From positions 62,001 through 126,000 of the IMG/VR virus record IMGVR_UViG_3300033074_002123: a stretch of 64,000 nucleotides of DNA; one strand, given 5' to 3'. Positions 1-64,000 of the stretch are shown in pieces; within the stretch, counting starts at the first letter, position 1, and each line of letters begins with the position of its first letter. This stretch comes from an uncultured virus (IMG/VR IMGVR_UViG_3300033074_002123). Lineage: Duplodnaviria > Heunggongvirae > Uroviricota > Caudoviricetes. Under the pieces are notes generated by a model, which was given only the letters and a program-made list of their open reading frames with translations, searched no databases and was not told the DNA's origin. The translations under genes and the position numbers were made by a program.

Positions 1-13
1 ATTCCTGCTTTAC

Positions 14-946
14 TCATATAGAAATATCTGCTTTTATTGTTGGATAAGGATTATAATTAGATAATTGAAAATCATCAAATTGAAATTTGAAAATGTCATT
101 AACAAAAGGATTTAATAACATGGTAGGAAGAGGTTTAGGTGTTCTGCTTAATTGTAACTTAACTTGGTCAATGTGATTTTTATAAATATGAACATCCCCT
201 CCAACCCAAATAAATTCCCCAGGTACCATATTTGTTACTTGAGCTAACATAAGCAAAAGTAAAGAATAAGAAGCTATATTAAAAGGAACTCCTAAAAAAA
301 CATCACAACTTCTTTGATAAAGTTCTAAATCTAAATGATATTTTGGTACACTCATTTCATCAAACCAATCTGCCCAATCTTCTTCTTTCATAGGACCAAC
401 TTTTCTATATTCTTCTTCTAACCCCATTTTCCAACAAATATCTGTTCTTTCTATAGGGTCAATTAATCTAGTATGACATTGAAAAAGAATATGACAAGGT
501 GGTAAAGCCATATTAGATAATTCTTTGGGATTCCAAGCTGTTACTATATGTCTTCTAGAATCAGGATTATTTGTAAGAGAAAATACTAACTGAGCAATTT
601 GGTCAACACCTTTATCTCCCTTAATAATATTAAATTGTTCAGCAAACCTCCTCCATTGAGCCCCATAAATTCTACCCAGTTCTCCATTAGCATCTGCCCA
701 TTCATCCCAAATAGTAACCCCTTTTTCTTGTAAAGCCTTAATATTGGTATCACCACTTAACATCCACAAAAGTTCATAAATAATTGATTTTAAGTGAATT
801 TTTTTAGTAGTCATTAAAGGGAAACCATCTTTAAGTGGAAATCTCATCAAATAACCATTCACACCAATAGTCCCAGTCCCTGTTCTATCTTTTTTTTCAT
901 AACCATTTTCTAAAATATGGTTAAGAAGGTCTAAATACTGTTTCAT
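14..946 (-). CDS. thyA: Thymidylate synthase
   Basis: DRTGTGT, LPPCH (catalytic Cys), YQRSCD and GVPFN motifs; an internal insertion precedes YQRS. Confidence 0.97.
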
Positions 947-1188
947 GCTGCAGATAATTTTCTATGTTTTTTCCTTAAGAAAAACCCATGAGTTTTTCTA
1001 TTAAAATGTTTAGCTTTACAACTTACACTATGAGCCACTCTAGGGATACCCCAAGAACCTCCTGTCATCATACTCATTACAGTACCTGACCTCATATTTT
1101 TTGATTGACCACCATATTTCTTATTACTCTTACCTTTCCTTCTTACAACCTTTTGTAGTCTAACTCTTTGTTTTTGTGAATCTGCCAT
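943..1188 (-). CDS. Small Lys/Arg-rich hypothetical protein
   Basis: 81 aa ORF filling the gap between genes; 4-nt ATGA overlap with thyA. Confidence 0.6.
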
Positions 1189-1202
1189 TGTTATATATTT
1201 TT

Positions 1203-1664
1203 TTAGTGAGTATTAAAATAAGTTCTTCTTGTATATTCAGCAATTAAAACAGCATCTGCTTGATATAAATAAATTTTATCCTTGGGAAATAGCCTTTGAG
1301 CTACTTTTAATAAATCATTTTTCCATTCAGTCATACTTTGATTAGGCCCCTTTTTCATACCATATGATTTCATCCATCTTTGTGGAGTAACTAAATCATA
1401 AGGTATTTTATTAGCTTCTAGAGCTGTTTTAGTAATACCATTTATTTCCCCAAAAGAAAAAGCTACTTTATGAGAATTACCTGGAAAAGAGTGAACATTC
1501 TCAACTAAACAAAAAATACTTTCTTTCCCCCATTTATTTAAAAAATAAAGAAAATCTTGAATAGTAGGTGGAGTTTTGATGATTTCTATAAGTAAACCTT
1601 CTCTATCTACAATAGCTATAGCCCCTCCAGAGCCAATATCAATCCCCATAAAATATGCTGCCAT
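1203..1664 (-). CDS. RuvC-like Holliday junction resolvase
   Basis: N-terminal GIDIG, central VENV, V-T-P-x-x-W-M-K and C-terminal ADAVLIA give the RuvC acidic-residue pattern. Confidence 0.85.
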   Translation of the reverse strand: MAAYFMGIDIGSGGAIAIVDREGLLIEIIKTPPTIQDFLYFLNKWGKESIFCLVENVHSFPGNSHKVAFSFGEINGITKTALEANKIPYDLVTPQRWMKSYGMKKGPNQSMTEWKNDLLKVAQRLFPKDKIYLYQADAVLIAEYTRRTYFNTH

Positions 1665-1962
1665 CTGGTAAATTATTTTTAAGTTTAGTTAAAGTTTGAA
1701 TAGCCTTATTTTTAAATATATTTATTTTTTCACTTAAACTAGGACCATTATTATCATCAAGCAATACAGCTTCTAAATGAGTAATAGGACATTGAGTAAG
1801 AAAAGTATTATGCCTAACTAAATTAAAATAAGTTTTCTCATCAATATATGAAAGAAAATAGATATCATCAGGTCTATTATCTAAATTAAAAAAATCTAAA
1901 TCAGCCTTTTGACACTTCTTAACATCCAAAATAGTTTCTGGTATAATTAATATTCTATGCAT
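1639..1962 (-). CDS. Hypothetical protein
   Basis: 107 aa ORF in tight operon packing. Confidence 0.6.
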   Translation of the reverse strand: MHRILIIPETILDVKKCQKADLDFFNLDNRPDDIYFLSYIDEKTYFNLVRHNTFLTQCPITHLEAVLLDDNNGPSLSEKINIFKNKAIQTLTKLKNNLPDGSIFYGD

Positions 1963-1967
1963 TTTTA

Positions 1968-3944
1968 TTAAGATTCATTTACTAATAAAGTTGCTTCAGA
2001 ACTATCTTTAATTACAGTAATTAAATTAGGAAAAGTTTTTTCATGACTAGCATGAGTAATAAGCAAAATAGTCTTTTCCAAATTATTAAGATTAAAACAA
2101 ATATTTTCAATACCCTTTTTATCAACACTTTCTAAAATCTCATCAATAAATAATAAATCCAATCCACCTGTTTCACAATTGATATTGATTAAGTGTTGTA
2201 AAGCTAAAATAGTAGCTACTTCTACTCTAGCTTTTTCCCCTTCTGAATACTTATCAAAAGGTCCTTCTTCAATCCCATTTCTTATTATAGTAGCATCTAT
2301 TCTTTCCCTAATTTCTTTATTAGCCAATACAGTAAAACCATCTAAATATAAACTCAAATCCATTTTAGCTCTTTGCATAAATTGATTAGCCAACCCAGAT
2401 ATTTGAGATAAAGATTCATTAGCTAAATAAGAAGAAAACATAATAAAATTATATTTCCATTGGTCAATATCAAATATTTGGTTATCTAAGCTTAATTTAG
2501 TTTTTTCTAAATTAGATTTTTTAATTGTGGCTAAATCAATTTTATCCTGTAGTTGTTTAATATTGTCCTCAATAGAATCTAATTTGACATCTTTTTTACT
2601 TTGTTCTAAATCTAAATTTAATTTTTCAATATGTTCTATGTGAGATTGGTTAGTTTTAATTAAAGCCTCATCTAAACTTTTGTCAGTTTTTAATTTATTA
2701 AGTTGTTTTTGAAGTAAAGATTGAGAATTAACTTTTTCTTTTTTAGACTTATTATGAAGAGTAATTGTAGTTCTAGCTTTAGTTTGAGCTTGTTGTTGTT
2801 CTATTATCAATTTTTCATTAGTTAAAATAGAAGTAGATAATTCTTTAATAGCTTCTTCTATTTCAGGGATAACTTTTCTAGCTTCTTCAATATCTAAATT
2901 TTCATCAGTCACAGAAAATTCATATTGACAATTAGGACATTTAACAACAGAAATTAAACCTTTTTCAGCTTCAAGCTTAAGTAATTCAAGTTCTCTTTTT
3001 TGATTAAAAATATCAATATTAGCAGAAGAAATAGATTTAATAGAAATTGTACAATTATTATCTATTTTTTCATAGCTACTAATAGCCTCATCTAACTTTC
3101 CTATTTCCTCATCTATATTCTTAATGTCTTTACCAATTTTTTCAATGCTAGGTTGATAAGTGGAAATTCTTTGAGTAAGATTATGAATAACTACTTGATT
3201 TTCTTGAATTAAAGTATTATTAGTAGTGATTTGGTCATCAATACCTTTAATAATAGCAGCCTTTTCCTTTTTTAAGTCTCTTTTCTTTTGGTCTTCTATA
3301 CTTTCTTTATAAAGTTCAATTTTAACAGTCAAAGAACTAATATTATTGTTACAAGTTGTTTGCTCTTCAACTAATTTTTCAACTTCTTCATCAACCAATT
3401 TATCAATCCCTTTAATTAAATCAGCCCCAGAAAACCTACTAATGATATCCTTCTTTTCAGTATCTGATGAATAATAAAAAGAAATTGCTCTTTTCTTAGA
3501 TAAAACAAAATAATTAAGCAAATCTTTTTTATTTATTCCAATTAGTTTAAGTAAAAATTCATTCCCTAAACCAATTGAACTAAATTTATCTTGCTGGTCT
3601 TTACCATCTAAAACTATTTTAAGTTTAGAAGATTTAGTAAGAAAAAGTTGTCTCTCTATTTGTAAGGTTTGATTAGACCTAGAATTATAAAGTAAAAAAT
3701 TAATAGAGGCATTATCTTGATAATCTCTAATCATGACAATATCTCTAATATTTTTTAAGAATTGGCCTGTTAAAGCATAAGCTATTCCCTCAATCAAAAA
3801 ACTTTTCCCACTACCATTTGATTCTTGGTCAAGACTATCATTATTTTGACCTTGAATCAAACAAGTTTTTTCATTTAAAAAATCAAATGTAAGGTCTTTA
3901 TAAGGGCCAAAATTGATAAATTGAATTTGTTTAGGAATCCACAT
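1968..3944 (-). CDS. sbcC: SbcC/Rad50/gp46-like recombination ATPase
   Basis: Walker A NGSGKS, long coiled coils with central CPNC zinc hook, signature YSEGEK, Walker B LLFIDE, H-loop ITH. Confidence 0.93.
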   Translation of the reverse strand: MWIPKQIQFINFGPYKDLTFDFLNEKTCLIQGQNNDSLDQESNGSGKSFLIEGIAYALTGQFLKNIRDIVMIRDYQDNASINFLLYNSRSNQTLQIERQLFLTKSSKLKIVLDGKDQQDKFSSIGLGNEFLLKLIGINKKDLLNYFVLSKKRAISFYYSSDTEKKDIISRFSGADLIKGIDKLVDEEVEKLVEEQTTCNNNISSLTVKIELYKESIEDQKKRDLKKEKAAIIKGIDDQITTNNTLIQENQVVIHNLTQRISTYQPSIEKIGKDIKNIDEEIGKLDEAISSYEKIDNNCTISIKSISSANIDIFNQKRELELLKLEAEKGLISVVKCPNCQYEFSVTDENLDIEEARKVIPEIEEAIKELSTSILTNEKLIIEQQQAQTKARTTITLHNKSKKEKVNSQSLLQKQLNKLKTDKSLDEALIKTNQSHIEHIEKLNLDLEQSKKDVKLDSIEDNIKQLQDKIDLATIKKSNLEKTKLSLDNQIFDIDQWKYNFIMFSSYLANESLSQISGLANQFMQRAKMDLSLYLDGFTVLANKEIRERIDATIIRNGIEEGPFDKYSEGEKARVEVATILALQHLININCETGGLDLLFIDEILESVDKKGIENICFNLNNLEKTILLITHASHEKTFPNLITVIKDSSEATLLVNES

Positions 3945-3946
3945 AA

Positions 3947-5182
3947 TTAATTTTCTACTCCCAATTTTTCATTAACTGCTTTAATTTCCTTAGATAACTG
4001 ATAAAGGGTTAAAGGTTTGTAATAATCTATCTTTTCTTTAAAAGTAGGTTCAACTTCTTTTAAGAAAGGTTCCAAAGGTAATTTGTATTTATCACAAGCT
4101 TGTTTTACTTTATCAGCAAATTTATTCCATTTTCTTGAATATTCTTCTAATTCAAATTGTTTCTTTTCTTCTTCAGTTAACTCAATTAATCCCAATTTAG
4201 CTTTAACTTTTCTTTCAACTTCCTCAATTAATTCAGGATTATCTGCAAAAACACCAATAGCAGCACTTTCACTTTCTCCCAAAATAGTTTCTTGATATAA
4301 AAACTTAGCTCCATCCTTAAAAATGATTTTATGTTTTAAAGCTAACATAAATATGTCATCAATATAAGAAACTCCTTCTCCATAAATAATAACTAATTCA
4401 GCTTCTCTAAAGGGAGGAGCAACTTTATTTTTAACTACTTTAACCTTAACCACATTGCCAATAAGCTCTTTAGCTTCCTCTTCATCCCCCCCTGTTTCAC
4501 TTTTAATAGCACTTATTTTTCTGATATCTATTCTAATAGTAGCATAAAATTTAAGAGCTTTTCCACCAGTAGTTACACTAGGGTCACCAAAAAATACCCC
4601 AATTCTATCTCTTAATTGATTAGTAAAAATAACTAAACAACCACTTTTACTTAATTTACCTACTATTTTTCTCATAGCTTGTGACATCAACCTAGCTTGT
4701 AACCCTACTTTTTGTTCTCCCATTTCCCCATCTATCTCAGCCTTTGGTGTCAAAGCAGCTACTGAATCAACTATAATTAAACTTAGCTCATTTGTTCCCA
4801 ATAATTTATCTAATATTTCTAAAGCTTGTTCCCCATTATCTGGTTGAGAAATAATAAGGTCATTAATTTTTACTCCTAATTTTTCAGCATAATTAGCATC
4901 AAAAGCATGCTCTGAATCAATAAAAGCACAAATACCTTCTTTCTTTTGAGCTTCTGCAATAGCATGTAAAGTAAGAGTAGTTTTACCACTTGATTCAGGA
5001 CCAAATATTTCAACAATTCTACCTTTTGGATAACCACCTACTCCTAAAGCAGCATCTAAACTAATGCTCCCACTAGAAATAACTTCAGGTAAAACTTTTA
5101 CCTCATCATTCAATCTCATTACTGTACCTTGACCATAGGTTTTATTTAATTGGTCTAATACTTGGTCTAATATCTTTCCCAT
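3947..5182 (-). CDS. recA: Recombinase RecA with C-terminal extension
   Basis: [53 protein letters not shown]. Confidence 0.98.
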
Positions 5183-5508
5183 TGTTCTAATTGTTTTGGT
5201 AAATTATTAATTGTTTGTTGTAAAGCCATAATAACATTATTTTTCCCCAAAGCTTCTACTTGAGTTAAAATAAAATCAAAATCTAAAGGTTCTCTTTTTT
5301 CAATAGTAATTTGAGCTAAACCTTTAGCATTAGCATCAAAACCTATCCTTAAAGCTTTGTCAAAACCCACAATAGCTTGTGCTAAATAAGAAGAAGAAGT
5401 TACTTTCCACTTAAATTTTATATGAGTTACCTTAAAATCAATAAAATATTTCATATAAAAAGAAAGTACTTCTAATTGGTCTTCAGGAGACATGGAACTT
5501 ATCAACAT
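5167..5508 (-). CDS. Hypothetical protein
   Basis: 113 aa ORF with short overlaps to both neighbours. Confidence 0.55.
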
Positions 5509-5749
5509 AATCTTCCCAATTTATCACCAATTCTTCTTCATCAGAAGCATTCATTTGTTCCAAAGTCAAATAATGAACTTTAAGTTTTCCTTCTTTATTA
5601 CCAACTAAAATTAACCCACATCCTTCACAAATTCCAACATTAATGAAGTGGTTTTCTTTTAACTTAGCAAATTCTGCATAAACATCAATATCTGGTTTAC
5701 AATCCTCACCAAACATATGCCCTGTACAAATATTACAAAAATCAGCCAT
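5483..5749 (-). CDS. Small putative zinc-binding protein
   Basis: Two CxxC pairs (CNIC, CEGC). Confidence 0.65.
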   Translation of the reverse strand: MADFCNICTGHMFGEDCKPDIDVYAEFAKLKENHFINVGICEGCGLILVGNKEGKLKVHYLTLEQMNASDEEELVINWEDYVDKFHVS

Positions 5750-5750
5750 T

Positions 5751-6230
5751 TTATTTCAAATTAAGAATGTAAGTGATTAATTTCCCAATATTCAAATAAT
5801 CTTTTTTTCTTCCCATCTTTAAACGAGCAGAAATAATTTTATTTACAGGGTTAACCAAAATAGAGTGATTAGTAAAAGCTTTTGGATACCAAAAGAAAGT
5901 CTCTTCAGAAACACTTTCTTCAAAAATATCAATGGCCCATCCCTTAAAAATAAATTGATATTTGACTAACCAACCATATTTCTCATTAAATTGATAAAGT
6001 GGATTAGCTGCAGCTAAAGTAGCTAAAGTTTGCCTATCTTTTTGGGAAAGGTTTGAAGAAACTACAAGGTCAACTTCATCTTTAACAGTAGGTAAAGGCT
6101 CTAAACCATGTAAAAACATAGCCCAAGACCCTCCAATAACTAATTTAGCTTCTAAAAAACTATTAAGCTCAGTAACAATAAGTTTAAGTTGTCCAAGTCT
6201 TGATTCAATAGATATCATTTGACTATCCAT
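5751..6230 (-). CDS. Putative nucleotidyltransferase-fold protein
   Basis: VIGGS-x-A-x-x-LHG followed by DEVDLVV, a later IDIF and C-terminal GRKKD, typical of minimal Pol-beta-like NTases. Confidence 0.6.
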   Translation of the reverse strand: MDSQMISIESRLGQLKLIVTELNSFLEAKLVIGGSWAMFLHGLEPLPTVKDEVDLVVSSNLSQKDRQTLATLAAANPLYQFNEKYGWLVKYQFIFKGWAIDIFEESVSEETFFWYPKAFTNHSILVNPVNKIISARLKMGRKKDYLNIGKLITYILNLK

Positions 6231-6231
6231 A

Positions 6232-7290
6232 TTACAATTTTATTTGTTTAGTTAAAAATTCCAGTCCTTTTTGTTCATTTAATTTATTTTTCTTACAAAA
6301 CTCCTTAAACTTACTAAGAATAAGATTCTTATCAAGTTTAGTAAAATTTTGAGTAGAAACTTCTTTAATAGTGTCAGCAATTTTGGGATTCTTAAATTTA
6401 ATATCAATCCCATATAAAAGAAAAACTCCTTTATCAAGGGCTTTTAAACTACTTTCCTTCCCAGAAAAAACAAATCTATATCTATGAAGAGAAGTTTGTT
6501 TTTCTTTAGCTATTTGAATGACCTTATCTAATTCAATTTCATCTAAATTAAATTCTAAAGTATGAAATTGAACAAATTCTCTTAAAATAAAATCAATAGT
6601 TCCATCATCATATAAAATAGTAAAACCTTTATCATTATCTTCACCAAAATTAGTTGGGTAAGGGGAACCAATATAAACAACATTAGCTCCCACATTAGAT
6701 TTATTGTGATAATGACCTACAAAAACAGTTTCAAAAGGTGAAAATAATTTAGCATTAAGGTCATTTTCAACTAAATTATAATCATTATTTCTCACTCCAT
6801 TTACAGCTATATGAGTAAAAAGAATGTGTCTCTCAGTTGGATAAGTTTTATTTAAATCTTTGATATTAGATAAACACTCTTTTAAATATGTAGAATAAGT
6901 TGTTTTCTCATCAAAATAAGGAATAAAATGAAAGGTTAATCCCTTCATATTTTCAACATGAAAAAAGGCATATTGTCTAAATATCTTAACATTTGGATGA
7001 AATTTATATTCATCTAAATAGCTATTTTCACTCTTATAATCTACCTTATCATGATTACCAGGAATGATAATAACTTCCAAAGATATTTTCTCTAAAATAG
7101 CCCCAAAAGTATTTAAAACAGCCAAAGGCTGAGCATTTCTAGATTCAAAAATGTCTCCTAACACAATGATTCTAGAAATGCCCAATTCTTTAGCTTTTTG
7201 CTCAGCTTCTAAAAAGAGTTTTTCAACAACTCTAATATTAGAAGGAGTTAAATGTGGGTCTGTGAATAATAAACTAATAGGTTTTTTCAC
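6232..7290 (-). CDS. sbcD: SbcD/Mre11/gp47-like metallophosphoesterase nuclease
   Basis: TDPH, LGDIF, PGNHD, FTH, GHYH, YIGS motifs; near the SbcC-like gene; GTG start. Confidence 0.93.
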   Translation of the reverse strand: MKKPISLLFTDPHLTPSNIRVVEKLFLEAEQKAKELGISRIIVLGDIFESRNAQPLAVLNTFGAILEKISLEVIIIPGNHDKVDYKSENSYLDEYKFHPNVKIFRQYAFFHVENMKGLTFHFIPYFDEKTTYSTYLKECLSNIKDLNKTYPTERHILFTHIAVNGVRNNDYNLVENDLNAKLFSPFETVFVGHYHNKSNVGANVVYIGSPYPTNFGEDNDKGFTILYDDGTIDFILREFVQFHTLEFNLDEIELDKVIQIAKEKQTSLHRYRFVFSGKESSLKALDKGVFLLYGIDIKFKNPKIADTIKEVSTQNFTKLDKNLILSKFKEFCKKNKLNEQKGLEFLTKQIKL

Positions 7291-8544
7291 TTACTTATTC
7301 TCTTTCTTACTTAATCTATCTCTGAATTTTGAAATTGTGGCTGGAGAGCTTTTCTCCACTTTAACAACAACTGGTTTAACTGCTGATTCCTCTTCTGGTT
7401 CAGGGTCAAGTTCAGGTTCAGGCTCAGGCTCAGGTTCAGGCTCAGGTTCTATCCCTAAAACTTCCCTAATTTTATCCCTTACCTGGTCATCTGAATCTGT
7501 TTTATAAACAACAACATTAAGAGCAGAATTTTTAATATACCTCTTAAGTTTTTCCCTATCCATTTTATCAAATTCATCTCCCTTCTCAAAAGGTAAATCA
7601 TCTTCCTCTTTACCCTTTTCTTCTTCCTTTTCCTTCTCTTCCTCTTTATCTTCAGGGTAATAAGCAGCAATTTCTTCACAAATAGTTAACCACTCATCAT
7701 CTGCAAAAGCTCCAAAACCTTTTTCTTCATCTAATCTTTTTAAACCTTCTACTTGTTTATCAAAATCAGATGTTTTAAAAGTACCCTCAAACAATGATTC
7801 TAAAGAATCCAAAGCAAAGAATTCCATAAGTTCTTCATCAGTTAACTTATAGTTCCCTCTCCATTCAATATTACAAGAATAAACATCTTTCTTATCTTTA
7901 GCTTTGGGTTTATATTCAATAATGACAGCCTTGCCATCATCTGGGTCTGAAAAAGGGTCAACTTGAATAGGTTCATTACCTTTTTCAGTAATAGACAGTT
8001 TATTAAGCTGTTTTTTCACTCCATCACTTATTTCAAGTAAACCAAATTCATTACCCTTTTCTGAAATTCTCTTAGCATAAACAACCCATGAAGTTTTGGG
8101 TCTTTGACCATCTCTCCAATCCAAAACATCCTTCATCAATTTTTTAACTTCTTTTTCTGGGTCTTCTACACCTTCTTCAGTTTTCTCTGCAGTTAATTTT
8201 TCCTCAACATACTTAAGGTATTCCTCTACCAAATCTTTTGGTGTACTACCATGAACCCTTGAATTGAAAATGGGTTTCCTTTTAACTTCTTTTGTCTTTT
8301 CTCCATCTTCATCAGTTACTTCCACTTCCAAATTAAGCCAGCTAACAACTTTTGGATAAATATAACTTTTACAATTAGGATGAGCTGGGAAAATCCTAAT
8401 TTTATTTGTTCCAGGTTTCAAAGAAAGAAAATCAGCCCTGTTACCTTTTTGGTGGGATTTGACTAATTTCTCTACAACCTCTTCTTGTTCCTGTAAGTCT
8501 ACTATTGGAGTAGCTTTAAACTTACTTCTGTCAAACTTTGCCAT
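7291..8544 (-). CDS. Putative single-stranded DNA-binding protein (gp32-like)
   Basis: LKPGTNKIRIFP start, DPFSDPDDG motif, acidic C-terminal region with DDLPF and an (EP)n linker; lies in the recombination cluster. Confidence 0.7.
   Translation of the reverse strand: MAKFDRSKFKATPIVDLQEQEEVVEKLVKSHQKGNRADFLSLKPGTNKIRIFPAHPNCKSYIYPKVVSWLNLEVEVTDEDGEKTKEVKRKPIFNSRVHGSTPKDLVEEYLKYVEEKLTAEKTEEGVEDPEKEVKKLMKDVLDWRDGQRPKTSWVVYAKRISEKGNEFGLLEISDGVKKQLNKLSITEKGNEPIQVDPFSDPDDGKAVIIEYKPKAKDKKDVYSCNIEWRGNYKLTDEELMEFFALDSLESLFEGTFKTSDFDKQVEGLKRLDEEKGFGAFADDEWLTICEEIAAYYPEDKEEEKEKEEEKGKEEDDLPFEKGDEFDKMDREKLKRYIKNSALNVVVYKTDSDDQVRDKIREVLGIEPEPEPEPEPEPELDPEPEEESAVKPVVVKVEKSSPATISKFRDRLSKKENK
7397..7449. 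repeat. Tandem 6-bp repeat (GGYTCA)n encoding a Glu-Pro linker
   Basis: ggttcaggctcaggctcaggttcaggctcaggttc on the + strand; EPEPEPEPEPEPELDPEPE in the protein. Confidence 0.9.
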
Positions 8545-8558
8545 GATTTTTTTAAGTT

Positions 8559-9101
8559 TTATTGTTTTGTACCTATTGGATTGAATTTTTTAACTAGCAT
8601 ATCATTTATCTTACCTTCAATAATCTCATGCTCAAACTCTTCAGGTTTTAAGAATTGAGAAAGGTTGTCCAATTTTTTATCTTTACTCTGTAAAGCCCAA
8701 TATAAAGAATCAATTAAAGATTTATTATAAGCTAATTTATCCATTTTTCTTCTATGAGCAAGATAAACTTCATCTTGAACTAAAGCAGAATCAATTTGAG
8801 CTATAGTGGGAGATTTTCCTAAAACTTTAGTAAGTTCCTCTCTATGAGAATCAGTTAACTTAGCAGCTAAAACATCAAAATCAAGTTTAGCTCCATTTAT
8901 TTCATTCTCTAATTCAGCCTTCAAATTACCTACTCTATTTAATAAAGTAGAAATTGTTACTATTTCTCCATAAATATTCTCATAATGAATTTTAGTTAAA
9001 TCATCAACATCAATTTCATCAAAATCCCTATAAGAAATAGTAATAATTTTAGACCCTAAGTCAATTTTTACTACCTTTAGTGTAGTTTCTTCTGTTGTCA
9101 T
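8559..9101 (-). CDS. Putative UvsY-like recombination mediator
   Basis: Helical ~180 aa protein with PTIAQIDSAL...YL pattern; position between polymerase and SSB-like gene. Confidence 0.5.
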   Translation of the reverse strand: MTTEETTLKVVKIDLGSKIITISYRDFDEIDVDDLTKIHYENIYGEIVTISTLLNRVGNLKAELENEINGAKLDFDVLAAKLTDSHREELTKVLGKSPTIAQIDSALVQDEVYLAHRRKMDKLAYNKSLIDSLYWALQSKDKKLDNLSQFLKPEEFEHEIIEGKINDMLVKKFNPIGTKQ

Positions 9102-9152
9102 AATAATATCAAGTTTTTCTGAATTTTATATACGATTTTTAATCCTTTTCAA

Positions 9153-9184
9153 TAAAATTAATAAAAGCCGAAAACCTTTCCAAG
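9153..9184 (-). promoter_or_regulatory. Bacteroidota-type promoter CTTG-N20-TAATTTTA
   Basis: Same 20-nt spacing as five other intergenic copies. Confidence 0.65.
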
Positions 9185-9207
9185 TATAAAGTTTAGAAAA
9201 GAGCACT

Positions 9208-12200
9208 TTATAAAATAGTTAACTTTGAATATTTATCAGTTTGTAAAACCATTTGTAGTTGAAAATCATTGTAAGTAATTTTACCACTAATAAATATAAC
9301 CTTACCTAAAGCATTTAAAGCCATTTCTTTATATTTAGGAAATATTTCTTGCCACCACAAATAAGCAATAGTTAATTCTTCATTAGTATTAATAGTTAAT
9401 TCAGCAAAAGGACCCTTTGTTTTACTAGACCTTTCTATAATATCAACAACTACTCCAGCCAAAATTACATCTTTACCTGAATTTTTTCTTTTCTTAAAAT
9501 GTAAAGGGTCTATTAATTCTGTTTTTAATCCCTTAAACAAAGCAATATCTTCCAAAACTAAATTATAATCAATGTGACTAAGACCAGAAACTTCTTTTTG
9601 TTTTAATTGCCAATAATATATTTTATTTATTTGAGCTAAATCAACAATATCTTTAAGAGATTCCTTAGGAATAATAGCAATATCATAATATTGTTGAAGT
9701 AATTTATATCTTTCTGTTGGAGAAGTAAGCTCTTCTAATTTATCAAAAGCTCCTGCTATAATAAGATTTTCAACTATTCTTTTAGTAACTTTAACATCAT
9801 TATCAACCATTCTTTTGTAAAATTCCTCAAAAGAAAAATATTGACCATGATTATTAAAATCTTCCATTAATGAAGCAGCAGCAACTGGTCCCAACCCCTT
9901 TATTCCTAATAAAGACCAATACATTGTTTTATTTTCAAAATCCATAAAAAAATAGTCTTTTGAAAAATTAATATCAATAGAAGCTATTTTAATTTCTGGA
10001 TTTATTCTTCTCATTTCAGATAAAAACAAAGGTATTTGGTCATCATCTTTTCTAAATTGAAAAGCTATAGTCCAAAATTGCATGGGATAATAAACCTTTA
10101 ACCACTGCCCTATATAACCCATTAAAGTATAAGCAGCAGCATGAGATTTATTAAAACCATAACTGGCAAATCTTCTTAATTTATCCCAAATCTTTTCAGC
10201 CTCATCAATAGAACAACCTTTCCTATGAGCACTATTAATAAATTGGTCTTTATAAGAATCCAACAATTCTTGTTTCATTCTACCCATTGCTTTTCTAATA
10301 TCATCTGCTTCAGCTAAGGTAAAATCTCCTAAAACTTGAACTGCTTGCATTACTTGTTCTTGATAAATATAAAGCCCATAAGTTTCTTTAGTTACTTCTT
10401 TTAATCCAAAATCATATTCAGGCTTCTTTCTACCAAACTTAATTTCAACATAATCTTCATTAGCTCCTGATTGTAAACCACCAGGTCTAATTAAAGCAAT
10501 CATAGCTATAAGTTCATTTATATCATTTGGTTGGATTTCTCTTGACATTTTTTTCAAACCTTCTGAACCAAAATGAAATATATCTGAATTGTAACCTTTT
10601 CTAAATAAAGCTAAAACTTTTTCATCATTAAGAGGTAAATTATAAATATCAATCTTATCTCCTGTTGTTTTTTCAATCAAATTCAAAATAGCCTTAAATT
10701 TGTCTAACATTTTTAAACCTAAAATATCTTCTTTCAAAAATCCAGCATCAGATAATTCTGTTCCTTCCCATTCAGAAACTAAAACATTTTCTTCTTTTCT
10801 TACTGGTATCCAACTATAAATATCTTTATATTCTTTTGTTGAATCTATCTTAGGTAAAATTAAAGTAGCACAAGCATGAATAGAAGCAGATTTAGGTTGA
10901 CCCAATATTAAATGAATATCATTAACAATTTCAACATGTTCTTTCAAAAAGTTTTTAACCGCCCCATTTATAACAGCATTTCTAAACAAATCTTTCCAAT
11001 CATCTTCAAAATCTCTTAAAATAGTAGTAATAAAATTAACTTTAGAAAATTCTACTCCAGCATTTCTAGATAAATCTTTTAAAGCCTGTTTAATTTGAAA
11101 TGTAGTATAAGTACCAACAGAACAAACATAATCTTCACCATATTTAGATTCCATATATCTCTTAATATCTTCCCTTCTTTCCCCTTCAAAATCTAAATCT
11201 ATGTCTGGTAAGCTTTTCCCAATTCTACCTTCATTCAAAAATCTTTCAAACAATAATCCATAATCTAAAGGATTAAGTTTAATTATGCCTAATAAATAAG
11301 AAACTAAACTTCCTCCAGCACTTCCTCTACCAACACCTACTAAAATGTTGTTTTCATCACAATATCTAATAATGTCCCACAGAATTAAAAAATAATCAAT
11401 AAATTCCCCTTTCTTTATAATCTCAATTTCCTTATCTAATCTATTATACCAAATTTCTGCTTCTTTATCTGTCCCTTTAAATTTTGTTTTAAATCCCTTT
11501 TCTAATAAATAATAAAATAAATCTTCATTGCTTTCCAATTGAAGATATTCTCCTCCTAAAGTAGATTTATCAAAATTTGGTAAATTAAAGTGAACAGTAT
11601 CAATTAAAAACTGAGAAAGATGATTTAATAAAGCAGCATTACTAATAGCCTTATCCAAAAAATCAAAAAACTTATCTTTATCTGGAAATAAAGAATCAAA
11701 AATAACAAAATTCTCATCTAAAGATTTAAAATGTTGGCTCTCAGCTTCATTATAGTGACCTTCTTTGCCAATTTCTTTTAATTTTTTCCTAATATAAGCA
11801 TCTTCTTTATCTAAATAATAAGCATCATTAATAAGAATAGGCTCTAATTGAGAAGAAAAATGATTAAAATAATGTTTAAGGGCTAAAAGATAATCCATAT
11901 CTTTCTTATCATTTTTATACTCAACAGTATCTATTTGGTAAAACACTAAATCAAATATTTGTTTAAAAGCTAAAATTTTAGTTTCTGTTAAAGGATATTC
12001 ACTATTAATAATAAAAGCCAATCCTTCCCCATAAGAAACAAGTTCTGGTTCTTCTATATATTTTTCCTTTCTATCAACATTAACTTTTTTATTAAGGGCT
12101 AACAAGTTTTTCCAACCTATTTTATTCAAAACATAAAATTTACAATCAAAAAGTTTATCCTTAACTTTAATTGAATAAGTAGCCCCTAAAATGGATTTAA

Positions 12201-12711
12201 TAGCTTGAGATTTACAATCTAACTGAAATTTAAGTGTACCAGCCAAAGTATTTTTTTCACAAATCCCTAGTGTTTTAATTTCTAAAAATTTAGCTTTTGT
12301 TATCCAATCCAAATAATCTCTTGACCCACTTAATAACTCATATTTTCCATGTATCCCTAAAAAAGGATAATCTTCAATATAAATTTCTTGTTTTAATTTA
12401 CCTAAGTGTTTAAAGAGATTAAATTGAATGTGCTCTTCTGTTCCCATAGAAGAATAATAAAAGAGCCCCCCAAATTCAAATAAATAATGAGTAGGCTTAT
12501 ATTTTTTAATAGCTTCAAGCTCATTATTAGATAAAGTTAAATTGAATTTTTTATCAAATAATTTATCTTCTTTTGCTTTAATATGAATAAAGATACCTAC
12601 TTCTTCTACTCTAATAATATTAGGGCCTAAAATACTAATAGGCAACTGATATTTTTCAATCCAAGTTAAAAGAGATTTATCTAAAGTTTTATCAATCGTC
12701 AAGTGTTCCAT
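9208..12711 (-). CDS. dnaE: DNA polymerase III alpha subunit (family C)
   Basis: PHP domain, GRGSAGGSLVSYLLGI, FERFLN, PDIDLDF, YQEQVM, YGFNKSHA, C-terminal OB-like region. Confidence 0.97.
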   Translation of the reverse strand: MEHLTIDKTLDKSLLTWIEKYQLPISILGPNIIRVEEVGIFIHIKAKEDKLFDKKFNLTLSNNELEAIKKYKPTHYLFEFGGLFYYSSMGTEEHIQFNLFKHLGKLKQEIYIEDYPFLGIHGKYELLSGSRDYLDWITKAKFLEIKTLGICEKNTLAGTLKFQLDCKSQAIKSILGATYSIKVKDKLFDCKFYVLNKIGWKNLLALNKKVNVDRKEKYIEEPELVSYGEGLAFIINSEYPLTETKILAFKQIFDLVFYQIDTVEYKNDKKDMDYLLALKHYFNHFSSQLEPILINDAYYLDKEDAYIRKKLKEIGKEGHYNEAESQHFKSLDENFVIFDSLFPDKDKFFDFLDKAISNAALLNHLSQFLIDTVHFNLPNFDKSTLGGEYLQLESNEDLFYYLLEKGFKTKFKGTDKEAEIWYNRLDKEIEIIKKGEFIDYFLILWDIIRYCDENNILVGVGRGSAGGSLVSYLLGIIKLNPLDYGLLFERFLNEGRIGKSLPDIDLDFEGERREDIKRYMESKYGEDYVCSVGTYTTFQIKQALKDLSRNAGVEFSKVNFITTILRDFEDDWKDLFRNAVINGAVKNFLKEHVEIVNDIHLILGQPKSASIHACATLILPKIDSTKEYKDIYSWIPVRKEENVLVSEWEGTELSDAGFLKEDILGLKMLDKFKAILNLIEKTTGDKIDIYNLPLNDEKVLALFRKGYNSDIFHFGSEGLKKMSREIQPNDINELIAMIALIRPGGLQSGANEDYVEIKFGRKKPEYDFGLKEVTKETYGLYIYQEQVMQAVQVLGDFTLAEADDIRKAMGRMKQELLDSYKDQFINSAHRKGCSIDEAEKIWDKLRRFASYGFNKSHAAAYTLMGYIGQWLKVYYPMQFWTIAFQFRKDDDQIPLFLSEMRRINPEIKIASIDINFSKDYFFMDFENKTMYWSLLGIKGLGPVAAASLMEDFNNHGQYFSFEEFYKRMVDNDVKVTKRIVENLIIAGAFDKLEELTSPTERYKLLQQYYDIAIIPKESLKDIVDLAQINKIYYWQLKQKEVSGLSHIDYNLVLEDIALFKGLKTELIDPLHFKKRKNSGKDVILAGVVVDIIERSSKTKGPFAELTINTNEELTIAYLWWQEIFPKYKEMALNALGKVIFISGKITYNDFQLQMVLQTDKYSKLTIL

Positions 12712-13135
12712 TAATCCATTTATTTTTTACACTTTCATAATAAGATGTAGTGACAGGTAAACGACCTAAAAGTAAATTTTCTGGAAATTCATTAGTTAAA
12801 AAGAAAACTACCATATCTTTTTTAGTCTTAAACCCTTTCTTTAAAGCAAATTCAATCCTTTGAATAAAATCTTCTTCAGTAGGTGAATAATTATTAAAAG
12901 AAATTTCTTTTTTTAATTTAGCTAAATCCTCTACAGATAATTTAGAAGTAGTTTCATTTCTCCAATCATAATCAAAGGTTTTTATACCTCTTCTAATAGA
13001 CAGATAAAATTCTTCTACTTCTTCTTTAGGTACACCAAAAAGTTTTCCATAAACTGTCACCATCTCAGAAAGAGACATATAAACACAATCTTTCTTAACT
13101 TGAAGATGGTTCCAATCTATTGTAGTAGTGACCAT
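12692..13135 (-). CDS. Hypothetical protein
   Basis: 147 aa ORF coupled to queC by a TAATG overlap. Confidence 0.65.
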   Translation of the reverse strand: MVTTTIDWNHLQVKKDCVYMSLSEMVTVYGKLFGVPKEEVEEFYLSIRRGIKTFDYDWRNETTSKLSVEDLAKLKKEISFNNYSPTEEDFIQRIEFALKKGFKTKKDMVVFFLTNEFPENLLLGRLPVTTSYYESVKNKWINGTLDD

Positions 13136-13935
13136 TATTTTTTACTATCAAGTATTTCTTTAACAGAAGCTACAATTTCTTCCCAAGGTTTAATATAAGG
13201 AACTGGGTCCTTTATTCCTACTTCAATAAAAGCCTCTACTCTTTCAACACAAGAACCACATTTTCCACAACTTTGACCCAACAAATTGGGATTATAACAA
13301 GTATTAGTATTTCTCAATACAGTCATAAGACTAATATTAAGAATAGCACAATTTTTAATTAAATCTTGTAAAATAGTAATTTTGTTAAGTTTCAAATAAG
13401 GTAAATATAACTTAACTTTTTGACTATCCCAATTTCCACTAGCAAAAGCTGCATAAATTTGATTATAAAATTGTGGAGTACAATCAGGATAAATAGCATG
13501 GTCTCCTGAATGAACTCCTAAACTTAACTTAACAGAATTAGTAATATGAAACTTATTAGCTAAAGATAAAGCATAACCATATAAAATAGAAGAAAATATA
13601 GCATTTCTATTAGGGACTACTGTTTGTTTCATATTTTCTTCTTGATAATGACCTTCTGGGATAGCTTCTCCTCCCTTTAATAAATTAGAATGAAATAGGT
13701 CAGCTATAAAAGATAAATCTAATTTCTTAAAAAAGAATTGACCATTGGTAGGGAGATGGGCTGCTAACATATCCAAATTTTTACTTAATCTAACTAATTC
13801 AACATTATGCTTCTGACCATAATCAAAACTAACAGCATAAGTCTTATAACCTTTAGTTAATAAGTGAATAAAAAGAGAAGTAGAATCTAATCCACCAGAT
13901 AAACTAAGTACAGCAAATTTTTGTTCAGTAGACAT
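13135..13935 (-). CDS. queC: 7-cyano-7-deazaguanine (preQ0) synthase
   Basis: SLSGGLDS PP-loop, FDYGQKH, VPNRN, YPDC, TCY...CGKCGSC zinc site. Confidence 0.97.
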   Translation of the reverse strand: MSTEQKFAVLSLSGGLDSTSLFIHLLTKGYKTYAVSFDYGQKHNVELVRLSKNLDMLAAHLPTNGQFFFKKLDLSFIADLFHSNLLKGGEAIPEGHYQEENMKQTVVPNRNAIFSSILYGYALSLANKFHITNSVKLSLGVHSGDHAIYPDCTPQFYNQIYAAFASGNWDSQKVKLYLPYLKLNKITILQDLIKNCAILNISLMTVLRNTNTCYNPNLLGQSCGKCGSCVERVEAFIEVGIKDPVPYIKPWEEIVASVKEILDSKK

Positions 13936-13937
13936 AT

Positions 13938-14534
13938 CTATTTATTTTTAAGTTCAACTAATTTACTTTGACAAACTATAGAAAAATCAGTTAATCTTTC
14001 AGCCACAGTCCCTTTCAAAGTAATAAAAGGAACCTTAAACATATCAGTCAAATACCAATAAATAATTTCATCTATCTTTTGTCTATATTCAGCATTTTCA
14101 CTTCTTACTCCATCCCCAACCAACTCAATATCAGAAGCAGGAAAATAAAAAATTAAGTCATATTTTTTTATATAACGTAAAGTAAGAAAAATTTGCTGAG
14201 AAAGAATAAATTTTTCATTCTCAGCAAAATTTCCATTGTGATAAGCCCAATGAGTATAAGAAAGAGCATCTATTAATCCCCTATCTGTAACAAAATCTTC
14301 TACTAAAAGTAAATTTTTAACAATCTCATTAAAAATAAGGATTTGAGAATCAAAATTAGTTTTTTCATTAATGGCTACATTTTGTCTATTAAATCCTCTG
14401 ACTAATTCAGTAAGAAAAGAATGGTTTTTAAGAAAGTTCAAATCTTTATCCCCCATACTTTCAGAGTGTCCTTTTATAGCCTCTAATAAAGTAGATTTCC
14501 CTGTAGATTGAGTGCCAGTAAAACAAATTTTCAT
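13938..14534 (-). CDS. P-loop nucleoside/nucleotide kinase-like protein
   Basis: GTQSTGKST Walker A, DRGLID motif, DGVR lid. Confidence 0.8.
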   Translation of the reverse strand: MKICFTGTQSTGKSTLLEAIKGHSESMGDKDLNFLKNHSFLTELVRGFNRQNVAINEKTNFDSQILIFNEIVKNLLLVEDFVTDRGLIDALSYTHWAYHNGNFAENEKFILSQQIFLTLRYIKKYDLIFYFPASDIELVGDGVRSENAEYRQKIDEIIYWYLTDMFKVPFITLKGTVAERLTDFSIVCQSKLVELKNK

Positions 14535-15808
14535 AAAGTAAATTTTTCAGTTGCAATTAAACCAGAAACTGCACTAGGTACTATTCCTCTAGTCCCCACA
14601 CAACTATCTCCTACCCAAGTAACATTAGGAAATTGACCACTTTTCAAAGTAAAATCTTCTTTAACATCTAAAACTCCCAAACTTACCTTCACTTCAGGGA
14701 ACCAAATCATGTAGTTATTATCTAATTCTAAAATTTTATTCAATTCATCAACAAAAGTATTAAAAGTTTCCCTTAAAGGAGTAGGGAAAGGATTTTTTCC
14801 ACATAAAACTTTAGGAATACTTTTATCTAAAGGAATATTTTCTCCAGTTAACTTTAAACTAGAAAAGAAATGATAGTTATTACCAAAATAAACACTATTT
14901 TTAGCTAAATCTAAATATTTTTGTTGTTCTAATTCTAAATTATCAACATAAAAGCTAGCTAAAACTCCAAAATTAGACAAATTGTTAGTCATTTGGGGTG
15001 TTTGTTCAGAATAACCATGGCCATTATATTGGACCCTCCCATCAACATATTCTTGTACTACATAAGCTCTTTTATTGTTAGCACAAAAAGTCCTCATTTC
15101 AATAGGACCATATTGTTTAACAAACTTAAAATCATGTTGAATAGCAGCAATTTCTTCAATTTTTGGAGTTAAGATAGTTTCAAATCTCCCTCCTATATGA
15201 AGTTTATTAGGCAAAAGATTAAAATTATATAAAGTAGAAAGTTTTTTAACAGTATTAGCACCAGCTTTACCTAACCCTATTTGAAGATAATCATAATCAA
15301 GTTTCTCACCTGTTTCTGTAACTAAAAAATTGTTTTCTAAATCAAAATGAACAACTTTAGTATTAAACTTAAATTTAACCCCATATTGAGAAAGGTAGTT
15401 ATAAATAGCTATACCTAAACCTTTATTATTATCAGACCCAATATGAACAATATGAGATTGTCTTAAAGGTAAACCAAAATTAGCTTCTTTATTAATAGGA
15501 AACTCTTTAATATATTCAGGTGAAGGATGAAATGTTTTAAGAATACCTAAAATAAAATCATGATATTTAGTTTTGTCTTTTGGATAAGGTTGAACAATAT
15601 CTGGATAGTTAGAAAAAACATATTTACCATCACTCCAAAAACCTGCCCCCCCAAACCCATATAAAAGGTTATCTTCTTTTCTTGCTTCAGGGTCAGGTCC
15701 TTGGTCAACAACAAGAATATCATCAAGAAAAATGTCACAACTAATCAAACTAAGAGCTGCAAACAAATTACTAGGACCAAAACCAACTAAAATAATTTTT
15801 TTACTCAT
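14531..15808 (-). CDS. FAD-dependent oxidoreductase
   Basis: Rossmann start ILVGFGPSN, GFGGAGFWSDGK, RTFC, NGH, C-terminal VGDS..TRGIV.SA.SG. Confidence 0.85.
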   Translation of the reverse strand: MSKKIILVGFGPSNLFAALSLISCDIFLDDILVVDQGPDPEARKEDNLLYGFGGAGFWSDGKYVFSNYPDIVQPYPKDKTKYHDFILGILKTFHPSPEYIKEFPINKEANFGLPLRQSHIVHIGSDNNKGLGIAIYNYLSQYGVKFKFNTKVVHFDLENNFLVTETGEKLDYDYLQIGLGKAGANTVKKLSTLYNFNLLPNKLHIGGRFETILTPKIEEIAAIQHDFKFVKQYGPIEMRTFCANNKRAYVVQEYVDGRVQYNGHGYSEQTPQMTNNLSNFGVLASFYVDNLELEQQKYLDLAKNSVYFGNNYHFFSSLKLTGENIPLDKSIPKVLCGKNPFPTPLRETFNTFVDELNKILELDNNYMIWFPEVKVSLGVLDVKEDFTLKSGQFPNVTWVGDSCVGTRGIVPSAVSGLIATEKFTL

Positions 15809-16625
15809 TTAATATTTTTCGAAATTTAGCAATGTTAAATAATATTTTTTGAATAAGAATAGAATCCTTATTAAATTGTAAATGCATCATATCATCAAGT
15901 AAAAGATTAGGTTTATCTTGAATAACTTCAAAAGAAATTTCTTTTTCAAAGTAACCTAATTTTACAGGTAAAGAAGTATCAAAAGATTTTATATAAGAAA
16001 AATTCTTATTATTATACCAAACAAATTCTTGAGCTCCTCCTCCCCCTAACAAATGTAAAGGAATATCTGGATTAAAAAAAGGTAAATTAACTAATTTAGT
16101 AATTAAATTATATCTACCTAACATTTGATTAAAAGAAGGATAAGGACTTAAAGCTCCTTTTTGAAAGAAATTATAACCAAAAGAAATAGCTATTTTACCT
16201 AAAGGATAATTTCTATGGAAAAGAGCATAAGATAAATAACAATATTCAAACTCAGATAAAGTATCACCTTGTAAAACAACTATAGGTTTAGCTTTAATTT
16301 TTTCTTTTTTAATTATTTCTACCCACTCATAGAAGCTTTCTAATGTTTTGTTTGAATCACACCAAACATCAGGAACAACAAAATAAGTAGGGTTAAGGTC
16401 TTTAATATATTTGATAAATTTTTCTGTATCAAAAGCTGCTTTAAGTTCAAATAAAGAGTTATCTAAAATAACTTCTCTACCAGCACTTACCATTCTTTTA
16501 AAAAAATCATAATAAGTAGGGTAAGATTCAAATAAATGAACTAAAGCATAATCATAATCATTAAAAGAAATACTAGTCTCCAATAAACAAGGAGGTACTT
16601 CATGGCTTATACTCAAATGTGTCAT
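15801..16625 (-). CDS. dpdA: DpdA/tRNA-guanine-transglycosylase-fold protein (putative DNA base-exchange enzyme)
   Basis: TGT-barrel motif order ILDNS, VVPDV, VVLQG, LHLLG, SFDTS; embedded among que genes. Confidence 0.75.
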   Translation of the reverse strand: MTHLSISHEVPPCLLETSISFNDYDYALVHLFESYPTYYDFFKRMVSAGREVILDNSLFELKAAFDTEKFIKYIKDLNPTYFVVPDVWCDSNKTLESFYEWVEIIKKEKIKAKPIVVLQGDTLSEFEYCYLSYALFHRNYPLGKIAISFGYNFFQKGALSPYPSFNQMLGRYNLITKLVNLPFFNPDIPLHLLGGGGAQEFVWYNNKNFSYIKSFDTSLPVKLGYFEKEISFEVIQDKPNLLLDDMMHLQFNKDSILIQKILFNIAKFRKILNE

Positions 16626-16636
16626 AAATCAAATTT

Positions 16637-17572
16637 TTAGTACATTCTATCAACAGCAAATTTAGCTCCCTTACTTCTATATTTCTTTTCTGTTACAACT
16701 TCAATTGGGTAGTTATATTTAAGTTTAAGCAATTCTAAACTTTCAATATAAGGTGAAAATTCAATAAAACTAATAATATGTTCCCATTTCTTACCCTTCA
16801 AAAAGTGTTCTAATAATTTATGTACTCTCCAAATATCTGGAACACCAGCAGAATATTTAAGAATTAAGGGATGAGACCAAAACTCTTCAGGTACTATCCC
16901 TATATTTGAAACAACAATTTTGTGATAGTCAGGATTGTTAAAATAACTTGAAAAAAGGTCATTTTCTCTAAATTGAAGTTGACCTCCACTATAATAAGGC
17001 CTTGTTTTAGTACAAGGTAATAAAATAGCCTTCTTTTTTATTTTTTTATATTTTTGAACCTCAACATTAAACTCTAAAACATAATCTCTACCATAACTTT
17101 GCCAAGAGTTTTGATAAATAGGGTTAGAATCTTCTGGGAAAGGGTCTTTTTTAATTTTGCTGTGGTCTATTTGATATAAAACATCAGCAAAATGCATTGA
17201 AGCAGAACTAACCATTTCAACAAAATCCCTCAATAAACCTCTTTCCTTAGCCCAAATACACCAATCATTTAACTCATATTGATTAAGCAAAGTTAAAGGA
17301 TTATCTAATTTAGGAAAGATTATAGATTCTAAATCAACTTTAAACCCCAAATAAATAGCTAAAGGAATTTCATTAAAAGGCAAATTAGTTATAGTATATT
17401 CAGAATAATCAGTATCTTTACCTAATTCTTGAAATATCATAAACCAATAAATCCCTAAATTTTTATAGAGATTTTCCCACATACTAGAAATAGCTTTCCC
17501 TGTACCTAGGCTGACTTTACCTGTTTGCCCTCCTTTTATAGGGGCATAATCTATAATCTTTCCTGAAATCAT
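16637..17572 (-). CDS. ArcS-like (archaeosine synthase/DUF5591-type domain) protein
   Basis: LLPCTKTRPYYS resembles the ArcS PC-x3-KPY-x2-S motif, followed by VVSNIGIVPEEF...Y; adjacent to dpdA-like gene. Confidence 0.65.
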   Translation of the reverse strand: MISGKIIDYAPIKGGQTGKVSLGTGKAISSMWENLYKNLGIYWFMIFQELGKDTDYSEYTITNLPFNEIPLAIYLGFKVDLESIIFPKLDNPLTLLNQYELNDWCIWAKERGLLRDFVEMVSSASMHFADVLYQIDHSKIKKDPFPEDSNPIYQNSWQSYGRDYVLEFNVEVQKYKKIKKKAILLPCTKTRPYYSGGQLQFRENDLFSSYFNNPDYHKIVVSNIGIVPEEFWSHPLILKYSAGVPDIWRVHKLLEHFLKGKKWEHIISFIEFSPYIESLELLKLKYNYPIEVVTEKKYRSKGAKFAVDRMY

Positions 17573-17575
17573 AAG

Positions 17576-17932
17576 TTAAAGAGATTTAACAATTTCATTT
17601 ATTTCAGACCACTTAACCTCAAAAAGAACAGCAATCTTGTATTGAGGTAATTTAAGTTTAAATAGCTCAACAACTTTTTCTTTATAAGGGAGACTTCCCT
17701 CATAAATAGCTTTTTGTTCAGCAGTCAACTCAGTAATAAACTGGTCTTTCTTAATAAAAAATTGTTTAGATTTTTCAGAAGAAGTATAATGTTTAGAAGC
17801 CTTAAGCTTAGCTAAAATTTCTTCCGACTTTGGAGTAGCTGAAAAAGTAATGCCTAAATTCTTGGCATAATTTCTCAAATCTTTGTAGGAAAGTTGTTCA
17901 ACTTCTTCCCACTTAAGAATAGATGTTTCCAT
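17576..17932 (-). CDS. Small putative nucleic-acid-binding protein
   Basis: N-terminal LSYKDLRNYAKNLGI (Rho-N/HeH-like) and C-terminal HTH-like QYKIAVLFEVKWSEINEIV; has its own promoter. Confidence 0.55.
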   Translation of the reverse strand: METSILKWEEVEQLSYKDLRNYAKNLGITFSATPKSEEILAKLKASKHYTSSEKSKQFFIKKDQFITELTAEQKAIYEGSLPYKEKVVELFKLKLPQYKIAVLFEVKWSEINEIVKSL

Positions 17933-17971
17933 GTTGTCAATTTTACAATTAAAATATAATTTACATTAATA

Positions 17972-18003
17972 TAAATTTATGAAATTTTGCAAGAAAAAAC
18001 AAA
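17972..18003 (-). promoter_or_regulatory. Bacteroidota-type promoter TTTG-N20-TAAATTTA
   Basis: Intergenic, exact 20-nt spacer, TTCA immediately before the -7 box as in other copies. Confidence 0.75.
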
Positions 18004-18050
18004 TTAAAGAACCTCATAAAAAAAACCAACTAAAACAGCCTTTTGAATAT

Positions 18051-18686
18051 TTACCTGTTATCTCCTGACCCCCCAATCTTACCTTCTTCAGCTCTTTTAG
18101 CTAACTTTTTAACATTGGTATCAAGAATAAAAGATAAATCGAAATTAAACCAAACAACAATAGTAACAAGAGTTACAAAAATAATTTTAAAATGGCCAAA
18201 TATTTTTTCTGTTTTTTCTTCTGAAGGTTCAAAACTAATTTCATTCCCTATACCATTGCCATGTTGAGGCAATTCATCTCTTAATATCTTTTTAGTAGTT
18301 TCTGAAATTTTACAAGCTTCAATTGATAAAACAAATAAAAGTGTTTCAAGTTCTTCAGGTCTTGTTGGGTCAATTTTAAAAACAAAAGTTTCAGGGTCAA
18401 AATTAACTACTTCTTCAAAATCTTTGCCATATTCATCACAAAGACAAGCCAAATACCAAAAAACATCTCCAATTTCTTTAATCAAATCTAGTTCTATTTC
18501 TTCTTTACAAGCAAAAGAAAATATAGAATTATCAAAAATAATCTCTTCTGTTTTTTTATATTTAAGAATTTTTTCAATAACTTCCCCCATTTCCCCACTT
18601 AAACCTAAGGTAGGATAACTATAACAATGATTAGGAGGGTAAATTTTGGTATGAATAGCTGCTTTTTGATAATCAGATAAGTTCAT
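18051..18686 (-). CDS. mazG: MazG-like nucleotide pyrophosphohydrolase
   Basis: LGLSGEMGEVIE and KEIGDVFWY ExxE...ExxD motifs; C-terminal NVKKL..R...GSGDNR. Confidence 0.88.
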   Translation of the reverse strand: MNLSDYQKAAIHTKIYPPNHCYSYPTLGLSGEMGEVIEKILKYKKTEEIIFDNSIFSFACKEEIELDLIKEIGDVFWYLACLCDEYGKDFEEVVNFDPETFVFKIDPTRPEELETLLFVLSIEACKISETTKKILRDELPQHGNGIGNEISFEPSEEKTEKIFGHFKIIFVTLVTIVVWFNFDLSFILDTNVKKLAKRAEEGKIGGSGDNR

Positions 18687-18698
18687 AAGATTTAATTT

Positions 18699-19667
18699 TT
18701 AATAAGTGTTAGAGATACAATATAAACCACCCCCAAGTTGATAAAGTTTAGATAAAACATCATCTTCCCAAGGAATCAAATTAACATATTCAGGGGTTAC
18801 TTCTCTTATTTTTTCAAAAGCTAACCAACTTGAAGAAGAAAAAATAGGAAAAATGACATTATTTCCTACTATAATAAAATCTAAAATGTTTCCTGTATAA
18901 TCTTCCTGCCCACTATAAAGCAGTTTTTTCCCAGAAAGTTCATTAGGTAAACCAACTATTTCTAATCCAATATCATATTTTATTTTATACAAAATATCAT
19001 AAAGATTTTCATCTACTTTATTATTAAAAATACTATAAAGATAGTACTCATCATAATAATGTCTTAAGAAAATATCAGTATGACCTAAAACAGATCTAGA
19101 TTTAAGTTGATAAACTAATTTAACCCCAAAAATTTCCTTTAATAAAGAAATAATTTTATCTTCACTATATTTTGGGTTATCGGTAAAAATTTTATCAGTA
19201 ACAATAATAAATTTATTAGAGTAAAATTCAAAATTCCCTCCATCCAACTTCAAAGGAACTTTATAAACAGGTAATTTTAACTTTTCTTGATAAATGGTTT
19301 TTCCACATAAAGAATCATTTACTGAAGCTGTATAATGAAATTGAACTCCAATTTGTTTATATTTAGCTGTTTTAGCTAAAAAAGGTATCCAATCCCCTGC
19401 CCAAATATCTGTTACTTTAGGATAAAAGAAGAATTTTTGTTTACGTCTTTTAGCAAAATTTTCTAAAATTTCAGTCCTATATTCTTCTTTTTTAATTATC
19501 CAAAAAATTTCAATATCTAAAGGAATAATATAACTATAAGCTTTATAAAAAGCAAGTAAATCCTCAATATATTGTTTTTTGTATTGTAAACCTTTTGGAT
19601 AAACTAAAAAAATCCCACTAGAAAGAAAATCTTCAGAATAAATTTTAATTGGTAAAGGGACAACCAT
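18699..19667 (-). CDS. Agmatine-deiminase-like (pentein fold) protein
   Basis: DIWAGD, LDGGNF, GHTD, GGGLYC catalytic-motif order. Confidence 0.8.
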   Translation of the reverse strand: MVVPLPIKIYSEDFLSSGIFLVYPKGLQYKKQYIEDLLAFYKAYSYIIPLDIEIFWIIKKEEYRTEILENFAKRRKQKFFFYPKVTDIWAGDWIPFLAKTAKYKQIGVQFHYTASVNDSLCGKTIYQEKLKLPVYKVPLKLDGGNFEFYSNKFIIVTDKIFTDNPKYSEDKIISLLKEIFGVKLVYQLKSRSVLGHTDIFLRHYYDEYYLYSIFNNKVDENLYDILYKIKYDIGLEIVGLPNELSGKKLLYSGQEDYTGNILDFIIVGNNVIFPIFSSSSWLAFEKIREVTPEYVNLIPWEDDVLSKLYQLGGGLYCISNTY

Positions 19668-19670
19668 AAA

Positions 19671-20396
19671 TTAAGCAACAATTTTTACAATAGGATCAAT
19701 ACCAGCTTTAACTACTCTTCCAACTTTTTCACAAAACTCAAATTCAAAATCATCACTTAAAGGCAAAACAAAGCTAACTTGACTTCCATACCTAATTTGC
19801 CCTAAGTCTTTATTCTGAATAACATAATCACCTTCTTCAGGGTAATGAACAATATTGCTAACTTCATAATCAGCAATATTAATTAAGTAATATTCATGAC
19901 CAAAAAGCTTAGGCATTCTAACAGTTATAACTGCTCTTTCATTAGTAAAAGCAAAACCATATTTGTTTAAATCAATAATTCCTTCAATTAAATCATTTTC
20001 AGCAAACAACATAGGTCTGTTATTACTTGTAATAGGACCAACTTTATCACAACTTACAATACCACTATAAGGTAATTTGGTATAGTGAATATTATAATAA
20101 GTTAAAAAGATATCAACAATCATATAATAATTGCCTTCTCCCTTAAACCAAGGGTCCATAAAAGCATCCTTCAAATTATATTTCATTCCTTTAATTTCCA
20201 TTAAAGGTTCATCTGCCTTAACAATAGCTTGATTAATGATAACACCATCAGCTGGACTGTAAAAAACATCATCATCAATATAACGAGGTCTTAATTCATT
20301 TCTAAAAAAGACCATTTCAGCTATTTCCCTTTTGGAATATTTAGCCTTAATAGGCTGAACTTCCTTTTCTATCCATTCTTGAAGAGATAAAGACAT
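19671..20396 (-). CDS. Phosphatidylserine-decarboxylase-fold pyruvoyl-dependent decarboxylase
   Basis: FFRN..R, SPADG, IFLTYYNIH, NER, YGSQ autocleavage site; no obvious membrane anchor. Confidence 0.82.
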   Translation of the reverse strand: MSLSLQEWIEKEVQPIKAKYSKREIAEMVFFRNELRPRYIDDDVFYSPADGVIINQAIVKADEPLMEIKGMKYNLKDAFMDPWFKGEGNYYMIVDIFLTYYNIHYTKLPYSGIVSCDKVGPITSNNRPMLFAENDLIEGIIDLNKYGFAFTNERAVITVRMPKLFGHEYYLINIADYEVSNIVHYPEEGDYVIQNKDLGQIRYGSQVSFVLPLSDDFEFEFCEKVGRVVKAGIDPIVKIVA

Positions 20397-20408
20397 ATAA
20401 TTTCCTCC

Positions 20409-21377
20409 TTAAACCATATCAAGTTTGAAACTAAAATGATTCAAATTCATAACTAAACAAGACATATCAGCTCCTCCTTTATAAAATTCACTGATATTAA
20501 CAAAAACAGGTTCTAAATCTAAATGGATACAAATATCCTCTAATAATCTATTCTTTCCCATTTCAATTTCCCAAGATTCACTACCTGGTTCTTCTTCCTG
20601 AATACAAGATTCAGCAATTAAACTATCATAGTATCTAACAACACTACAACCACCATATTCAGCATACTTTAGAGGTATTTCAATTAAATTAATATAGCCT
20701 TCTAAAGTCTTTATGTCTTCTTTAGAAAAACTAGAAAGACAACACAAAGCATCTTCTCTAGTTACAGGTAAAAAATTAACATCTAAGTGATAAAGATAAT
20801 TGTTAGTAGGACTAACTTTAATAATTTTAATCCCAAATTTTTCTTCCATCCACTCATATGTTTTGATATCACTTCTTTGTCCATATCCACCAACATAAAG
20901 TTTAGGACCTATTTTTTTCAATTCAGCATCTCCTTCAAACTTAAAAGGAGCAACATGGGTTTCAAAACCCAAATTCTCAAAAAACCTTTTTCCTACTTCA
21001 GTTTCTCCTTGCCTATTAGGTACAGTAAAGTTAGAAACAACTACAATATCTTTATCAAAATCATCAAGAACCACTCCTAAATTAGAAGTAAAAACTAAAT
21101 CTTGTAAATATTTTTGTGGAGTAGGGGCTAAATAAACTAAACCCTGAGAAGCAAAAAAGTTATAAAGGGTTAGCCATTGATTCAGAGCTCTTCCCCTATC
21201 AACTTCTCTTTCAGCTTCAGTTTGTTTTTCCATTGATAAATTATTGGGAATTTTGGCATCAAACCCAATTGGGGGAGACATAACTATAGCTGGTAAATCC
21301 AAGTCTTTAATCAAATACCTGTCTTCTACCAAGGGATTGGATTCATTTTGAGTTGTAAGTAGATTAACCTTTTTCAT
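20409..21377 (-). CDS. Amidinotransferase/dimethylargininase-fold (pentein) protein
   Basis: DLVFTSN, R.GE, FEGDAE, YHLD, EF.KGG...SCL catalytic His/Asp/Cys pattern. Confidence 0.85.
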   Translation of the reverse strand: MKKVNLLTTQNESNPLVEDRYLIKDLDLPAIVMSPPIGFDAKIPNNLSMEKQTEAEREVDRGRALNQWLTLYNFFASQGLVYLAPTPQKYLQDLVFTSNLGVVLDDFDKDIVVVSNFTVPNRQGETEVGKRFFENLGFETHVAPFKFEGDAELKKIGPKLYVGGYGQRSDIKTYEWMEEKFGIKIIKVSPTNNYLYHLDVNFLPVTREDALCCLSSFSKEDIKTLEGYINLIEIPLKYAEYGGCSVVRYYDSLIAESCIQEEEPGSESWEIEMGKNRLLEDICIHLDLEPVFVNISEFYKGGADMSCLVMNLNHFSFKLDMV

Positions 21378-21401
21378 TTTATAATTAAATTTTAAGTTAG
21401 T

Positions 21402-22442
21402 TTACCAGTTTAATATATAAGCAAACATTAAAGGAGCTACAATAGTAGCATCTGATTCAATAATAAATTTAGGTGAATGTCCACCTAATTTTCCCCAGGT
21501 AATTTTTTCATTTGGAACTGCTCCTGAATAAGAACCATAACTTGTAGTAGAATCAGAAATTTGACAAAAATACCCCCACATTGGAACTTCAGTAAATTTG
21601 CCTCCACTATAAGGGACTAAATCTTGATTAATACAAGGAACAGAACAAATTGTAAAGTCTCCAGCTATGCCACCCCCTATTTGAAAGAACCCTATTTCAG
21701 CAAAATCTTTTGTTTGAGAAGTATACCATTTAAGTAATTCTTCCATATATTCAATCCCACCTTTAACAACATAATTAGCAAAATCTCCATTAACTTTACA
21801 AGAAGCATAAATATTACCTAAAGTAGAATCTTCCCATCCTGGAACAAAAATAGGAATACCTTTTTCTTTAGCAGCTACAAGCCAACTATTTTCTAAAGGT
21901 ATTTCATATTCTTCATTAGGAATAATTTTTTCATCTAACAATTGGTAAAGAAATTCATGAGGAAAGAACTTTTGGTTATTGTCACTTGCCTTTTTCCATA
22001 AATCAAGTAAAGCTCTAGAAATCTTAGTCATAGCTTCTTCTTCAGGTATACAAGTATCTGTTACTCTATTTCTTCCAGCCTTAGCTAAAGCTACCTCATC
22101 AGCTACTGATAAAGCTCTCCAATCTTTAATTCTGTAGTAATGAGAATGAGCCACTAAATTAAAAATGTCTTCTTCCAAATTAGCTCCAGTACAAGTAATA
22201 GCATGAACTTTATCTTGCCTAATCATCTCAGCTAAACTTATACCCAATTCAGCAGTAGACATAGCACCAGCTAAGGTTATTAATATTTTATTATTTTCTG
22301 TCTCAATAAATTGCTTATAAGCTTCAGCAGCTTCAACTAAAGTTGCAGCATTAAAGTGAAGAAAATGAGTCACCAAAAAATTACTAATTGGTCTACCTTC
22401 AACTATCTTAGTTGAGGGACCTTTGTAAGTAGATTTATTCAT
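21402..22442 (-). CDS. Deoxyhypusine-synthase-like (homospermidine-synthesis) NAD-dependent aminobutyltransferase
   Basis: LAGAMST, TGANLEED, PGWEDST, IGGG, GSYSGAVPNEKITWGK (catalytic Lys), SDATIVAP. Confidence 0.93.
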   Translation of the reverse strand: MNKSTYKGPSTKIVEGRPISNFLVTHFLHFNAATLVEAAEAYKQFIETENNKILITLAGAMSTAELGISLAEMIRQDKVHAITCTGANLEEDIFNLVAHSHYYRIKDWRALSVADEVALAKAGRNRVTDTCIPEEEAMTKISRALLDLWKKASDNNQKFFPHEFLYQLLDEKIIPNEEYEIPLENSWLVAAKEKGIPIFVPGWEDSTLGNIYASCKVNGDFANYVVKGGIEYMEELLKWYTSQTKDFAEIGFFQIGGGIAGDFTICSVPCINQDLVPYSGGKFTEVPMWGYFCQISDSTTSYGSYSGAVPNEKITWGKLGGHSPKFIIESDATIVAPLMFAYILNW

Positions 22443-23505
22443 TTTTATTTAATTTAGATAACAAAGTATATTCAGACAACAATTGTAAAATCCTAGCTCC
22501 TACATTACCATCCCACTCTTCTTCACTTCCAACTTCAACTAAGTCAAAACCAATTATATTAAAATTAATACTTAACTGGTTAAGAATAAATTGAGTTTTA
22601 CCAAAATTAATCCCACCAGGAACAGGAGTACCTGTACCAGGACATAAAGAAGGGTCTAAAACATCTATATCAAAAGTAATATAAATATTTTTAATCCCTC
22701 TTTCTTTAAAAATATAAATAGTTTCACCCAACTTAGAATTAAAGTCTCCTTGTTCAGTAAATAAATCATCATATTCTGGGTGAGTATAAAGGTAAGTTGG
22801 AATTAAAGTGGTATGATTTTGAATAAAATCAGATTCTGCTTTATCATAATCCCTAGCTCCTATTTGAAAATAAGCTCCTATTTTGTTTGAAATAACTTCA
22901 GACTTAAAAACATTATACATAATTGAAGCATGAGAATAATCAAATTTTAAGTAAGCTTCTCTAGCATCAAAATGAGCATCAAAATGAATTAAACCAAAAG
23001 TTTCTTTCTGAAATTTAGCATGAGCTCTTAAAGCTCCAAAAATAACTGAATGGTCTCCTCCAATGATTCCAACTACTTTACCTTTTTCTAAATATGAAGT
23101 AACTACATTTTCTACCTCCATATTTATTTCAGAACACCTCTTGTTTAAGTCAAATAAAACTTTTTGGAACTTAGGTAATAAAGGTTTGTCTGGATTATCA
23201 TAAGACCAAGTTAAATAATGGTCTATTAAAGCTCTCCATCTTTCATTTTCTTCAGCTAACTCAGGTAAATTAGGTAAATCTTCTATCATAAAAACTTTGC
23301 CATCTTTAGTAACACTTTTTCCATGAACAGTTTCAAAAAACCCAAAATCTACTTGTTCAGCCATATCAAAAATGTTTTCAGGTCCCATATAGGTACCTGG
23401 TTCTCCAGATACTGTTGTATCCCAAGTTACAGGAATTAAAATAATTTCAGCAACTTCTTCAGAAGTTTTAGTAACTCCAAAAATATTATAATCTAATTTC
23501 TCCAT
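22435..23505 (-). CDS. speB: Agmatinase (ureohydrolase family)
   Basis: GGDHS, DAHFD, SHAS, DIDVLDP..PGTGTP.PGG, DLVEV. Confidence 0.92.
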   Translation of the reverse strand: MEKLDYNIFGVTKTSEEVAEIILIPVTWDTTVSGEPGTYMGPENIFDMAEQVDFGFFETVHGKSVTKDGKVFMIEDLPNLPELAEENERWRALIDHYLTWSYDNPDKPLLPKFQKVLFDLNKRCSEINMEVENVVTSYLEKGKVVGIIGGDHSVIFGALRAHAKFQKETFGLIHFDAHFDAREAYLKFDYSHASIMYNVFKSEVISNKIGAYFQIGARDYDKAESDFIQNHTTLIPTYLYTHPEYDDLFTEQGDFNSKLGETIYIFKERGIKNIYITFDIDVLDPSLCPGTGTPVPGGINFGKTQFILNQLSINFNIIGFDLVEVGSEEEWDGNVGARILQLLSEYTLLSKLNKNE

Positions 23506-23506
23506 T

Positions 23507-24109
23507 TTATTGATGATTTACTGTTTTTATATAATCAAAAAATTCTAATCTAGCTAAATTCTCATTTTCCAAAAAAGCCCCACTAAGCTCAGCTGTTTGA
23601 GTCATAGTATTTTGGTTTACTCCTCTCATGAAAATACAAAGGTGTTTAGCTTTAATTACAACAGCTACCCCTCTATTATCTCCAATTAAAGCACTTACAT
23701 AATCATGAATTTCCTTAGTTAAGTTTTCTTGTACTTGAGGTCTACGAGCAAAATAGTTGACCATTCTATTTAATTTAGAAAGACCAACTATTTTCTTCCC
23801 TTTTAAGGGAATATAAGCAACATGTGCTACACCAAAAAATGGCATGTGGTGATGAGCACACATTGATTTTACCTCTATATTACCTTGAAAAACTAATCCA
23901 TCATAGTTACCTGTATTTTCAAAAACAGTTACTTTAGGAGCAGGCAAATGAAGTCCTTGAAACAATTCTTGAAGAAACATTTTAGCTACTCTTTTGGGAG
24001 TATCAACACTATTGGCATCTTCTTTCCATCCTGGACAAACAACATCCATAAACTCAGCATACTTAGTTTCTGCTGCACTTAAAATTAAATCAAAATCCGT
24101 CTTTATCAT
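23507..24109 (-). CDS. folE: GTP cyclohydrolase I
   Basis: TPKRVAKM, SMCAHH, GLSKL.R, RPQVQE.LT, HLC..MRG. Confidence 0.97.
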   Translation of the reverse strand: MIKTDFDLILSAAETKYAEFMDVVCPGWKEDANSVDTPKRVAKMFLQELFQGLHLPAPKVTVFENTGNYDGLVFQGNIEVKSMCAHHHMPFFGVAHVAYIPLKGKKIVGLSKLNRMVNYFARRPQVQENLTKEIHDYVSALIGDNRGVAVVIKAKHLCIFMRGVNQNTMTQTAELSGAFLENENLARLEFFDYIKTVNHQ

Positions 24110-24113
24110 AAGC

Positions 24114-24145
24114 TAAAATTATGAAAATGGTTAATTAAAAACAAA
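24114..24145 (-). promoter_or_regulatory. Bacteroidota-type promoter TTTG-N20-TAATTTTA upstream of folE
   Basis: Exact 20-nt spacer; the -7 box ends 4 nt before the folE ATG. Confidence 0.72.
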
Positions 24146-24163
24146 TCTTTTTTTAAAAAGAGT

Positions 24164-24925
24164 TTAAGCTTCTCTCTTGTTACCATAAGCTATAATATGG
24201 ACCCGGTCTGAAAAGTTATAACCTTCCCTTATACATAACTCAATTAACCAAGGTCTTCTTTTCTGTAATTGTTCTGGTGTAACCCCTTCAGGCATTAACC
24301 AAATCATTTCATTTCTTATCCCCAAAAGAGCTTGAACATTTTTAACTTCTTGAAGTTGTTCTTCTCTAGTAACTACAAATTTTAATTGAGCAGGATAATT
24401 AGAAAGGGTTTGAGACATATTATAATAGTTAGTTCTACTTTTCTCATGTTTTTCCCTATCTTTTTCAGTAACTAATCTATTTACAATGCCATCTGTTAAT
24501 TGAGTACCTACAACAGGAATTGAATTAGTTAATTTGGGACTCATTGAAACTAATCCAATATGAAAACCTTTAGGTATAAGATTAGAACCATTAGTTTCAA
24601 TTGTAATAAATTGATTAAAAAACTTAGCTAATTTACAAACTTCTCTTAATAAAGGCATATTAGTAGTAGGTTCTCCTCCAGTAATCATAGTATATCTTAT
24701 TTGAGGATTGGCCTTAAAAATTGCTTCTACATCAGCCAAAGAATATTTACCTTGTTCAGGTTTCCAACTAGCATAAGCTGTATCACAAATCCAATCACTA
24801 AATTGACAATTCATATTACAACCAGAGAATCTAATAAGGATATGGGGGACACCCATTAATTTACCTTCTCCTTGGACACAAACATGCAAATCAATAATTG
24901 AGACTATTTCTGTTGTTGTTTTCAT
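24164..24925 (-). CDS. queE: 7-carboxy-7-deazaguanine synthase (radical SAM)
   Basis: VQGEG, IRFSGC...C...CDT, ITGGEP, IETNG, SMSPK, LKFV, LMPEG, R.H. Confidence 0.95.
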   Translation of the reverse strand: MKTTTEIVSIIDLHVCVQGEGKLMGVPHILIRFSGCNMNCQFSDWICDTAYASWKPEQGKYSLADVEAIFKANPQIRYTMITGGEPTTNMPLLREVCKLAKFFNQFITIETNGSNLIPKGFHIGLVSMSPKLTNSIPVVGTQLTDGIVNRLVTEKDREKHEKSRTNYYNMSQTLSNYPAQLKFVVTREEQLQEVKNVQALLGIRNEMIWLMPEGVTPEQLQKRRPWLIELCIREGYNFSDRVHIIAYGNKREA

Positions 24926-25557
24926 AAAATTTGTTGTTCAGGTTTATTATAAATAAATTTAACTTTACTTTTTATTTTATCCCACATAAAATAATCTTTC
25001 CATTCTTTTTTTACCCCTTCACTAAAAATAATGTGGTTAATTGCTTTTTCTGCTGCTGAAGATTCAATTCCACATTGACAACTTTTCATTATTAATTTAT
25101 TCAAAACATATAAATCATCACTAGATGCTTCAGCATAACCAGTATCTGTTTCATGTACTCTGACAGCAGTTAAATGAATTTCATCTTCACCATTATTAAA
25201 TTCAGTATTATCAAGTATTTCATCAATAATAGCATAAAATAAAATAGATAAAGCTTCAGCACTTACATTAACAGGTAATTCTACCCATCTTAAACTGTTT
25301 TCTTTAACAAACTTCTTAAAATCTTCAGATTCTAAAGTCCAAAAAGCCCAACTGTGGTCAAAAGAATCAATAAATTCTTTAATTTGATTTTTCAAAACAC
25401 CAAAATCTAAAACCATATGAGCCTTATCTAAAGAAATAGAAGAAAGAAATATTTCTACAACATAACTATGCCCATGAATAGAATATTTACATCTGTCAGA
25501 ATAACAATTTCTAACTACATGAGCACCTTCAAATTTAAAAAGTTTTCTAATTATCAT
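24922..25557 (-). CDS. queD: 6-carboxy-5,6,7,8-tetrahydropterin synthase
   Basis: FEGAH...C...IHGHSY, VLDFG.LK, FDH, SAE, VHET. Confidence 0.93.
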   Translation of the reverse strand: MIIRKLFKFEGAHVVRNCYSDRCKYSIHGHSYVVEIFLSSISLDKAHMVLDFGVLKNQIKEFIDSFDHSWAFWTLESEDFKKFVKENSLRWVELPVNVSAEALSILFYAIIDEILDNTEFNNGEDEIHLTAVRVHETDTGYAEASSDDLYVLNKLIMKSCQCGIESSAAEKAINHIIFSEGVKKEWKDYFMWDKIKSKVKFIYNKPEQQIL

Positions 25558-25568
25558 AGTTTTAATTT

Positions 25569-26075
25569 TTATAAGATTCTAGTAATTTTGTTAATAGGAT
25601 AAGAAAGAGGAGTAGAACTTTTTCCTTGAATTAAAACACTAATTTTCTCATTTATAAAATCTACATCTTTAATAGTACCAATTAAGATTTTATTCCCCTC
25701 AAGAATTTTAACTTCACACCCCCTAGCATAATAATATCTCTTATCCAAATATTTTTGTTTTTCAGCTTCTTCTTCATTATCAGGTCTATACCAAATATTA
25801 GGAAAACCTTCAATTGGATAAAGCTCATTATATTTTTCTAACTTAACTTCTTTACTATCAAATATAGTAGGAAGGTGATTCTTAGCAGCTATATCAACAA
25901 TCTTTTCTTTCTTTAATTCCATCACCCCATTCCAATAGTCTTTATCTACCATTGAAGGATAAATTTTTTTCCTAAACTCTGCAATCAAATACTCAATTTG
26001 AAGCTGATTTAAGTAATTAAACATACTTAAATGTCTTGTTTTTTCGTGTTGTGATTTTTTATCTGTTGCTTCCAT
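25569..26075 (-). CDS. Hypothetical protein
   Basis: 168 aa ORF; beta-rich C-terminus. Confidence 0.65.
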   Translation of the reverse strand: MEATDKKSQHEKTRHLSMFNYLNQLQIEYLIAEFRKKIYPSMVDKDYWNGVMELKKEKIVDIAAKNHLPTIFDSKEVKLEKYNELYPIEGFPNIWYRPDNEEEAEKQKYLDKRYYYARGCEVKILEGNKILIGTIKDVDFINEKISVLIQGKSSTPLSYPINKITRIL

Positions 26076-27096
26076 AGCTAATAAGTTCCAATTTAGTTAA
26101 AAAATATTCAGAAAAAGAAATTAAGTTTTCTAAAACCATAAAAAGTTCATCTCCAGTTAACTCTCCTGGGTCTTTATTTTCTTCAGTTATAACTCCTATA
26201 TTAGTATTAAAAGAAGAAGCCAAAGATTGAGCTGCTTTTTTAGTACTCTTAATAGCTTCAGCATCATATAGAAGAATTATATTAGAAACTTTTTTTAATT
26301 TTAATTTAATAATTTGTTCATCACTAATTTTACTACCAAAAGTAGCATTACACTTAATTTCCTCTTGATTATCTAAATCAAGTAATTTATCTACATTAAA
26401 TTTATCAAAAGGCCCTTCTACCAAAATAACAGTAGTAGTATTTACTCCAATTTCATCATACCCCATTAAAAGTTTAGAAAAATCAACTCCCTTAGTGTTC
26501 CTATATCTCCTAAGCAAAGGTTTATTTAACAAAACAGCTTTTTCATTATAAGAATCAATTTCTTTTTTTGATTTTTTTAATCTAGCTACATAACCTAAAA
26601 TTTTCCCATTTTCTTTAATTGGGAAAATAAGGTAGTTATTAAGTAATTTAACAATAGTAGTGATTCCAACTTCATATCTGTCATATTGAGATGAAAGAAA
26701 ATTCCTATTTTCCAAATATTCATCATACTCTATTCTCTTAAATCCAACAGGTAAAGAAACTTCTTCCAAATCTAAATTAATTTCATCTAATTTGTTTAAC
26801 TCAGAAAATTTCTTTAAAACCTTATCTTGATAAATAGGAGCTCTATCTTTAAATTGAAATAAATCTAACCTACCAAGATGTTTAAGTAAAGTATATAAAC
26901 CTCCTCTTTTACCACAATTAGAATGAAAACAATTAAAAGAAGTAACAATCTTTCCTTTATATAAACTATCAAATACTATTCCAAATTTATCAGGTCTACC
27001 ACAAAAAGGACAAGTCCCCCCAAACCAACCTTTTTGTCCAGTTGGTCTAAGTTTTAATATAGTAACAAGTTCCTTTTGATAGTATTTTAAAGGCAT
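26059..27096 (-). CDS. dnaG: DNA primase (zinc finger + TOPRIM)
   Basis: CPFC...FNCFHSNC zinc finger, LVEGPFD, LLYDAE, KDPG. Confidence 0.9.
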   Translation of the reverse strand: MPLKYYQKELVTILKLRPTGQKGWFGGTCPFCGRPDKFGIVFDSLYKGKIVTSFNCFHSNCGKRGGLYTLLKHLGRLDLFQFKDRAPIYQDKVLKKFSELNKLDEINLDLEEVSLPVGFKRIEYDEYLENRNFLSSQYDRYEVGITTIVKLLNNYLIFPIKENGKILGYVARLKKSKKEIDSYNEKAVLLNKPLLRRYRNTKGVDFSKLLMGYDEIGVNTTTVILVEGPFDKFNVDKLLDLDNQEEIKCNATFGSKISDEQIIKLKLKKVSNIILLYDAEAIKSTKKAAQSLASSFNTNIGVITEENKDPGELTGDELFMVLENLISFSEYFLTKLELISYGSNR

Positions 27097-27389
27097 TTTG
27101 GGTCAAATTTAGAATAAATTTCTTTTAAAGTAGTAATATACATTTTATAATATTCTTGTAAATCAACAACTCTTTTCTTACCAAATGTCTTAGAATGAAT
27201 AATGGCTGCAATAACCCCTCTAAAACTACTATGAAAACTAATAGGAGGGTCTTTATAACCTTTCCCAATGTCCTTTAACAAAGTAAATTGATTTTCTTCT
27301 ACCCTAATATAGAAAGGATGAAGTAAAGGGTCTTTTATCAAATAACTATTTTCAATAACTTTTTTCTCTTTTGAGTTTACAGTTTCCAT
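27087..27389 (-). CDS. Hypothetical protein
   Basis: 100 aa ORF between helicase and primase. Confidence 0.6.
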   Translation of the reverse strand: METVNSKEKKVIENSYLIKDPLLHPFYIRVEENQFTLLKDIGKGYKDPPISFHSSFRGVIAAIIHSKTFGKKRVVDLQEYYKMYITTLKEIYSKFDPKCL

Positions 27390-27390
27390 A

Positions 27391-28752
27391 TTAGTCCGTT
27401 TCTATCAAATTTAAAGTTTTTACTCTATCATAAAACCTTTCATGTTCATAATCTTGAGCAATAGTAAATACTTCTTTTGACCTATATTTTCTTACTTTAT
27501 CAGTATAAAGTCTCATAATACCATTACGATACTCATCTACTGTTTGATTCATTGTAATAAAAAAATTAAAAGGTTTAATAACATTCTTAAACTCAGAAAT
27601 ATCAAACCTAGTCATAACAAAATTTGGGTCATTTAAACTTTTTGGACTTACAGTGCTAGCTTGTATAGGAGTTATTAATCTTGTTTTTAACTCTAAAGCA
27701 AAATTCTTCATATCAATTGATAAATCTTCTCTTCTTTGTCTTTCTTCAGAAGCTCTATAAGTTTTATTATTAGCTGGATGGAAAAGTTCAAAATAATCTA
27801 ATAAAACTAACTCAATATGAGGGTTAGTTTTAGCAATATCAAGATAAACTTCCCTCACATCAAACATTGTAGTATCTTTGCCTAATTTCTCAATAGTATG
27901 AACATAAATATCTCCTCCTTCAACTTTTAACTGATTAATGATTTTAACCAATTTTTTGTAAGTACTTTCACTTAAATTAGCCTCTTCAACATCAGCTAAT
28001 AATTGACCTGTCCAAGTAGCATCATATAAATCTAAAGTTTCTTCAGCTAAACCTTCTCCCTGCACATGTAAAACACTAAAACCTCTTCTAGCAGCCCCAA
28101 CTCCAATATGTTTTAACAATTTAGTTTTTCCAACACCAGATTGAGCTAAAAATAAAGCTGTATCTCCTTCAATTAAACCCCCTCTTGAAACTTCATCTAA
28201 ACAATCAATACTAAAAGGAACTTTTTTCTTAATATTACCTTGGTCAGCTTCAAATTTTCTATTCTCAAACCTTTTTTCAAAATCATTAAAAACTCTAGGA
28301 TAGTAATTAATATTACGAAATAAACTAAAATCAGTTAAATCAACAGCAACTTTTTTAATTAATCCCCTAGCTTCTTCTCTTTGCCCTTGTTGATATAATT
28401 CAACAAACTTATCATAAAATTCAATTGATTTACTATCTTTAATAAAATTTTCTAAATTTTCTAAGATAGCTTCCTTATCAGGAATATGCGATAGAGATTT
28501 TATTTTAGCTAACTCAACTAAAACATCTCTATCTTTTTTATCACTAGTAGTAAAAATTTGAGAAAGTTGCCCTATAGTAGGGATTTTATTTGAAGTTGTA
28601 TATTGAGAAGTAATGACTTTCCAAAGACTTTTATGAGCTTCTAAAGGAAAGTAATAAAATTTAAGGTGAGTAATACAAATTTCTAAAAATTCTTTCTTTC
28701 TTAAACACCAATAAAAAACCTCCAATAAAAAATCTTCATTTAATACAGACAT
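27391..28752 (-). CDS. dnaB: Replicative DNA helicase (DnaB/gp41-like)
   Basis: AQSGVGKT Walker A, VLLDY Walker B, TPIQ, K.R arginine finger; near primase. Confidence 0.9.
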   Translation of the reverse strand: MSVLNEDFLLEVFYWCLRKKEFLEICITHLKFYYFPLEAHKSLWKVITSQYTTSNKIPTIGQLSQIFTTSDKKDRDVLVELAKIKSLSHIPDKEAILENLENFIKDSKSIEFYDKFVELYQQGQREEARGLIKKVAVDLTDFSLFRNINYYPRVFNDFEKRFENRKFEADQGNIKKKVPFSIDCLDEVSRGGLIEGDTALFLAQSGVGKTKLLKHIGVGAARRGFSVLHVQGEGLAEETLDLYDATWTGQLLADVEEANLSESTYKKLVKIINQLKVEGGDIYVHTIEKLGKDTTMFDVREVYLDIAKTNPHIELVLLDYFELFHPANNKTYRASEERQRREDLSIDMKNFALELKTRLITPIQASTVSPKSLNDPNFVMTRFDISEFKNVIKPFNFFITMNQTVDEYRNGIMRLYTDKVRKYRSKEVFTIAQDYEHERFYDRVKTLNLIETD

Positions 28753-28787
28753 AATTTTCCCAATTAAACAAACTACAATTTATTTTA

Positions 28788-28819
28788 TAAATCTATAAAA
28801 ATTTTTCATTTTTTCCAAA
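28788..28819 (-). promoter_or_regulatory. Bacteroidota-type promoter TTTG-N20-TAGATTTA
   Basis: Intergenic upstream of helicase, exact 20-nt spacer. Confidence 0.72.
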
Positions 28820-28848
28820 TTCAAATAAATAAAGACCTCAAATAACTT

Positions 28849-30522
28849 CTAAATAAAATCCCACTTAAAATCCCCTCCCCTATATTGAGCTGCTCTAACT
28901 GCTTGCCATAAAGCCATAGATATGTCTCCATGACCAATTACACTAGTTATTTTATCTTTAGTATCATCAAAAACATAAGAATTTAACTCAACAGCTAAAG
29001 CATCTGTCAAATCAATTGATTTTTGGTCTCCTCTTGGTAATTTAATTCTGCCTTGCTCAAAAACTACTCCTAAAGCAGGTAAACCTTCAGTTAAAGAATA
29101 TTTATCAGTCCCTGTTTGGTGTTTTAAAGCAGGTAAACCAGCATCTACAGCCATTTGATAAAATATTTTCTGCATAGCATTAGTTTCTATCATAATAAAA
29201 TCAGGTTGAAAATTGAAATTAAGATTTTTCAAAATAGCCATCTGATTATCATAAGAAATACCTTTACCTACATAAATATTAATAACCCAATAAGTATTCA
29301 TATCAATCCCAAGAGTAACAAAAGCAACTGCATCAGCTCCAGTTTCACTACTAATAGCAAAGTCAGTTCCTACAACAACTTTATTAAATTGTTTTGGGAA
29401 AGAATATCTATTAGGAACTAATGTAAACTTATCCATCCCATCATAAGCTCTTTTAATAATATGATAAGGGAAAATAGAAGTTTCTGAACTAATTGGTCTA
29501 ACTAAAATTTCTCTTGAAAAAATAATAGACCCTAAATCTTTTCTTTTTCTTAATAAAGTTTCAAAATTATGTCTATTTTCCCATAAAATTGTTCCATCTG
29601 GGAAAATAGCTGGATATTCAAAAATTCTCCAACTAGGCTTTTTCTTTAAATCAGCATATAAATCTAATTCATGAAAGGGTGTCCCAACAACAACCACTTG
29701 TCCACCTGGGACAATCATATTCATAATAACTGCATGAAACAAATCAATATATTTTTGTCTTTGTTCCTTAGAATAAATAACATTATCAGTTAAAAGGTCA
29801 TCTACAATAATATAAGTTGGGTGAAGACCTCTCATCCTGCTTTCTCCAGATTTAATTCTAAGAGAAGCTCCATTTTTTGTTACAATCTTACTACCTGCCC
29901 AACCTTCTGACCTACTACCTGGATAAAGAACTTGATTTAATAAAGGATTATCTTCTATTTCTTCTTTGATAAAGCTTAGTAAAGTTTCACCTAAAGAAAA
30001 TTCAGAAGTAATTATCATACCTGTTTTAGATAAAAGCAATTCTCTACCTAAATTAGGAATATAATTGGGGTCTCCTTTCTTTCTGTATCTATAAAGTTTC
30101 CATAAGGGATAAGCTTTAGAAAAAGTATAAGACTTAGAATGGTCTCTAGCTGCTAAAACACCTAAATAAGGAAAAATCTGAACCAAATTACCCCATTCTA
30201 TATGATGCCAATTCATTTCAAAATCTGGCAAAGTACTAACAACAAAATAATTAAAAAATAAGATTTTTAATATTTCATCTACATTAGTAGTAAGTTTTTC
30301 CAAATTCCCCATTTCTGAAAGTTGAATAGGGATGGAGTGATAAAGAGCTTTTCCTATTTCAACAGAAATATCATCTAAGAGCATATCTGCATCTTTACCA
30401 GTCCCTTCCAGTAACTGATTTAAAGCAGGAAGCTCTAAATTAGATATGATTTCCTCAGTTAAAGAATAAACTTCTTTTAACTGGTCAGAAGTATGAACAT
30501 ATTTAAGTAATTCTAGTGACAT
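28849..30522 (-). CDS. terL: Terminase large subunit
   Basis: AARDHSKS Walker A variant, RGLHP..IIVDD Walker B, VGTP, nuclease GTDFA, IETN, HGD. Confidence 0.92.
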   Translation of the reverse strand: MSLELLKYVHTSDQLKEVYSLTEEIISNLELPALNQLLEGTGKDADMLLDDISVEIGKALYHSIPIQLSEMGNLEKLTTNVDEILKILFFNYFVVSTLPDFEMNWHHIEWGNLVQIFPYLGVLAARDHSKSYTFSKAYPLWKLYRYRKKGDPNYIPNLGRELLLSKTGMIITSEFSLGETLLSFIKEEIEDNPLLNQVLYPGSRSEGWAGSKIVTKNGASLRIKSGESRMRGLHPTYIIVDDLLTDNVIYSKEQRQKYIDLFHAVIMNMIVPGGQVVVVGTPFHELDLYADLKKKPSWRIFEYPAIFPDGTILWENRHNFETLLRKRKDLGSIIFSREILVRPISSETSIFPYHIIKRAYDGMDKFTLVPNRYSFPKQFNKVVVGTDFAISSETGADAVAFVTLGIDMNTYWVINIYVGKGISYDNQMAILKNLNFNFQPDFIMIETNAMQKIFYQMAVDAGLPALKHQTGTDKYSLTEGLPALGVVFEQGRIKLPRGDQKSIDLTDALAVELNSYVFDDTKDKITSVIGHGDISMALWQAVRAAQYRGGDFKWDFI

Positions 30523-31163
30523 TAAAACTGAAAAGTATGTCTAAATTTCTTAATTGGAGCTGAAACTAATCCACCTCCATTCCCACTAACAAAAGAATTA
30601 ATTAGAACTTTAAATAAACCAACATTAGCTTCAACATCATTTAAAGCCCTGTGAGAATCTGAAACACTAACATTAAAAAATTCACAACAAGTAGGTAACT
30701 TAAAATCTTTTATTTCTCCTTTATTTCCTAATTTAATTCTCATTAAAGCTAAAGTATCAATTAGAAAAGGGTCAACAAAAGAAAAAATATCTGTTTTTTC
30801 AGACTCAAACAAAGTATTTATAAATTCAAAATCAAAAGAAGCTAAATTATGTCCTACTAACCAAGGGGCTTGTCTACTTATTTTAAGTTTCTTAAAATCT
30901 TCACACATCATTTTAACTACTTCTTTTGAAGATTGACCTTTAGAAGTTTGTTCTATAGAAATACCATGAATAGCTAAAGCCCTTTCATCATAAAAATTTA
31001 AGTTTCCATAAGGCTTAATAAAAGTATCTCTTCTCAAAACTTCATTTAAATCAGCATCTAAGACAATATAAGCCAACTCCATAATTGGAGATTTGTTTGG
31101 ATAAAGACCACCAGTCTCTACATCAAGTACAATAAAATTACCTTTCCAATACATAAAAAACAA
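30522..31163 (-). CDS. DEDDh 3'-5' exonuclease (DnaQ-like)
   Basis: LDVETGG, GHNL.SFD, IDTL, SHRALND. Confidence 0.93.
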   Translation of the reverse strand: MFFMYWKGNFIVLDVETGGLYPNKSPIMELAYIVLDADLNEVLRRDTFIKPYGNLNFYDERALAIHGISIEQTSKGQSSKEVVKMMCEDFKKLKISRQAPWLVGHNLASFDFEFINTLFESEKTDIFSFVDPFLIDTLALMRIKLGNKGEIKDFKLPTCCEFFNVSVSDSHRALNDVEANVGLFKVLINSFVSGNGGGLVSAPIKKFRHTFQF

Positions 31164-31165
31164 TT

Positions 31166-31675
31166 TTAAATGAATATGATATTATATTTTTTTAATTTTT
31201 CTTTAATTTGAGCTAAGGTTTTTTCTCTCTCTTCAAAATTTGAAAAGGCAATAGCAGTATTAGCATATGTCATTATACTAGATTCATCTTCATTTATAAG
31301 AATATAATAAACCCAACAATCATCAGTAGTATCAGCTTTCTCATAATCATAATTCTCATAAGTCCCAATTTTTTTTATATATTTAACTTCTAAAGAAACA
31401 TTCCCAATATCAATAAAGTTCCTTATATAATTATATTTATTTTGATTTACTTTATCAGAAGAATCAAAATTCAAATTATAATCTAATAAAGCATCCCTAA
31501 TTTCAGAATCAGGTTTAATCTTATAATCATCCAAAATAGCTTTTATCTTAGTAGCATTTAATTTACCCAAAGCCACAATAAGATTATCCATTATCTCAGC
31601 ATCTAATTCAGATAATAAAGAAACTTGAATTGGTTTAGAAGATTTTTTAATATTTTTTCGTAAAGATTCTTTCAT
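31166..31675 (-). CDS. Hypothetical protein
   Basis: 169 aa ORF in operon. Confidence 0.65.
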   Translation of the reverse strand: MKESLRKNIKKSSKPIQVSLLSELDAEIMDNLIVALGKLNATKIKAILDDYKIKPDSEIRDALLDYNLNFDSSDKVNQNKYNYIRNFIDIGNVSLEVKYIKKIGTYENYDYEKADTTDDCWVYYILINEDESSIMTYANTAIAFSNFEEREKTLAQIKEKLKKYNIIFI

Positions 31676-32187
31676 TTAATAAAAGGCTTAATCTTTTCAA
31701 ACAAAAATTGATAATAAGCAGAATCAGTATCTTTTATATATCTCATTCTTCTATGAATATCTTTAAGCTCCATAAGCTCCTTACCATTCCTACCTTCCCA
31801 TTTATCATGACAACCTTTGTGGTCACCTATGCTTAAACAATCAAATACAATATTTTCTTTAACAGCCTCTAAATCTTTTCTTTTACTTCTAGGTATTAAA
31901 TGAGAATGACTTAAAGGATACTCTGAAGAACCACAACCATGACACCAATGAGATCTTTCTGCATCTATTTCAGCATAAACTTGGCTTAAAAGTTGTTTTC
32001 TATTAATTTCTTTTTTAGAAACTTGTCTTAGCTTACTAGCAATTTTTTTATTCCAAATTGAGATAGGGTTTAATTTTTTATTTAACCTAATATTATTACA
32101 ATAATTACACAAATAGAAGTATTTGTTAACAATACGTCTTTTTTGTCCACACTTTTTACACCTATCTATTGTAACCCCTTTTTTCAT
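31672..32187 (-). CDS. HNH-family endonuclease-like protein
   Basis: CHGC...SHSHLIPRS...NIVFDC...CH pattern plus an N-terminal CxxC...CxxC. Confidence 0.7.
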   Translation of the reverse strand: MKKGVTIDRCKKCGQKRRIVNKYFYLCNYCNNIRLNKKLNPISIWNKKIASKLRQVSKKEINRKQLLSQVYAEIDAERSHWCHGCGSSEYPLSHSHLIPRSKRKDLEAVKENIVFDCLSIGDHKGCHDKWEGRNGKELMELKDIHRRMRYIKDTDSAYYQFLFEKIKPFIK

Positions 32188-32737
32188 AAATAAAGGGATA
32201 AAGATTTTTGAGTATATTTTGACATTCTATTTTAGATTTACAAGTTAAACATAAAACTGACCTATGATTATATAAATCAGTAGAGATTAAACAATGAGCA
32301 AAGCCTTTCTCTTTATTATGAAATCTTTTCTTTTCAATTTCTATATATGAATTTATTAAAACAAAATCCCTTTTTTTAATAAATAGAAAAGAGCTTAATA
32401 AATTTTTATCAATCTTATATTCTTTAAGAATACCTTCTTCACAAAAATAAAGGTAATTTTTATTTTTGTTTTTCCACCTATCAAAAGCCTTATTCCCCAA
32501 AAACCAACTTAAATAAAAAGATTTAATTTGAGTTTCTTTATCTCTCCAATACTCAAATTGAAAAGCAAAATAATTAAATAAATAATCAAATCCCCAACTA
32601 CCTTTTCCTACCTCTTTATTTAATTTTTTCTCAAAATTATCAATTAATTTTTTTTCTCTATCTTTAATCTCATAATTGGTTATATGACCAGTTATTCTTT
32701 GATAAAAAAAACTATATATTTTTATAATTAAGTCCAT
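32162..32737 (-). CDS. Hypothetical protein with Cys-rich C-terminus
   Basis: 191 aa ORF; C...CLTC....C. Confidence 0.65.
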   Translation of the reverse strand: MDLIIKIYSFFYQRITGHITNYEIKDREKKLIDNFEKKLNKEVGKGSWGFDYLFNYFAFQFEYWRDKETQIKSFYLSWFLGNKAFDRWKNKNKNYLYFCEEGILKEYKIDKNLLSSFLFIKKRDFVLINSYIEIEKKRFHNKEKGFAHCLISTDLYNHRSVLCLTCKSKIECQNILKNLYPFIYEKRGYNR

Positions 32738-32777
32738 AAAAACAAATAAAGCCCAGCACCATTACAGTACTAGGCTT
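32738..32777 (-). terminator. Intrinsic-terminator-like hairpin
   Basis: Minus strand AAGCCTAGTAC-TGTAATG-GTGCTGGGCTT (11-bp stem with 2 G-U pairs) followed by TATTTGTTTTT. Confidence 0.65.
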
Positions 32778-32862
32778 CAAAACCAAAGCAGAAAAACATG
32801 AAACAAATTTCACACCAATTTTTCACAATAAGTACAATTTTGAAATTTTCCAATCTCAATCA

Positions 32863-32894
32863 TAAAGATATGAAAAAAGAGATTTTTAACCAAA
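32863..32894 (-). promoter_or_regulatory. Bacteroidota-type promoter TTTG-N20-TATCTTTA
   Basis: TAGTTTGGT...TTCATATCTTTA, flanks identical to the 48689 copy. Confidence 0.8.
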
Positions 32895-32925
32895 CTAAAA
32901 CAAAAAAAAGAACTCAAATTACTTC

Positions 32926-33483
32926 TTATACAGAAGTCCAATTTAATTGAATTTTAAGTGTTTCAATCTTTGATAAAGTTGTCTCAGCATCAAAATTAGC
33001 TTTTAAAGCTACACAACTATTAGCATCTGCCATATTTGGTAAATTGAGAGTTCTTTTTAACCAAATCCCTAAATATTCATTCGCCCCTAAATTACCTAGT
33101 AATCTTTTATTAGCTTCCCCATTAGCTGTATAAAAAGTAGCATAATAAGGTAAAGACCTACAATTTTGAATTTGTTCCATATAAAATCCAAAATCACTAT
33201 CTTGATTTAAAGTAACTACAGCTAACTCAAAATCTCCATAATTACCAACTTCATTTTCAAACCAAAAATAGATATTATTAGCAGCTACTCCTAAAGTATT
33301 CTTTAAGACAATAGCCTTTACCTCAAATGAATTTTTTTCATAAGTTAATTGAGAAATTTCAGAAAACAAATTAGCTAATTGTCCATTAGGAATAATAGAA
33401 TTAGAAACATATCCTCCTAAACTATATTGAGGTTTGATTTGTTCTCCTAAATATTTAGTAGCTCCTGTGTAGTAGAATAACAT
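32926..33483 (-). CDS. Putative virion structural protein
   Basis: Beta-rich; last gene of the tail/baseplate block; SLGGY.S and GIWLKR motifs. Confidence 0.55.
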   Translation of the reverse strand: MLFYYTGATKYLGEQIKPQYSLGGYVSNSIIPNGQLANLFSEISQLTYEKNSFEVKAIVLKNTLGVAANNIYFWFENEVGNYGDFELAVVTLNQDSDFGFYMEQIQNCRSLPYYATFYTANGEANKRLLGNLGANEYLGIWLKRTLNLPNMADANSCVALKANFDAETTLSKIETLKIQLNWTSV

Positions 33484-33485
33484 CT

Positions 33486-35798
33486 TTAAATAGTATTAAA
33501 ATATGAAATATTATCAAGATAAATCAAAGAATCAACCGGAAAACTTAAAATATTTTGAGGAGTACCCAAAATGTAAATTTGACCTGTTGTATATATTTTT
33601 AAAGGAATTGGAATCCAAGCTAAATCTCCTCCTGTAGCTCTATACATGGTCCCCATAACATGAACAATTTCTACTGGCCTATATTTAAGAGCTCCCACAT
33701 TAACTGGAATAGTAGCTACCAGTTCCTCATTATCAGAATTACCAGCACTTATAACTGAAATACAACCTGATAAATAAGATTTCAACCCTATAATATGTAC
33801 TTTAGGTTCAGGATTACCAGAAGAAAATTTAGCAGCATAACTAAAACCAATACTATAAGGTTTAAATCCATAATTTTCTGGTGAAGTAAAGTCTTTAATA
33901 ATCCATTTATAATAAGTATCTACTTTTAAAAACTTAAAAGTATAAATCATTCCCTCATGAAGAGCAAATAAACTAGAAAGATCTAGTTTACCTGATATGC
34001 TAGATAAAAGTTCAGAAGGATAAATAAAACTATTATTGCTATCACCTATAGCTTGAATATAAAGAGTTGAATTTGACATCCTCAAAAATCTAACTGTAAC
34101 TTCCATTCCAATAGGGGGTTCATCAGTATAATATCCTATCAATTTAATCCCTTTAAGAGTAACTGGGTTACTTTGAGCATCAAAAGAAATAGAATTTTGA
34201 CCTGGTTTTATTAAAATATAATTTTTTCCTCCATCCATATTATCAGTATAATTAAGAATTGGAAGTTGGTCATTCATTGTCCCATGTAATCCTGAACTAG
34301 CTGGATTATCTACTAATCTTAATTTAACTCCTGAATCATTATAACTTGTTCTTGAAGGGGAACCAATTAAAGCTCCTTTATAATCATGTTGATCTTCTGC
34401 ATAATAACCATAAGTAGAATCAGAAGGAAATAGTTGCCAATCTCCATTAACTGTTGTATAAGAACCATTTGTTATATTTCTATATGAAAAATAATAATAA
34501 ACATCAGTATCTAAAATTATAGGTAACTCACAAAACCCATATATTTTATTAATTGGGAATCTAAAATAACTAATACTGTTTAGATAATGAACAGGTACAG
34601 CTGTTTTAGGCCAACATTGAATTTCAATTTCATCAGCATCTGGAGTGAGTAAAACTGAACTAGCATTAGCTAAAGCATCATAATCAAAATCTTCTAAAGT
34701 TAAAACAATAGAAGTTCCACCTACTCCCCTTAAACTAGCACTTATCTTCATTGGAATACCTTCTCCTTCTGCATATAATCTCCACCCATCAAAATAATTA
34801 TCTACAAAATCACCTACAGATTTATATTTTCCTCCAGAACCAACTGTAATAATAACTTTTCTATCAGAAATTGCTAAACTAAAAGCTGTCCCATTAAACC
34901 CCCATTCAACTTTAACCAAACTTTTAGAACTATCACTTGACTTATGTGGATAAAGAACTTCAGTAACCCCTATTAAATAATTGAAAGAAGAAAGAACATT
35001 TTTCAGATTAAAATCAGTTTTAGTTTCATAAAAGTTATCTCTTCTATAATCTCTAATTTCAACATTTGTTCCATCTGATTTAATAGCAGCAATTACATAT
35101 TCATTTGCCCCTAAAGTTAAAGCAGTAGGATTACTTCCTGTCCCAGCTGCTACAAAACCCCCCTCATCAGTATTCCAACCAATACAACTATCATACTGAA
35201 AAATATTTTTATAATCACTTGGAATACTAAAGCCTGGAGTAAAGGTACCAACTATACTATAATAAAGACCTGTTTCAGCAGTAAAAACCCCTTGTAAAGA
35301 AGCTGTAGTATTTCCACCAACTGTTAAAACTTCATAGTCTCCATTGTTAGAAGCTGGAACTCCCTTAGAAGACCAAAGTTTTATTTTAGCTGGAAAATTG
35401 GGTTGGCCTCTAAGTACTTCAGTAAATTTAGTATTATAACCAGTTAATACTCCTGCAGCTGAAATGTCTAAAGTTCCTTCTTCAAAAACCCCATATTCAT
35501 GCTTAGCTATTACCCAATACCAAGTACCAACTGTTACAGCAATATTATCTTCTGCTTTTTTTACAATCAAATTACCAACTGAATTAATAGCATAAGAATC
35601 ATTAACTATTTTAATAGTACCTGCTATAGTACCTGCTTCTATTTTAAAATTATCCCCACCAGCTAAAGCAACTACCCCAAAAGATTTAGAATTTAATAAA
35701 AGAAATCTTCTAAAACCTTCATCATCTAAAAATTGTTTAAATCTTCTTAATTCTGCTACTTCTAAGAAGAGATTTGGGTTAAATTTAAGATAAGACAT
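33486..35798 (-). CDS. Putative baseplate/tail-fibre attachment protein
   Basis: 770 aa, Gly/aromatic beta-rich, in tail module. Confidence 0.55.
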   Translation of the reverse strand: MSYLKFNPNLFLEVAELRRFKQFLDDEGFRRFLLLNSKSFGVVALAGGDNFKIEAGTIAGTIKIVNDSYAINSVGNLIVKKAEDNIAVTVGTWYWVIAKHEYGVFEEGTLDISAAGVLTGYNTKFTEVLRGQPNFPAKIKLWSSKGVPASNNGDYEVLTVGGNTTASLQGVFTAETGLYYSIVGTFTPGFSIPSDYKNIFQYDSCIGWNTDEGGFVAAGTGSNPTALTLGANEYVIAAIKSDGTNVEIRDYRRDNFYETKTDFNLKNVLSSFNYLIGVTEVLYPHKSSDSSKSLVKVEWGFNGTAFSLAISDRKVIITVGSGGKYKSVGDFVDNYFDGWRLYAEGEGIPMKISASLRGVGGTSIVLTLEDFDYDALANASSVLLTPDADEIEIQCWPKTAVPVHYLNSISYFRFPINKIYGFCELPIILDTDVYYYFSYRNITNGSYTTVNGDWQLFPSDSTYGYYAEDQHDYKGALIGSPSRTSYNDSGVKLRLVDNPASSGLHGTMNDQLPILNYTDNMDGGKNYILIKPGQNSISFDAQSNPVTLKGIKLIGYYTDEPPIGMEVTVRFLRMSNSTLYIQAIGDSNNSFIYPSELLSSISGKLDLSSLFALHEGMIYTFKFLKVDTYYKWIIKDFTSPENYGFKPYSIGFSYAAKFSSGNPEPKVHIIGLKSYLSGCISVISAGNSDNEELVATIPVNVGALKYRPVEIVHVMGTMYRATGGDLAWIPIPLKIYTTGQIYILGTPQNILSFPVDSLIYLDNISYFNTI

Positions 35799-35807
35799 AT
35801 TAAACTC

Positions 35808-37460
35808 CTATATATAAATGTTAGTAAAATTTGAATTATATGGAAAAAGATATTTTCTTATTATATCTGCTTTTTCTTCTGCAGTTAAACTATAGTTGTT
35901 ATCTTTTACCCAAGTAAAAATAAAATTTTTAACTTGAATAAAACAAGTACTAAAAGGGGTACATAAAGGTCTAACTTTAATGTCCCATAATTTGATCTCA
36001 TTCCCAGCTGAATTTATCTTCATATCATTTAATATAACTGGAAAGATTTTAACTATATTAGTGCCTTTAAATCTTAAATGGTTACCAAACCCAATATTTA
36101 AAGTATAATCATTTGGATCTGTTTTTTGAGGAGCAGTGGCAGCAAATATAATCCCTCTAACAAAATACCATTTATTGATATCAATCAAATTTTGTTGAGT
36201 AAAAAAATTATTTTCAGTACTAGGATCCCCTGGAGGGACTGTAACTGATTGAAAATTAATAATATTGTCTCCTCCATCTAATCCTACCACCCCAAAAGTA
36301 AAATTGTTATCTTGTTGAATTTGTTTCACCCAAAAAGTAATTTCATAACTTAAATTAGGATTAACTAAAATTGCTTTTAATTTTTCTCCTCCTACAAAAG
36401 GAGAAGGTATATTTACACCAGAACTTACACCATCGGGTACTTCTTTAATAGCCATTGGTTTAATTTCTGAAAAAATTTCTAATCCATTTGTAATATAGGT
36501 ATCCTCTACTAAAGGATAATTAGCCAAGTCTATAACATCTTGAGTATCTTCCCAAGCTTTATTAACAGCTATCTGATTAGTCATCCCTCTCCACATAGGA
36601 CTAGAATTTTGTAAATTCCACCCTAAATATTGAGATAAGACAATTTGAAAAATAAATTCATCAGTAAGTCCAACACAAAATAATCTTAACAATTCTCCAT
36701 TCACTTCTTTAGTGTCTCCCCAAGGCAATATTTTTCCCTTCCTATAAGTAACCATTCGAGTCCCTCTATATCTAATTTCCTGATAATAATGCCACATCAA
36801 ATAAACTAAATCAACTAAATCAGAAGACCCTTCACAAAGAAAAAGATTTCTTTGTTTAAGAAAATCAACAAGAAGATTTTTATTAGAATAAAAAGTTTCA
36901 AGTTTTCTAGCAAAAGTAACAAAATAAGCAAAATAACAACTTATAGCTCTCCAAAATTCAATAAAATCTGTATCAGCAAGAGCTCCCTCTCCTCTCTTAA
37001 TATAAGCAGCTAAGAAACCTTCTTCATAAATTTTATTTAAAACATTGGTACACCAAATAGCTATTTCATCATCATAACACTCAAAATAAATCTTAAAAAT
37101 GCTTCTATCATAATAAAATCCACACTCTAATTGTCCATAAGTAGCATTTAAAGTAATGTTTACAAACTCAAGATTACCAGTATTGTCTGTTCCAGCTCTA
37201 ACATATCTATATTCAATTAAAAAAACATCAGAAAGAGAAACAGATACTGCCTGTAAGTTTAAATCAGTTAAAACAACCCAATCAGAATAATGAATCCCAT
37301 TAGTTGTATAACGAAAAAACTTATTAAAATAGCGAGTACCTGTTTCTCCAACAATGGTATCAGAGTAATCTACAAGAGCTGTTATTCCCAATATTGGAGT
37401 ACCAGGAACAATTAATAAAACATCTCCTATAGCAGTACAAACATTACCTACAACAGCCAT
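35808..37460 (-). CDS. Putative baseplate wedge/structural protein
   Basis: 550 aa; helical middle with RGT motif and beta-sandwich-like C-terminal part; tail module. Confidence 0.5.
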   Translation of the reverse strand: MAVVGNVCTAIGDVLLIVPGTPILGITALVDYSDTIVGETGTRYFNKFFRYTTNGIHYSDWVVLTDLNLQAVSVSLSDVFLIEYRYVRAGTDNTGNLEFVNITLNATYGQLECGFYYDRSIFKIYFECYDDEIAIWCTNVLNKIYEEGFLAAYIKRGEGALADTDFIEFWRAISCYFAYFVTFARKLETFYSNKNLLVDFLKQRNLFLCEGSSDLVDLVYLMWHYYQEIRYRGTRMVTYRKGKILPWGDTKEVNGELLRLFCVGLTDEFIFQIVLSQYLGWNLQNSSPMWRGMTNQIAVNKAWEDTQDVIDLANYPLVEDTYITNGLEIFSEIKPMAIKEVPDGVSSGVNIPSPFVGGEKLKAILVNPNLSYEITFWVKQIQQDNNFTFGVVGLDGGDNIINFQSVTVPPGDPSTENNFFTQQNLIDINKWYFVRGIIFAATAPQKTDPNDYTLNIGFGNHLRFKGTNIVKIFPVILNDMKINSAGNEIKLWDIKVRPLCTPFSTCFIQVKNFIFTWVKDNNYSLTAEEKADIIRKYLFPYNSNFTNIYI

Positions 37461-37465
37461 TTAAC

Positions 37466-38059
37466 TTATTTTTTTTCTTTTTTAGATTTAATATCTTCTT
37501 CTCCTTCTTCAGAACTTATACCTTTAGAAAAATCAATCATGTGCATAATCACCCTATATTGTTCCATAGAAATATTAGGTGGGACTTGTTTTTCACTAAA
37601 AGTATAAAGTTTAATAGCAGCTGGTTCATCAAAATTTTCATTAAACTCTTTAATTTTAGTTTCATGAATATCAAAATGTTCTTTATGTTTCTTTTGAAGA
37701 GATTTAACCTCTTCATTAAACTGAAGAACATTAGTATTAATTAAAGGATTTCCTCTCCTATCTCTTAATACATTTTCATTTTCATCTTTATCAGCATACT
37801 TTATTTCAAGTTCTGCTAAATCTTTAAGATACCCATTTTTGTATTCTTCAGAAGGTTCAATAGTAGCAGTCAGAGATTTAATATATTTTTCAATCATATC
37901 TAAATTTCTGTTAGCTTCTCTTACAAAAATAAATCCAACTAACCCTTTTAACAATCCAAAATTGTCACGAATAAAATAACAATCACGATTAGTAAGAACC
38001 AATTCAGAAAAATCTTCTTGAGATGTTTCTTTTTTTACAGTAGTTTGTTTTGTTGTCAT
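37466..38059 (-). CDS. Hypothetical protein (possible fibre assembly chaperone)
   Basis: Charged helical 197 aa protein downstream of the fibre genes. Confidence 0.55.
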   Translation of the reverse strand: MTTKQTTVKKETSQEDFSELVLTNRDCYFIRDNFGLLKGLVGFIFVREANRNLDMIEKYIKSLTATIEPSEEYKNGYLKDLAELEIKYADKDENENVLRDRRGNPLINTNVLQFNEEVKSLQKKHKEHFDIHETKIKEFNENFDEPAAIKLYTFSEKQVPPNISMEQYRVIMHMIDFSKGISSEEGEEDIKSKKEKK

Positions 38060-38090
38060 AAATTTAAGTTTTAAAGTTTATAAATATTTT

Positions 38091-38561
38091 TTAAATTGAA
38101 AGGTCATTGATTGAATCCCCCATAAGATCAAAAGCTTGTATAGCAGCATTCTCACTTTTAAAAATAATACCACACTGGTCTACCCCTATTTGTTTTTTTA
38201 TTTCAAAATTTCCAACTTTCCCTGTAATGATATAACCCTCATTTTCATTATCATGATGATACACCCACCTATTTTCAAAAATAAAATTATCAAATTCTAT
38301 AGCATTAATATTATTAAAATAAAGTGCTAAACCATAAAATTTTACATAAGCCTTAAACTTATCTGTTGTTGGTTTGTTTGCCCCTACAGAAGGTAAGCAA
38401 GCTCCAACCTTCCCAAAAAGATAAGCATAAGTCAAAGTAATATTACTAAAAATTTCTATATTATTCCAAACAATATCAGGAATTTCTAATAAAGTTCTTT
38501 TCGCTTCAGTAAAAACTTTACCTTCTTTCCAATTTCCTAAATTAACTAATAGTTTTTTCAT
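38091..38561 (-). CDS. Hypothetical protein
   Basis: 156 aa ORF, ATGA-coupled to upstream gene. Confidence 0.6.
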   Translation of the reverse strand: MKKLLVNLGNWKEGKVFTEAKRTLLEIPDIVWNNIEIFSNITLTYAYLFGKVGACLPSVGANKPTTDKFKAYVKFYGLALYFNNINAIEFDNFIFENRWVYHHDNENEGYIITGKVGNFEIKKQIGVDQCGIIFKSENAAIQAFDLMGDSINDLSI

Positions 38562-39589
38562 TTGATTCCTAATAAGTTTTTAAGTTGTTGTTGATAAGTG
38601 TAAATTGGAGGGACCATCTCAATAGCATAATTTACTTTTATATCCCAATAAGTAGATAAACTATTATTTGGGATTTCAATTTCAATATTTTTATAACCTT
38701 GAATTTTTACTGCCAACCAATAGTCATCCATAACTGGAATCTGTTTTCTTATTCCATCCTGAACTATTTCCCAAGTAAACAAAAATCGAGAAGGAATAGT
38801 TTCAACTGTCCAACGATTTTCCTCTTTCCATGTTGTTAAACCCTCTTTTAATGGGTGAGTTTTATTCCAATATAGAATTTGCAAATTAGTATCTGCAATT
38901 AAAGAAGGAATAACTAACTCATTAGTTGGGAGCCCTTGAAAAACATAAGTCCCAAACAAATGAAATTTAGCTTTTAAAGCATCTTCATAATCCTGTCTAT
39001 CTTTTGCTCTCTTAATTTCATTATTGATATAGTCTGGATTATCCACAGTATAAGAATCCGGATCAGTACTAATTTTCCAATGTGTAAACCCCTGAGATAA
39101 AGCAATCACATATAACTGAGACAATGAAATTGCATTAGTAAACATATAATTTTTAGTTTCAGGCAAATATTTTCTAAGTATATAAAGATCTGAATCATTT
39201 GTTGGCATCACTTCCAAAAAAGCCTTATAATTACTATAAGTATTAGTTGGAGAACCAACATTAGGAGTTAGCTTCGGCAAAGTTGCTACCCAAGGCAAAT
39301 TTCCATCCGGTCCATAAATTGGATTATTTAAAATAGCATATGCTTCTTCTTTTGTATAATACCCTCCTTCAAGTTTAGGTAATTTCAAAGTAATTGGGGT
39401 TTTAGCTGGGAAATTAGGAGCTGGATGGTATTTAGGGAGACCATAAACAGAATCCATAATGACTGGAGAATTTCCATATCCTTTTGATATAGAAACATTT
39501 AAACTTACACTTCTTTTATAAAAAACTTGTGTGATTTTATTATCATCACCATCATAATAAATTCCATTAACTGTTCTTGAAGTTGCCAT
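38558..39589 (-). CDS. Hypothetical protein
   Basis: 343 aa ORF directly downstream of the longest fibre gene. Confidence 0.65.
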   Translation of the reverse strand: MATSRTVNGIYYDGDDNKITQVFYKRSVSLNVSISKGYGNSPVIMDSVYGLPKYHPAPNFPAKTPITLKLPKLEGGYYTKEEAYAILNNPIYGPDGNLPWVATLPKLTPNVGSPTNTYSNYKAFLEVMPTNDSDLYILRKYLPETKNYMFTNAISLSQLYVIALSQGFTHWKISTDPDSYTVDNPDYINNEIKRAKDRQDYEDALKAKFHLFGTYVFQGLPTNELVIPSLIADTNLQILYWNKTHPLKEGLTTWKEENRWTVETIPSRFLFTWEIVQDGIRKQIPVMDDYWLAVKIQGYKNIEIEIPNNSLSTYWDIKVNYAIEMVPPIYTYQQQLKNLLGIK

Positions 39590-39615
39590 ATTTATATTTT
39601 TTTAATTGTTAAATA

Positions 39616-42600
39616 TTACTCAATCCATATAACTCCACTCATTAGTACGGAAGAACCACTTACACTCAAAGTTGGTACATCAACTTTTATTTCTAAATAT
39701 TGCCCAGCAGTAACTGAAATATTTAAACTAGTATTACTAAAAGTTTGTGGAGTATTATAGTTTGCTACAGAACCAACTTGAGTAAAACTATTATTTACTC
39801 CTATTGATACTACTAAATTTCCAGATGTATAAGTTCCATTAGTCCTTTGAAACCTTATATAAACCTTTTTAATTGTTCCAGCCTTTGGAACGATTAAACT
39901 CTGATAAGTTCCTTGGCCAGTATATTGACCTACTGAAAATTTATCTGCAAAATAATAAGTTGTACCTGAAGAATGTGTTGAAGAAGCTGCTTCACACTGC
40001 AAACTATACCCTCTTGAAACAACTGCATTATATATGGCTGCTGACGTAGCAAAAGCATTATCTGAACTTGATAGACCTTCTGATGCATTTTGAATATTGT
40101 TTATAGTCTCCCCATTCATTTGAATAACATCCACATAAAGATTATTCCAACTATAACTTGCGGCCCCTAAATCTATTGTTTTATTTCCTCCTGGAGAGAC
40201 AGCAGAAGCTGTATAACCAAATATAGCACTTGAACCCCTATAAAAAGTTGTTACTCCATTTGCATTTTTTATTATTGTATCTTGCCCAGCAGAAGCTGCT
40301 ATATCTGTTAATTTTAAATATGGATAATAACCTGACTTTGAAGTAATTTCAATACCACTATCTGCATTAGCTATACCAGCTATATAAATATTATCTGCTA
40401 TGTAAGCTTTATTCCACCTATTAGATGCCCCACCTAAAACTGCTCCAGCATCAGATGTAGGATAAACAGCTGTAGAACTAAATGAATAAATAGATGTAGT
40501 GCCTACCTTAAAATTACCAATACTTGTTAATGCTTCTACAACTATAGAACTTTGGCTAGCTTGAGAAAGTTTTAATTGAGCTGCATATGAAGCATGGGAC
40601 TTAAATTCAGCATAAGTTATTGCTGTTGTTGAAGTTGCATCTAATTCTAAAACTTGACTACCATAAATTGACCCCCATCTATATGAAGAAGAACCTAATG
40701 ATGCACCACCAGAAGATGCTGGTTTCCATATTGCTCCATCCCAAATAGCTGAACCTGAGTTTGTAGTAAAATAAATGTCAGTATAACCATAAATATTTAA
40801 TCTATTAGCTTGAGCTGAATAAATATTACTATTTGTATCCCTAAAATTAGCTGCTTTATTTGTATCAAAAAGAGCATTACTATAAAATCTTATTGAACCT
40901 TGAGTAGCATGAGCAGTAGCATAAAAATCTAAATTCTCATTAGCTGCCGAACCACCTTTTAATACTTGTCCTCCTGACCTTCCTGCTAACAAAGCATATT
41001 GAGTATGGTCATCATCAGACAAACCCGATAAATTTCCATGATCTTCTGCTGAAATAGCAGCATAAGTAATCTCTCCTGTAGTTGAATTATAGTAAAGAAC
41101 ATTAGTGGTACTTCCAGTCCCAAAACCTCCAGAATCTATAAAGATTTTTCCATCATAAGTTACCCAAAACCTTGCTCTTAAATCTTTAGTATCTGCTGTC
41201 CATAACTCAATACCACCACATTTATTATTATAATCAGTATTTCTTCCTACAATAGCAGAATAAGGTGTAGAACCTCCTCCTCCAAAAAATGCTAATGATG
41301 AATAATTGTCTGTTGTTTCTGATAAATTATTTAGCACAATATGATTTAATGTCCCATCATATGTTGTATCTGAATTATTAACAATAGTAGATAAAACTGA
41401 ATCTTGGGTTAGACTAGCTCCTGTTAAAGTAAGAAGTGTTCCAGCATTACTTCCATGGTCTATAGTTTGTACCCCAGCCACTACAAATGTTGACCCAGTC
41501 CAAGTAAAATTAGAATCTCCTTCAATGGTGTCTGCATCTGTCCAAACAGCTATTTGGTTATCTACTGGAGTACCTGAAATGGTAACAGTACCAGTATAAG
41601 CCGAACCATAAGTTATTTCTCCTGTAGAAGTATTATAATACAAAGCACTACTTGTAATACCATCATTTAACGACCTTACATAGTATTGTATGTCACTACT
41701 TCCTCCATTTCTTATTTTTACAGCTTCATAAAGTTGTCCCCCTCCTCCTGTTATCCAAATCCAAAATGAAAGATGACCATTATGACTTGTTCCATTTGAG
41801 CCACCTACAATAGCAGCCATTGCTTTATTTTCATATGAATCACCAAAACCTATTGCTGTATAAGTTCCTGCTGAGGCATAACTATTCCACAACGCCAAAT
41901 TATAAATTGTATTATCAAATGCTGCATTATCATACATTGTTAATCTAGTTATAGCACCTGAAGTAAAAGTATCATCACCTTTTATATCTGCTATTATTCC
42001 AGAACTTGCAGTAGTATGATTAACTGTAAATGTAGCGTCTGTTATTGTAAATGCAGTTTCATCAAAGGTTAATTGTGAATCTCCTTCAATAGTTGTTGAA
42101 TCTCTCCAAACTGCTATTTGATTATTAGCTGGAGTGCCATAATTAGAAACATTACCTCCACCAACTGAACCTAAAGTTAACCAAGTAGCTCCATTATATC
42201 CTCTAAAATTAGAACCATTCCACTCAATAGTACCAGCATCTGGCGAAGACTTTGTAGAAGCCCCCATTTTTATAGCGCCTCCAGTTACAAAGGATTCATA
42301 AGATGTTGAACCCGTAGCTGTTACTTCTAATCTTCCAGTTATAAAAGCATTATAACCTATAGCTATATCCCCCGCAGCGTCAATATTCAATACATTAGCC
42401 GCAGAATTAAGTACAATATTTATAACGTCTAAAGAGTTACCATTATCTCTTATTTTGAACCCAGCAGAAGTTGCTTTAAATTTCCAATCTGAAGCTCCAG
42501 ACTCATCATACATTCTAAACGCTGCTCCCCCGGTTCCACCCGTATTATGAGCATAAAACATTGGCTCACTACCTGTATATACAACTTCTAATAACGGCCC

Positions 42601-44895
42601 ATTTATTTTTACATAATTATTATCAAACTCCCCGTAAATTAACGGAGACGTAGAATTTGAATTTTCAATATATAATTTATTACTTCCTGTCTCCGAATAC
42701 CCAGCCTGGTAACCTATAAAAACATTACTTGCTCCCGTAGAGTTTGTATAACCAGCCCCTGCACCAACGAAAACATTATAATTTCCAATGGTATTATACC
42801 CAGAACTGTATCCAAGAGACACATTATAGTCTCCCCCTATTTTGTATAAAGACCTAAAACCAACACCTACATTTCCATTTCCATCATTTGCTGTGGCATC
42901 AGTAATACCTATTGAACCCGCTTCATAGCCTATTAAAACATTATAAGTCACACTTGTGGTATAACCTAACTTATATCCGGCTCTATAACCTATAGCTACA
43001 TTCCCAGCAAAAGAGCCTGTAGTAAAACCAGCCGCAAGAAGCGCTTGATGACCAATCCCAATATTATAACTTATCGCGATTGTATTGGTCATCCCCGTAT
43101 TATAAAGACTTTGATAACCTAAAATAATATTTGCAGTTGAGTTTGATGGGATATTAAAGCAAGTATGACCTCCTACTGCAATATTATAACTAGTAGAAAA
43201 AGCTGGGGTATTAGAAACAAGTCTATTTGAGTTTGTCCCTATACCCACATTACCAGAACCATTATTATAAGCTCCAGCAGCATAATTAATATAAATATTA
43301 CCAGAACCAGTGGTGTTTGAAGACGCGGCTGAAAGCCCTATTGCTACATTTTCTTCTCCAGTAGTATTAGCTATTAGAGCTCCATAACCCAACCCAATCA
43401 ACGATTGTCCTGAAGTATTATTTATTCCTACGTTTTTACCAAAAAATGTATTGTAATCATCTGAATATAAATAATCAGAACCTCCTATCTTCATAGCTCC
43501 TGCCGACTTATTAGGTGCACGATAAGTCCTATAATTTTGGTCTGGAGTTAACGTACCTGTGTCAGTCCATGTGGTGGTTGTATTATCATTAATTTCATAA
43601 AGTTTATAACATAAATAATAAGCACCTCCTACTTCAGTACGCATTATCCACCGTTTTGTTACCCTCTTATCAGTAGAAGTAGCAATACCTGATAAAGAAA
43701 CTGAACTGTTAGCTGAAACAGTAATAGTCATATTAGCTCCATTATCAATAGTTGCACCACACATTCTACCCTCATAATCAACGAAAACAACATTATAATA
43801 ATAAGTTCCCGCTGCTAAAGTTCCTCCACCTAAATTTTCTGATAAGGACAATGTATCTAATTCTGCTGATGTAGGAGGACGAACAGCTTCAAAATTTATA
43901 TTTCCTCCTATATTTAAAGTTTCATCATAAGACGTTGCCGTTGATGGTATATAACCAAGCTCTAATTTCCCATTACTTGAAGTATTAACTCTAAAAATAT
44001 TACTTGTTCCATCTGTAATGCCAAATGTTGTCCCCGTCCAAGTAAGTTTAGCATCACCCTCTACTGTATCTGCATCTGTAAAAACAGCTATTTGGTTATC
44101 TACTGGAGTACCTGAAACATTTACCCAACCTTGAGTAGACTGACTTATTGCAGTATAAACAGCTGCTGAAGTAGGTATATGAGCTGCATCATTTGTAAGA
44201 GAAGATTCTATTTCATGAACAGTTGAACCAGAAGTAAGAGTTAAAGAATCTATATAAGCTGTACCATCTACATATAAATCCTTCCATTGATAAGAAACTC
44301 CTCCTAAATCATAGGTATTATTAACTGTTGGAATAAGATTACAAGCAATATCAAAATCACCTGCCTTAAGGATTGCCCTAATAACATTACTAACACCAAA
44401 ATAAATTTTACTATCCCCTGCAGTAATAAATAAATCTACTCCATTCCCATCTAACCTTGCCTTACCTGCTTGAGAAACAGAATCATAATTTGAATTATAA
44501 GTTGATGAAAACGCATATAAATTAGCCCCTTTATCAGCATCATTTCTAACTTCAAGAAAGGAATAATAACCAATACCTGCAGAAGTAGAATCAATTAGAA
44601 TTTTAGAGTTTCGACTATCTGTAACTATTAAAGTTGACCCATCATAAACCAATTTTGTTGTCCCCTCAATTGTATCTGCATCAGTCCATACGGCTATTTG
44701 ATTATCAACTGGGGTACCTGATAAATTAACCCAACCTGTCCCCATCTGTAATCTTGAAGCAGTACCACTTGTATCTATATCATACCAACCATCAGTTCTT
44801 GCCTCTAATCTTCTATAACCTGTAGAAGCAGCTCCTGCATTACTAACAATTAAGGCTTCTAAACCTTTTTGGAATTTAGCATTATAAACAGACAT
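39616..44895 (-). CDS. Long tail-fibre/adhesin-like protein
   Basis: 1759 aa, G/S/T/N-rich; four GTPxxNQIAV modules; N(x)AIG..A repeats like YadA-head/beta-roll fibres. Confidence 0.8.
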   Translation of the reverse strand: MSVYNAKFQKGLEALIVSNAGAASTGYRRLEARTDGWYDIDTSGTASRLQMGTGWVNLSGTPVDNQIAVWTDADTIEGTTKLVYDGSTLIVTDSRNSKILIDSTSAGIGYYSFLEVRNDADKGANLYAFSSTYNSNYDSVSQAGKARLDGNGVDLFITAGDSKIYFGVSNVIRAILKAGDFDIACNLIPTVNNTYDLGGVSYQWKDLYVDGTAYIDSLTLTSGSTVHEIESSLTNDAAHIPTSAAVYTAISQSTQGWVNVSGTPVDNQIAVFTDADTVEGDAKLTWTGTTFGITDGTSNIFRVNTSSNGKLELGYIPSTATSYDETLNIGGNINFEAVRPPTSAELDTLSLSENLGGGTLAAGTYYYNVVFVDYEGRMCGATIDNGANMTITVSANSSVSLSGIATSTDKRVTKRWIMRTEVGGAYYLCYKLYEINDNTTTTWTDTGTLTPDQNYRTYRAPNKSAGAMKIGGSDYLYSDDYNTFFGKNVGINNTSGQSLIGLGYGALIANTTGEENVAIGLSAASSNTTGSGNIYINYAAGAYNNGSGNVGIGTNSNRLVSNTPAFSTSYNIAVGGHTCFNIPSNSTANIILGYQSLYNTGMTNTIAISYNIGIGHQALLAAGFTTGSFAGNVAIGYRAGYKLGYTTSVTYNVLIGYEAGSIGITDATANDGNGNVGVGFRSLYKIGGDYNVSLGYSSGYNTIGNYNVFVGAGAGYTNSTGASNVFIGYQAGYSETGSNKLYIENSNSTSPLIYGEFDNNYVKINGPLLEVVYTGSEPMFYAHNTGGTGGAAFRMYDESGASDWKFKATSAGFKIRDNGNSLDVINIVLNSAANVLNIDAAGDIAIGYNAFITGRLEVTATGSTSYESFVTGGAIKMGASTKSSPDAGTIEWNGSNFRGYNGATWLTLGSVGGGNVSNYGTPANNQIAVWRDSTTIEGDSQLTFDETAFTITDATFTVNHTTASSGIIADIKGDDTFTSGAITRLTMYDNAAFDNTIYNLALWNSYASAGTYTAIGFGDSYENKAMAAIVGGSNGTSHNGHLSFWIWITGGGGQLYEAVKIRNGGSSDIQYYVRSLNDGITSSALYYNTSTGEITYGSAYTGTVTISGTPVDNQIAVWTDADTIEGDSNFTWTGSTFVVAGVQTIDHGSNAGTLLTLTGASLTQDSVLSTIVNNSDTTYDGTLNHIVLNNLSETTDNYSSLAFFGGGGSTPYSAIVGRNTDYNNKCGGIELWTADTKDLRARFWVTYDGKIFIDSGGFGTGSTTNVLYYNSTTGEITYAAISAEDHGNLSGLSDDDHTQYALLAGRSGGQVLKGGSAANENLDFYATAHATQGSIRFYSNALFDTNKAANFRDTNSNIYSAQANRLNIYGYTDIYFTTNSGSAIWDGAIWKPASSGGASLGSSSYRWGSIYGSQVLELDATSTTAITYAEFKSHASYAAQLKLSQASQSSIVVEALTSIGNFKVGTTSIYSFSSTAVYPTSDAGAVLGGASNRWNKAYIADNIYIAGIANADSGIEITSKSGYYPYLKLTDIAASAGQDTIIKNANGVTTFYRGSSAIFGYTASAVSPGGNKTIDLGAASYSWNNLYVDVIQMNGETINNIQNASEGLSSSDNAFATSAAIYNAVVSRGYSLQCEAASSTHSSGTTYYFADKFSVGQYTGQGTYQSLIVPKAGTIKKVYIRFQRTNGTYTSGNLVVSIGVNNSFTQVGSVANYNTPQTFSNTSLNISVTAGQYLEIKVDVPTLSVSGSSVLMSGVIWIE
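41544..41579. repeat. 36-bp exact direct repeat, copy 1
   Basis: aaacagctatttggttatctactggagtacctgaaa, identical to 44082-44117. Confidence 0.9.
44082..44117. repeat. 36-bp exact direct repeat, copy 2
   Basis: Identical to 41544-41579; encodes SGTPVDNQIAV on the minus strand. Confidence 0.9.
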
Positions 44896-44898
44896 ACC

Positions 44899-45354
44899 TT
44901 ATTGAGCAACAGCAAATATTGTTATTCCAATCAACCCTAAAATTGAAGCTCCTAAAGCTATTTTCAATACTTTATTCTGCTTCTTATAATATTTGAGTTT
45001 ATCTTCATTTAACCCAATTTCTTGAGTTTTTAAAACAATTTTTTGATTCAAAGTATTTATTTCTAAATTTTTCAAATCTAAAATTGAAGTAAGATCTTTA
45101 ATTTGATTAGTTTGAAGAAGGGATTTATCTTCCCATTGTTCTATCAACTTTTCAAGAGAAGCTATTGTTTCTTTAGATTCTTCATAAAAAACAAAAATTT
45201 TATTAGCTTCTCTTAAACGCCAAAAAGGAATAATAAAGTTAGTATCTCCATTAAGGACAATCACCAAGTTGCTCGGTGGTGTCTGTATAGGTTGTGAAAA
45301 AGTTATAAGTCCCAATAGCATCAAAACTACCAATAGTACGATATATTTTTTCAT
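44899..45354 (-). CDS. Membrane coiled-coil protein, spanin-like
   Basis: N-terminal signal peptide, coiled coil, C-terminal hydrophobic segment; 5' end overlaps upstream gene by 104 nt. Confidence 0.55.
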   Translation of the reverse strand: MKKYIVLLVVLMLLGLITFSQPIQTPPSNLVIVLNGDTNFIIPFWRLREANKIFVFYEESKETIASLEKLIEQWEDKSLLQTNQIKDLTSILDLKNLEINTLNQKIVLKTQEIGLNEDKLKYYKKQNKVLKIALGASILGLIGITIFAVAQ

Positions 45355-45634
45355 ACTTCTTTTTAATTTTAGTCATATCCAATTCAATACTGCTAATAAT
45401 AGAATCTTTAGCTTGTATTTCTTTATTTCTTTCTTCTACAATGCTTGATAAAGAATCAGCCTTAGTTTGATAAGCTTTAATTTTAATATCAAGTTGTTTA
45501 TATTCTTGTTCTATTCTCTTAGTTTCACTCTTCCAAAATCCCTTATTTTTATGTGCACTAAAAAGAAACACACATACAATAACTAATAAAACACAAACTA
45601 AAACAAATCCAAATTTGTAATATTTATCTTTCAT
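45251..45634 (-). CDS. Inner-membrane coiled-coil protein, i-spanin-like
   Basis: Single N-terminal TM helix followed by heptad coiled coil. Confidence 0.55.
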   Translation of the reverse strand: MKDKYYKFGFVLVCVLLVIVCVFLFSAHKNKGFWKSETKRIEQEYKQLDIKIKAYQTKADSLSSIVEERNKEIQAKDSIISSIELDMTKIKKKYEKIYRTIGSFDAIGTYNFFTTYTDTTEQLGDCP

Positions 45635-45640
45635 ACAATT

Positions 45641-48600
45641 TTAAGTTGCAGTTATTCTCATTGCTTCAACATAAGTTGGAGTAATAGCAGTACATCTTTC
45701 AAATACTAACTCCTCACCTGAAACATACCATCTCCAAGTTCCTACAGCTCCTGGAGCTCCTATATAAAAATAGGAAGTACTAGCTAATTGAAGATTGGCT
45801 GAAATTGTTTGTGAACCAGTTAAAGCAAGAGTTGTACCATCAAATTGTAAATTAGCTTCAGCATTTAAAGCATCTGTTGTTCCTGTTGCAGTTATTATCC
45901 TATTATCTGCTTGATTTGCTACTGAAACTGCAGAAGCTCCATTTAAAACCCAAGAAGTATTACCATTACCATCAGTCTTTAAAACATAACCATCAGTTCC
46001 AGCATTTGCTGGCAATTTCATTGTCCATGAACCAGCTGCATCTGCTACTGATAAATTAACTTTACCTGAAGTAGTTCCACTTAATGCTAAAATACCTGTT
46101 CCTGCTGTTGCAAGGCCTAAAGTCATAGTAGAACCTGAAAATAAAAATGTACTTGCACTTGTTAAGGCATTACCAGTTGTCCAGTAGGCAACTCTTCCTG
46201 AAGTTCCTGAACCTAAAGCAACCTGTGACCATTGCAAAGTACCTGCACCATCAGAAGTAGTAAGAGCATAACTAGTTGTACCTCCAGTTGCTGGTAAAGT
46301 CATTGTCCAAGTACCAGCTGTTGCTGCTACTGTAATCCCTACTGTGCCACTTGTATTACCTTTTAACTCTAATTTTCCAGTCCCACCTGTTGCCAAACCT
46401 AAAGTAAGTACTGCAGAAGCATAAACAAAAGAAGCAGAACCAGTAACAGCATTACTTGCCCCCCAATAGGCAACTTGCGTATTTGAACCAGAACCATAAG
46501 GAACTTGTGTCCATGTAGTGGTACCTGAACCATTTGTTGTTAAAGCATATTTATCTGTACCTGCTGTAGTAGGTAAAGTCATTGTCCAAGTACCTGCTGC
46601 AGCTGCAACAGTAACACTAACTGTACCTGAAGTATTTCCCTTAACTGCTAAAATACCTGTACCACCTGAAGCAGCACCAATTGTTAATGTTGGAGAAATC
46701 CAAGTAAAACTATTAGAACCTGCTATTGTATTTGTACCAGAACCATAAGCTACTTGAGTTGAAGCAATAGAACCACCTATAGTAGCTGTAGATGTTAAAC
46801 TTACCCAACCACTCTTATAACCTTCAAAATCTGTACCTGTCCATCTAATAGTTCCATTAGTGGGAGTTGGAGTTATAGAAGAAGTTCCTAAAATAATTGC
46901 CCCACTTAAAGTTAAAGCTTCATGAGTAGAATCTCCTGCTCCTGCAAATGTAGCATACCCCGCTGCAAAAGTATATTTAACAGTATCTGTTGGGTAATAA
47001 ATACCTAAAATATCATCACTTACTTCTTTAATATAGGTATCAGCATCTCCCCAAAGCAATTTATTTCCTAAAGTAGCAATCTTAATATCACCACTAGTAA
47101 CAGTTAAAATATTAGAACCATAAGTTAAATTTGCACTATTAGTTAAATAAGTACCATCAGCAGTAACAATTCTACCTGTTCCAGTCCAAACTGTATTTTG
47201 AGTTAAACCAGAATAAGCAGCTGAAGTTAAATGATAATATTCAGCTGTAGTACCTCCTTGTATATTAGCTAAATCATTGTGATTGTAAACCCCAATCATT
47301 TTAACCCAATTGGTACCATTAAAAATGTAAACAACATCTTCATCTTCTACCCATGCTGCAAAACCCTCATTTGGTACTGTATAAACCCATGCTGAACTTA
47401 TATATTCAGCAATTTGATTATTTTTCCCAACCCAAACACCTGTTGGAGAAGTACCTACTATATAACGATCACCTTCTGCAGGTGATCCTGGAGGTGGATT
47501 AAGAATGTCTTTAACTGAATCTTGCCAATCAATACCTGGAGAAACAACTAAACTATTAACATAATCAGCAACTGCTTTAGAAGTAGGAACTAATGTATTT
47601 GAAGAAGCTGTTAAAGTAGTTTCAAAAGAAGTAATAGTAGCCCCTGTTGCTAAGGTCAAAGAATCAATATTAGCTGTTCCATCAATCCATAAATCCTTGA
47701 ATTCATTAGAAGAACCTCCTAAACTAACAGTATCATCAGATGCTGGTAAGAGAGCATTAGTAGCAGTAGTATCAAAAGATAGCCAACCTGAACCATTTTC
47801 TAAAATTCTCAAAGTTTTATCAGTAGCTACACTAATATCTAAATTACCTGTTGAAGGAGAAGTAATATAAGCTGTTGCTCCTCCAAATTCAATATTCTTT
47901 GTTGACTTAATTCTTACTGCATCTGTAGCTGAAACTAATTCAACATACCCTGTTTGTTGTTGCCATAACCCTGCCCCTCCTGGCAAGGACCCATAAACTA
48001 TTTCTTTTGTAGAAGTATTATAATAAAGAACATTTGTTTCTGATGATTGAGCCGATATAGTATTAGCAAATAAACTACCATCAGGATCAATTTTAAATCT
48101 TTGTAAAAATCCACCAGCATCACCTGTCATAAAAACCAAACTACCATAATCATTTGTTTGGTCAGTACAATAAGAAACTATAGCTGCATGCTCACTACCA
48201 GCTGACCCAATAAAACCAATTGAAGTATAATTACCTGTTGTATTATTTGTGTTACCAAGCTCAATATTATTTAAACCTCTAGCATAAGTTGTAGCTGTAT
48301 TAGTGGTTTGAGCTGCAATAATGGCACCTGCTGCTTTATCTGAAGTAAATCTAGCTAAATAACCAGAACCATCAGATGTTTTAGAAAGAACCATAGTACC
48401 TACTATAGTATGAGCAGAACCATCCCAAGTAAAATTGGCATCTCCTTCTATAGTAGAAGCTGTTTTCCATATAGCAATTTGATTATCTACTGGAGTTCCA
48501 TAAATTCCTACTGTTCCAGAACCAAGTCTAGTTGCTACACCAGCATCATCAACATCATACCAACCATCAGTACGAGCTTCCAACCTTCTATAACCAGAGG

Positions 48601-48670
48601 TAGCAGCTCCAGCATTAGAAACCTTAAGAGCTTCTAAGCCTTTTTGAATTTTAAGATTATAAATTGACAT
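45641..48670 (-). CDS. Tail-fibre-like protein
   Basis: 1009 aa, G/T/S/A-rich; N-terminus paralogous to 39616-44895; DUF2793-like segment (PPGSPAEGDRYIV..TGVW.G..NQIA); three ~75-aa internal repeats. Confidence 0.78.
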   Translation of the reverse strand: MSIYNLKIQKGLEALKVSNAGAATSGYRRLEARTDGWYDVDDAGVATRLGSGTVGIYGTPVDNQIAIWKTASTIEGDANFTWDGSAHTIVGTMVLSKTSDGSGYLARFTSDKAAGAIIAAQTTNTATTYARGLNNIELGNTNNTTGNYTSIGFIGSAGSEHAAIVSYCTDQTNDYGSLVFMTGDAGGFLQRFKIDPDGSLFANTISAQSSETNVLYYNTSTKEIVYGSLPGGAGLWQQQTGYVELVSATDAVRIKSTKNIEFGGATAYITSPSTGNLDISVATDKTLRILENGSGWLSFDTTATNALLPASDDTVSLGGSSNEFKDLWIDGTANIDSLTLATGATITSFETTLTASSNTLVPTSKAVADYVNSLVVSPGIDWQDSVKDILNPPPGSPAEGDRYIVGTSPTGVWVGKNNQIAEYISSAWVYTVPNEGFAAWVEDEDVVYIFNGTNWVKMIGVYNHNDLANIQGGTTAEYYHLTSAAYSGLTQNTVWTGTGRIVTADGTYLTNSANLTYGSNILTVTSGDIKIATLGNKLLWGDADTYIKEVSDDILGIYYPTDTVKYTFAAGYATFAGAGDSTHEALTLSGAIILGTSSITPTPTNGTIRWTGTDFEGYKSGWVSLTSTATIGGSIASTQVAYGSGTNTIAGSNSFTWISPTLTIGAASGGTGILAVKGNTSGTVSVTVAAAAGTWTMTLPTTAGTDKYALTTNGSGTTTWTQVPYGSGSNTQVAYWGASNAVTGSASFVYASAVLTLGLATGGTGKLELKGNTSGTVGITVAATAGTWTMTLPATGGTTSYALTTSDGAGTLQWSQVALGSGTSGRVAYWTTGNALTSASTFLFSGSTMTLGLATAGTGILALSGTTSGKVNLSVADAAGSWTMKLPANAGTDGYVLKTDGNGNTSWVLNGASAVSVANQADNRIITATGTTDALNAEANLQFDGTTLALTGSQTISANLQLASTSYFYIGAPGAVGTWRWYVSGEELVFERCTAITPTYVEAMRITAT

Positions 48671-48688
48671 GATTTTAAAATTATTTTA

Positions 48689-48720
48689 TAAAGATATGAA
48701 TTTTTTTTAATAAAACCAAA
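48689..48720 (-). promoter_or_regulatory. Bacteroidota-type promoter TTTG-N20-TATCTTTA
   Basis: Intergenic, exact 20-nt spacer, flanks identical to the 32863 copy. Confidence 0.8.
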
Positions 48721-48751
48721 CTAGAACCATTTTTTTGTGTTATCTCTTTAA

Positions 48752-51700
48752 CTAAACTGCTGTAAATTTACCAGCAAAATTCCAACTCCCACTTACTCTC
48801 TGTTCAATTATTAAATGACCAAATCCATCATCATATAACCTCCAACTACCATTTGTATCTTCATTCCCAATATAAAACTTCTTATCTATAGGAATTTTTA
48901 AATCTTGTCTAACAGTAACTAAAGAACTTTCTACTGTAATAAGACTAGTTTTTGATAATTGAATATCAAGTTTAGTTTCAGCATTAATTATAGCTTGTGT
49001 TCCAGTATGACTAAATTTAAAGTATTTAGAATTATCAATCAAATGTAATAAAGAAGTAGGTTCAATAATGTGATTACCTATACCAACATTTGAATTTCTA
49101 TAAATAGAAGAACCAATTAAACTCCACAAATCTGCTGGGAGATCGGAATATGTAACTTCCTTAGTAGAAGAATCATAATAAAGAACTTGTGTTTGAGAAG
49201 CAGCTTTTAAAGTATGAAAATAAGGCTTAGAATATAAATTAATAGCTCCTGTTGTATCTACAGAATTTCCATATAAATTTAAACTCTCTGTAGTTAAAGT
49301 TCCACCCTTTATAATTTGACCTCCTGCTCTTCCTCCCAACAAAACATATTGTAAGTGATCATCATGTTCTAAACCAGTTAACTGACTATGGTCTCCAGTA
49401 GAACCAAAACCTGCTTTAACCAAAGCACAATAATCAACATACAAATAGTGATTTGTATTTCCTGTAGCTGCATGATAAAATCTTATCTTTGCTTCACCTC
49501 CACTTGTATGTTCACTTGGGTCTGGGATAGAAATTTCTATCCATTCATAATTAGCTTGAGATTGTAAAAGCGTTATATAATCTTCCCAAATACTATCTCC
49601 ATAATCCCACATTTGAACTTTAACATCATGATTCCCAGTATAATAACATCTTAGCCATAATCTAGTAGGAGAATGAACAATGCCTGAAAATATTAATTCA
49701 ACATCAAAACCTGGAACTCCTGTTACTTCTCTTATTGTCCAAGCTACATTATCATGAACATTAGTGGTTAAATAAGTTCCTGAAGTCTGTGTCCCTTTTG
49801 TTATAACAGAACCAGTAGCTAAATAAATATATTGACTTATGGCTTCATCTACATAAGTCTTAACAGCTGAAGATGTTGGAATTCTGGTATTATAATCTGA
49901 AAGAGTAGTTTCTATCAAACCCACAGATGCACCAGAAGCACTTAATTGTAAGTTACCATATATTCTCACTAAATCATTGTCAAATTCTCCATAAATTAAA
50001 GGAGTAGCTGATTGAGAATTTTCAATATAAAGTTTATTACTTCCAGTTTCATTATAACCAGCAGAATAACCTAAAAAAACATTATAACTACCTAAAGTAT
50101 TAAACCCAGTAAGTCCACCAATATATGTATTGTAAGAGCCTGTTTCATTCAAATTACCTGCAGCTGAACCTACTCCAACATTATAAGAACCACTTAATGT
50201 ACTTTTTAAAGCCTGATACCCAATAGCAACACCACTACTTCCTGTTGTTAAAAGACCAAAGGCTTCAAAACCTACAGCTGTAACCCCTTGAGCCTCTGTT
50301 AAGTTCTTACTTGCTAAAGCACCAACAGCAGTATTAAATCTACCTGTAGTATTTGAATTTAAAGCAAATTGTCCAACACCTACTAGAGAAGTTCCCTGTA
50401 TTCCTGTTGACCCTGTTAAAGTTAAATTTCCTGCACTCTTACCTACAAAAATATTACTAGCATTCCCACTTAAATCAAAGTCATGTAAAAAAGTATTTAT
50501 ACCCTTATAAAAAACCCCTAAAACAGAACTTTGATTAGAAGCAACTGGCATTTTAAAATTCTGAGTTATTTCTAATTGTTCACTAGGAGTGTCTATACCA
50601 ATTCCTACCCAATCACCTAAATTAGTTGGATAGAGAAAAGCAGGACCTTCTTCAGGAATAGTTCTAGTCCAATAATTATCTTCTTGTATTATTGTTTCCC
50701 AAGATAAAACCCCTCCAGCATTTACCCTTAAAAATTTATTTTCTTCATAAAGAGAAGGCCATGTATAAGAAGAATTTCCTCCTGGGTCTTCATCAGCTAC
50801 TGCAAAAGTAACTGAACTAGTTGTACTATAAAGAGCAAGAAATCCATGAGTTCCTTCACCAACCCCTATATGTAATACTCCTGAATTATAAATAAAAGCA
50901 TTATTTCCACCAAGTACATTAGTATCTACAAAATAAGCAACCTGGTCTGCTTCTCCTGAACCTGAAATAACCCCTGAAAGATCTACTTCAAACCAAGATA
51001 AAGTCCCACTAGCAGAAGAAATTAAAACTCCATAATCAACCTCTGGATATGCTGTTGGCCAAGAATAATCTTGAGATTCTGTAGTAGCTACTGAAGAATG
51101 AAAAGAAACCCCATAATCTGTTTCACCATCATAAAAAGTTAATAATCCTAATTCAGATTGCTCAGACTCAATATCTCCTAAAATTATACCATGTAAATGT
51201 AAATTATCAAACTCACTATAATAAACAACATTATCTATTACATTTCCTTTTTTATATAAAACCCACTCTCCCTTAATTGAAGAAGCATTTCTAAACAAAC
51301 CAGAAGTACTTATAACTTGTCCTACACCATCATAATAAGTTCCATAAATCCCTATATCAAGCAAATCAGAAACAGAATTATTTCTAGCTAAATGAATTAA
51401 AGAATCTTCTATAGAAAGAGTTTCTGTATCAATTATAGTTTGAGTCCCCCAAACTGTTAAGTTTCCTAAAATTACTACTGTAGAAAGAGCTTCTCCTATA
51501 GTAATATTATTAGCACCAGTATTACTCCACAAATTATGAGCACCAGCTTCTTCTCCAATTATATCATTAACAACTTTTATTGAATTTGGTAAACCAATTT
51601 GTAAAGTTTGATCATCAGCCCTAGTTTCTATTTCATCTTCAGTTCCAATTATATTTAAAGTTTGAGAGTCTAAATCTATAGAACCAGTTCCACTATCACC

Positions 51701-51940
51701 AGCAAAATTTAAAGTAACAGCTGTTAATTCATTATAAGTAACAAACCTTCTCCACTCATTAATAGCCCCTCCATAATATCCCCAAAAACCTTCTTCTCCT
51801 AATTCACTATGATAATACATTTGTCCACCAACAGCTGTAAAAGCAGTAGGAATTGCAGAACTAGGGTGAATAACAGGATAAAGTAATCCTTTATTTCTAA
51901 GATTTAAGGGATTAAAATATTCTAATTCAAAGCCAGGCAT
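48752..51940 (-). CDS. Tail-fibre-like protein
   Basis: 1062 aa; shares ETGSNKLYIENS...PLIYGEFDN and DH..L.GL..DDH.QY.LL.GR.GGQ modules with the 1759-aa fibre. Confidence 0.75.
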   Translation of the reverse strand: MPGFELEYFNPLNLRNKGLLYPVIHPSSAIPTAFTAVGGQMYYHSELGEEGFWGYYGGAINEWRRFVTYNELTAVTLNFAGDSGTGSIDLDSQTLNIIGTEDEIETRADDQTLQIGLPNSIKVVNDIIGEEAGAHNLWSNTGANNITIGEALSTVVILGNLTVWGTQTIIDTETLSIEDSLIHLARNNSVSDLLDIGIYGTYYDGVGQVISTSGLFRNASSIKGEWVLYKKGNVIDNVVYYSEFDNLHLHGIILGDIESEQSELGLLTFYDGETDYGVSFHSSVATTESQDYSWPTAYPEVDYGVLISSASGTLSWFEVDLSGVISGSGEADQVAYFVDTNVLGGNNAFIYNSGVLHIGVGEGTHGFLALYSTTSSVTFAVADEDPGGNSSYTWPSLYEENKFLRVNAGGVLSWETIIQEDNYWTRTIPEEGPAFLYPTNLGDWVGIGIDTPSEQLEITQNFKMPVASNQSSVLGVFYKGINTFLHDFDLSGNASNIFVGKSAGNLTLTGSTGIQGTSLVGVGQFALNSNTTGRFNTAVGALASKNLTEAQGVTAVGFEAFGLLTTGSSGVAIGYQALKSTLSGSYNVGVGSAAGNLNETGSYNTYIGGLTGFNTLGSYNVFLGYSAGYNETGSNKLYIENSQSATPLIYGEFDNDLVRIYGNLQLSASGASVGLIETTLSDYNTRIPTSSAVKTYVDEAISQYIYLATGSVITKGTQTSGTYLTTNVHDNVAWTIREVTGVPGFDVELIFSGIVHSPTRLWLRCYYTGNHDVKVQMWDYGDSIWEDYITLLQSQANYEWIEISIPDPSEHTSGGEAKIRFYHAATGNTNHYLYVDYCALVKAGFGSTGDHSQLTGLEHDDHLQYVLLGGRAGGQIIKGGTLTTESLNLYGNSVDTTGAINLYSKPYFHTLKAASQTQVLYYDSSTKEVTYSDLPADLWSLIGSSIYRNSNVGIGNHIIEPTSLLHLIDNSKYFKFSHTGTQAIINAETKLDIQLSKTSLITVESSLVTVRQDLKIPIDKKFYIGNEDTNGSWRLYDDGFGHLIIEQRVSGSWNFAGKFTAV

Positions 51941-51948
51941 TCTAAAAG

Positions 51949-52548
51949 CTAATTATAAAGTAAAGTTCCTACAAAATTTTCTTCTGATTCAATTCTTACA
52001 CTCCAATTATCAATATGAAGAACATACATATTTACTTCCAATCCTTTAGAATCCAAAATTGTAATAGCAGGTTTTCTGCCTAAATTGTGAGAGTAATCAA
52101 AAGGAATCCCACCTGTTAAATTTAAAGTTACAGTTTTATTTTTATCTCTTGATTTTATTCCTAAAAGAATAAACCAATATTGACCTACTTCAGCTTCAAT
52201 CCCACCTGGATTGGTGGTTCTACACACTAAAATATCTGTTTCCCAACCTAATTTCCCACCAACCCCACCAGCATAACCATCATAACTTATTATCCAATAA
52301 TCGCCTGGAGAACCTACTGGGTAATCTGGATTAGTAGAAAGGTCTATATAACCTTTAAAAGTAAAATTACCACCACCAGGTACTCCACCTGAATCAATTA
52401 AAGGTACCCATTCTTGTAAAGGAACATCCCAATAATAATGTAGATATACTCCGATATTTGTATTATACCAAAGCATAGCTGTATTAATAGGAGGCGTAGT
52501 TCCTACATGAATAGCTTTAATTAAACCAAGATTTATACTATCTGGCAT
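51949..52548 (-). CDS. Putative virion structural protein
   Basis: Gly/Trp-rich; C-terminal HNLGRKP motif seen in fibre-associated proteins. Confidence 0.55.
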   Translation of the reverse strand: MPDSINLGLIKAIHVGTTPPINTAMLWYNTNIGVYLHYYWDVPLQEWVPLIDSGGVPGGGNFTFKGYIDLSTNPDYPVGSPGDYWIISYDGYAGGVGGKLGWETDILVCRTTNPGGIEAEVGQYWFILLGIKSRDKNKTVTLNLTGGIPFDYSHNLGRKPAITILDSKGLEVNMYVLHIDNWSVRIESEENFVGTLLYN

Positions 52549-52551
52549 TTT

Positions 52552-52866
52552 TTAAGGTATTGTATATATTAAATAACCTTCACTATCAATAGAATAATTC
52601 TCAACTTGAGCTGAATTTTCACCTTCAATTAAATCCAACTCCCCCATAGCATTTACATTGGGTAAGATATGCTCAGGTATTTGATTTGCTGTCCCTAATC
52701 CTTCTCCTTCTAAAAATGAAACTTGATTAATCATTCCAATTTCTTCAGCTAAAAATACTTTTAATAAATCTAAATCACTAACTTTCCAATACCAAGTATA
52801 AACCTCTATATCTAGCCAAAATATAGTAATAATTGTTAACGTTGGTATAACTACTGTCTGCCCCAT
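52552..52866 (-). CDS. Hypothetical protein
   Basis: 104 aa ORF in tail operon. Confidence 0.6.
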   Translation of the reverse strand: MGQTVVIPTLTIITIFWLDIEVYTWYWKVSDLDLLKVFLAEEIGMINQVSFLEGEGLGTANQIPEHILPNVNAMGELDLIEGENSAQVENYSIDSEGYLIYTIP

Positions 52867-52869
52867 ATA

Positions 52870-54072
52870 TTAAATGTCTGATAAAACCGTAGCCCAATAT
52901 GAAAAATCGGGGTTATTAGGATAATATAAAGGTTGTAAAGTACCTGAAACATTAGAAATAATATTACCATCTAAATCCATCATTATAAAACCTCTCATTA
53001 AGGGTAGCTTATATTTTTCAATTGCTACATCTGAATTTGGGGTAAAATAAGTATCAGGGACATACCTAACTCCTCTAGTATTTTTAACTAATTGTAACAA
53101 ATTATCCCATTCTACTTTACCCTTACTTTCACTCCAATATCTATAATCAAAATATTTTGAAAACTTAACTTGAATATCTTTTCTAACATCATCAGCACTA
53201 TAACCTTGCCATAAATCACAACGAAAACTTACATCAATAAGTTGATAAACAACATTTTTAATTTGAATACCATAATTAATTCCACCAACTGATTGAAGTT
53301 CCACTAAAGAAAAATAAGCTTGTCCATATTCAAGTAAATCATCTCTTTCTTGTTGAGTTAAATCAACTCCATTTTGAGTAGCTACAGCTAAAATAACCTC
53401 TCCATTCTCATTGAAGCCTTGATGATAAACTTTAAGAATGTTAGTATTAATTTTCATGAAAACTTGTTCTAACATAGCTAAAGTCCCTTTAGCTAAAATA
53501 TTAGCACCTTCCTTTATTCTTTTCCTAAAATAATCATCTTGCTCAATATCTCTTCCTCCACTTGCCTTATATTCATTAATAACATACCTGTGACCTACAG
53601 GAACAGGAGAAATTTTAGTTATAGTCAAAGCATCAACATTAGCTATATCACCTAATTGATCACTTCTTAATTTAACATAGCCCCAACCATGAGAACCAAG
53701 TGTAAGGTTTTGTTGTAATGAAAAGGTAATACCACTAGCTCCAGAAAAAATATGAGTACCAGCAACATAAGCCGTTCCTGGATTACCTACTACCCTAGCA
53801 TAAACATAACTACTAGCTGATTCAAACCTTTGAGCAACTCCAAAGATTTCAGCTGAATTATCTAAATAATCACCAAAAGCAGCATCAGGAAAAAGATGAC
53901 CTTCTAAAATAGCTATTTCTTTTAAGACCTTTTGTCCTACTTTAGCTACTCCATAACTAATCCCACTTAAAACAGATTCATCTGAAACTTTTGTAACTTT
54001 ATCTGTTTTGCTTAATAAAACTTCAACAAAAATTTGTTTTAGTTCTTCAATTGTAGAAACTTGGGTTATCAT
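52870..54072 (-). CDS. Baseplate J-like wedge protein
   Basis: A.G.YLD..A...GV.R and GGRD.E.DD.FR.RI motifs typical of gpJ. Confidence 0.88.
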   Translation of the reverse strand: MITQVSTIEELKQIFVEVLLSKTDKVTKVSDESVLSGISYGVAKVGQKVLKEIAILEGHLFPDAAFGDYLDNSAEIFGVAQRFESASSYVYARVVGNPGTAYVAGTHIFSGASGITFSLQQNLTLGSHGWGYVKLRSDQLGDIANVDALTITKISPVPVGHRYVINEYKASGGRDIEQDDYFRKRIKEGANILAKGTLAMLEQVFMKINTNILKVYHQGFNENGEVILAVATQNGVDLTQQERDDLLEYGQAYFSLVELQSVGGINYGIQIKNVVYQLIDVSFRCDLWQGYSADDVRKDIQVKFSKYFDYRYWSESKGKVEWDNLLQLVKNTRGVRYVPDTYFTPNSDVAIEKYKLPLMRGFIMMDLDGNIISNVSGTLQPLYYPNNPDFSYWATVLSDI

Positions 54073-55013
54073 TTGTTAAAATATATTGTTTTGTTTAATA
54101 ATAAATCACCATAAACTGTTCTAATTTCAGCTTCTATAAAAACAGCATCTTGATAAAAACCTACATTAGTAATAGAAAAAGAAGAAAAAGTATCATCTTT
54201 AGAAAAGAGAGAATAATATTGTCTAAAAATAACAGGAAAAGCAATGGCTTTTAAGTTAGAGCCAACTATAATACTTGAAGAAATTCCATCATCAGGGAAT
54301 TCTGGAACATCTCCTTTATTCAAATTACAAAGAATATCACAAGCTTGTTGAATAGTCTCTTTATAAGTAAGAACTTTTAAGTCATCATCCACAAAAGTAA
54401 TTGTTCTATCTAAATCTTTCCCATACATTTTTTCACCCTCTAAATTATCAACAACACTTTCTAAATAATTAATGGGATAGGTTTTATCAAAAACAATTTT
54501 TAATAAAACTCCTCCTTTATTAGAATATTCTTCTTCAGTTAAATCATTTTTAACAGCTAAATCTACCCAATTATTGTCAAAATCAGAATTTTGTAAAGTT
54601 AATCTAGAAATTGTTTCTAAAGTTTCATTTTGTTTTAACCCATATTCAGATTGGATTCCTTCATTATAATTAAGGTTAGTTATAGGAGACCTCAAGAATT
54701 TAGAACTCTTTTTTATTATTTCTAAACTCTTGATAATATCCTCAATCTTATCCAATAAATTCCAATCAGCTATATTGATAAAAGACTCCCTGTTTAAATA
54801 AAAAATTTCTTCAACTTTTTTAGCTTCAGTTAATAAAATATCTAATTTTGAAAAAGCAACAGAATCAGCTACTCTAAAGTTACCAGCATAATAATCAATT
54901 ATTTTTCTTGAATCAACTTCAATAAAAGCAACATAATAATCTATCAAAGAATAGATATCATAGCCTGTTATTTTAACAAAATCAGATATAGTAGTTTCTT
55001 TAAAAGGTAACAT
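54069..55013 (-). CDS. Baseplate protein (gp25/W-like C-terminus)
   Basis: Y.LKQNETLE.I LysM-like segment and KGDVPEFPDDG gp25-like segment; ATG at 55013 preferred over the track's 55079 start, which overlaps the upstream gene more heavily. Confidence 0.6.
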   Translation of the reverse strand: MLPFKETTISDFVKITGYDIYSLIDYYVAFIEVDSRKIIDYYAGNFRVADSVAFSKLDILLTEAKKVEEIFYLNRESFINIADWNLLDKIEDIIKSLEIIKKSSKFLRSPITNLNYNEGIQSEYGLKQNETLETISRLTLQNSDFDNNWVDLAVKNDLTEEEYSNKGGVLLKIVFDKTYPINYLESVVDNLEGEKMYGKDLDRTITFVDDDLKVLTYKETIQQACDILCNLNKGDVPEFPDDGISSSIIVGSNLKAIAFPVIFRQYYSLFSKDDTFSSFSITNVGFYQDAVFIEAEIRTVYGDLLLNKTIYFNK

Positions 55014-55806
55014 AGCCAAAAGGATTGCCAATTTCGTTTGGAGAAGGAATTTTATTTGCTGGGAATAGATTATAATCACTATTAGGATATTTAACAGCTA
55101 AAGCTACTTCAGAAGCTAAAAGATCTATTACCTTAGTCATGTTATCAAACATCAAAGTTTTCCTTAAAGAATTTCTCTTGTGACCTTTTTCATAAATAGG
55201 AGAAACAGCAGATAAAGACAAAGAATAAGTCCAAATCATATTTAAGTCCTTAGATTGAGATAACTTCAAATCAGTTAATTCTACTATCCAACTATGCCCT
55301 AAAGAAGGATTATAAAAATAAGTTCTATAAGGGTAACCCTCATGACTTAAACCACTTGATTTTTCATATAGGTGTTCAAATAATTTAATAGCCCCATATC
55401 CTGTTTTAACTTTTGGGTCAAAATATTTGTGTTTTAAATGAAAGGGGAACTTTAAATGAAGTAATCCACCTTCTACTTCAGTTTGTCCTATTAACATCTT
55501 AAATTTCTTACCAAAATTACCACTTAAAACATACTGTTTAGGAATAAAACTATCTGTTTTTAAACTAGTAATTCCACCAGCAGACTTTTTAATATTAGTA
55601 ATTTTAGAAGAAGTATATTGAATTTGTTCTGGCATTACAGGAAATACAAATAAATCAGTTGTAATTGTATCTCCATTATCTTTTATTTTAGCTAATTCAA
55701 TAGAACAAATATAATATTCAAAATCATTAGGAAATAGCCAATGAAGATAAGATTTTCCTATTGATTGAACTAATTGTAAATATCTACTTCTAACTAAATC
55801 ATCCAT
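55000..55806 (-). CDS. Putative baseplate/tail-tube initiator protein
   Basis: FVFPVMPEQI...LSGNFG...W.YSL pattern; position in baseplate block. Confidence 0.55.
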   Translation of the reverse strand: MDDLVRSRYLQLVQSIGKSYLHWLFPNDFEYYICSIELAKIKDNGDTITTDLFVFPVMPEQIQYTSSKITNIKKSAGGITSLKTDSFIPKQYVLSGNFGKKFKMLIGQTEVEGGLLHLKFPFHLKHKYFDPKVKTGYGAIKLFEHLYEKSSGLSHEGYPYRTYFYNPSLGHSWIVELTDLKLSQSKDLNMIWTYSLSLSAVSPIYEKGHKRNSLRKTLMFDNMTKVIDLLASEVALAVKYPNSDYNLFPANKIPSPNEIGNPFGYVTF

Positions 55807-56051
55807 TATACAAGTCCTCCTATAATTTGAGCAATACTAGTAGCTGTACCTGGGAAACCACCAGCTATAACAGTAGTATTAGTAGGATTAATAGCACCTG
55901 GTTGAAGAACAACTTCAGCTGAATGAATAGCATCAGTTATAATCTTTGCTAAATCAGAAGCAAATAATTGAATAGCTGCTTCTGGGTCTTCTAACCCATT
56001 TCCTTTAACAGAATTTACAATTTGTTGTTGAATATATGCTTGATTAACCAT
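55806..56051 (-). CDS. Small baseplate-region protein
   Basis: 81 aa, TAATG-coupled, follows the spike-like gene. Confidence 0.55.
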   Translation of the reverse strand: MVNQAYIQQQIVNSVKGNGLEDPEAAIQLFASDLAKIITDAIHSAEVVLQPGAINPTNTTVIAGGFPGTATSIAQIIGGLV

Positions 56052-56052
56052 A

Positions 56053-56862
56053 TTACTTAAATATTTCTGCTACTTTATTTTTTAACTCTTCTACTTGAAC
56101 CTTATTCATTATAGGTTGTACTCCCATTGAAGTTTGAACAGTAATATTAGATATTTCAGTTAAAATATCTTCTAACAATTTTTTTACAGAATATTCAGAA
56201 CTATTTTGAATTAAAAATTTATTAGCTGTTAATTCTGAATCTTCTTTTGAAACAGTAACAAGTTTCTTTTCAGCTGTTAAATTGACATTTTCAAGAGATT
56301 GTATTGAAGAAGCTTTTCTAGTATAAAGAGCAAAATCTCCTTGAATTTCTATAACAAATCTACCTTTATCTTGAGAATTGTGAATATCTATATAAAGACC
56401 ATTTTCAAATTCAGGAGCCTTAAGATGAATAAATAAATTACCTTTCTTTCCTTGACCTCTTATAGTTACAATATTTTCTTCAAAACTTTTAATTATCTTA
56501 AATTCTTTCTCAACAAAATTATCATACTCATCATCTTTAGCTAAAATAGCTATAACAATAGGGTGATTACTAATAATTTCATTAATAAAAACAACTAAGC
56601 TTCCAGCTTCATCAATACCTAAAGGAAATTCAATTTCTTGTAGAACATTTTTATCAACTCTAACATCTTGAACAAATTCACCATCAGATGTTAAAATATC
56701 AATTAAATTAGTTCTATAACAATTTTCAATATATTCTCCTCTATCAACATCATAAGGAAGTACAATATAACCATATCCAACAGAATATCTTGGATTGGGA
56801 ATCCTTTGCCTAGCTAAAGGGTTTCTATTTTTTCCTCTTCTAAACTCAATAGCCATAACCAT
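56053..56862 (-). CDS. Putative baseplate spike/assembly protein
   Basis: OB-like N-terminus and short beta-repeat C-terminus; follows hub-like gene. Confidence 0.55.
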   Translation of the reverse strand: MVMAIEFRRGKNRNPLARQRIPNPRYSVGYGYIVLPYDVDRGEYIENCYRTNLIDILTSDGEFVQDVRVDKNVLQEIEFPLGIDEAGSLVVFINEIISNHPIVIAILAKDDEYDNFVEKEFKIIKSFEENIVTIRGQGKKGNLFIHLKAPEFENGLYIDIHNSQDKGRFVIEIQGDFALYTRKASSIQSLENVNLTAEKKLVTVSKEDSELTANKFLIQNSSEYSVKKLLEDILTEISNITVQTSMGVQPIMNKVQVEELKNKVAEIFK

Positions 56863-59335
56863 TTTTTAAACTAAATTGTTGTCTTTTAAAGAAATAATTA
56901 AAAACATCCATATTAACTCCAAAATTTTCCTTTATCTTTACAGGTTGCCCCACATCAGCAGTTAATCTTTTAATAATAGTTTCTTTAATATATTCAGTAT
57001 CAACAATACTAAAATAAGTAATTGGATCACCCTTTTTAGTGAAATGAGTTTCTCTAATATATTCTTCCATCATACCATTTTTAACCTCCAAAATAGTAGT
57101 TCTATCAATACGACTAGAATTAATAGAATAATTATTAGCAACACCATCTACATAAAAAATTTCACCAGTTGGTTGAAATTTAATAAAAGTTCCTCTTTTT
57201 ATTCTTCTATCTCCATTTATTGTAATTGTACCTTTTCTAACAAAAGGAGAATAACTATAAATTTCAATTAAAAATCTTAAATCCTCTGCCATTTGTTTGA
57301 TTATACTATCCCTACTTATTCCTCCTCCTGACCCAACTACGCCACTATAAGGAATATAATTAGTTGGAATTTCAAACTTTTTATTTCCCCAAATATCAGC
57401 ATAAATTGGAAAAAAGACAGCTGGTAAATAACCCATAGCAACAGAACTTGCCATTCCTATAAAATTAGCTTTTGGAGTTATTTGATACCAAGAATAAATA
57501 TTTTCTTCATTGAAATAGAGATTATCATTAACAACATCCCCTTCTTCTATTTCAATTACTATTGGAGACCTACTAAAAGCAGTATTTTTAGTGGCTCCTA
57601 CTTTATCAGTACTTTCTTTATTTGATAAATTTTTTCTTCCAATAAAATCTAAAATAGAATCTTTACTATAAGGAGGTATTCTGGCAACTAAATGATATAA
57701 ATCTCCATAAGTATCCCCAAAAAATTCAACAAAAGGTTCCTGACAAATTTTATAAAATTGATTGAGAAAACTACCATCTGGTTGAGAAATGCTACCATCT
57801 TGTATCCTTCTATAAGAAACATTCTTATCAATAACAAGTTTCATAATTTGCCATAACCCATTAGCCAATTGAGATTTAACAGGTAAAAATTCCTCATAAG
57901 AATCTGTTATAGAAGTAACAGTATAAGGTTTCATTGGAGTAATAGGAGCTGGTTGACCTGTAGCATTACCAGTGGTAGGAGTTGAAGTAATGATTTTAAT
58001 TTCTCCTAAACCAATTTGATTAGGCAAAGAAGGAGCTGGGGTTGCTCCTCCACTACCAGGAGTAAGAGGAGCAGGATTTAAGGGAGTAACTGTAGTTGTA
58101 GTAATAGTTATTGTACGAGGAACTTTTTCATCCAATCTATAAATATAAGATCTTCTATCTCCTTTTGTCCCAAAAACATCACAATCATTAGCATACCCTT
58201 TAAAAAGAGAATCAGGAACAACTCCCATATTAGAAAGTTGATTAATAATAAATCTCAATAAAACAGAAATTGATTGATATCTTTTAGATATGATTAAGTG
58301 ATTATATTGACCTGAAACTAATAACCTTTGAATAATTTTATTTTGGTCAGGTATATTAGTATAAAGATTCTCAGCAAACATAGTAGGATAAAAATAACTA
58401 GCATCCTCTATTAAAAGTTTCATCAAATCTCTACCAACTATACTTATTACCAAATCATTATTCATTGGACTTGTACTAACTGCATTAGAATCTACTAATC
58501 CAATCATATCATATATTTGATTTGGTAAGTCAGAAAAACCAATATTTTTCTTTTTCTTAGACCTTCTTTCTATTTTAAGAGTTTCAAACCTAATAAAAAC
58601 TAAATCATTTGTATTAATATATTTATGAAAAAATGGATTGTATCTTAAAGAAGCATCTCTGTTAAATAATTTATTCAAAAAAGCTATTTCATAAAATTCA
58701 TAACCTAGCTCTTTCAAAACATTATCAGAAACAGGAGCTATATTAAAACTAAAAGTACCTCCCCCTTTACCAACAGCAATGTTCAAGTCAGTAATAAAAG
58801 GAGAAACATCAATAAAATCACCTTTTAATTCTTTATGAACTTGTGTAGATAAGGCCCTACACCACATCCAAACAGTAATGTTGGGATAATCAGTATTATA
58901 AACTTGATTGAAACCACTACCTGTATATTGATAAACTGGTTTATAATCTGGATGACATAATAAAGTATTTAATTGTCTACCAAAAAAAGCAACATAACTA
59001 AAATCAGGAGTAACTTGATTTTTGCCAGAAATAGCTAAAATTTCTCTAAAAGCTTTATCTATAGGAATTAAAACAACAGTATTTTTTTTAAAATAAATTT
59101 CTCCCCAACGATTAGAATCAGCAAAAATAGGAGTCATAACATCCCTTTCAGCTTGATTTGTATAGGAATCCCAAATTCTTTCTATATTAGCTTTCCCAGT
59201 ACCCCCAGCATAAAGAAGAAAATCAGTAACAGAAATATCCTTAGCAATAGAAATAGAAGTAGGATCACAAAATTCACCTACAGTATCTATCTCTATATCT
59301 ACATGAGTATATCTTATGAATTTTTTAATAGCCAT
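56846..59335 (-). CDS. Putative baseplate hub protein
   Basis: Directly after tape measure; GRDLMKLL, EFFGDT, GTITING.RRIKRG, FYV.GV motifs. Confidence 0.65.
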   Translation of the reverse strand: MAIKKFIRYTHVDIEIDTVGEFCDPTSISIAKDISVTDFLLYAGGTGKANIERIWDSYTNQAERDVMTPIFADSNRWGEIYFKKNTVVLIPIDKAFREILAISGKNQVTPDFSYVAFFGRQLNTLLCHPDYKPVYQYTGSGFNQVYNTDYPNITVWMWCRALSTQVHKELKGDFIDVSPFITDLNIAVGKGGGTFSFNIAPVSDNVLKELGYEFYEIAFLNKLFNRDASLRYNPFFHKYINTNDLVFIRFETLKIERRSKKKKNIGFSDLPNQIYDMIGLVDSNAVSTSPMNNDLVISIVGRDLMKLLIEDASYFYPTMFAENLYTNIPDQNKIIQRLLVSGQYNHLIISKRYQSISVLLRFIINQLSNMGVVPDSLFKGYANDCDVFGTKGDRRSYIYRLDEKVPRTITITTTTVTPLNPAPLTPGSGGATPAPSLPNQIGLGEIKIITSTPTTGNATGQPAPITPMKPYTVTSITDSYEEFLPVKSQLANGLWQIMKLVIDKNVSYRRIQDGSISQPDGSFLNQFYKICQEPFVEFFGDTYGDLYHLVARIPPYSKDSILDFIGRKNLSNKESTDKVGATKNTAFSRSPIVIEIEEGDVVNDNLYFNEENIYSWYQITPKANFIGMASSVAMGYLPAVFFPIYADIWGNKKFEIPTNYIPYSGVVGSGGGISRDSIIKQMAEDLRFLIEIYSYSPFVRKGTITINGDRRIKRGTFIKFQPTGEIFYVDGVANNYSINSSRIDRTTILEVKNGMMEEYIRETHFTKKGDPITYFSIVDTEYIKETIIKRLTADVGQPVKIKENFGVNMDVFNYFFKRQQFSLKNGYGY

Positions 59336-59347
59336 ATAAAATACTCA

Positions 59348-61165
59348 TTAAGGGGTCCAAGGGCTAGCCCCACTTTGATTACCACTACCAAAATTTCTTG
59401 CAATCCAATCTAATACATTAGATAAACCTTGACCTATAACTTCTAAAGCTGGAATAAGGGGTTTCATTAAAGTTACTACTTGGTCTCCTTTTTCTGCAAA
59501 AAGACTAGCTAATTCTGCTGTTTCTTGAGCTAATTCACCAGTTGCATCTATAGCTCTTTGTGTCATTGTCCCTTCATCCATTCTAGATTTTTCAATATCT
59601 TGAGTCCAACTATTAACATCAAGACCTCCAGATAAATAACCTTCAGCTAACTTTCTAGCCATAACTGGTTCCAAACCAAAAGTCCCTTTAACATTCCAAT
59701 AAAATTCTTCTCTTCCTGGACTAGCTTGAAACAAAGTCTGTAAATAAGTTTCTAAATAACTTTTTTTAGTAATTGGGTCAATAGCACTTAAAGGAGCTGA
59801 TTTCATTTCTTCCATTTGCCATAAACTAGCTCCAGGAGTTAAACGAGCCAAAGAAGCATATTGTAAAGCCTCTACTTGAGGTGTAGAAGCTGTTTTTAAT
59901 CCTTGAGCTACTGCCGGTACTAACTTAGCTAGAATTTCAGGATTTTGAAAAGCTTTATCTAAACCAGCTAAAGCAGAAACAACACCAACATTTACCCCTT
60001 CACTAATTTCCCCTAAAGCTTCTAATTGTTGTCTATTAGTTTCATTCAAAATCTTAAAATATTCAGGTAATAAAGCTAAATTAGATCCTTGAAAAACACC
60101 AGCTTTCCTACCACCAGCAACTGCCATCCCCATCATCCCAAACACATCCTCAGTTCCCCCTCTTTGCATCCTCATAGCTTCTAATAAATCTGCTTCTTGA
60201 AAACCAAAAGCTTGTTTACCTACCATCAAACCAGCAGCATTCCTCTCATTAACCTCACCATAAGCTCTTGCTGCAGCATTAATATCTTCAAAAATTTGGG
60301 GATAGGCATATCCCATTTGAGTAAAACTAAGTTGTCCAGGTGCTCCTGTCCGAGAAAAGTTTTTAATCCAAGGTTCAAATCTTCTAAAATTACCCCCATA
60401 CATTTGAGAAAGCCCCCCCAAACCTTGCTGATAACCTTCTGCTTCAGCCATACTTCTAGTAATGAGAGACCCAACAAAGGGTATACTAGAAGCCATCATA
60501 TAAAACTCATTCGGCTGTTGTAATACATTAGAAACATGAGATGCAATGTTTCTAAATCCTTGAGCTAAAGCTGTACCTGTAAATGCTCCTAAAAAGACAT
60601 CTTTAAAACTACTCCCACCTCCTGCAGTTCCTCCTCCTCCATCTCCTCTTTGTTTCATTAATTGCCTTTGATATTGAAGCTTAAATTCTTCAGTATCAGA
60701 AAGGTCTGATAACTCACCCCTTTCATAAGCATTAATTTGGGCTTGGACATTTTCTCTATCAGCAGCTATTTCTTTTCTAGCTGATTCTTTAATAGCATCT
60801 AAAATGTCCCTTAAAAGCTTAGTTTGAAGTTTAAAATCTGTCTCTTCCTTAGCAATTCGACCCATTTTAGACTCATACTGTCTTTCTGCTGCTCCTACTT
60901 CTCCAAGGTTTGCAGCATTAGCTACCCTTTCTTCCTTATATCTTTCAGCAGCAGTTCTTTTAACACCAAACTCTATTTGTTTTCTTCTTTCAAGAGCCTT
61001 TAATTGCTCTTCCATAGATTTGGTAACATCTTTTAAAGCCCTGCCTTCTTCAGCAGCCCCTCTCAAAACAGATAAGCTTAAATCTTCAGCTTTCTGCCTT
61101 AACCTATCTAATAAGGTTTGTGCTCCTCTATCTTCCCCTCTAAAGGATATAACAGTATCAGCCAT
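59348..61165 (-). CDS. Tape measure protein (putative)
   Basis: Helical Ala/Gly/Gln-rich 605 aa protein after tube and two chaperone-sized genes. Confidence 0.7.
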   Translation of the reverse strand: MADTVISFRGEDRGAQTLLDRLRQKAEDLSLSVLRGAAEEGRALKDVTKSMEEQLKALERRKQIEFGVKRTAAERYKEERVANAANLGEVGAAERQYESKMGRIAKEETDFKLQTKLLRDILDAIKESARKEIAADRENVQAQINAYERGELSDLSDTEEFKLQYQRQLMKQRGDGGGGTAGGGSSFKDVFLGAFTGTALAQGFRNIASHVSNVLQQPNEFYMMASSIPFVGSLITRSMAEAEGYQQGLGGLSQMYGGNFRRFEPWIKNFSRTGAPGQLSFTQMGYAYPQIFEDINAAARAYGEVNERNAAGLMVGKQAFGFQEADLLEAMRMQRGGTEDVFGMMGMAVAGGRKAGVFQGSNLALLPEYFKILNETNRQQLEALGEISEGVNVGVVSALAGLDKAFQNPEILAKLVPAVAQGLKTASTPQVEALQYASLARLTPGASLWQMEEMKSAPLSAIDPITKKSYLETYLQTLFQASPGREEFYWNVKGTFGLEPVMARKLAEGYLSGGLDVNSWTQDIEKSRMDEGTMTQRAIDATGELAQETAELASLFAEKGDQVVTLMKPLIPALEVIGQGLSNVLDWIARNFGSGNQSGASPWTP

Positions 61166-61170
61166 AATTA

Positions 61171-61512
61171 TTACTTAGATTGAGGAAATTTGATTTTATC
61201 AAATTGTGACAAATCTAAATTATCATATAAATCATCCAAAGCTTCTTGTGTTATTGTAGGCTTACTTTTCTTTAACCACTTACCAGTTTCTTTGTAATTA
61301 TCTCTATCCTCTTTCTTAACAATAGAAGATTCAATATAATAATTAACAAGTTTCTCTTCATCATACTCAAACTTAATATCAATCAAACACATTTCCCTAT
61401 GTTGGGGAGAATTAAAGGGAATATTATGCTTTTTCCTCCACCAATAGTCAAAGGGATATCTGTTGTTCCAATATACAATGAAGTTTCTGAGTGTATCTTC
61501 ATTCCAGTTCAT
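61171..61512 (-). CDS. Putative tail assembly chaperone (downstream part)
   Basis: Synteny tube-chaperone-chaperone-TMP; TAATG coupling. Confidence 0.55.
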   Translation of the reverse strand: MNWNEDTLRNFIVYWNNRYPFDYWWRKKHNIPFNSPQHREMCLIDIKFEYDEEKLVNYYIESSIVKKEDRDNYKETGKWLKKSKPTITQEALDDLYDNLDLSQFDKIKFPQSK

Positions 61513-61904
61513 TACTCTTTTTCTTCCTTAGGTATAGGCAATAACTCAAGGTCTTTTTGCAAAATACTAAACCATTCAGAATACCATGGAAAAAAGACTT
61601 TTTTATAAGCTAACACCATTTCTTTCATCTCAAATGGAGTTAAATTCATAATATTGTCTATTTTCAAATGAGTTTTCAATTCAGGAATTAAAACTGTAAA
61701 AACAGCAATAGCATCAATAAAATCTAAAGCCAAATTACCACTACCACTATTGGTGCTGACCATTTGTCTATAAATCCCATTTGAGAGAGTAATTTTCATT
61801 GTCTCAATGTCAATTGTTTGACCTACAGTAGGAAATTTGACTTCAAAAGTTTGACCTTGAAAAGCAAGTTTACAAACTTTAGATAATTCTTTCTTTTCTT
61901 CCAT
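61512..61904 (-). CDS. Putative tail assembly chaperone
   Basis: 130 aa gene immediately downstream of tail tube. Confidence 0.6.
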   Translation of the reverse strand: MEEKKELSKVCKLAFQGQTFEVKFPTVGQTIDIETMKITLSNGIYRQMVSTNSGSGNLALDFIDAIAVFTVLIPELKTHLKIDNIMNLTPFEMKEMVLAYKKVFFPWYSEWFSILQKDLELLPIPKEEKE

Positions 61905-61931
61905 TTTAATTAATTTTTAAGTTATTTTTAC

Positions 61932-61967
61932 AAAAAAAAAGAACACTTAAAGTAGAAGTGTTCTTTT
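61932..61967 (-). terminator. Rho-independent terminator after tail tube gene
   Basis: Minus strand AAAAGAACACTT-CTACTTT-AAGTGTTCTTTTTTTTT. Confidence 0.85.
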
Positions 61968-62038
61968 CTTATCTATATTACACAATAATATTTGATATTA
62001 CCCTTTTCGTCGTTTCACTTCTCTTTAAATCTAAACCA

Positions 62039-62521
62039 TTAAGTTGGGAAAATAACGGGGTAAAGATATCGAAACGATTGATTTTTTCCACTAACTTGGC
62101 CTTCATTAATATTGAAATTATCTGTATCAAGAAATAAACCATTAATTACAGCATAAACATCTTCTGCTGAAGTAATAAGACCAGTTTCAGGATCTACTTC
62201 TCCTACAACCTTTTTATACAAAACAACTTGTACCCCTACATCATTTAATAAAACATTATCTACAAATGACTTAGTATCTTGAACATCCCTTCTAATGGCT
62301 CCAGGTATAGTAGACTTAGTATAATCAATATTATAAAAATCAGCCGTTAATGTGCCAGCCCAACTAATAGCAGGAACTTCTTGTGGTGTTAATTCTCCAA
62401 GACCCCTAACTTCAGCTCGATTAAAGTTTTCATTAACAGTAATACCTCTCATTTTACCAATAGTTACCCCATTAGCTTTAACTATGGCTAAAGCGGCATG
62501 TAATACTTGATTTGATGGCAT
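62039..62521 (-). CDS. Tail tube protein
   Basis: 160 aa directly after sheath; V.ENF....VRGLGE..PQE pattern of myovirus tubes. Confidence 0.85.
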   Translation of the reverse strand: MPSNQVLHAALAIVKANGVTIGKMRGITVNENFNRAEVRGLGELTPQEVPAISWAGTLTADFYNIDYTKSTIPGAIRRDVQDTKSFVDNVLLNDVGVQVVLYKKVVGEVDPETGLITSAEDVYAVINGLFLDTDNFNINEGQVSGKNQSFRYLYPVIFPT

Positions 62522-62555
62522 AATATGTAAATTTTAATGATTCAACAAAAAATAA

Positions 62556-63998
62556 TTATGAATTAGGGTCAATCATAAAACCTGTAAAGAATAATTTGTT
62601 TACAGGGAAATTAGGAACAAATTCATAAGTTACCTTATAAGCATCTTGGTCTACAGTTACTGTAATATTCCTATAAGAAAGAATTAAATCATCCTTAGTA
62701 TCTGTAGCTGTTCTACTATTAAGATAACCAGCTAACCAATTTTTAACATCTTGTTTAGAAAGGGTATTTCTATTAACTCCTTCAGATTGACCTAAAAGTT
62801 GTTTCTTTGCATTATAAACAATTTCTTTATTTAATTGATTAGCAATTCTCATAATTTGGATTTCATGAGAACTACCATCCTGATTAACTAAATAATCATT
62901 ATTTTGAAGGGAATTAATAGCTTGATTGATAATAAATTTGTTAAATTCAACATCCCATTTAGTGTGAAGAACACCATATTTAAGGGCTTGTTCTCTCTCA
63001 AATTTGGTTAAGGAATGAACTTCAGCATCTATATCAATTCCTTTAAAAGTACCAGGAACTTGAGGTTGTAAACCAGCAATTCTACCTAAAACAGCAGCTG
63101 CTTTAAAAATAGAACCATAAGTCTTATAAGTCCCATTCTTTAAAACTTTCTTAAAACCACCATGAACAATAGTAACTGAAGTATCATTCCAATATTGAGC
63201 ATCATCAATAGATCCTAAACTGACTCCATTAGCAAATTTAGTATCATCTTCTCCCCCTCCAATAAATAAAAATTCACCATATTTAGCTTCCGTTTTTAAA
63301 TGAGTAAGTATTTTAGCTAAATCAGAATCCTGAGCATCTTCTCCCCACTTATCAGCTAAAATAAAACTATAATCTAAATTAGTAATGACATCTAAAACAT
63401 CATCTAAAGCATTATAAGTTTCAGTACCACCACTAGCTAAAGTATTTCCTGAATAGGTAGTTAAATCAGCATCTGTAATATCTCCTGTTCCATCTTTAGT
63501 ATAAGTCTTAATAGAAAACATTGATAAAAATTGTCCATTGGTTGACATCCAAAGATGTAATTCTTCAATAGTAGCAAATTCTTCAGAAGAAATAAGTAAA
63601 TCTGGTTCTGTATCATCTGCTTGAACAAAATCCCAAGGCAAACCATCAGTACTATCTGTACCCTTGAAAGTACCTCTATAAAAATCAAGAATATATGTAT
63701 TAGCTGTTACACCTGCTCTCATCTTAAAAGCATAACCAAAAGTTAATACATCATCATCATTCTCATCACCATTTCCACACAAACCTTCATCAACAACCTG
63801 AAGAACAATATGGCCACCATTAGCTCCTCCTCCTGTTGGATTAAAAGCTAATTCAGCAGGAACTGTAGTAGCAGCCTTAATAAAATAAATATTGCTTACT
63901 CCTGGTACTGTAAAACCTTCAGGCTGAAATAGCCATTTAGCCAAAGCCCAAAAAATACCTCCTCCAAGAGCACTTCTAAACTCATCAATATTGTTATA
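62556..63998 (-). CDS. Tail sheath protein (5' end outside the window)
   Basis: Sheath C-terminal pattern (LASGG, AAAVLGRIAG, INQAINSLQ, P.FPVNK.F.TG); the frame stays open from the track's TTG at 63944 to the window edge. Confidence 0.88.
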   Translation of the reverse strand, partial: YNNIDEFRSALGGGIFWALAKWLFQPEGFTVPGVSNIYFIKAATTVPAELAFNPTGGGANGGHIVLQVVDEGLCGNGDENDDDVLTFGYAFKMRAGVTANTYILDFYRGTFKGTDSTDGLPWDFVQADDTEPDLLISSEEFATIEELHLWMSTNGQFLSMFSIKTYTKDGTGDITDADLTTYSGNTLASGGTETYNALDDVLDVITNLDYSFILADKWGEDAQDSDLAKILTHLKTEAKYGEFLFIGGGEDDTKFANGVSLGSIDDAQYWNDTSVTIVHGGFKKVLKNGTYKTYGSIFKAAAVLGRIAGLQPQVPGTFKGIDIDAEVHSLTKFEREQALKYGVLHTKWDVEFNKFIINQAINSLQNNDYLVNQDGSSHEIQIMRIANQLNKEIVYNAKKQLLGQSEGVNRNTLSKQDVKNWLAGYLNSRTATDTKDDLILSYRNITVTVDQDAYKVTYEFVPNFPVNKLFFTGFMIDPNS

Positions 63999-64000
63999 AA

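Follow-up and report, generated by a model that had tools for sequence, protein, structure and literature searches.

FolE, QueD, QueE and QueC make preQ0 from GTP, and in known phage systems built around a DpdA3 transglycosylase this pathway is present as well, DpdA3 has a P-loop kinase and a nucleotide phosphohydrolase as neighbors, and the tailoring gene beside it varies (QueF plus DpdN in immuto, none or QueC* in CP220 and DpdL in phiST, as far as the accessible accounts of these phages go). Complete replacement has been measured for three such phages according to the accessible parts of PMC10516641, which names the CP220 and immuto proteins DpdA3. The same parts describe Vibrio phage nt-1, in which the gene of an ArcS core protein (DUF5591) neighbors that of a DNA transglycosylase of the DpdA2 type, and report that this ArcS2 yields dG+; in that experiment, the count of dPreQ0 per million nucleotides dropped from 926-1607 to 0-11, against a gain of only 4-7 dG+ (Table 3 of PMC10516641). 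Loss of dPreQ0 thus far exceeds gain of dG+, so that ArcS2 products may be incompletely known. ArcS chemistry attaches a primary amine to the nitrile of preQ0: the T. kodakarensis enzyme uses the epsilon-amine of lysine and accepts preQ0 as part of tRNA, as nucleoside and as 5'-monophosphate, forming an adduct that blocks reverse base exchange, and M. jannaschii ArcS uses ammonium to form G+ directly (PMC11298593). RaSEA is therefore not required for G+.

Covalent attachment of a polyamine to a base of phage DNA has its precedent in the alpha-putrescinylthymine of phiW-14, which modifies thymine via a hydroxymethyl-pyrophosphoryl route. For bacteria, a study of Thermus caldomycin reportedly describes an agmatine-dependent homospermidine pathway. 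The accessible text of PMC13625781 presents a bacterial pathway of ADC, SpeY and SpeB in which SpeY converts agmatine to free bis(guanidino)homospermidine and an adjacent SpeB homolog then forms homospermidine. Multi-step homospermidine routes are also carried by viruses, namely the ADC-AIH-NCPAH-HSS set of PBCV-1 and the HSS of phage phiRSL1, yet these use HSS and not SpeY as here; the same survey found SpeY homologs in neither viruses nor phages, AIH only in chloroviruses and a single phage agmatinase (PMC9992855). No published case of a phage-encoded SpeY was found in our literature search.

The window that we analysed, a stretch of 64,000 nucleotides, sits within a complete phage genome of 130,392 bp (direct terminal repeats; CheckV 100%). 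As claimed in a previous sequence-only reading, 15 co-oriented ORFs follow one another head to tail between 25557 and 13135 on the minus strand (window coordinates), and the gene names given there all proved correct in Pfam, PHROGs, PDB and tblastn comparisons, with significant family matches for 13 of the 15 ORFs and none for two. The block and its flanks comprise:

25569..28752, minus strand: upstream flank with orf168, primase, orf100 and DnaB-like helicase (Pfam, PHROGs)
24922..25557, minus strand: QueD-like 6-carboxytetrahydropterin synthase, 211 aa, with a C-terminal extension (Pfam PTPS 3.7e-21)
24164..24925, minus strand: QueE, radical SAM 7-carboxy-7-deazaguanine synthase (PHROG QueE-like 2.6e-41, full length)
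23507..24109, minus strand: FolE, GTP cyclohydrolase I (Pfam 6.3e-50)
22435..23505, minus strand: agmatinase-family ureohydrolase, SpeB-like (Pfam Arginase 1.5e-48)
21402..22442, minus strand: SpeY, bacterial-type deoxyhypusine synthase homolog (Pfam DS 1.6e-43)
20409..21377, minus strand: ArgZ-like guanidino-group hydrolase, GME1 (nearest structure ArgZ, 8.9e-19)
19671..20396, minus strand: soluble PSD-family pyruvoyl decarboxylase (Pfam PS_Dcarbxylase 5.6e-20)
18699..19667, minus strand: agmatine-deiminase-like enzyme, GME2 (Pfam PAD_porph 3e-12)
18051..18686, minus strand: MazG-like nucleotide pyrophosphohydrolase, 211 aa (Pfam MazG 4.6e-7)
17576..17932, minus strand: 118-aa ORF, orf118 (no significant family)
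16637..17572, minus strand: ArcS2-like protein with an unmatched N-terminal domain of ~160 aa and a DUF5591 core (Pfam DUF5591)
15801..16625, minus strand: DpdA3-subfamily DNA guanine transglycosylase (tblastn: 37% CP220, 35% immuto)
14531..15808, minus strand: 425-aa flavoprotein of HI0933/FAD-depend_C type (phrog_12409 2.2e-31)
13938..14534, minus strand: P-loop kinase-like protein, AAA_28 (Pfam 8.4e-16)
13135..13935, minus strand: QueC, 7-cyano-7-deazaguanine synthase (Pfam 1.1e-42)
9208..13135, minus strand: downstream flank with orf147 and DNA polymerase III alpha (Pfam DNA_pol3_alpha 3.3e-61)

Co-orientation itself is uninformative, given that one strand carries 157 of the 160 ORFs that reach 60 aa. 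Little weight attaches likewise to the single promoter claimed for FolE and the agmatinase-like gene: promoter-like sites number 79 against 90.5 expected from shuffles. The 1 nt between FolE and the agmatinase-like gene, as previously claimed, was measured from ORF coordinates; the latter gene overlaps SpeY by 8 nt, the flavoprotein gene shares 8 nt with DpdA3 and 4 nt with the kinase gene, and the widest intergenic gaps in the block separate MazG from orf118 (118 nt) and QueE from FolE (54 nt).

We lean towards reading this locus as an archaeosine-type guanine replacement system beside free polyamine synthesis, encoded by modules that are independent of one another but occupy a common variable slot of the replication region; gene identities, intact motifs, synteny and distributions are shown, while substrates, products and timing are inferred. 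For the first module, the matches support a full preQ0 pathway together with a DpdA of subfamily DpdA3 and an ArcS-core protein. Besides the matches listed, QueD matches the QueD-like PHROG (5.2e-18) and QueE the Pfam radical SAM family (9.6e-8), while the NCBIfam scores of FolE (2.1e-50) and QueC (1.3e-36) stay under the equivalog cut-off and the cut-off, respectively. DpdA3 has no Pfam match but is 35% identical to the "DNA guanine transglycosylase" of Flavobacterium phage immuto and 37% to the CP220 protein, with 222 relatives in IMG/VR. The kinase-like protein (PHROG thymidylate kinase 2.5e-20) has homologs no more than 10 kb from DpdA3 in 45/80 IMG/VR loci and, in CP220, directly downstream of it (28% identity, 5e-14), and MazG (PHROG MazG-like 1e-21) has homologs at the same position in the distant relatives L067 and L070; travelling with DpdA3, both probably manage the nucleotide pool. 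DpdA3 would substitute 7-deazaguanine for guanine in DNA, probably completely by analogy with the three other DpdA3 phages, and the ArcS2-like enzyme would convert the preQ0 nitrile to an amidine, which predicts 2'-deoxyarchaeosine (dG+), or a base closely derived from it, as the end product. The flavoprotein, which the ESM Atlas groups with viral "NAD(FAD)-utilizing dehydrogenase" clusters, would be an extra in this module without an assigned role.

The ArcS2-like protein matches DUF5591 over residues 168-287 (5e-6; 26.9 bits vs a cut-off of 26), and AF0587 (2q07) is its only fold match (E 6.8e-5). Unlike the ArcS2 of nt-1 it carries the extra N-terminal domain, and its motif reads PCTKTRPYYS where the nt-1 comparison in the accessible part of PMC10516641 gives PC-X3-KPY-X2-S-X2-H. 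With nine homologs found, the protein of the window included, this ArcS2 clade is on sequence a rare one with its own N-terminal domain and a degenerate motif. A DpdA3+ArcS2 pairing was not found in the accessible literature, although Supplementary Data S1 of PMC10516641 may list one. The neighboring orf118 has no similarity to the Rho_N protein at the same position in L070, and its N-terminus, read by eye, has a helix-extended-helix look. The absence of QueF claimed for the window extends to the complete 130,392-bp genome, in which phosphoribosyltransferase and CN_hydrolase genes were not found either; QueE is its only radical SAM gene in a PF04055 search, without a second one of RaSEA type that could trim a lysine-type adduct.

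In catalytic terms the polyamine-type genes look intact. SpeY shares 57-67% identity with its bacterial counterparts (60-67% with bacterial homologs among the best 120 of at least 8000 candidates scored, all E <= 0.001) and 89% with one relative, and its NEKITWGK lysine is invariant in 15/15 aligned sequences. The SpeB-like protein has full-length, mostly Bacteroidota homologs of 36-41% identity and one relative of 76%, and it can be aligned with agmatinases of solved structure at the motifs GGDHS, HFDAHFD and DIDVLDP; it is the candidate for the bis(guanidino)homospermidine ureohydrolase. As in Bacteroidota (bacterial loci L154, L170, L175 and L201), the gene directly upstream of SpeY here encodes an agmatinase homolog, with a decarboxylase nearby, but the genes of the block are phage-encoded and accompanied by two extra guanidino hydrolases, and their candidate decarboxylase has a PSD fold that is not among the SpeY-linked ADC folds in the accessible part of PMC13625781. 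In this second module, SpeY would join two agmatines to bis(guanidino)homospermidine, from which the ureohydrolase would release homospermidine.

A third module would consist of the ArgZ-like hydrolase and the PSD-fold enzyme, a pair that is widespread in phages and most likely converts arginine to agmatine or putrescine. GME1, an amidinotransferase-fold protein without a Pfam match, has the arginine dihydrolases Alr4995 and Sll1336 as nearest solved structures (8.9e-19) and matches phrog_12759 (6.6e-37) and, under the cut-off, NCBIfam arginine dihydrolase (2.6e-22); its homologs are annotated "amidinotransferase" in Campylobacter phages, and its C-terminal Ser-Cys is invariant in 3/3 sequences. 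The PSD-fold enzyme is a candidate arginine or ornithine decarboxylase in which D50, H104 and G204-S205 are invariant across 7/7 phage homologs, the Asp-His-Ser/Gly-Ser self-cleavage residues being conserved. Ao-ADC1, a PF02666 member with the PSD fold (PDB 9JER), is a proven arginine decarboxylase according to the accessible text of PMC12904898. Other phages have the same two genes in the same order and tight spacing, adjacent in 40/49 viral loci of IMG/VR, whereas in our phage a deazaguanine cluster surrounds the pair, and SpeY, SpeB-like and AIH-like enzymes accompany it; a literature search found no published assay of any member of such a pair. The agmatine-deiminase-like GME2 (PDB 6b10/6b2w 1.1e-8; agmatine deiminase 3hvm 0.0044; C-terminus GGGLYCISNTY) would supply a further guanidino-removing step. 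The polyamines would then be free cations for phage DNA replication and packaging and not attached to bases.

Relatives separate a conserved core (QueD, QueE, FolE, MazG, DpdA3, P-loop kinase and QueC) from what is inserted into it. This core lies between primase and DNA polymerase III alpha, likewise in L067 (DnaB-primase-orf168-QueD-QueE-FolE-PRTase-MazG-DpdA3-QueC-PolIIIalpha; DpdA3 47% and PolIIIalpha 44% identical) and L070 (QueD-QueE-FolE-MazG-dUTPase-DpdA3-kinase-QueF-QueC-ThyX-PolIIIalpha), neither of which has polyamine genes at the locus. In our phage it is interrupted by three insertions, i.e., the five arginine/polyamine genes from the SpeB-like to the agmatine-deiminase-like gene, the ArcS2-like gene with the small ORF, and the flavoprotein. 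The upstream flank is syntenic with Bacteroides phage SJC03, L067, L070 and L231, and DNA polymerase III alpha is 35-44% identical to theirs. In L231 and SJC03 the same slot contains the ArgZ-like/PSD pair but no que genes, SJC03 lacking both QueC and DpdA3.

Relatives also have unrelated genes in the slot (PRTase, dUTPase, ThyX, HNH gene, IS605 OrfB), as would be expected if the polyamine-type genes sat there only because it tolerates insertions and served arginine/agmatine turnover in host takeover instead of polyamine supply, possibly through arginine drain, ammonia or urea release, or agmatine removal. Three distinct guanidino-hydrolysing enzymes, which look redundant for free polyamine synthesis, fit this alternative, as does our failure to find in the genome the N-carbamoylputrescine amidohydrolase that would complete the deiminase route. 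Yet SpeY and the overlapping SpeB homolog are a biosynthetic pair in bacteria, a decarboxylase beside a guanidino hydrolase yields an amine product and the ArgZ-like/PSD pair is conserved in many phages, which makes host takeover improbable.

The sequence-only reading instead had the polyamine genes feed base modification. The ArcS2-like enzyme would join an amine from the cassette (agmatine, putrescine, homospermidine or the bis-guanidino precursor) to the preQ0 nitrile, on DNA or on the nucleotide, to give a cationic N-alkyl-archaeosine whose side chain the guanidino hydrolases may trim once attached. Such an adduct is chemically possible, and the interleaved, tightly spaced genes, the lysine chemistry of T. 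kodakarensis ArcS (PMC11298593), the missing RaSEA-type enzyme, the dPreQ0 unaccounted for in nt-1 (accessible part of PMC10516641) and the rare ArcS2 clade with its own N-terminal domain speak for it. The interleaved order is also kept in a close relative from another study (run X2), the only relative to have it, whose single contigs read FolE-SpeB-SpeY-GME1-PSD and GME2-MazG-orf118-ArcS2-DpdA3; at 81-88% nucleotide identity, however, common descent would be expected to leave gene order unchanged. Beyond this relative the supposed linkage of polyamine genes to dpdA/arcS fails, with polyamine genes at 0/80 DpdA3 loci (IMG/VR), que, DpdA or ArcS genes at 0/54 SpeY loci and deazaguanine genes (que, DpdA, ArcS) at 0/49 ArgZ-like loci (IMG/VR). 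One IMG/VR contig carries DpdA3/que genes and an ArgZ-like/PSD pair ~50 kb apart (L095, L241), and the ArcS2-like relatives at L003-L005 have no polyamine genes nearby. The strong conservation of SpeY with bacterial enzymes that use free agmatine, the stand-alone pair in phages without que genes (SJC03, CP8, T4-like contigs) and the RaSEA-independent G+ synthesis of M. jannaschii (PMC11298593) likewise count against the adduct, which we consider unlikely. Of the earlier interpretation, the preQ0 pathway, DpdA, the ArcS core, the lack of QueF and intact polyamine genes are supported, whereas the supply of polyamine to the base is not; since the two gene sets are apart outside the closest relative, they probably function side by side and not in making one new base.

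Improbable, too, in our view is that the ArgZ-like enzyme, PSD-like enzyme and flavoprotein form a third nucleotide/DNA-modification route tied to guanine replacement. Fletchervirus DNA is said to contain deoxyinosine in place of deoxyguanosine, and homologs of all three proteins occur in 38-39 Campylobacter phage records, where, among the matches listed, all ~130 kb genomes are Fletchervirus-type with the homologs among replication genes (29% identity for the flavoprotein). In SJC03 and L231, moreover, the pair adjoins dCTP-deaminase-like and IMPDH/GMP-reductase-like genes. However, the substrate of a pyruvoyl decarboxylase must be a free alpha-amino acid and that of ArgZ-type enzymes is a guanidino group of arginine type, T4-like contigs place the pair between capsid gene and PhoH, a typical site for auxiliary metabolic genes, and no Bacteroides phage has the flavoprotein in the tblastn result.

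Several observations count against the reading that we favor: the degenerate motif and unmatched N-terminal domain of this ArcS2 clade, the amine-adding chemistry of ArcS in a genome with no RaSEA-type enzyme, the excess of dPreQ0 lost over dG+ gained in nt-1, and the seemingly redundant guanidino-removing enzymes with no N-carbamoylputrescine amidohydrolase beside them. The layout of the block does so too, since its two gene sets are interleaved, not merely adjacent, and the close relative from run X2 keeps that order.

The virus record, of which the window covers bases 62001-126000, spans 130,392 bp with direct terminal repeats (CheckV completeness 100%) and a GC content of 0.30, with 157 of its 160 ORFs (60 aa or longer) on the minus strand. 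Outside the block analyzed here, there are genes for a capsid protein, portal, terminase, baseplate proteins, DNA polymerase III alpha, DnaB, primase, UvsX, SbcCD, ThyA, and ribonucleotide reductase; the ThyA-like gene (14-946) matches ordinary thymidylate synthase PHROGs. The sequence-only reading had described a block of 15 genes in which deazaguanine and polyamine functions are interleaved, and we confirm it by ORF layout and family matches, with each of the gene names borne out by family searches. Three insertions interrupt the conserved deazaguanine core of this block, as listed here in window coordinates.

Layout of the block and its insertions
25557 to 13135, minus strand: 15 consecutive ORFs in the order QueD, QueE, FolE, arginase/agmatinase-family protein, deoxyhypusine-synthase-family protein, guanidino-modifying-fold protein, PSD-family decarboxylase, PAD_porph/agmatine-deiminase-like protein, MazG, 118-aa ORF, DUF5591 protein (ArcS core), DpdA-like protein, flavoprotein, P-loop kinase-like protein, QueC
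Insertion 1, between FolE and MazG: five arginine/polyamine genes
Insertion 2, before DpdA3: orf118 and ArcS2
Insertion 3, between DpdA3 and the kinase: flavoprotein

FolE and the agmatinase-like gene are separated by 1 nt, the latter overlaps the deoxyhypusine synthase-like (DHS-like) gene by 8 nt, and only two gaps within the block exceed 30 nt (118 nt between MazG and orf118 and 54 nt between QueE and FolE). The shared strand of these genes is uninformative in this genome, and so are the scans for promoter-like sites (79 versus 90.5 expected from shuffled sequence) and terminator-like sites (5 versus 5.4 expected). Across the whole genome, we found no QueF, phosphoribosyltransferase, or CN_hydrolase, and QueE is the only radical SAM gene. 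No sequence similarity links the orf118 product to the Rho_N protein encoded at the equivalent place in one fetched locus (L070).

The DpdA-like protein is a putative DpdA3 by sequence kinship: it is 37.5% identical to the CP220 protein over 99% of the query (tblastn, 1e-29) and 35.2% identical to the “DNA guanine transglycosylase” of Flavobacterium phage immuto_2-6A (tblastn, 3e-35), and an alignment of all three proteins has 68 invariant columns. Both of these homologs are named DpdA3 in the available text of Cui, Hutinet et al. 2023 (PMC10516641), which ties this enzyme to complete guanine replacement in CP220, phiST, and immuto_2-6A and reports DpdA3 proteins to be inactive in E. coli. The synthesis genes FolE, QueD, QueE, and QueC are all present within the block. 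A Pfam search of the DpdA-like protein gave no TGT match (top match DUF6610, E 0.14), and a profile search against PDB sequences returned zero hits. When the whole block was compared to GenBank phages by megablast, the sole match was a 47-nt stretch of DpdA3 (16519-16565) that is 96% identical to DpdA3 of seven Campylobacter Firehammervirus-type records. DpdA3 tends to be accompanied by a nucleotide phosphohydrolase and a P-loop kinase (13938-18686 in the window; L011 7874-10367; L012 8279-11002; L067 7634-11021). The phosphohydrolase is MazG in the window, whereas CP220 has an HD/AAA protein and immuto a “hydrolase”, and in L067 a phosphoribosyltransferase is present as well, together with a dATP/dGTP diphosphohydrolase domain. 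This company hints that DpdA3 systems act in part on the nucleotide pool, although the available text of PMC10516641 proposes a post-replicative route.

The neighboring protein is filed as ArcS2-like, a putative member of ArcS2 judged by its sequence. Its C-terminal half holds the DUF5591 core (PF17884, 5e-6, 26.9 bits versus a cut-off of 26), and the only significant PDB fold match of its AlphaFold model (mean pLDDT 73.9) is AF0587 (2q07; E 6.8e-5, probability 1.00). It scores 31.6 bits against the NCBIfam ArcS model with its cut-off of 440 and is therefore no ArcS equivalog. Instead of the motif PC-X3-KPY-X2-S-X2-H, the protein reads PCTKTRPYYSGGQ (PCTKTRPYYS), which retains PC and PY but has Arg for Lys, Ser one residue early, and no His. 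The same motif is likewise degenerate in the ArcS2 of phage nt-1, which is active nonetheless (PMC10516641, available text). Only 9 homologs, its own entry included, were found in a collection of 5.8 billion proteins, and P, C, T, K, R, P, Y, and Y of the motif are invariant in all nine. Residues 1-160 (17090-17572) are also conserved throughout this clade (9/9; e.g., LRD, YQxD, and QNxWQxYGR), and these approximately 160 N-terminal residues have no match in Pfam or a PDB fold search; this half could be the amine-choosing or DNA-binding part. Close relatives of the ArcS2-like protein are absent from an IMG/VR single-protein scan and from a tblastn search of GenBank phages, and an ArcS2 profile found nothing among IMG/VR and genome contigs. 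The profile did recover three metagenome loci, none of which has polyamine genes or other genes in common with the phage. A relative of 54% identity sits on a contig of 64,388 bp. On a bacterial 261-kb contig (L005, 1800-11423), two DUF5591 paralogs, one of them 38% identical to the phage protein, lie with GmrSD_N-like, glutaminase-type amidotransferase, pyrimidine-dimer-glycosylase-like, and QueC genes in what looks like a cellular deazaguanine island.

Among the inserted polyamine genes, the DHS-like protein (Pfam DS, 1.6e-43) fits SpeY by fold and identity. In the best 120 relatives listed, identity is 60-67% bar one relative of 89%, all 8000 scored candidates have E <= 0.001, and identity to the fetched bacterial loci is 57-63% (80/80); every NCBIfam equivalog score is below its cut-off. 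N311-E312-K313-I314-T315-W316 and K318 do not vary across 15 aligned SpeY sequences, and G317 is almost invariant (NEKITWGK); we take the lysine of this motif to be the catalytic lysine of the DHS family. The agmatinase homolog expected as a partner is in the cluster and lies directly upstream of SpeY both in the window and in four bacterial loci. Its GGDHS, HFDAHFD, and DIDVLDP motifs, whose His and Asp residues are presumably Mn ligands, align with those of the solved agmatinases 3lhl and 7lol. Full-length homologs of this SpeB-like protein are 36-41% identical and come mainly from Bacteroidota; its 76% relative and the 89% SpeY relative are each found on a 5,469-bp contig from the same sources. 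These homologs, and relatives of the phage that infect Bacteroides and Flavobacterium, make a Bacteroidota host a reasonable guess. According to the available text of Li et al. 2026 (PMC13625781), diverse SpeY enzymes convert two agmatines to N1,N9-bis(guanidino)homospermidine, the associated agmatinase homologs finish its conversion to homospermidine, and the bacterial clusters contain ADC, SpeB, and SpeY; the words phage and virus are absent from that paper. A survey published in 2023 on the polyamine genes of viruses sought SpeY and, as far as its available text goes, reports none in any virus or phage, AIH only in chloroviruses, and a single phage agmatinase (PMC9992855). Our searches of the literature found no phage-borne SpeY/SpeB pathway, and neither an IMG/VR single-protein scan for close SpeY relatives nor tblastn against GenBank phages gave a match.

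The next two genes encode an ArgZ-like hydrolase and a PSD-like decarboxylase. Nearest to the former are the cyanobacterial arginine dihydrolases ArgZ/AgrE (PDB 6lrf and 6jv0, 8.9e-19 to 5.7e-14, residues 30-212), and besides this kinship it has the expected catalytic cysteine at the C-terminus (S306-C307, invariant in 3/3 sequences); it reaches 79 bits against an NCBIfam cut-off of 450 and is therefore no equivalog. The PSD-like protein matches PF02666 (5.6e-20) and keeps the Asp and His helpers (D50 and H104) and the Gly-Ser self-cleavage site (G204 and S205) required to form the pyruvoyl group, all four being invariant in 7/7 phage homologs; its local motif is YGSQ, whereas PMC12904898 gives GGST or LGST as canonical, and all its scores for NCBIfam PSD equivalogs are far under the cut-offs. 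The available text of the same paper describes a PSD-family enzyme of Aspergillus oryzae as a proven arginine decarboxylase. In the literature we searched, we found no assay of an ArgZ-like or PSD-like phage protein. The fifth gene of this insertion encodes a deiminase-like protein that matches Pfam PAD_porph over its full length (3e-12), weakly matches PDB entries (1.1e-8), has no NCBIfam match, and gives a single weak tblastn match among GenBank phages; its C-terminal GGGLYCIS is presumably the catalytic motif.

The ArgZ-like and PSD-like genes are adjacent in 40 of 49 IMG/VR ArgZ-like loci (19671-21377 in the window; L231-L279), while the nine without an adjacent PSD-like gene are three contig ends and six Fletchervirus-sized records. 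On T4-like contigs, the pair is flanked by the Gp23 major capsid gene on one side and by PhoH on the other. Fletchervirus phages (CP8, CPX) have homologs of the ArgZ-like protein, the PSD-like protein, and the 425-aa flavoprotein (L002 8937-9920, L227 5001-5768, and L228 4998-6266) scattered among replication genes, i.e., at helicase/clamp, helicases/GroES, and dUTPase/clamp loader. QueC is absent from CP8, CP8-type records are missing among the DpdA3 tblastn matches, and a literature search on the PSD, amidinotransferase, and dehydrogenase genes of Fletchervirus returned nothing useful.

The sequence-only reading expected the polyamine genes to be linked to dpdA/arcS in related phages, and with the exception of one close relative this linkage did not materialize. 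Within at most 10 kb on either side of DpdA3 in the best 80 of 222 IMG/VR relatives (tblastn, E <= 1e-4), homologs of the agmatinase-like protein, SpeY, the ArgZ-like, PSD-like, deiminase-like, and ArcS2-like proteins, and the flavoprotein occur in 0/80 loci; in these same best 80, QueE is found in 54, QueC in 49, FolE in 48, and the kinase in 45. Conversely, homologs of que genes, DpdA3, and ArcS2 are found in 0/54 IMG/VR SpeY loci (not all necessarily viral), and que, DpdA3, ArcS2, and SpeY genes in 0/49 ArgZ-like loci. All three zero counts come from flanks of at most 10 kb, with many loci on short contigs, and from one-query tblastn, which can overlook ArcS2 of other clades and polyamine enzymes that lack homology to the query. 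An agmatinase-like gene is present in 2/54 of the SpeY loci, and 3/54 have any other protein in common with the phage. The flanks of six SpeY loci (42 proteins) give mixed PHROG matches, and one of these loci (L013) looks cellular, with a sigma factor and a Lon-type protease. On a single 76,264-bp IMG/VR contig (L095 and L241), a DpdA3/QueE/QueC cluster and the ArgZ-like/PSD-like pair lie approximately 50 kb apart.

The stretch of the replication region that holds the block, between primase/orf168 and DNA polymerase III alpha, differs in cargo among relatives. In L067 and L070, it carries a compact que-MazG-DpdA3-QueC cluster accompanied by PRTase or QueF, dUTPase, and ThyX. In Bacteroides phage SJC03 (L001 13963-15445), which has neither QueC nor DpdA3, and in L231 (13293-14759), it carries the ArgZ-like/PSD-like pair followed by dCTP-deaminase-like and IMPDH/GMP-reductase-like genes just upstream of polymerase III alpha. 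L067 is the nearest syntenic relative and carries an RRXRR/HNH gene together with an IS605 OrfB/TnpB-like gene (4162-6319) between orf168 and QueD; mobile elements therefore also enter this slot.

By analogy, the deazaguanine side of the block most likely ends in dG+, since the sole assayed phage ArcS2, that of nt-1, yields dG+ (PMC10516641). SpeY is strongly conserved and the ArgZ-like/PSD-like pair leads an independent life, so the polyamine genes point to the synthesis of free polyamines beside such a base. The interpretation in the sequence-only reading is partly supported overall: the archaeosine-type base stands as a prediction, while the covalent union of the two pathways seems improbable to us. 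In such a union, the ArcS2-like enzyme would add an amine from the cassette (agmatine, putrescine, homospermidine, or bis(guanidino)homospermidine) in place of lysine or ammonium to the preQ0 nitrile on DNA or nucleotide, giving N-alkyl-archaeosine, a base not known to have been described, which would be genome-wide if DpdA3 exchanges all guanines as predicted. After attachment, guanidino ends could be trimmed by the SpeB-like, ArgZ-like, and deiminase-like enzymes, and the adduct would keep the base from being exchanged back, like preQ0-lysine in tRNA. Such chemistry has a precedent in the ArcS of T. kodakarensis, which joins lysine, a primary alkyl amine, to preQ0 in tRNA, nucleoside, and 5'-monophosphate, with an adduct that blocks reverse exchange, and which reaches G+ only with the radical SAM enzyme RaSEA; the ArcS of M. 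jannaschii, however, takes ammonium, asparagine, or glutamine directly (both from the available text of PMC11298593). The phage genome has no second radical SAM enzyme that could play the part of RaSEA. Co-expression of nt-1 DpdA2 and ArcS leaves dPreQ0 nearly gone, yet gives 4-7 dG+ per million nucleotides (Table 3, PMC10516641), and we infer that this experiment possibly hides an unseen ArcS2 product.

On the reading that we prefer, with free polyamines beside an archaeosine-type base, DpdA3 together with an ArcS-type tailoring enzyme predicts a phage with all guanines swapped for such a base, and a candidate SpeY/SpeB homospermidine route is carried by a phage. The genome unites these two features with the pair of PSD-fold and ArgZ-like proteins, which is widespread in phages. 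It is a natural test case for the amine used by a phage ArcS2 and for a change of counter-ions alongside a change of DNA charge. If the two pathways do meet, their product would represent a novel type of DNA base, with a bearing on restriction evasion and on the sequencing of such DNA. In the literature we found no interleaving of deazaguanine and polyamine genes and no paper joining deazaguanine, phage, and agmatinase; nor did we find a pairing of DpdA3 with ArcS2, a claim on which Supplementary Data S1 of PMC10516641, outside the text covered, may bear.

The close relative comes from sequencing run X2, which belongs to a study other than that of the best-matching run, and consists of three contigs that are colinear with the block at 81-88% nucleotide identity.

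Gene order on the three X2 contigs
First contig: QueC-kinase-flavoprotein
Second contig: DpdA3-ArcS2-orf118-MazG-deiminase-like
Third contig: PSD-ArgZ-like-SpeY-agmatinase-FolE

The interleaved order is common to the phage and this relative, and its retention at 81-88% identity is what common descent predicts. Contig depth is high over SpeY in runs X2 and X3, which we take to reflect conserved SpeY genes of other organisms. A joint skipping 19032-26465 in X1 and X3 was dismissed as unreliable, one of its sides being backed by 21 letters only. Across runs X1-X6, DNA near-identical to window positions 12000-27000 is present in wastewater-type runs from several studies, and the relative of 81-88% identity was found in an activated-sludge run.

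Follow-up and report, generated by a model that had tools for sequence, protein, structure and literature searches.

In a complete viral genome of 130 kb, an ArcS-like gene appears from its position to occupy the place that QueF takes beside the transglycosylase DpdA3 in related phages. The tailoring chemistry has therefore been swapped on an otherwise shared backbone, and the DNA of this phage probably carries a deazaguanine of the amidine type that may be new. Phage DNA is known to contain eight 7-deazaguanine bases, and the discovery of each further tailoring enzyme has brought another base and another means of evading restriction. The phage and its relatives amount to a natural swap experiment on one replication and deazaguanine backbone, where two of the three syntenic relatives have QueF and this phage has an ArcS-like enzyme.

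The window, a stretch of 64,000 nucleotides, is part of this genome. Genes for making and writing the deazaguanine form a 12.4-kb module on the minus strand (13135-25557). Within a densely packed minus-strand run, dpdA (15801-16625, 274 aa) and the ArcS-like gene (16637-17572, 311 aa) are separated by 11 bases; the list of open reading frames confirmed both genes where the preliminary description had placed them. Neither reading frame is due to chance, because both have homologues (449 for the 274-aa protein; nine close relatives and 157 profile matches for the 311-aa protein, canonical ArcS of 520-670 aa among the latter).

A DpdA3-type transglycosylase

The 274-aa protein is a DpdA3-type 7-deazaguanine transglycosylase by fold, homology and motifs, encoded in a virus with 7-deazaguanine synthesis genes. 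With its AF2 model (pLDDT 93.3) as query, the top 50 Foldseek matches were all tRNA-guanine transglycosylases (E about 2e-7, probability 1.0). VIA aligned 236 of 274 residues with ArcTGT (1iq8; Z 18.1, rmsd 3.1 Å), and the proposed TGT-fold, DpdA-type identity was thereby borne out. By tblastn, the protein matched CP220 gp056 (37.5% identity over 99%, E 1e-29) and gp206 'DpdA' of Flavobacterium phage immuto_2-6A (35.2% over 99%, E 3e-35), the coverage of these two matches being given as 97-99% of the 274-aa length, as well as phiST (24.4% over 84%, E 5e-5). It also matched phrog_19058 (E 4e-37). The enzymes of CP220 (a Campylobacter phage), immuto_2-6A and phiST were named DpdA3 by Cui et al. 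2023 (PMC10516641).

The hallmark LDNSLFEL holds D55-N56-S57 (codons of D55-S57 at 16455-16463), and D216 of FDTSLPVKLG (15978-15980) is the candidate for the second catalytic Asp. D55, N56, S57, D86 and D216 were invariant across 38 aligned homologues. Of 120 homologues, 114 have LDNS.FEL, as do the DpdA3 enzymes of CP220 and immuto_2-6A; the 274-aa protein has all family hallmarks (LDNS.FEL, D86, HLLG and D216-x-S-x-P). Its only three Cys are C13, C89 and C129, and there is no CxCxxC...H zinc cluster because no Cys lies beyond residue 129. Across the 38 aligned homologues, no invariant Cys or His was found past D216. A Pfam search of the protein returned no family at E 0.01, so no TGT (PF01702) match; both this match and the C-terminal zinc site of bacterial and archaeal TGT proper (PF01702) are absent. 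The DNS motif and the missing zinc Cys cluster, pointed out before as peculiarities of this protein, were both observed, but they are hallmarks of the DpdA3 family.

Like the DpdA3 enzymes of Cui et al. 2023 (PMC10516641), which have about 260-275 aa, the protein combines a TGT barrel without zinc subdomain with the hallmarks LDNS.FEL, HLLG and D[TS]S.P, an AAA_28/'thymidylate kinase' companion and a setting among deazaguanine synthesis genes. It differs from them in LPVKLG after D216 (there [NS]P[IV][IV][HA]G), in HLLGGGG in place of HLLGC[GS]L, and in its partner, an ArcS-like enzyme and not QueF, DpdN or DpdL. The LPVKLG stretch was found in 2 of 120 homologues and at none of 80 IMG/VR loci, all of which read [NS]P...[GA] instead, and the five residues past S218-x-P220 depart from nearly all members. 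This altered stretch could mean that the present DpdA3 inserts a base other than preQ0. Cui et al. doubt preQ0 insertion by DpdA3 in CP220 or phiST and could not get activity of DpdA3 in E. coli (PMC10516641). For this full-G-replacement subfamily, which resisted reconstitution, the altered-pocket variant and the conserved AAA_28 companion provide concrete constructs.

A truncated ArcS-like protein

Pfam, NCBIfam and a profile search identified the 311-aa protein as a truncated ArcS-like protein. It consists of a remnant of the ArcS TGT-like N-domain (residues 1-165, 17078-17572; structure and profile alignment) and a C1/DUF5591 catalytic domain (residues 166-297, 16682-17077; structure and Pfam), both on the minus strand. 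Pfam recognised only residues 168-287 (DUF5591, E 5e-6, 26.9 bits versus a cut-off of 26), and the N-terminal 167 residues therefore appeared 'unrecognised'. The NCBIfam ArcS model NF040592 matched residues 110-298 at model positions 221-417 of 575 (E 6.8e-8), with a score of 31.6 bits, far under the 440-bit cut-off. In the AF2 model, which is of moderate quality (pLDDT 73.9, from a nine-row alignment), the C1 domain aligned by VIA with AF0587 (2q07) at Z 10.7 and rmsd 3.0 Å over 116 residues; the next match had Z 5.3. A Foldseek match of the domain (E 6.8e-5) agreed, and the suggested relationship to ArcS was thus upheld.

The N-terminal ~170 residues had been suggested to bind DNA. They align instead to the ArcS core and are therefore not a novel DNA-binding module. 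Alignments to canonical ArcS start at query residue about 104, so residues about 104-168 are covered, and hhalign to Vibrio phage GR7B_00119 extended over residues 36-273 (probability 96.9%). An Atlas model of residues 1-167, taken as a lead only, fits, on superposition, the TGT-like domain found in archaeal ArcS/ArcTGT proteins (TM 0.64-0.67). The region carries R115, E119, D136 and R162.

Residues 186-197 read PCTKTRPYYSGG. Compared with the ArcS consensus PC-x3-KPY-x2-S-x2-H, as quoted in PMC10516641, PCTKTRPYYSGGQL has Arg for Lys, Gly at the Ser position and Leu at the His position, and the full motif is absent; PCTKTRPYY (residues 186-194) is encoded at 16991-17017. Conservation was tabulated for 122 sequences in five ArcS classes, canonical ArcS included. 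In every class, 93% or more of the sequences kept P186, C187, P192, Y193, G225, P228 and Y240, and 86% or more kept R115, E119, D136 and R162 (90% or more for E119 and D136); the conserved core would argue for retained catalysis in the ArcS-like protein. Long ArcS (n = 15) has the motif Ser and His in 100% each, and in the other three classes the His is retained by 93-100% of sequences. Both the K to R exchange and the lost His had been noted as alterations of the motif, but Arg is ordinary at the K position in the nearest short ArcS-like class (92%). As judged from the alignment, the distinctive change is the loss of the motif Ser, the motif His and the Asp at position 241, in a clade of nine proteins. 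Because this clade lost the motif Ser and His, the nitrogen donor is not readable from homology.

With canonical archaeal ArcS (NF040592) the protein shares the C1 fold, the Pro-Cys...Pro-Tyr core and equivalents of R115, E119, D136 and R162 at the end of the N-domain. Canonical ArcS has 520-670 aa in a four-domain Nt-C1-C2-PUA architecture; here an N-domain remnant and C1 make up 311 aa, C2 and PUA are absent, and Pfam gave no PUA or TGT_C2 match. Further differences are the K→R exchange, the lost Ser, His and Asp241, a RaSEA gene that was not found, and the presumed substrate (DNA or a deoxynucleotide instead of tRNA). Like ArcS2 of Vibrio phage nt-1 (PMC10516641), the protein is a short, virus-encoded, C1-based ArcS relative next to dpdA, and its model matched the predicted structure of the nt-1 DUF5591 protein in BFVD (E 2.7e-5). 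Co-expression of this DUF5591-only protein and DpdA2 in E. coli yielded dG+ (PMC10516641). ArcS2 of nt-1 differs in its length of 226 aa and in its partner, DpdA2 and not DpdA3, and is missed by tblastn with the ArcS-like protein or its GR7B relative. It also differs in belonging to the KPYP...H class, which keeps the His, a placement made only by the paper's wording 'slightly degenerated'.

The preQ0 module and syntenic relatives

A full preQ0 pathway lies in one operon-like run, with FolE, QueD, QueE and QueC within 9 kb of dpdA, and the DpdA-type/ArcS-related pair is embedded in it. FolE (23507-24109), QueE (24164-24925) and QueD (24922-25557), all assigned by Pfam and NCBIfam to early preQ0 steps, form one minus-strand block (23507-25557) for the first three steps. 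QueC, preQ0 synthase, is encoded at 13135-13935 (minus strand; Pfam QueC, E 1.1e-42) and is near the QueC of the QueF-bearing relatives L040 (E 1e-90) and L081 (E 2e-68). QueF-bearing phages need the nitrile, and this close kinship would favour a supply of preQ0.

The remaining genes around the pair are likewise on the minus strand. An AAA_28 P-loop protein (13938-14534; Pfam AAA_28, E 8.4e-16), a conserved companion of DpdA3, has homologues, annotated 'thymidylate kinase', next to DpdA3 in CP220 (E 5e-17) and in immuto_2-6A (E 3e-13). A 425-aa NAD/FAD-type dehydrogenase-like protein (14531-15808; phrog_12409 'dehydrogenase', E 2e-31) had no Pfam match and showed 29% identity to a Campylobacter Fletchervirus 'NAD(FAD)-utilizing dehydrogenase' by tblastn. 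Its gene lies immediately downstream of dpdA, the position of QueF in L081, and was found at none of the 80 DpdA3 loci. Directly upstream of the ArcS-like gene, a 118-aa protein without assigned function (17576-17932; weak matches only) does not resemble the gene preceding the ArcS-like relative in L004. A MazG-like nucleotide pyrophosphohydrolase gene follows (18051-18686; Pfam MazG, E 4.6e-7; phrog_229, E 1e-21) and is syntenic in L017 and L040.

Gene content was compared with 80 IMG/VR DpdA3 loci, the three syntenic relatives L017, L040 and L081, and 50,697 phage records. The AAA_28 gene was present at 71 of the 80 loci and QueF at 67, the ArcS-like gene at none. The DpdA-like and ArcS-like genes, described earlier as a pair, do adjoin here, but the evolutionarily conserved partner of DpdA3 is the AAA_28 protein. 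By tblastn, the ArcS-like protein matched one of the 50,697 phage records, a Vibrio phage.

All three relatives share a TerL-DnaB-Toprim-p168-QueE-FolE-DpdA-QueC-PolIIIalpha-p180 backbone with this phage, and QueD was detected in each. QueF lies within the module of L040 (after AAA_28) and of L081 (directly downstream of DpdA), and a CxxCxxCC (DpdM-like) gene is a further feature of L081. The ArcS-like gene, the FAD-type gene and a five-gene agmatine/homospermidine block are missing from all three, and QueF was not found in the genome of this phage. In the syntenic DpdA3 phages (L040, L081, L021), QueF stands in the same module beside DpdA3 and uses the same nitrile. QueF works through a Cys thioimide. 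Its fold is unrelated, and it reduces the nitrile to preQ1, in contrast to the amidine formation proposed for the ArcS-like enzyme.

Proposed pathway and nitrogen donor

We consider it fairly probable that DpdA3, together with the preQ0 pathway, installs a deazaguanine and that the ArcS-like enzyme makes an amidine from the preQ0 nitrile. By family membership, FolE, QueD, QueE and QueC would make preQ0. DpdA3, probably with its AAA_28 companion, would then swap guanine for the presumed substrate preQ0, as its fold and family suggest. The invariant Cys187 of the ArcS-like enzyme may attack the nitrile of (deoxy)ribose-bound preQ0, and by analogy with ArcS and nt-1 ArcS2 a nitrogen nucleophile would be added to give the amidine. 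The product would be 2'-deoxyarchaeosine (dG+) with ammonia as donor and an N-substituted dG+ with an amine.

The ArcS of T. kodakarensis is a Lys-transferase that works with RaSEA, and that of M. jannaschii depends on ammonia, Gln or Asn. For the present enzyme, ammonia, with dG+ as product, is a plausible donor, though its probability stays below even. A polyamine or agmatine-type amine is a tentative candidate, and the remainder is shared by other outcomes. Plain dG+ would make the ArcS motif Ser and His dispensable and extend ArcS2 to DpdA3 systems. According to PMC11298593, T. kodakarensis ArcS is inert on the free preQ0 base, needs the nucleoside and prefers a 5'-phosphate, and its product stops reverse exchange by ArcTGT.

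The low NF040592 score, the moderate AF2 model and the conserved His of the other ArcS classes count against the proposed pathway. So does the pairing of DpdA3 with an ArcS-like protein in this one genome (inferred also for one Logan contig), as does the finding of no DpdA3 in the DNA examined of L002-L004, which carry relatives from the ArcS-like clade.

Alternative explanations

Between the MazG and FolE genes, five minus-strand genes assigned by Pfam/NCBIfam form an arginine/agmatine/homospermidine block (18699-23505). They encode a PAD_porph (agmatine-iminohydrolase-like) protein (18699-19667), a PS-decarboxylase-like pyruvoyl enzyme (19671-20396), a DDAH/arginine-dihydrolase-like protein (20409-21377), a SpeY/deoxyhypusine-synthase family protein (21402-22442) and an agmatinase-family ureohydrolase (22435-23505). 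The altered residues had been taken to hint at an amine donor other than lysine or ammonia. In this vein it is possible, though unlikely, that the ArcS-like enzyme takes putrescine, agmatine, N1,N9-bis(guanidino)homospermidine or homospermidine supplied by this block, and that the DNA bears a cationic N-alkyl-amidine 7-deazaguanine. The amine adduct would stay uncleaved because there is no RaSEA-type enzyme: the sole radical SAM gene found was QueE, and no RaSEA-like gene was seen (outside the window region, 64 of 87 ORFs of at least 80 aa were scanned). According to PMC11298593, the nitrile already receives a primary amine (Lys epsilon-NH2) in ArcS chemistry. Set against the three syntenic relatives, the module here has the ArcS-like gene, the FAD-type gene and the block as additional insertions; the block was found at none of the 80 DpdA3 loci, and SpeY had no match among the 50,697 phage records. 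The clade also lacks three residues (Ser, His and Asp) retained by other ArcS classes whatever their donor.

The link to the block is, however, based on neighbouring positions in one genome. In L003 and L004, PCTKxRPYY is retained by the clade members, and no polyamine gene lies within 10 kb. SpeY shares 62-67% identity with ordinary bacterial SpeY and has the look of a metabolic gene acquired recently and producing free homospermidine; polyamine genes that stand alone as auxiliary genes are known from phages (PMC9992855). None of the best 120 SpeY relatives lies on a contig of 64,388, the size of that of the nearest ArcS-like/DpdA3 relatives. Host polyamines could still serve the clade enzymes of L003 and L004.

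The fuller form of this proposal is more doubtful still. DpdA3 would install preQ0 and the His-less ArcS-like enzyme would couple its nitrile to phage-made agmatine, G44G, homospermidine or putrescine, leaving an uncleaved, so far undescribed base whose side chain the FAD-type dehydrogenase may process and which possibly replaces G genome-wide. A polyamine donor would mean the first polyamine-bearing purine analogue in DNA and a new role for phage polyamine synthesis. Such a base would resemble alpha-putrescinylthymine and other thymidine hypermodifications with a polyamine or amino acid (PMC5889632) in being a phage base with a cationic side chain; these differ in the base itself and in their 5-hmdU kinase/transferase routes, with no deazapurine.

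It is improbable that DpdA3 and the ArcS-like protein are pool enzymes and not 'writers', with DpdA3, the kinase-like AAA_28 protein and MazG supplying a pool of modified dNTPs and the ArcS-like enzyme acting on the 5'-monophosphate. The AAA_28/'thymidylate kinase' companion at 71 of 80 loci and the genes for MazG, dGTP-diphosphohydrolase and phosphoribosyltransferase in related modules are in favour of this route. To our knowledge, every DpdA or TGT enzyme characterised so far carries out its base exchange in polynucleotides, and nucleotide-level activity of DpdA is not reported in the consulted literature on DpdA and ArcS. DpdA3 phages replace 100% of G (PMC10516641), and ArcS acts best on the preQ0 nucleoside 5'-monophosphate (PMC11298593), both as a pool route would have it, but Cui et al. 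read the presence of DpdA as a post-replicative event (PMC10516641).

There is a slim chance that the ArcS-like enzyme hydrates the thioimidate and turns the nitrile into the amide (dADG), the base of related Campylobacter Firehammerviruses, in place of the amination preferred here. The His, Ser and Asp kept by all aminating classes are lost, and for several further module genes the closest phage homologues come from Campylobacter phages; yet we know of no hydrating ArcS relative. The present DpdA3 is akin to its CP220 counterpart, and CP220 DNA is fully dADG (PMC10516641), but CP220 has no ArcS-like gene (the single tblastn match was the Vibrio phage) and is thought to produce ADG via a QueC variant (PMC10516641).

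Least probable of all, the ArcS-like protein could be a degenerate, non-catalytic relic or act on something unrelated to the phage deazaguanine, as its degenerate motif, low ArcS score and clade relatives without nearby DpdA3 might suggest; against this, 57 columns are invariant among the nine clade members at 35-53% identity, Cys187 and canonical ArcS core residues included, the gene is packed tightly among preQ0-pathway genes, and in L004 the relative is encoded 4 kb away from QueC, with another DUF5591 gene next to it.

Genome and gene order

The record comprises 130,392 bases with direct terminal repeats and was rated a complete virus genome; the window covers its positions 62001-126000. 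The window is AT-rich (GC 0.26-0.37), its reading frames lie almost all on the minus strand, and no tRNA genes were found in it. Around the two genes, in transcription order, come first terminase, a DnaB-like helicase, a Toprim primase-like protein, a 168-aa protein, QueD, QueE and FolE. These are followed by an agmatinase-family ureohydrolase, a SpeY/deoxyhypusine-synthase-family protein, a DDAH/arginine-dihydrolase-like protein, a phosphatidylserine-decarboxylase-like pyruvoyl enzyme, a PAD_porph (agmatine-iminohydrolase-like) protein, MazG and a 118-aa protein. Then come the 311-aa ArcS-like protein (16637-17572, minus strand), the 274-aa DpdA-like protein (15801-16625, minus strand) and a 425-aa dehydrogenase-like (FAD-type) protein. 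Last come an AAA_28 P-loop protein, QueC, a 147-aa protein and DNA polymerase III alpha. The ArcS-like gene and dpdA are separated by 11 bases, dpdA overlaps the following gene by 8 bases, and the spacing is operon-like.

Identity and fold of the 274-aa protein

Pfam and NCBIfam gave no match for the 274-aa protein. In tblastn against 50,697 phage records, matches were obtained in 25 records, including 14 from Campylobacter phages (CP220, CP21 and relatives; 36-37.6% identity over 97-99%), four from Flavobacterium immuto phages (35% over 99%; gene annotated there as 'DNA guanine transglycosylase, DpdA') and five from Cellulophaga (phiST, phi13:1, phi19:2; 24%). In CP220, immuto and Cellulophaga phages, the DpdA3 subfamily was defined by Cui et al. 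and linked to complete G replacement (PMC10516641). The 274-aa protein is a DpdA3. At E ≤ 0.001 the family numbers 449 proteins, and its members occur in no fewer than 559 IMG/VR stretches.

A confident AlphaFold model was computed from a 38-row alignment (pLDDT 93.3, pTM 0.91). Foldseek against the PDB returned 199 matches at E ≤ 0.001 (best E 2.1e-7), and the 50 listed of these were tRNA-guanine transglycosylases throughout (TM 0.56-0.59). VIA-align superposed the model on the catalytic domain of P. horikoshii ArcTGT with Z 18.1 (rmsd 3.1 Å, 236 residues aligned) and on Z. mobilis TGT with Z about 17.5. The TGT fold proposed in the preliminary description was thus recovered by both structural methods.

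The same description had noted DNS instead of DSG and a missing C-terminal zinc cluster. Both observations are accurate: D55-N56-S57 lies within LDNSLFEL, and cysteines occur at positions 13, 89 and 129 only. They are not peculiar to this protein. Of the 120 best homologues, 114 carried LDNS.FEL, as did the DpdA3 of CP220 and immuto; in the 38-row alignment, D55, N56, S57, D86 and D216, the putative second catalytic Asp, were invariant, and no invariant Cys or His followed D216. DNS and the lack of a zinc site are therefore general DpdA3 traits. A 47-base stretch within dpdA (16520-16566), encoding the invariant NDYDYALVHLFE region, shared about 96% identity with CP21, F379 and CJLB-12/13/14, all Campylobacter phages, and was the sole megablast match of the 11-kb module.

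The protein departs from its family at another site. After D216 it reads FDTS-LPVKLG, where [NS]P...[GA] was found in 80 of 80 IMG/VR loci. Among the 120 best homologues, LP[VI]KLG was confined to the protein's own cluster and its nearest relative P0011, and most others carried [NS]P[IV][IV]H[GA]. HLLGGGG stands in place of HLLGC[GS]L. A DpdA3 profile searched against PDB sequences gave a non-significant match to bacterial DpdA 7ui4 (E 1.4) in which HLLG...D-S-x-P was aligned, and this is consistent with the region forming a putative active-site wall.

DpdA3 neighbourhoods and syntenic phages

Eighty DpdA3 loci from IMG/VR (46 with at least 12 kb) were searched with the window's proteins and a general ArcS profile. 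The AAA_28 protein was found in 71 loci, QueF in 67, FolE in 21, QueE in 20 and QueC in 19. The ArcS-like gene, the FAD-type protein and each of the five polyamine-block proteins were found in none of the 80. The AAA_28 protein (13938-14534, minus strand; 8825-9367 in comparison locus L005 and 9478-10002 in L006) is homologous to the 'thymidylate kinase' adjoining DpdA3 in CP220 (E 5e-17) and immuto_2-6A (E 3e-13). From this prevalence and its presence in CP220 and immuto, the conserved pair is DpdA3 plus AAA_28. DpdA3 by itself failed in E. coli (PMC10516641), and a need for AAA_28 may be the reason.

L017, L040/L042 and L081 were syntenic with the window from terminase through polymerase III alpha and p180. 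Against this shared backbone the window has three insertions: the polyamine block between FolE and MazG, the 118-aa protein plus ArcS-like gene between MazG and dpdA, and the FAD-type gene directly after dpdA. In the three loci, the positions flanking dpdA are occupied by different genes for tailoring or the nucleotide pool. L040 carries a dUTPase gene upstream of dpdA and QueF after AAA_28. L017 (2467-7398) lacks QueF; its module includes genes for a dGTP diphosphohydrolase and a phosphoribosyltransferase, and two genes, one RRXRR/HNH and one IS605 OrfB/TnpB-like, are inserted beside QueD. L081 has a CxxCxxCC (YkgJ/DpdM-like) gene upstream of dpdA and QueF directly downstream, a combination (7334-9727) that predicts methyl-preQ1. 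In L021 and L022 (8001-10830) the order is DpdA3, GNAT acetyltransferase, AAA_28 and QueF, which suggests N-acetylated preQ1; a GNAT homologue was found in 3 of the 80 loci.

Homologues of QueF, the DpdM-like protein, GNAT and the phosphoribosyltransferase were sought in the window's phage genome and none was found. QueF requires the nitrile. Since the window's QueC is close to the QueC of QueF-bearing relatives (E 1e-90 and 2e-68), it most likely makes preQ0.

Domain structure of the 311-aa protein

The motif PCTKTRPYYSGG was verified at residues 186-197. Pfam recognised residues 168-287 only (DUF5591, E 5e-6). In Foldseek, AF0587 (2q07) was the sole PDB match to the model at E ≤ 0.001 (E 6.8e-5), and VIA-align over 48,161 chains aligned 2q07 with model residues 166-297 (Z 10.7, rmsd 3.0 Å, 116 residues; runner-up Z 5.3). 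The relation to 2q07 rests on structure, because a profile of the clade against PDB sequences reached it at E 0.12 only. The suggested kinship with ArcS was upheld by these matches to an ArcS-type C1 fold, and on the predicted model a DUF5591/C1 domain makes up the C-terminal half. Matches in BFVD included a viral protein of 320 aa (E 4e-9) and, with E 2.7e-5, the DUF5591 protein encoded by Vibrio phage nt-1. The latter is ArcS2, which yielded dG+ in E. coli (PMC10516641).

About 170 N-terminal residues had been described as an unrecognised region that may bind DNA. Several lines of evidence place them in ArcS instead. The NCBIfam ArcS model aligned residues 110-298 with model positions 221-417 of 575 (E 6.8e-8; 31.6 bits, far under the 440-bit cut-off). 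When 1.84 billion representatives were searched with a profile, 157 proteins were returned at E ≤ 0.001, most of them 270-320 aa long and aligned from about query residue 45 onward; canonical-motif proteins of 520-670 aa were aligned from query residue 104-108 or so, at their own position of about 225-300. With hhalign, residues 36-273 matched the ArcS-like protein of Vibrio phage GR7B (probability 96.9%). As a lead only, an Atlas model of residues 1-167 resembled archaeal ArcS/ArcTGT-family proteins (TM 0.64-0.67 in 7 of 10 rows), the aligned part being labelled TGT wherever any label was given. Among 122 aligned relatives, R115, E119, D136 and R162 were kept by 86% or more of the members of each class, long canonical ArcS included (90% or more for E119 and D136). 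The N-terminal region is therefore part of the conserved ArcS core, and the protein is a truncated ArcS rather than a C1 domain joined to a novel one.

Motif classes and phylogeny of ArcS relatives

The 122 relatives fell into four motif classes and ten miscellaneous sequences: long canonical ArcS (n=15, PCSAKKPYSxSKSH), short class B (n=25, PCSRRRPYxxSRTH), short class C (n=63, PCAADKPYPxPLH) and the window's clade (n=9, PCTKxRPYY). P186, C187, P192, Y193, G225, P228 and Y240 were kept by 93% or more of the members of each class.

The preliminary description had singled out K to R and the loss of His in the motif. At position 191, Lys was present in 100% of long ArcS and class C, and Arg in 92% of class B and 100% of the window's clade, so the first change is ordinary; the second is distinctive. 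The motif Ser (position 196) was kept in 100%, 100% and 55% of long ArcS, class B and class C, the motif His (199) in 100%, 96% and 93%, and Asp241 in 100%, 88% and 100%. In the window's clade neither 196 nor 199 was conserved, and position 241 was Ser in 55%. In the aligned sequences, the distinctive changes of the clade are the losses of Ser, His and Asp241. In a FastTree phylogeny (253 columns, rooted on long ArcS) the clade was monophyletic (support 1.0) and nested in a 41-member clade of mostly class B sequences (support 0.98), so these losses are derived. K189, Y194, N155, Y164, N223 and E271 were clade-specific invariants.

The close family of the 311-aa protein comprised 9 proteins in 5.8 billion (35-53% identity in alignment A1; 57 columns invariant). 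The nearest relatives of the ArcS-like protein (P0002, 54%) and of DpdA3 (P0011, 44%) both apparently lie on one 64,388-base Logan contig. Relatives of the ArcS-like protein were not found in IMG/VR contigs and species genomes, and three metagenome loci only (L002-L004) were obtained. In a comparison of neighbouring genes, just the ArcS-like gene and QueC were found to be shared between the window and these loci. A DpdA3 HMM gave no match in L002-L004, L007 or L008.

On the 261-kb contig of L004 (4230-11423), a GATase gene, QueC and a further DUF5591 paralogue that lacks the Pro-Cys motif precede the clade member. In L003 (9962-11624) and L004, the gene after the clade member encodes a conserved protein of 195-236 aa that is 34% identical between the loci. 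It was rejected as a DpdA3 (hhalign probability 0.2%); its Atlas model (pLDDT 0.57), a lead only, had a generic TIM-barrel resemblance, and the protein may be a very divergent transglycosylase. In Vibrio phage vB_VcorM_GR7B (L007, 8857-17412), an ArcS-like gene that encodes the same N-domain precedes two QueC-family genes, then three genes of unknown function, a radical SAM gene resembling lysine-2,3-aminomutase and a GNAT gene; a lysine-derived deazaguanine modification may be made there. In Xanthomonas phage PhiXhv-12 (L008, 7881-13829), a jumbo-phage ArcS-like gene adjoins genes for a GlmS-like aminotransferase, a deacetylase and a glycosyltransferase, no Que gene is annotated in the 16.6-kb stretch, and the arrangement hints at another use of the ArcS C1 domain.

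Proposed pathway

Both proteins have the folds and family relations described here, and the complete preQ0 pathway is present. DpdA3, with AAA_28, would install preQ0 in DNA, and the ArcS-like enzyme would then turn the nitrile into an amidine via Cys187. This order is supported by the biochemistry of T. kodakarensis ArcS, which is inactive on the free preQ0 base, accepts the nucleoside with a strong preference for the 5'-monophosphate, and gives a product that ArcTGT cannot exchange back (PMC11298593). A product refractory to back-exchange would help push replacement to completion. By analogy, we consider it rather probable that the ArcS-like protein is an amidine-forming tailoring enzyme downstream of DpdA3. 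A predicted complex of the two proteins scored 0.02 (mark 0.32) and counts neither way.

ArcS takes its nitrogen from Lys, the adduct being cleaved by RaSEA, or from ammonia, Gln or Asn (PMC11298593). No RaSEA-like gene was found, QueE being the sole radical SAM match, in a search that, beyond the window region, covered 64 of the 87 ORFs with 80 aa or more; any added group would therefore stay on the base. If an amidine is formed, the odds slightly favour plain dG+ over an N-substituted product.

It is unlikely, in our estimate, that a product of the polyamine block is linked to the chemistry of the ArcS-like enzyme. Such a link would fit the loss from the window's clade of residues kept in every other ArcS class, and the insertion of the block, relative to three syntenic phages, in the ArcS-like gene's own module. 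The genes are also unusual in phages: SpeY had no tblastn match in the 50,697 deposited phage records, agmatinase homologues were rare in the same set, and a survey of viral polyamine genes reports one agmatinase homologue in phages (PMC9992855). However, the association is an adjacency in one genome, and the clade members of L003 and L004 retain the motif with no polyamine gene within 10 kb. At 62-67% identity to bacterial SpeY, the phage gene has, by sequence, the look of a newly acquired metabolic gene. As a weak negative, none of the best 120 SpeY relatives was on a 64,388-base contig such as bears P0002 and P0011. Bacterial SpeY converts two agmatines to N1,N9-bis(guanidino)homospermidine (G44G), which a ureohydrolase or iminohydrolase takes towards homospermidine (PMC13625781).

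Comparison with described systems

DpdA3 and viral ArcS2 have both been described (PMC10516641). New are the combination of DpdA3 with an ArcS-like protein in a deazaguanine module that also bears a polyamine pathway, an ArcS clade without His and Ser that retains half of the TGT-like domain, and a DpdA3 with an altered pocket stretch. There is a minority chance of a new base in phage DNA. Judged from title and abstract, the papers listed in the literature searches covered neither a deazaguanine-polyamine link nor such a combination, and the supplementary homologue tables of PMC10516641 could contain a related case. In the literature searched, 'DUF5591' returned a single work and phage 'ArcS2' a single relevant one.

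With SpeY, an agmatinase-family ureohydrolase and a PAD_porph iminohydrolase-like gene, the stretch 18699-23505 (minus strand) is a phage-encoded agmatine/homospermidine block. Its DDAH/amidinotransferase-like and PS-decarboxylase-like genes (19671-21377, minus strand) are paired here and in Bacteroides phages DAC and SJC03. These two genes and the 425-aa dehydrogenase-like gene (14531-15808, minus strand) also occur in Campylobacter Fletcherviruses, in whose DNA deoxyinosine replaces dG (PMC13091555).
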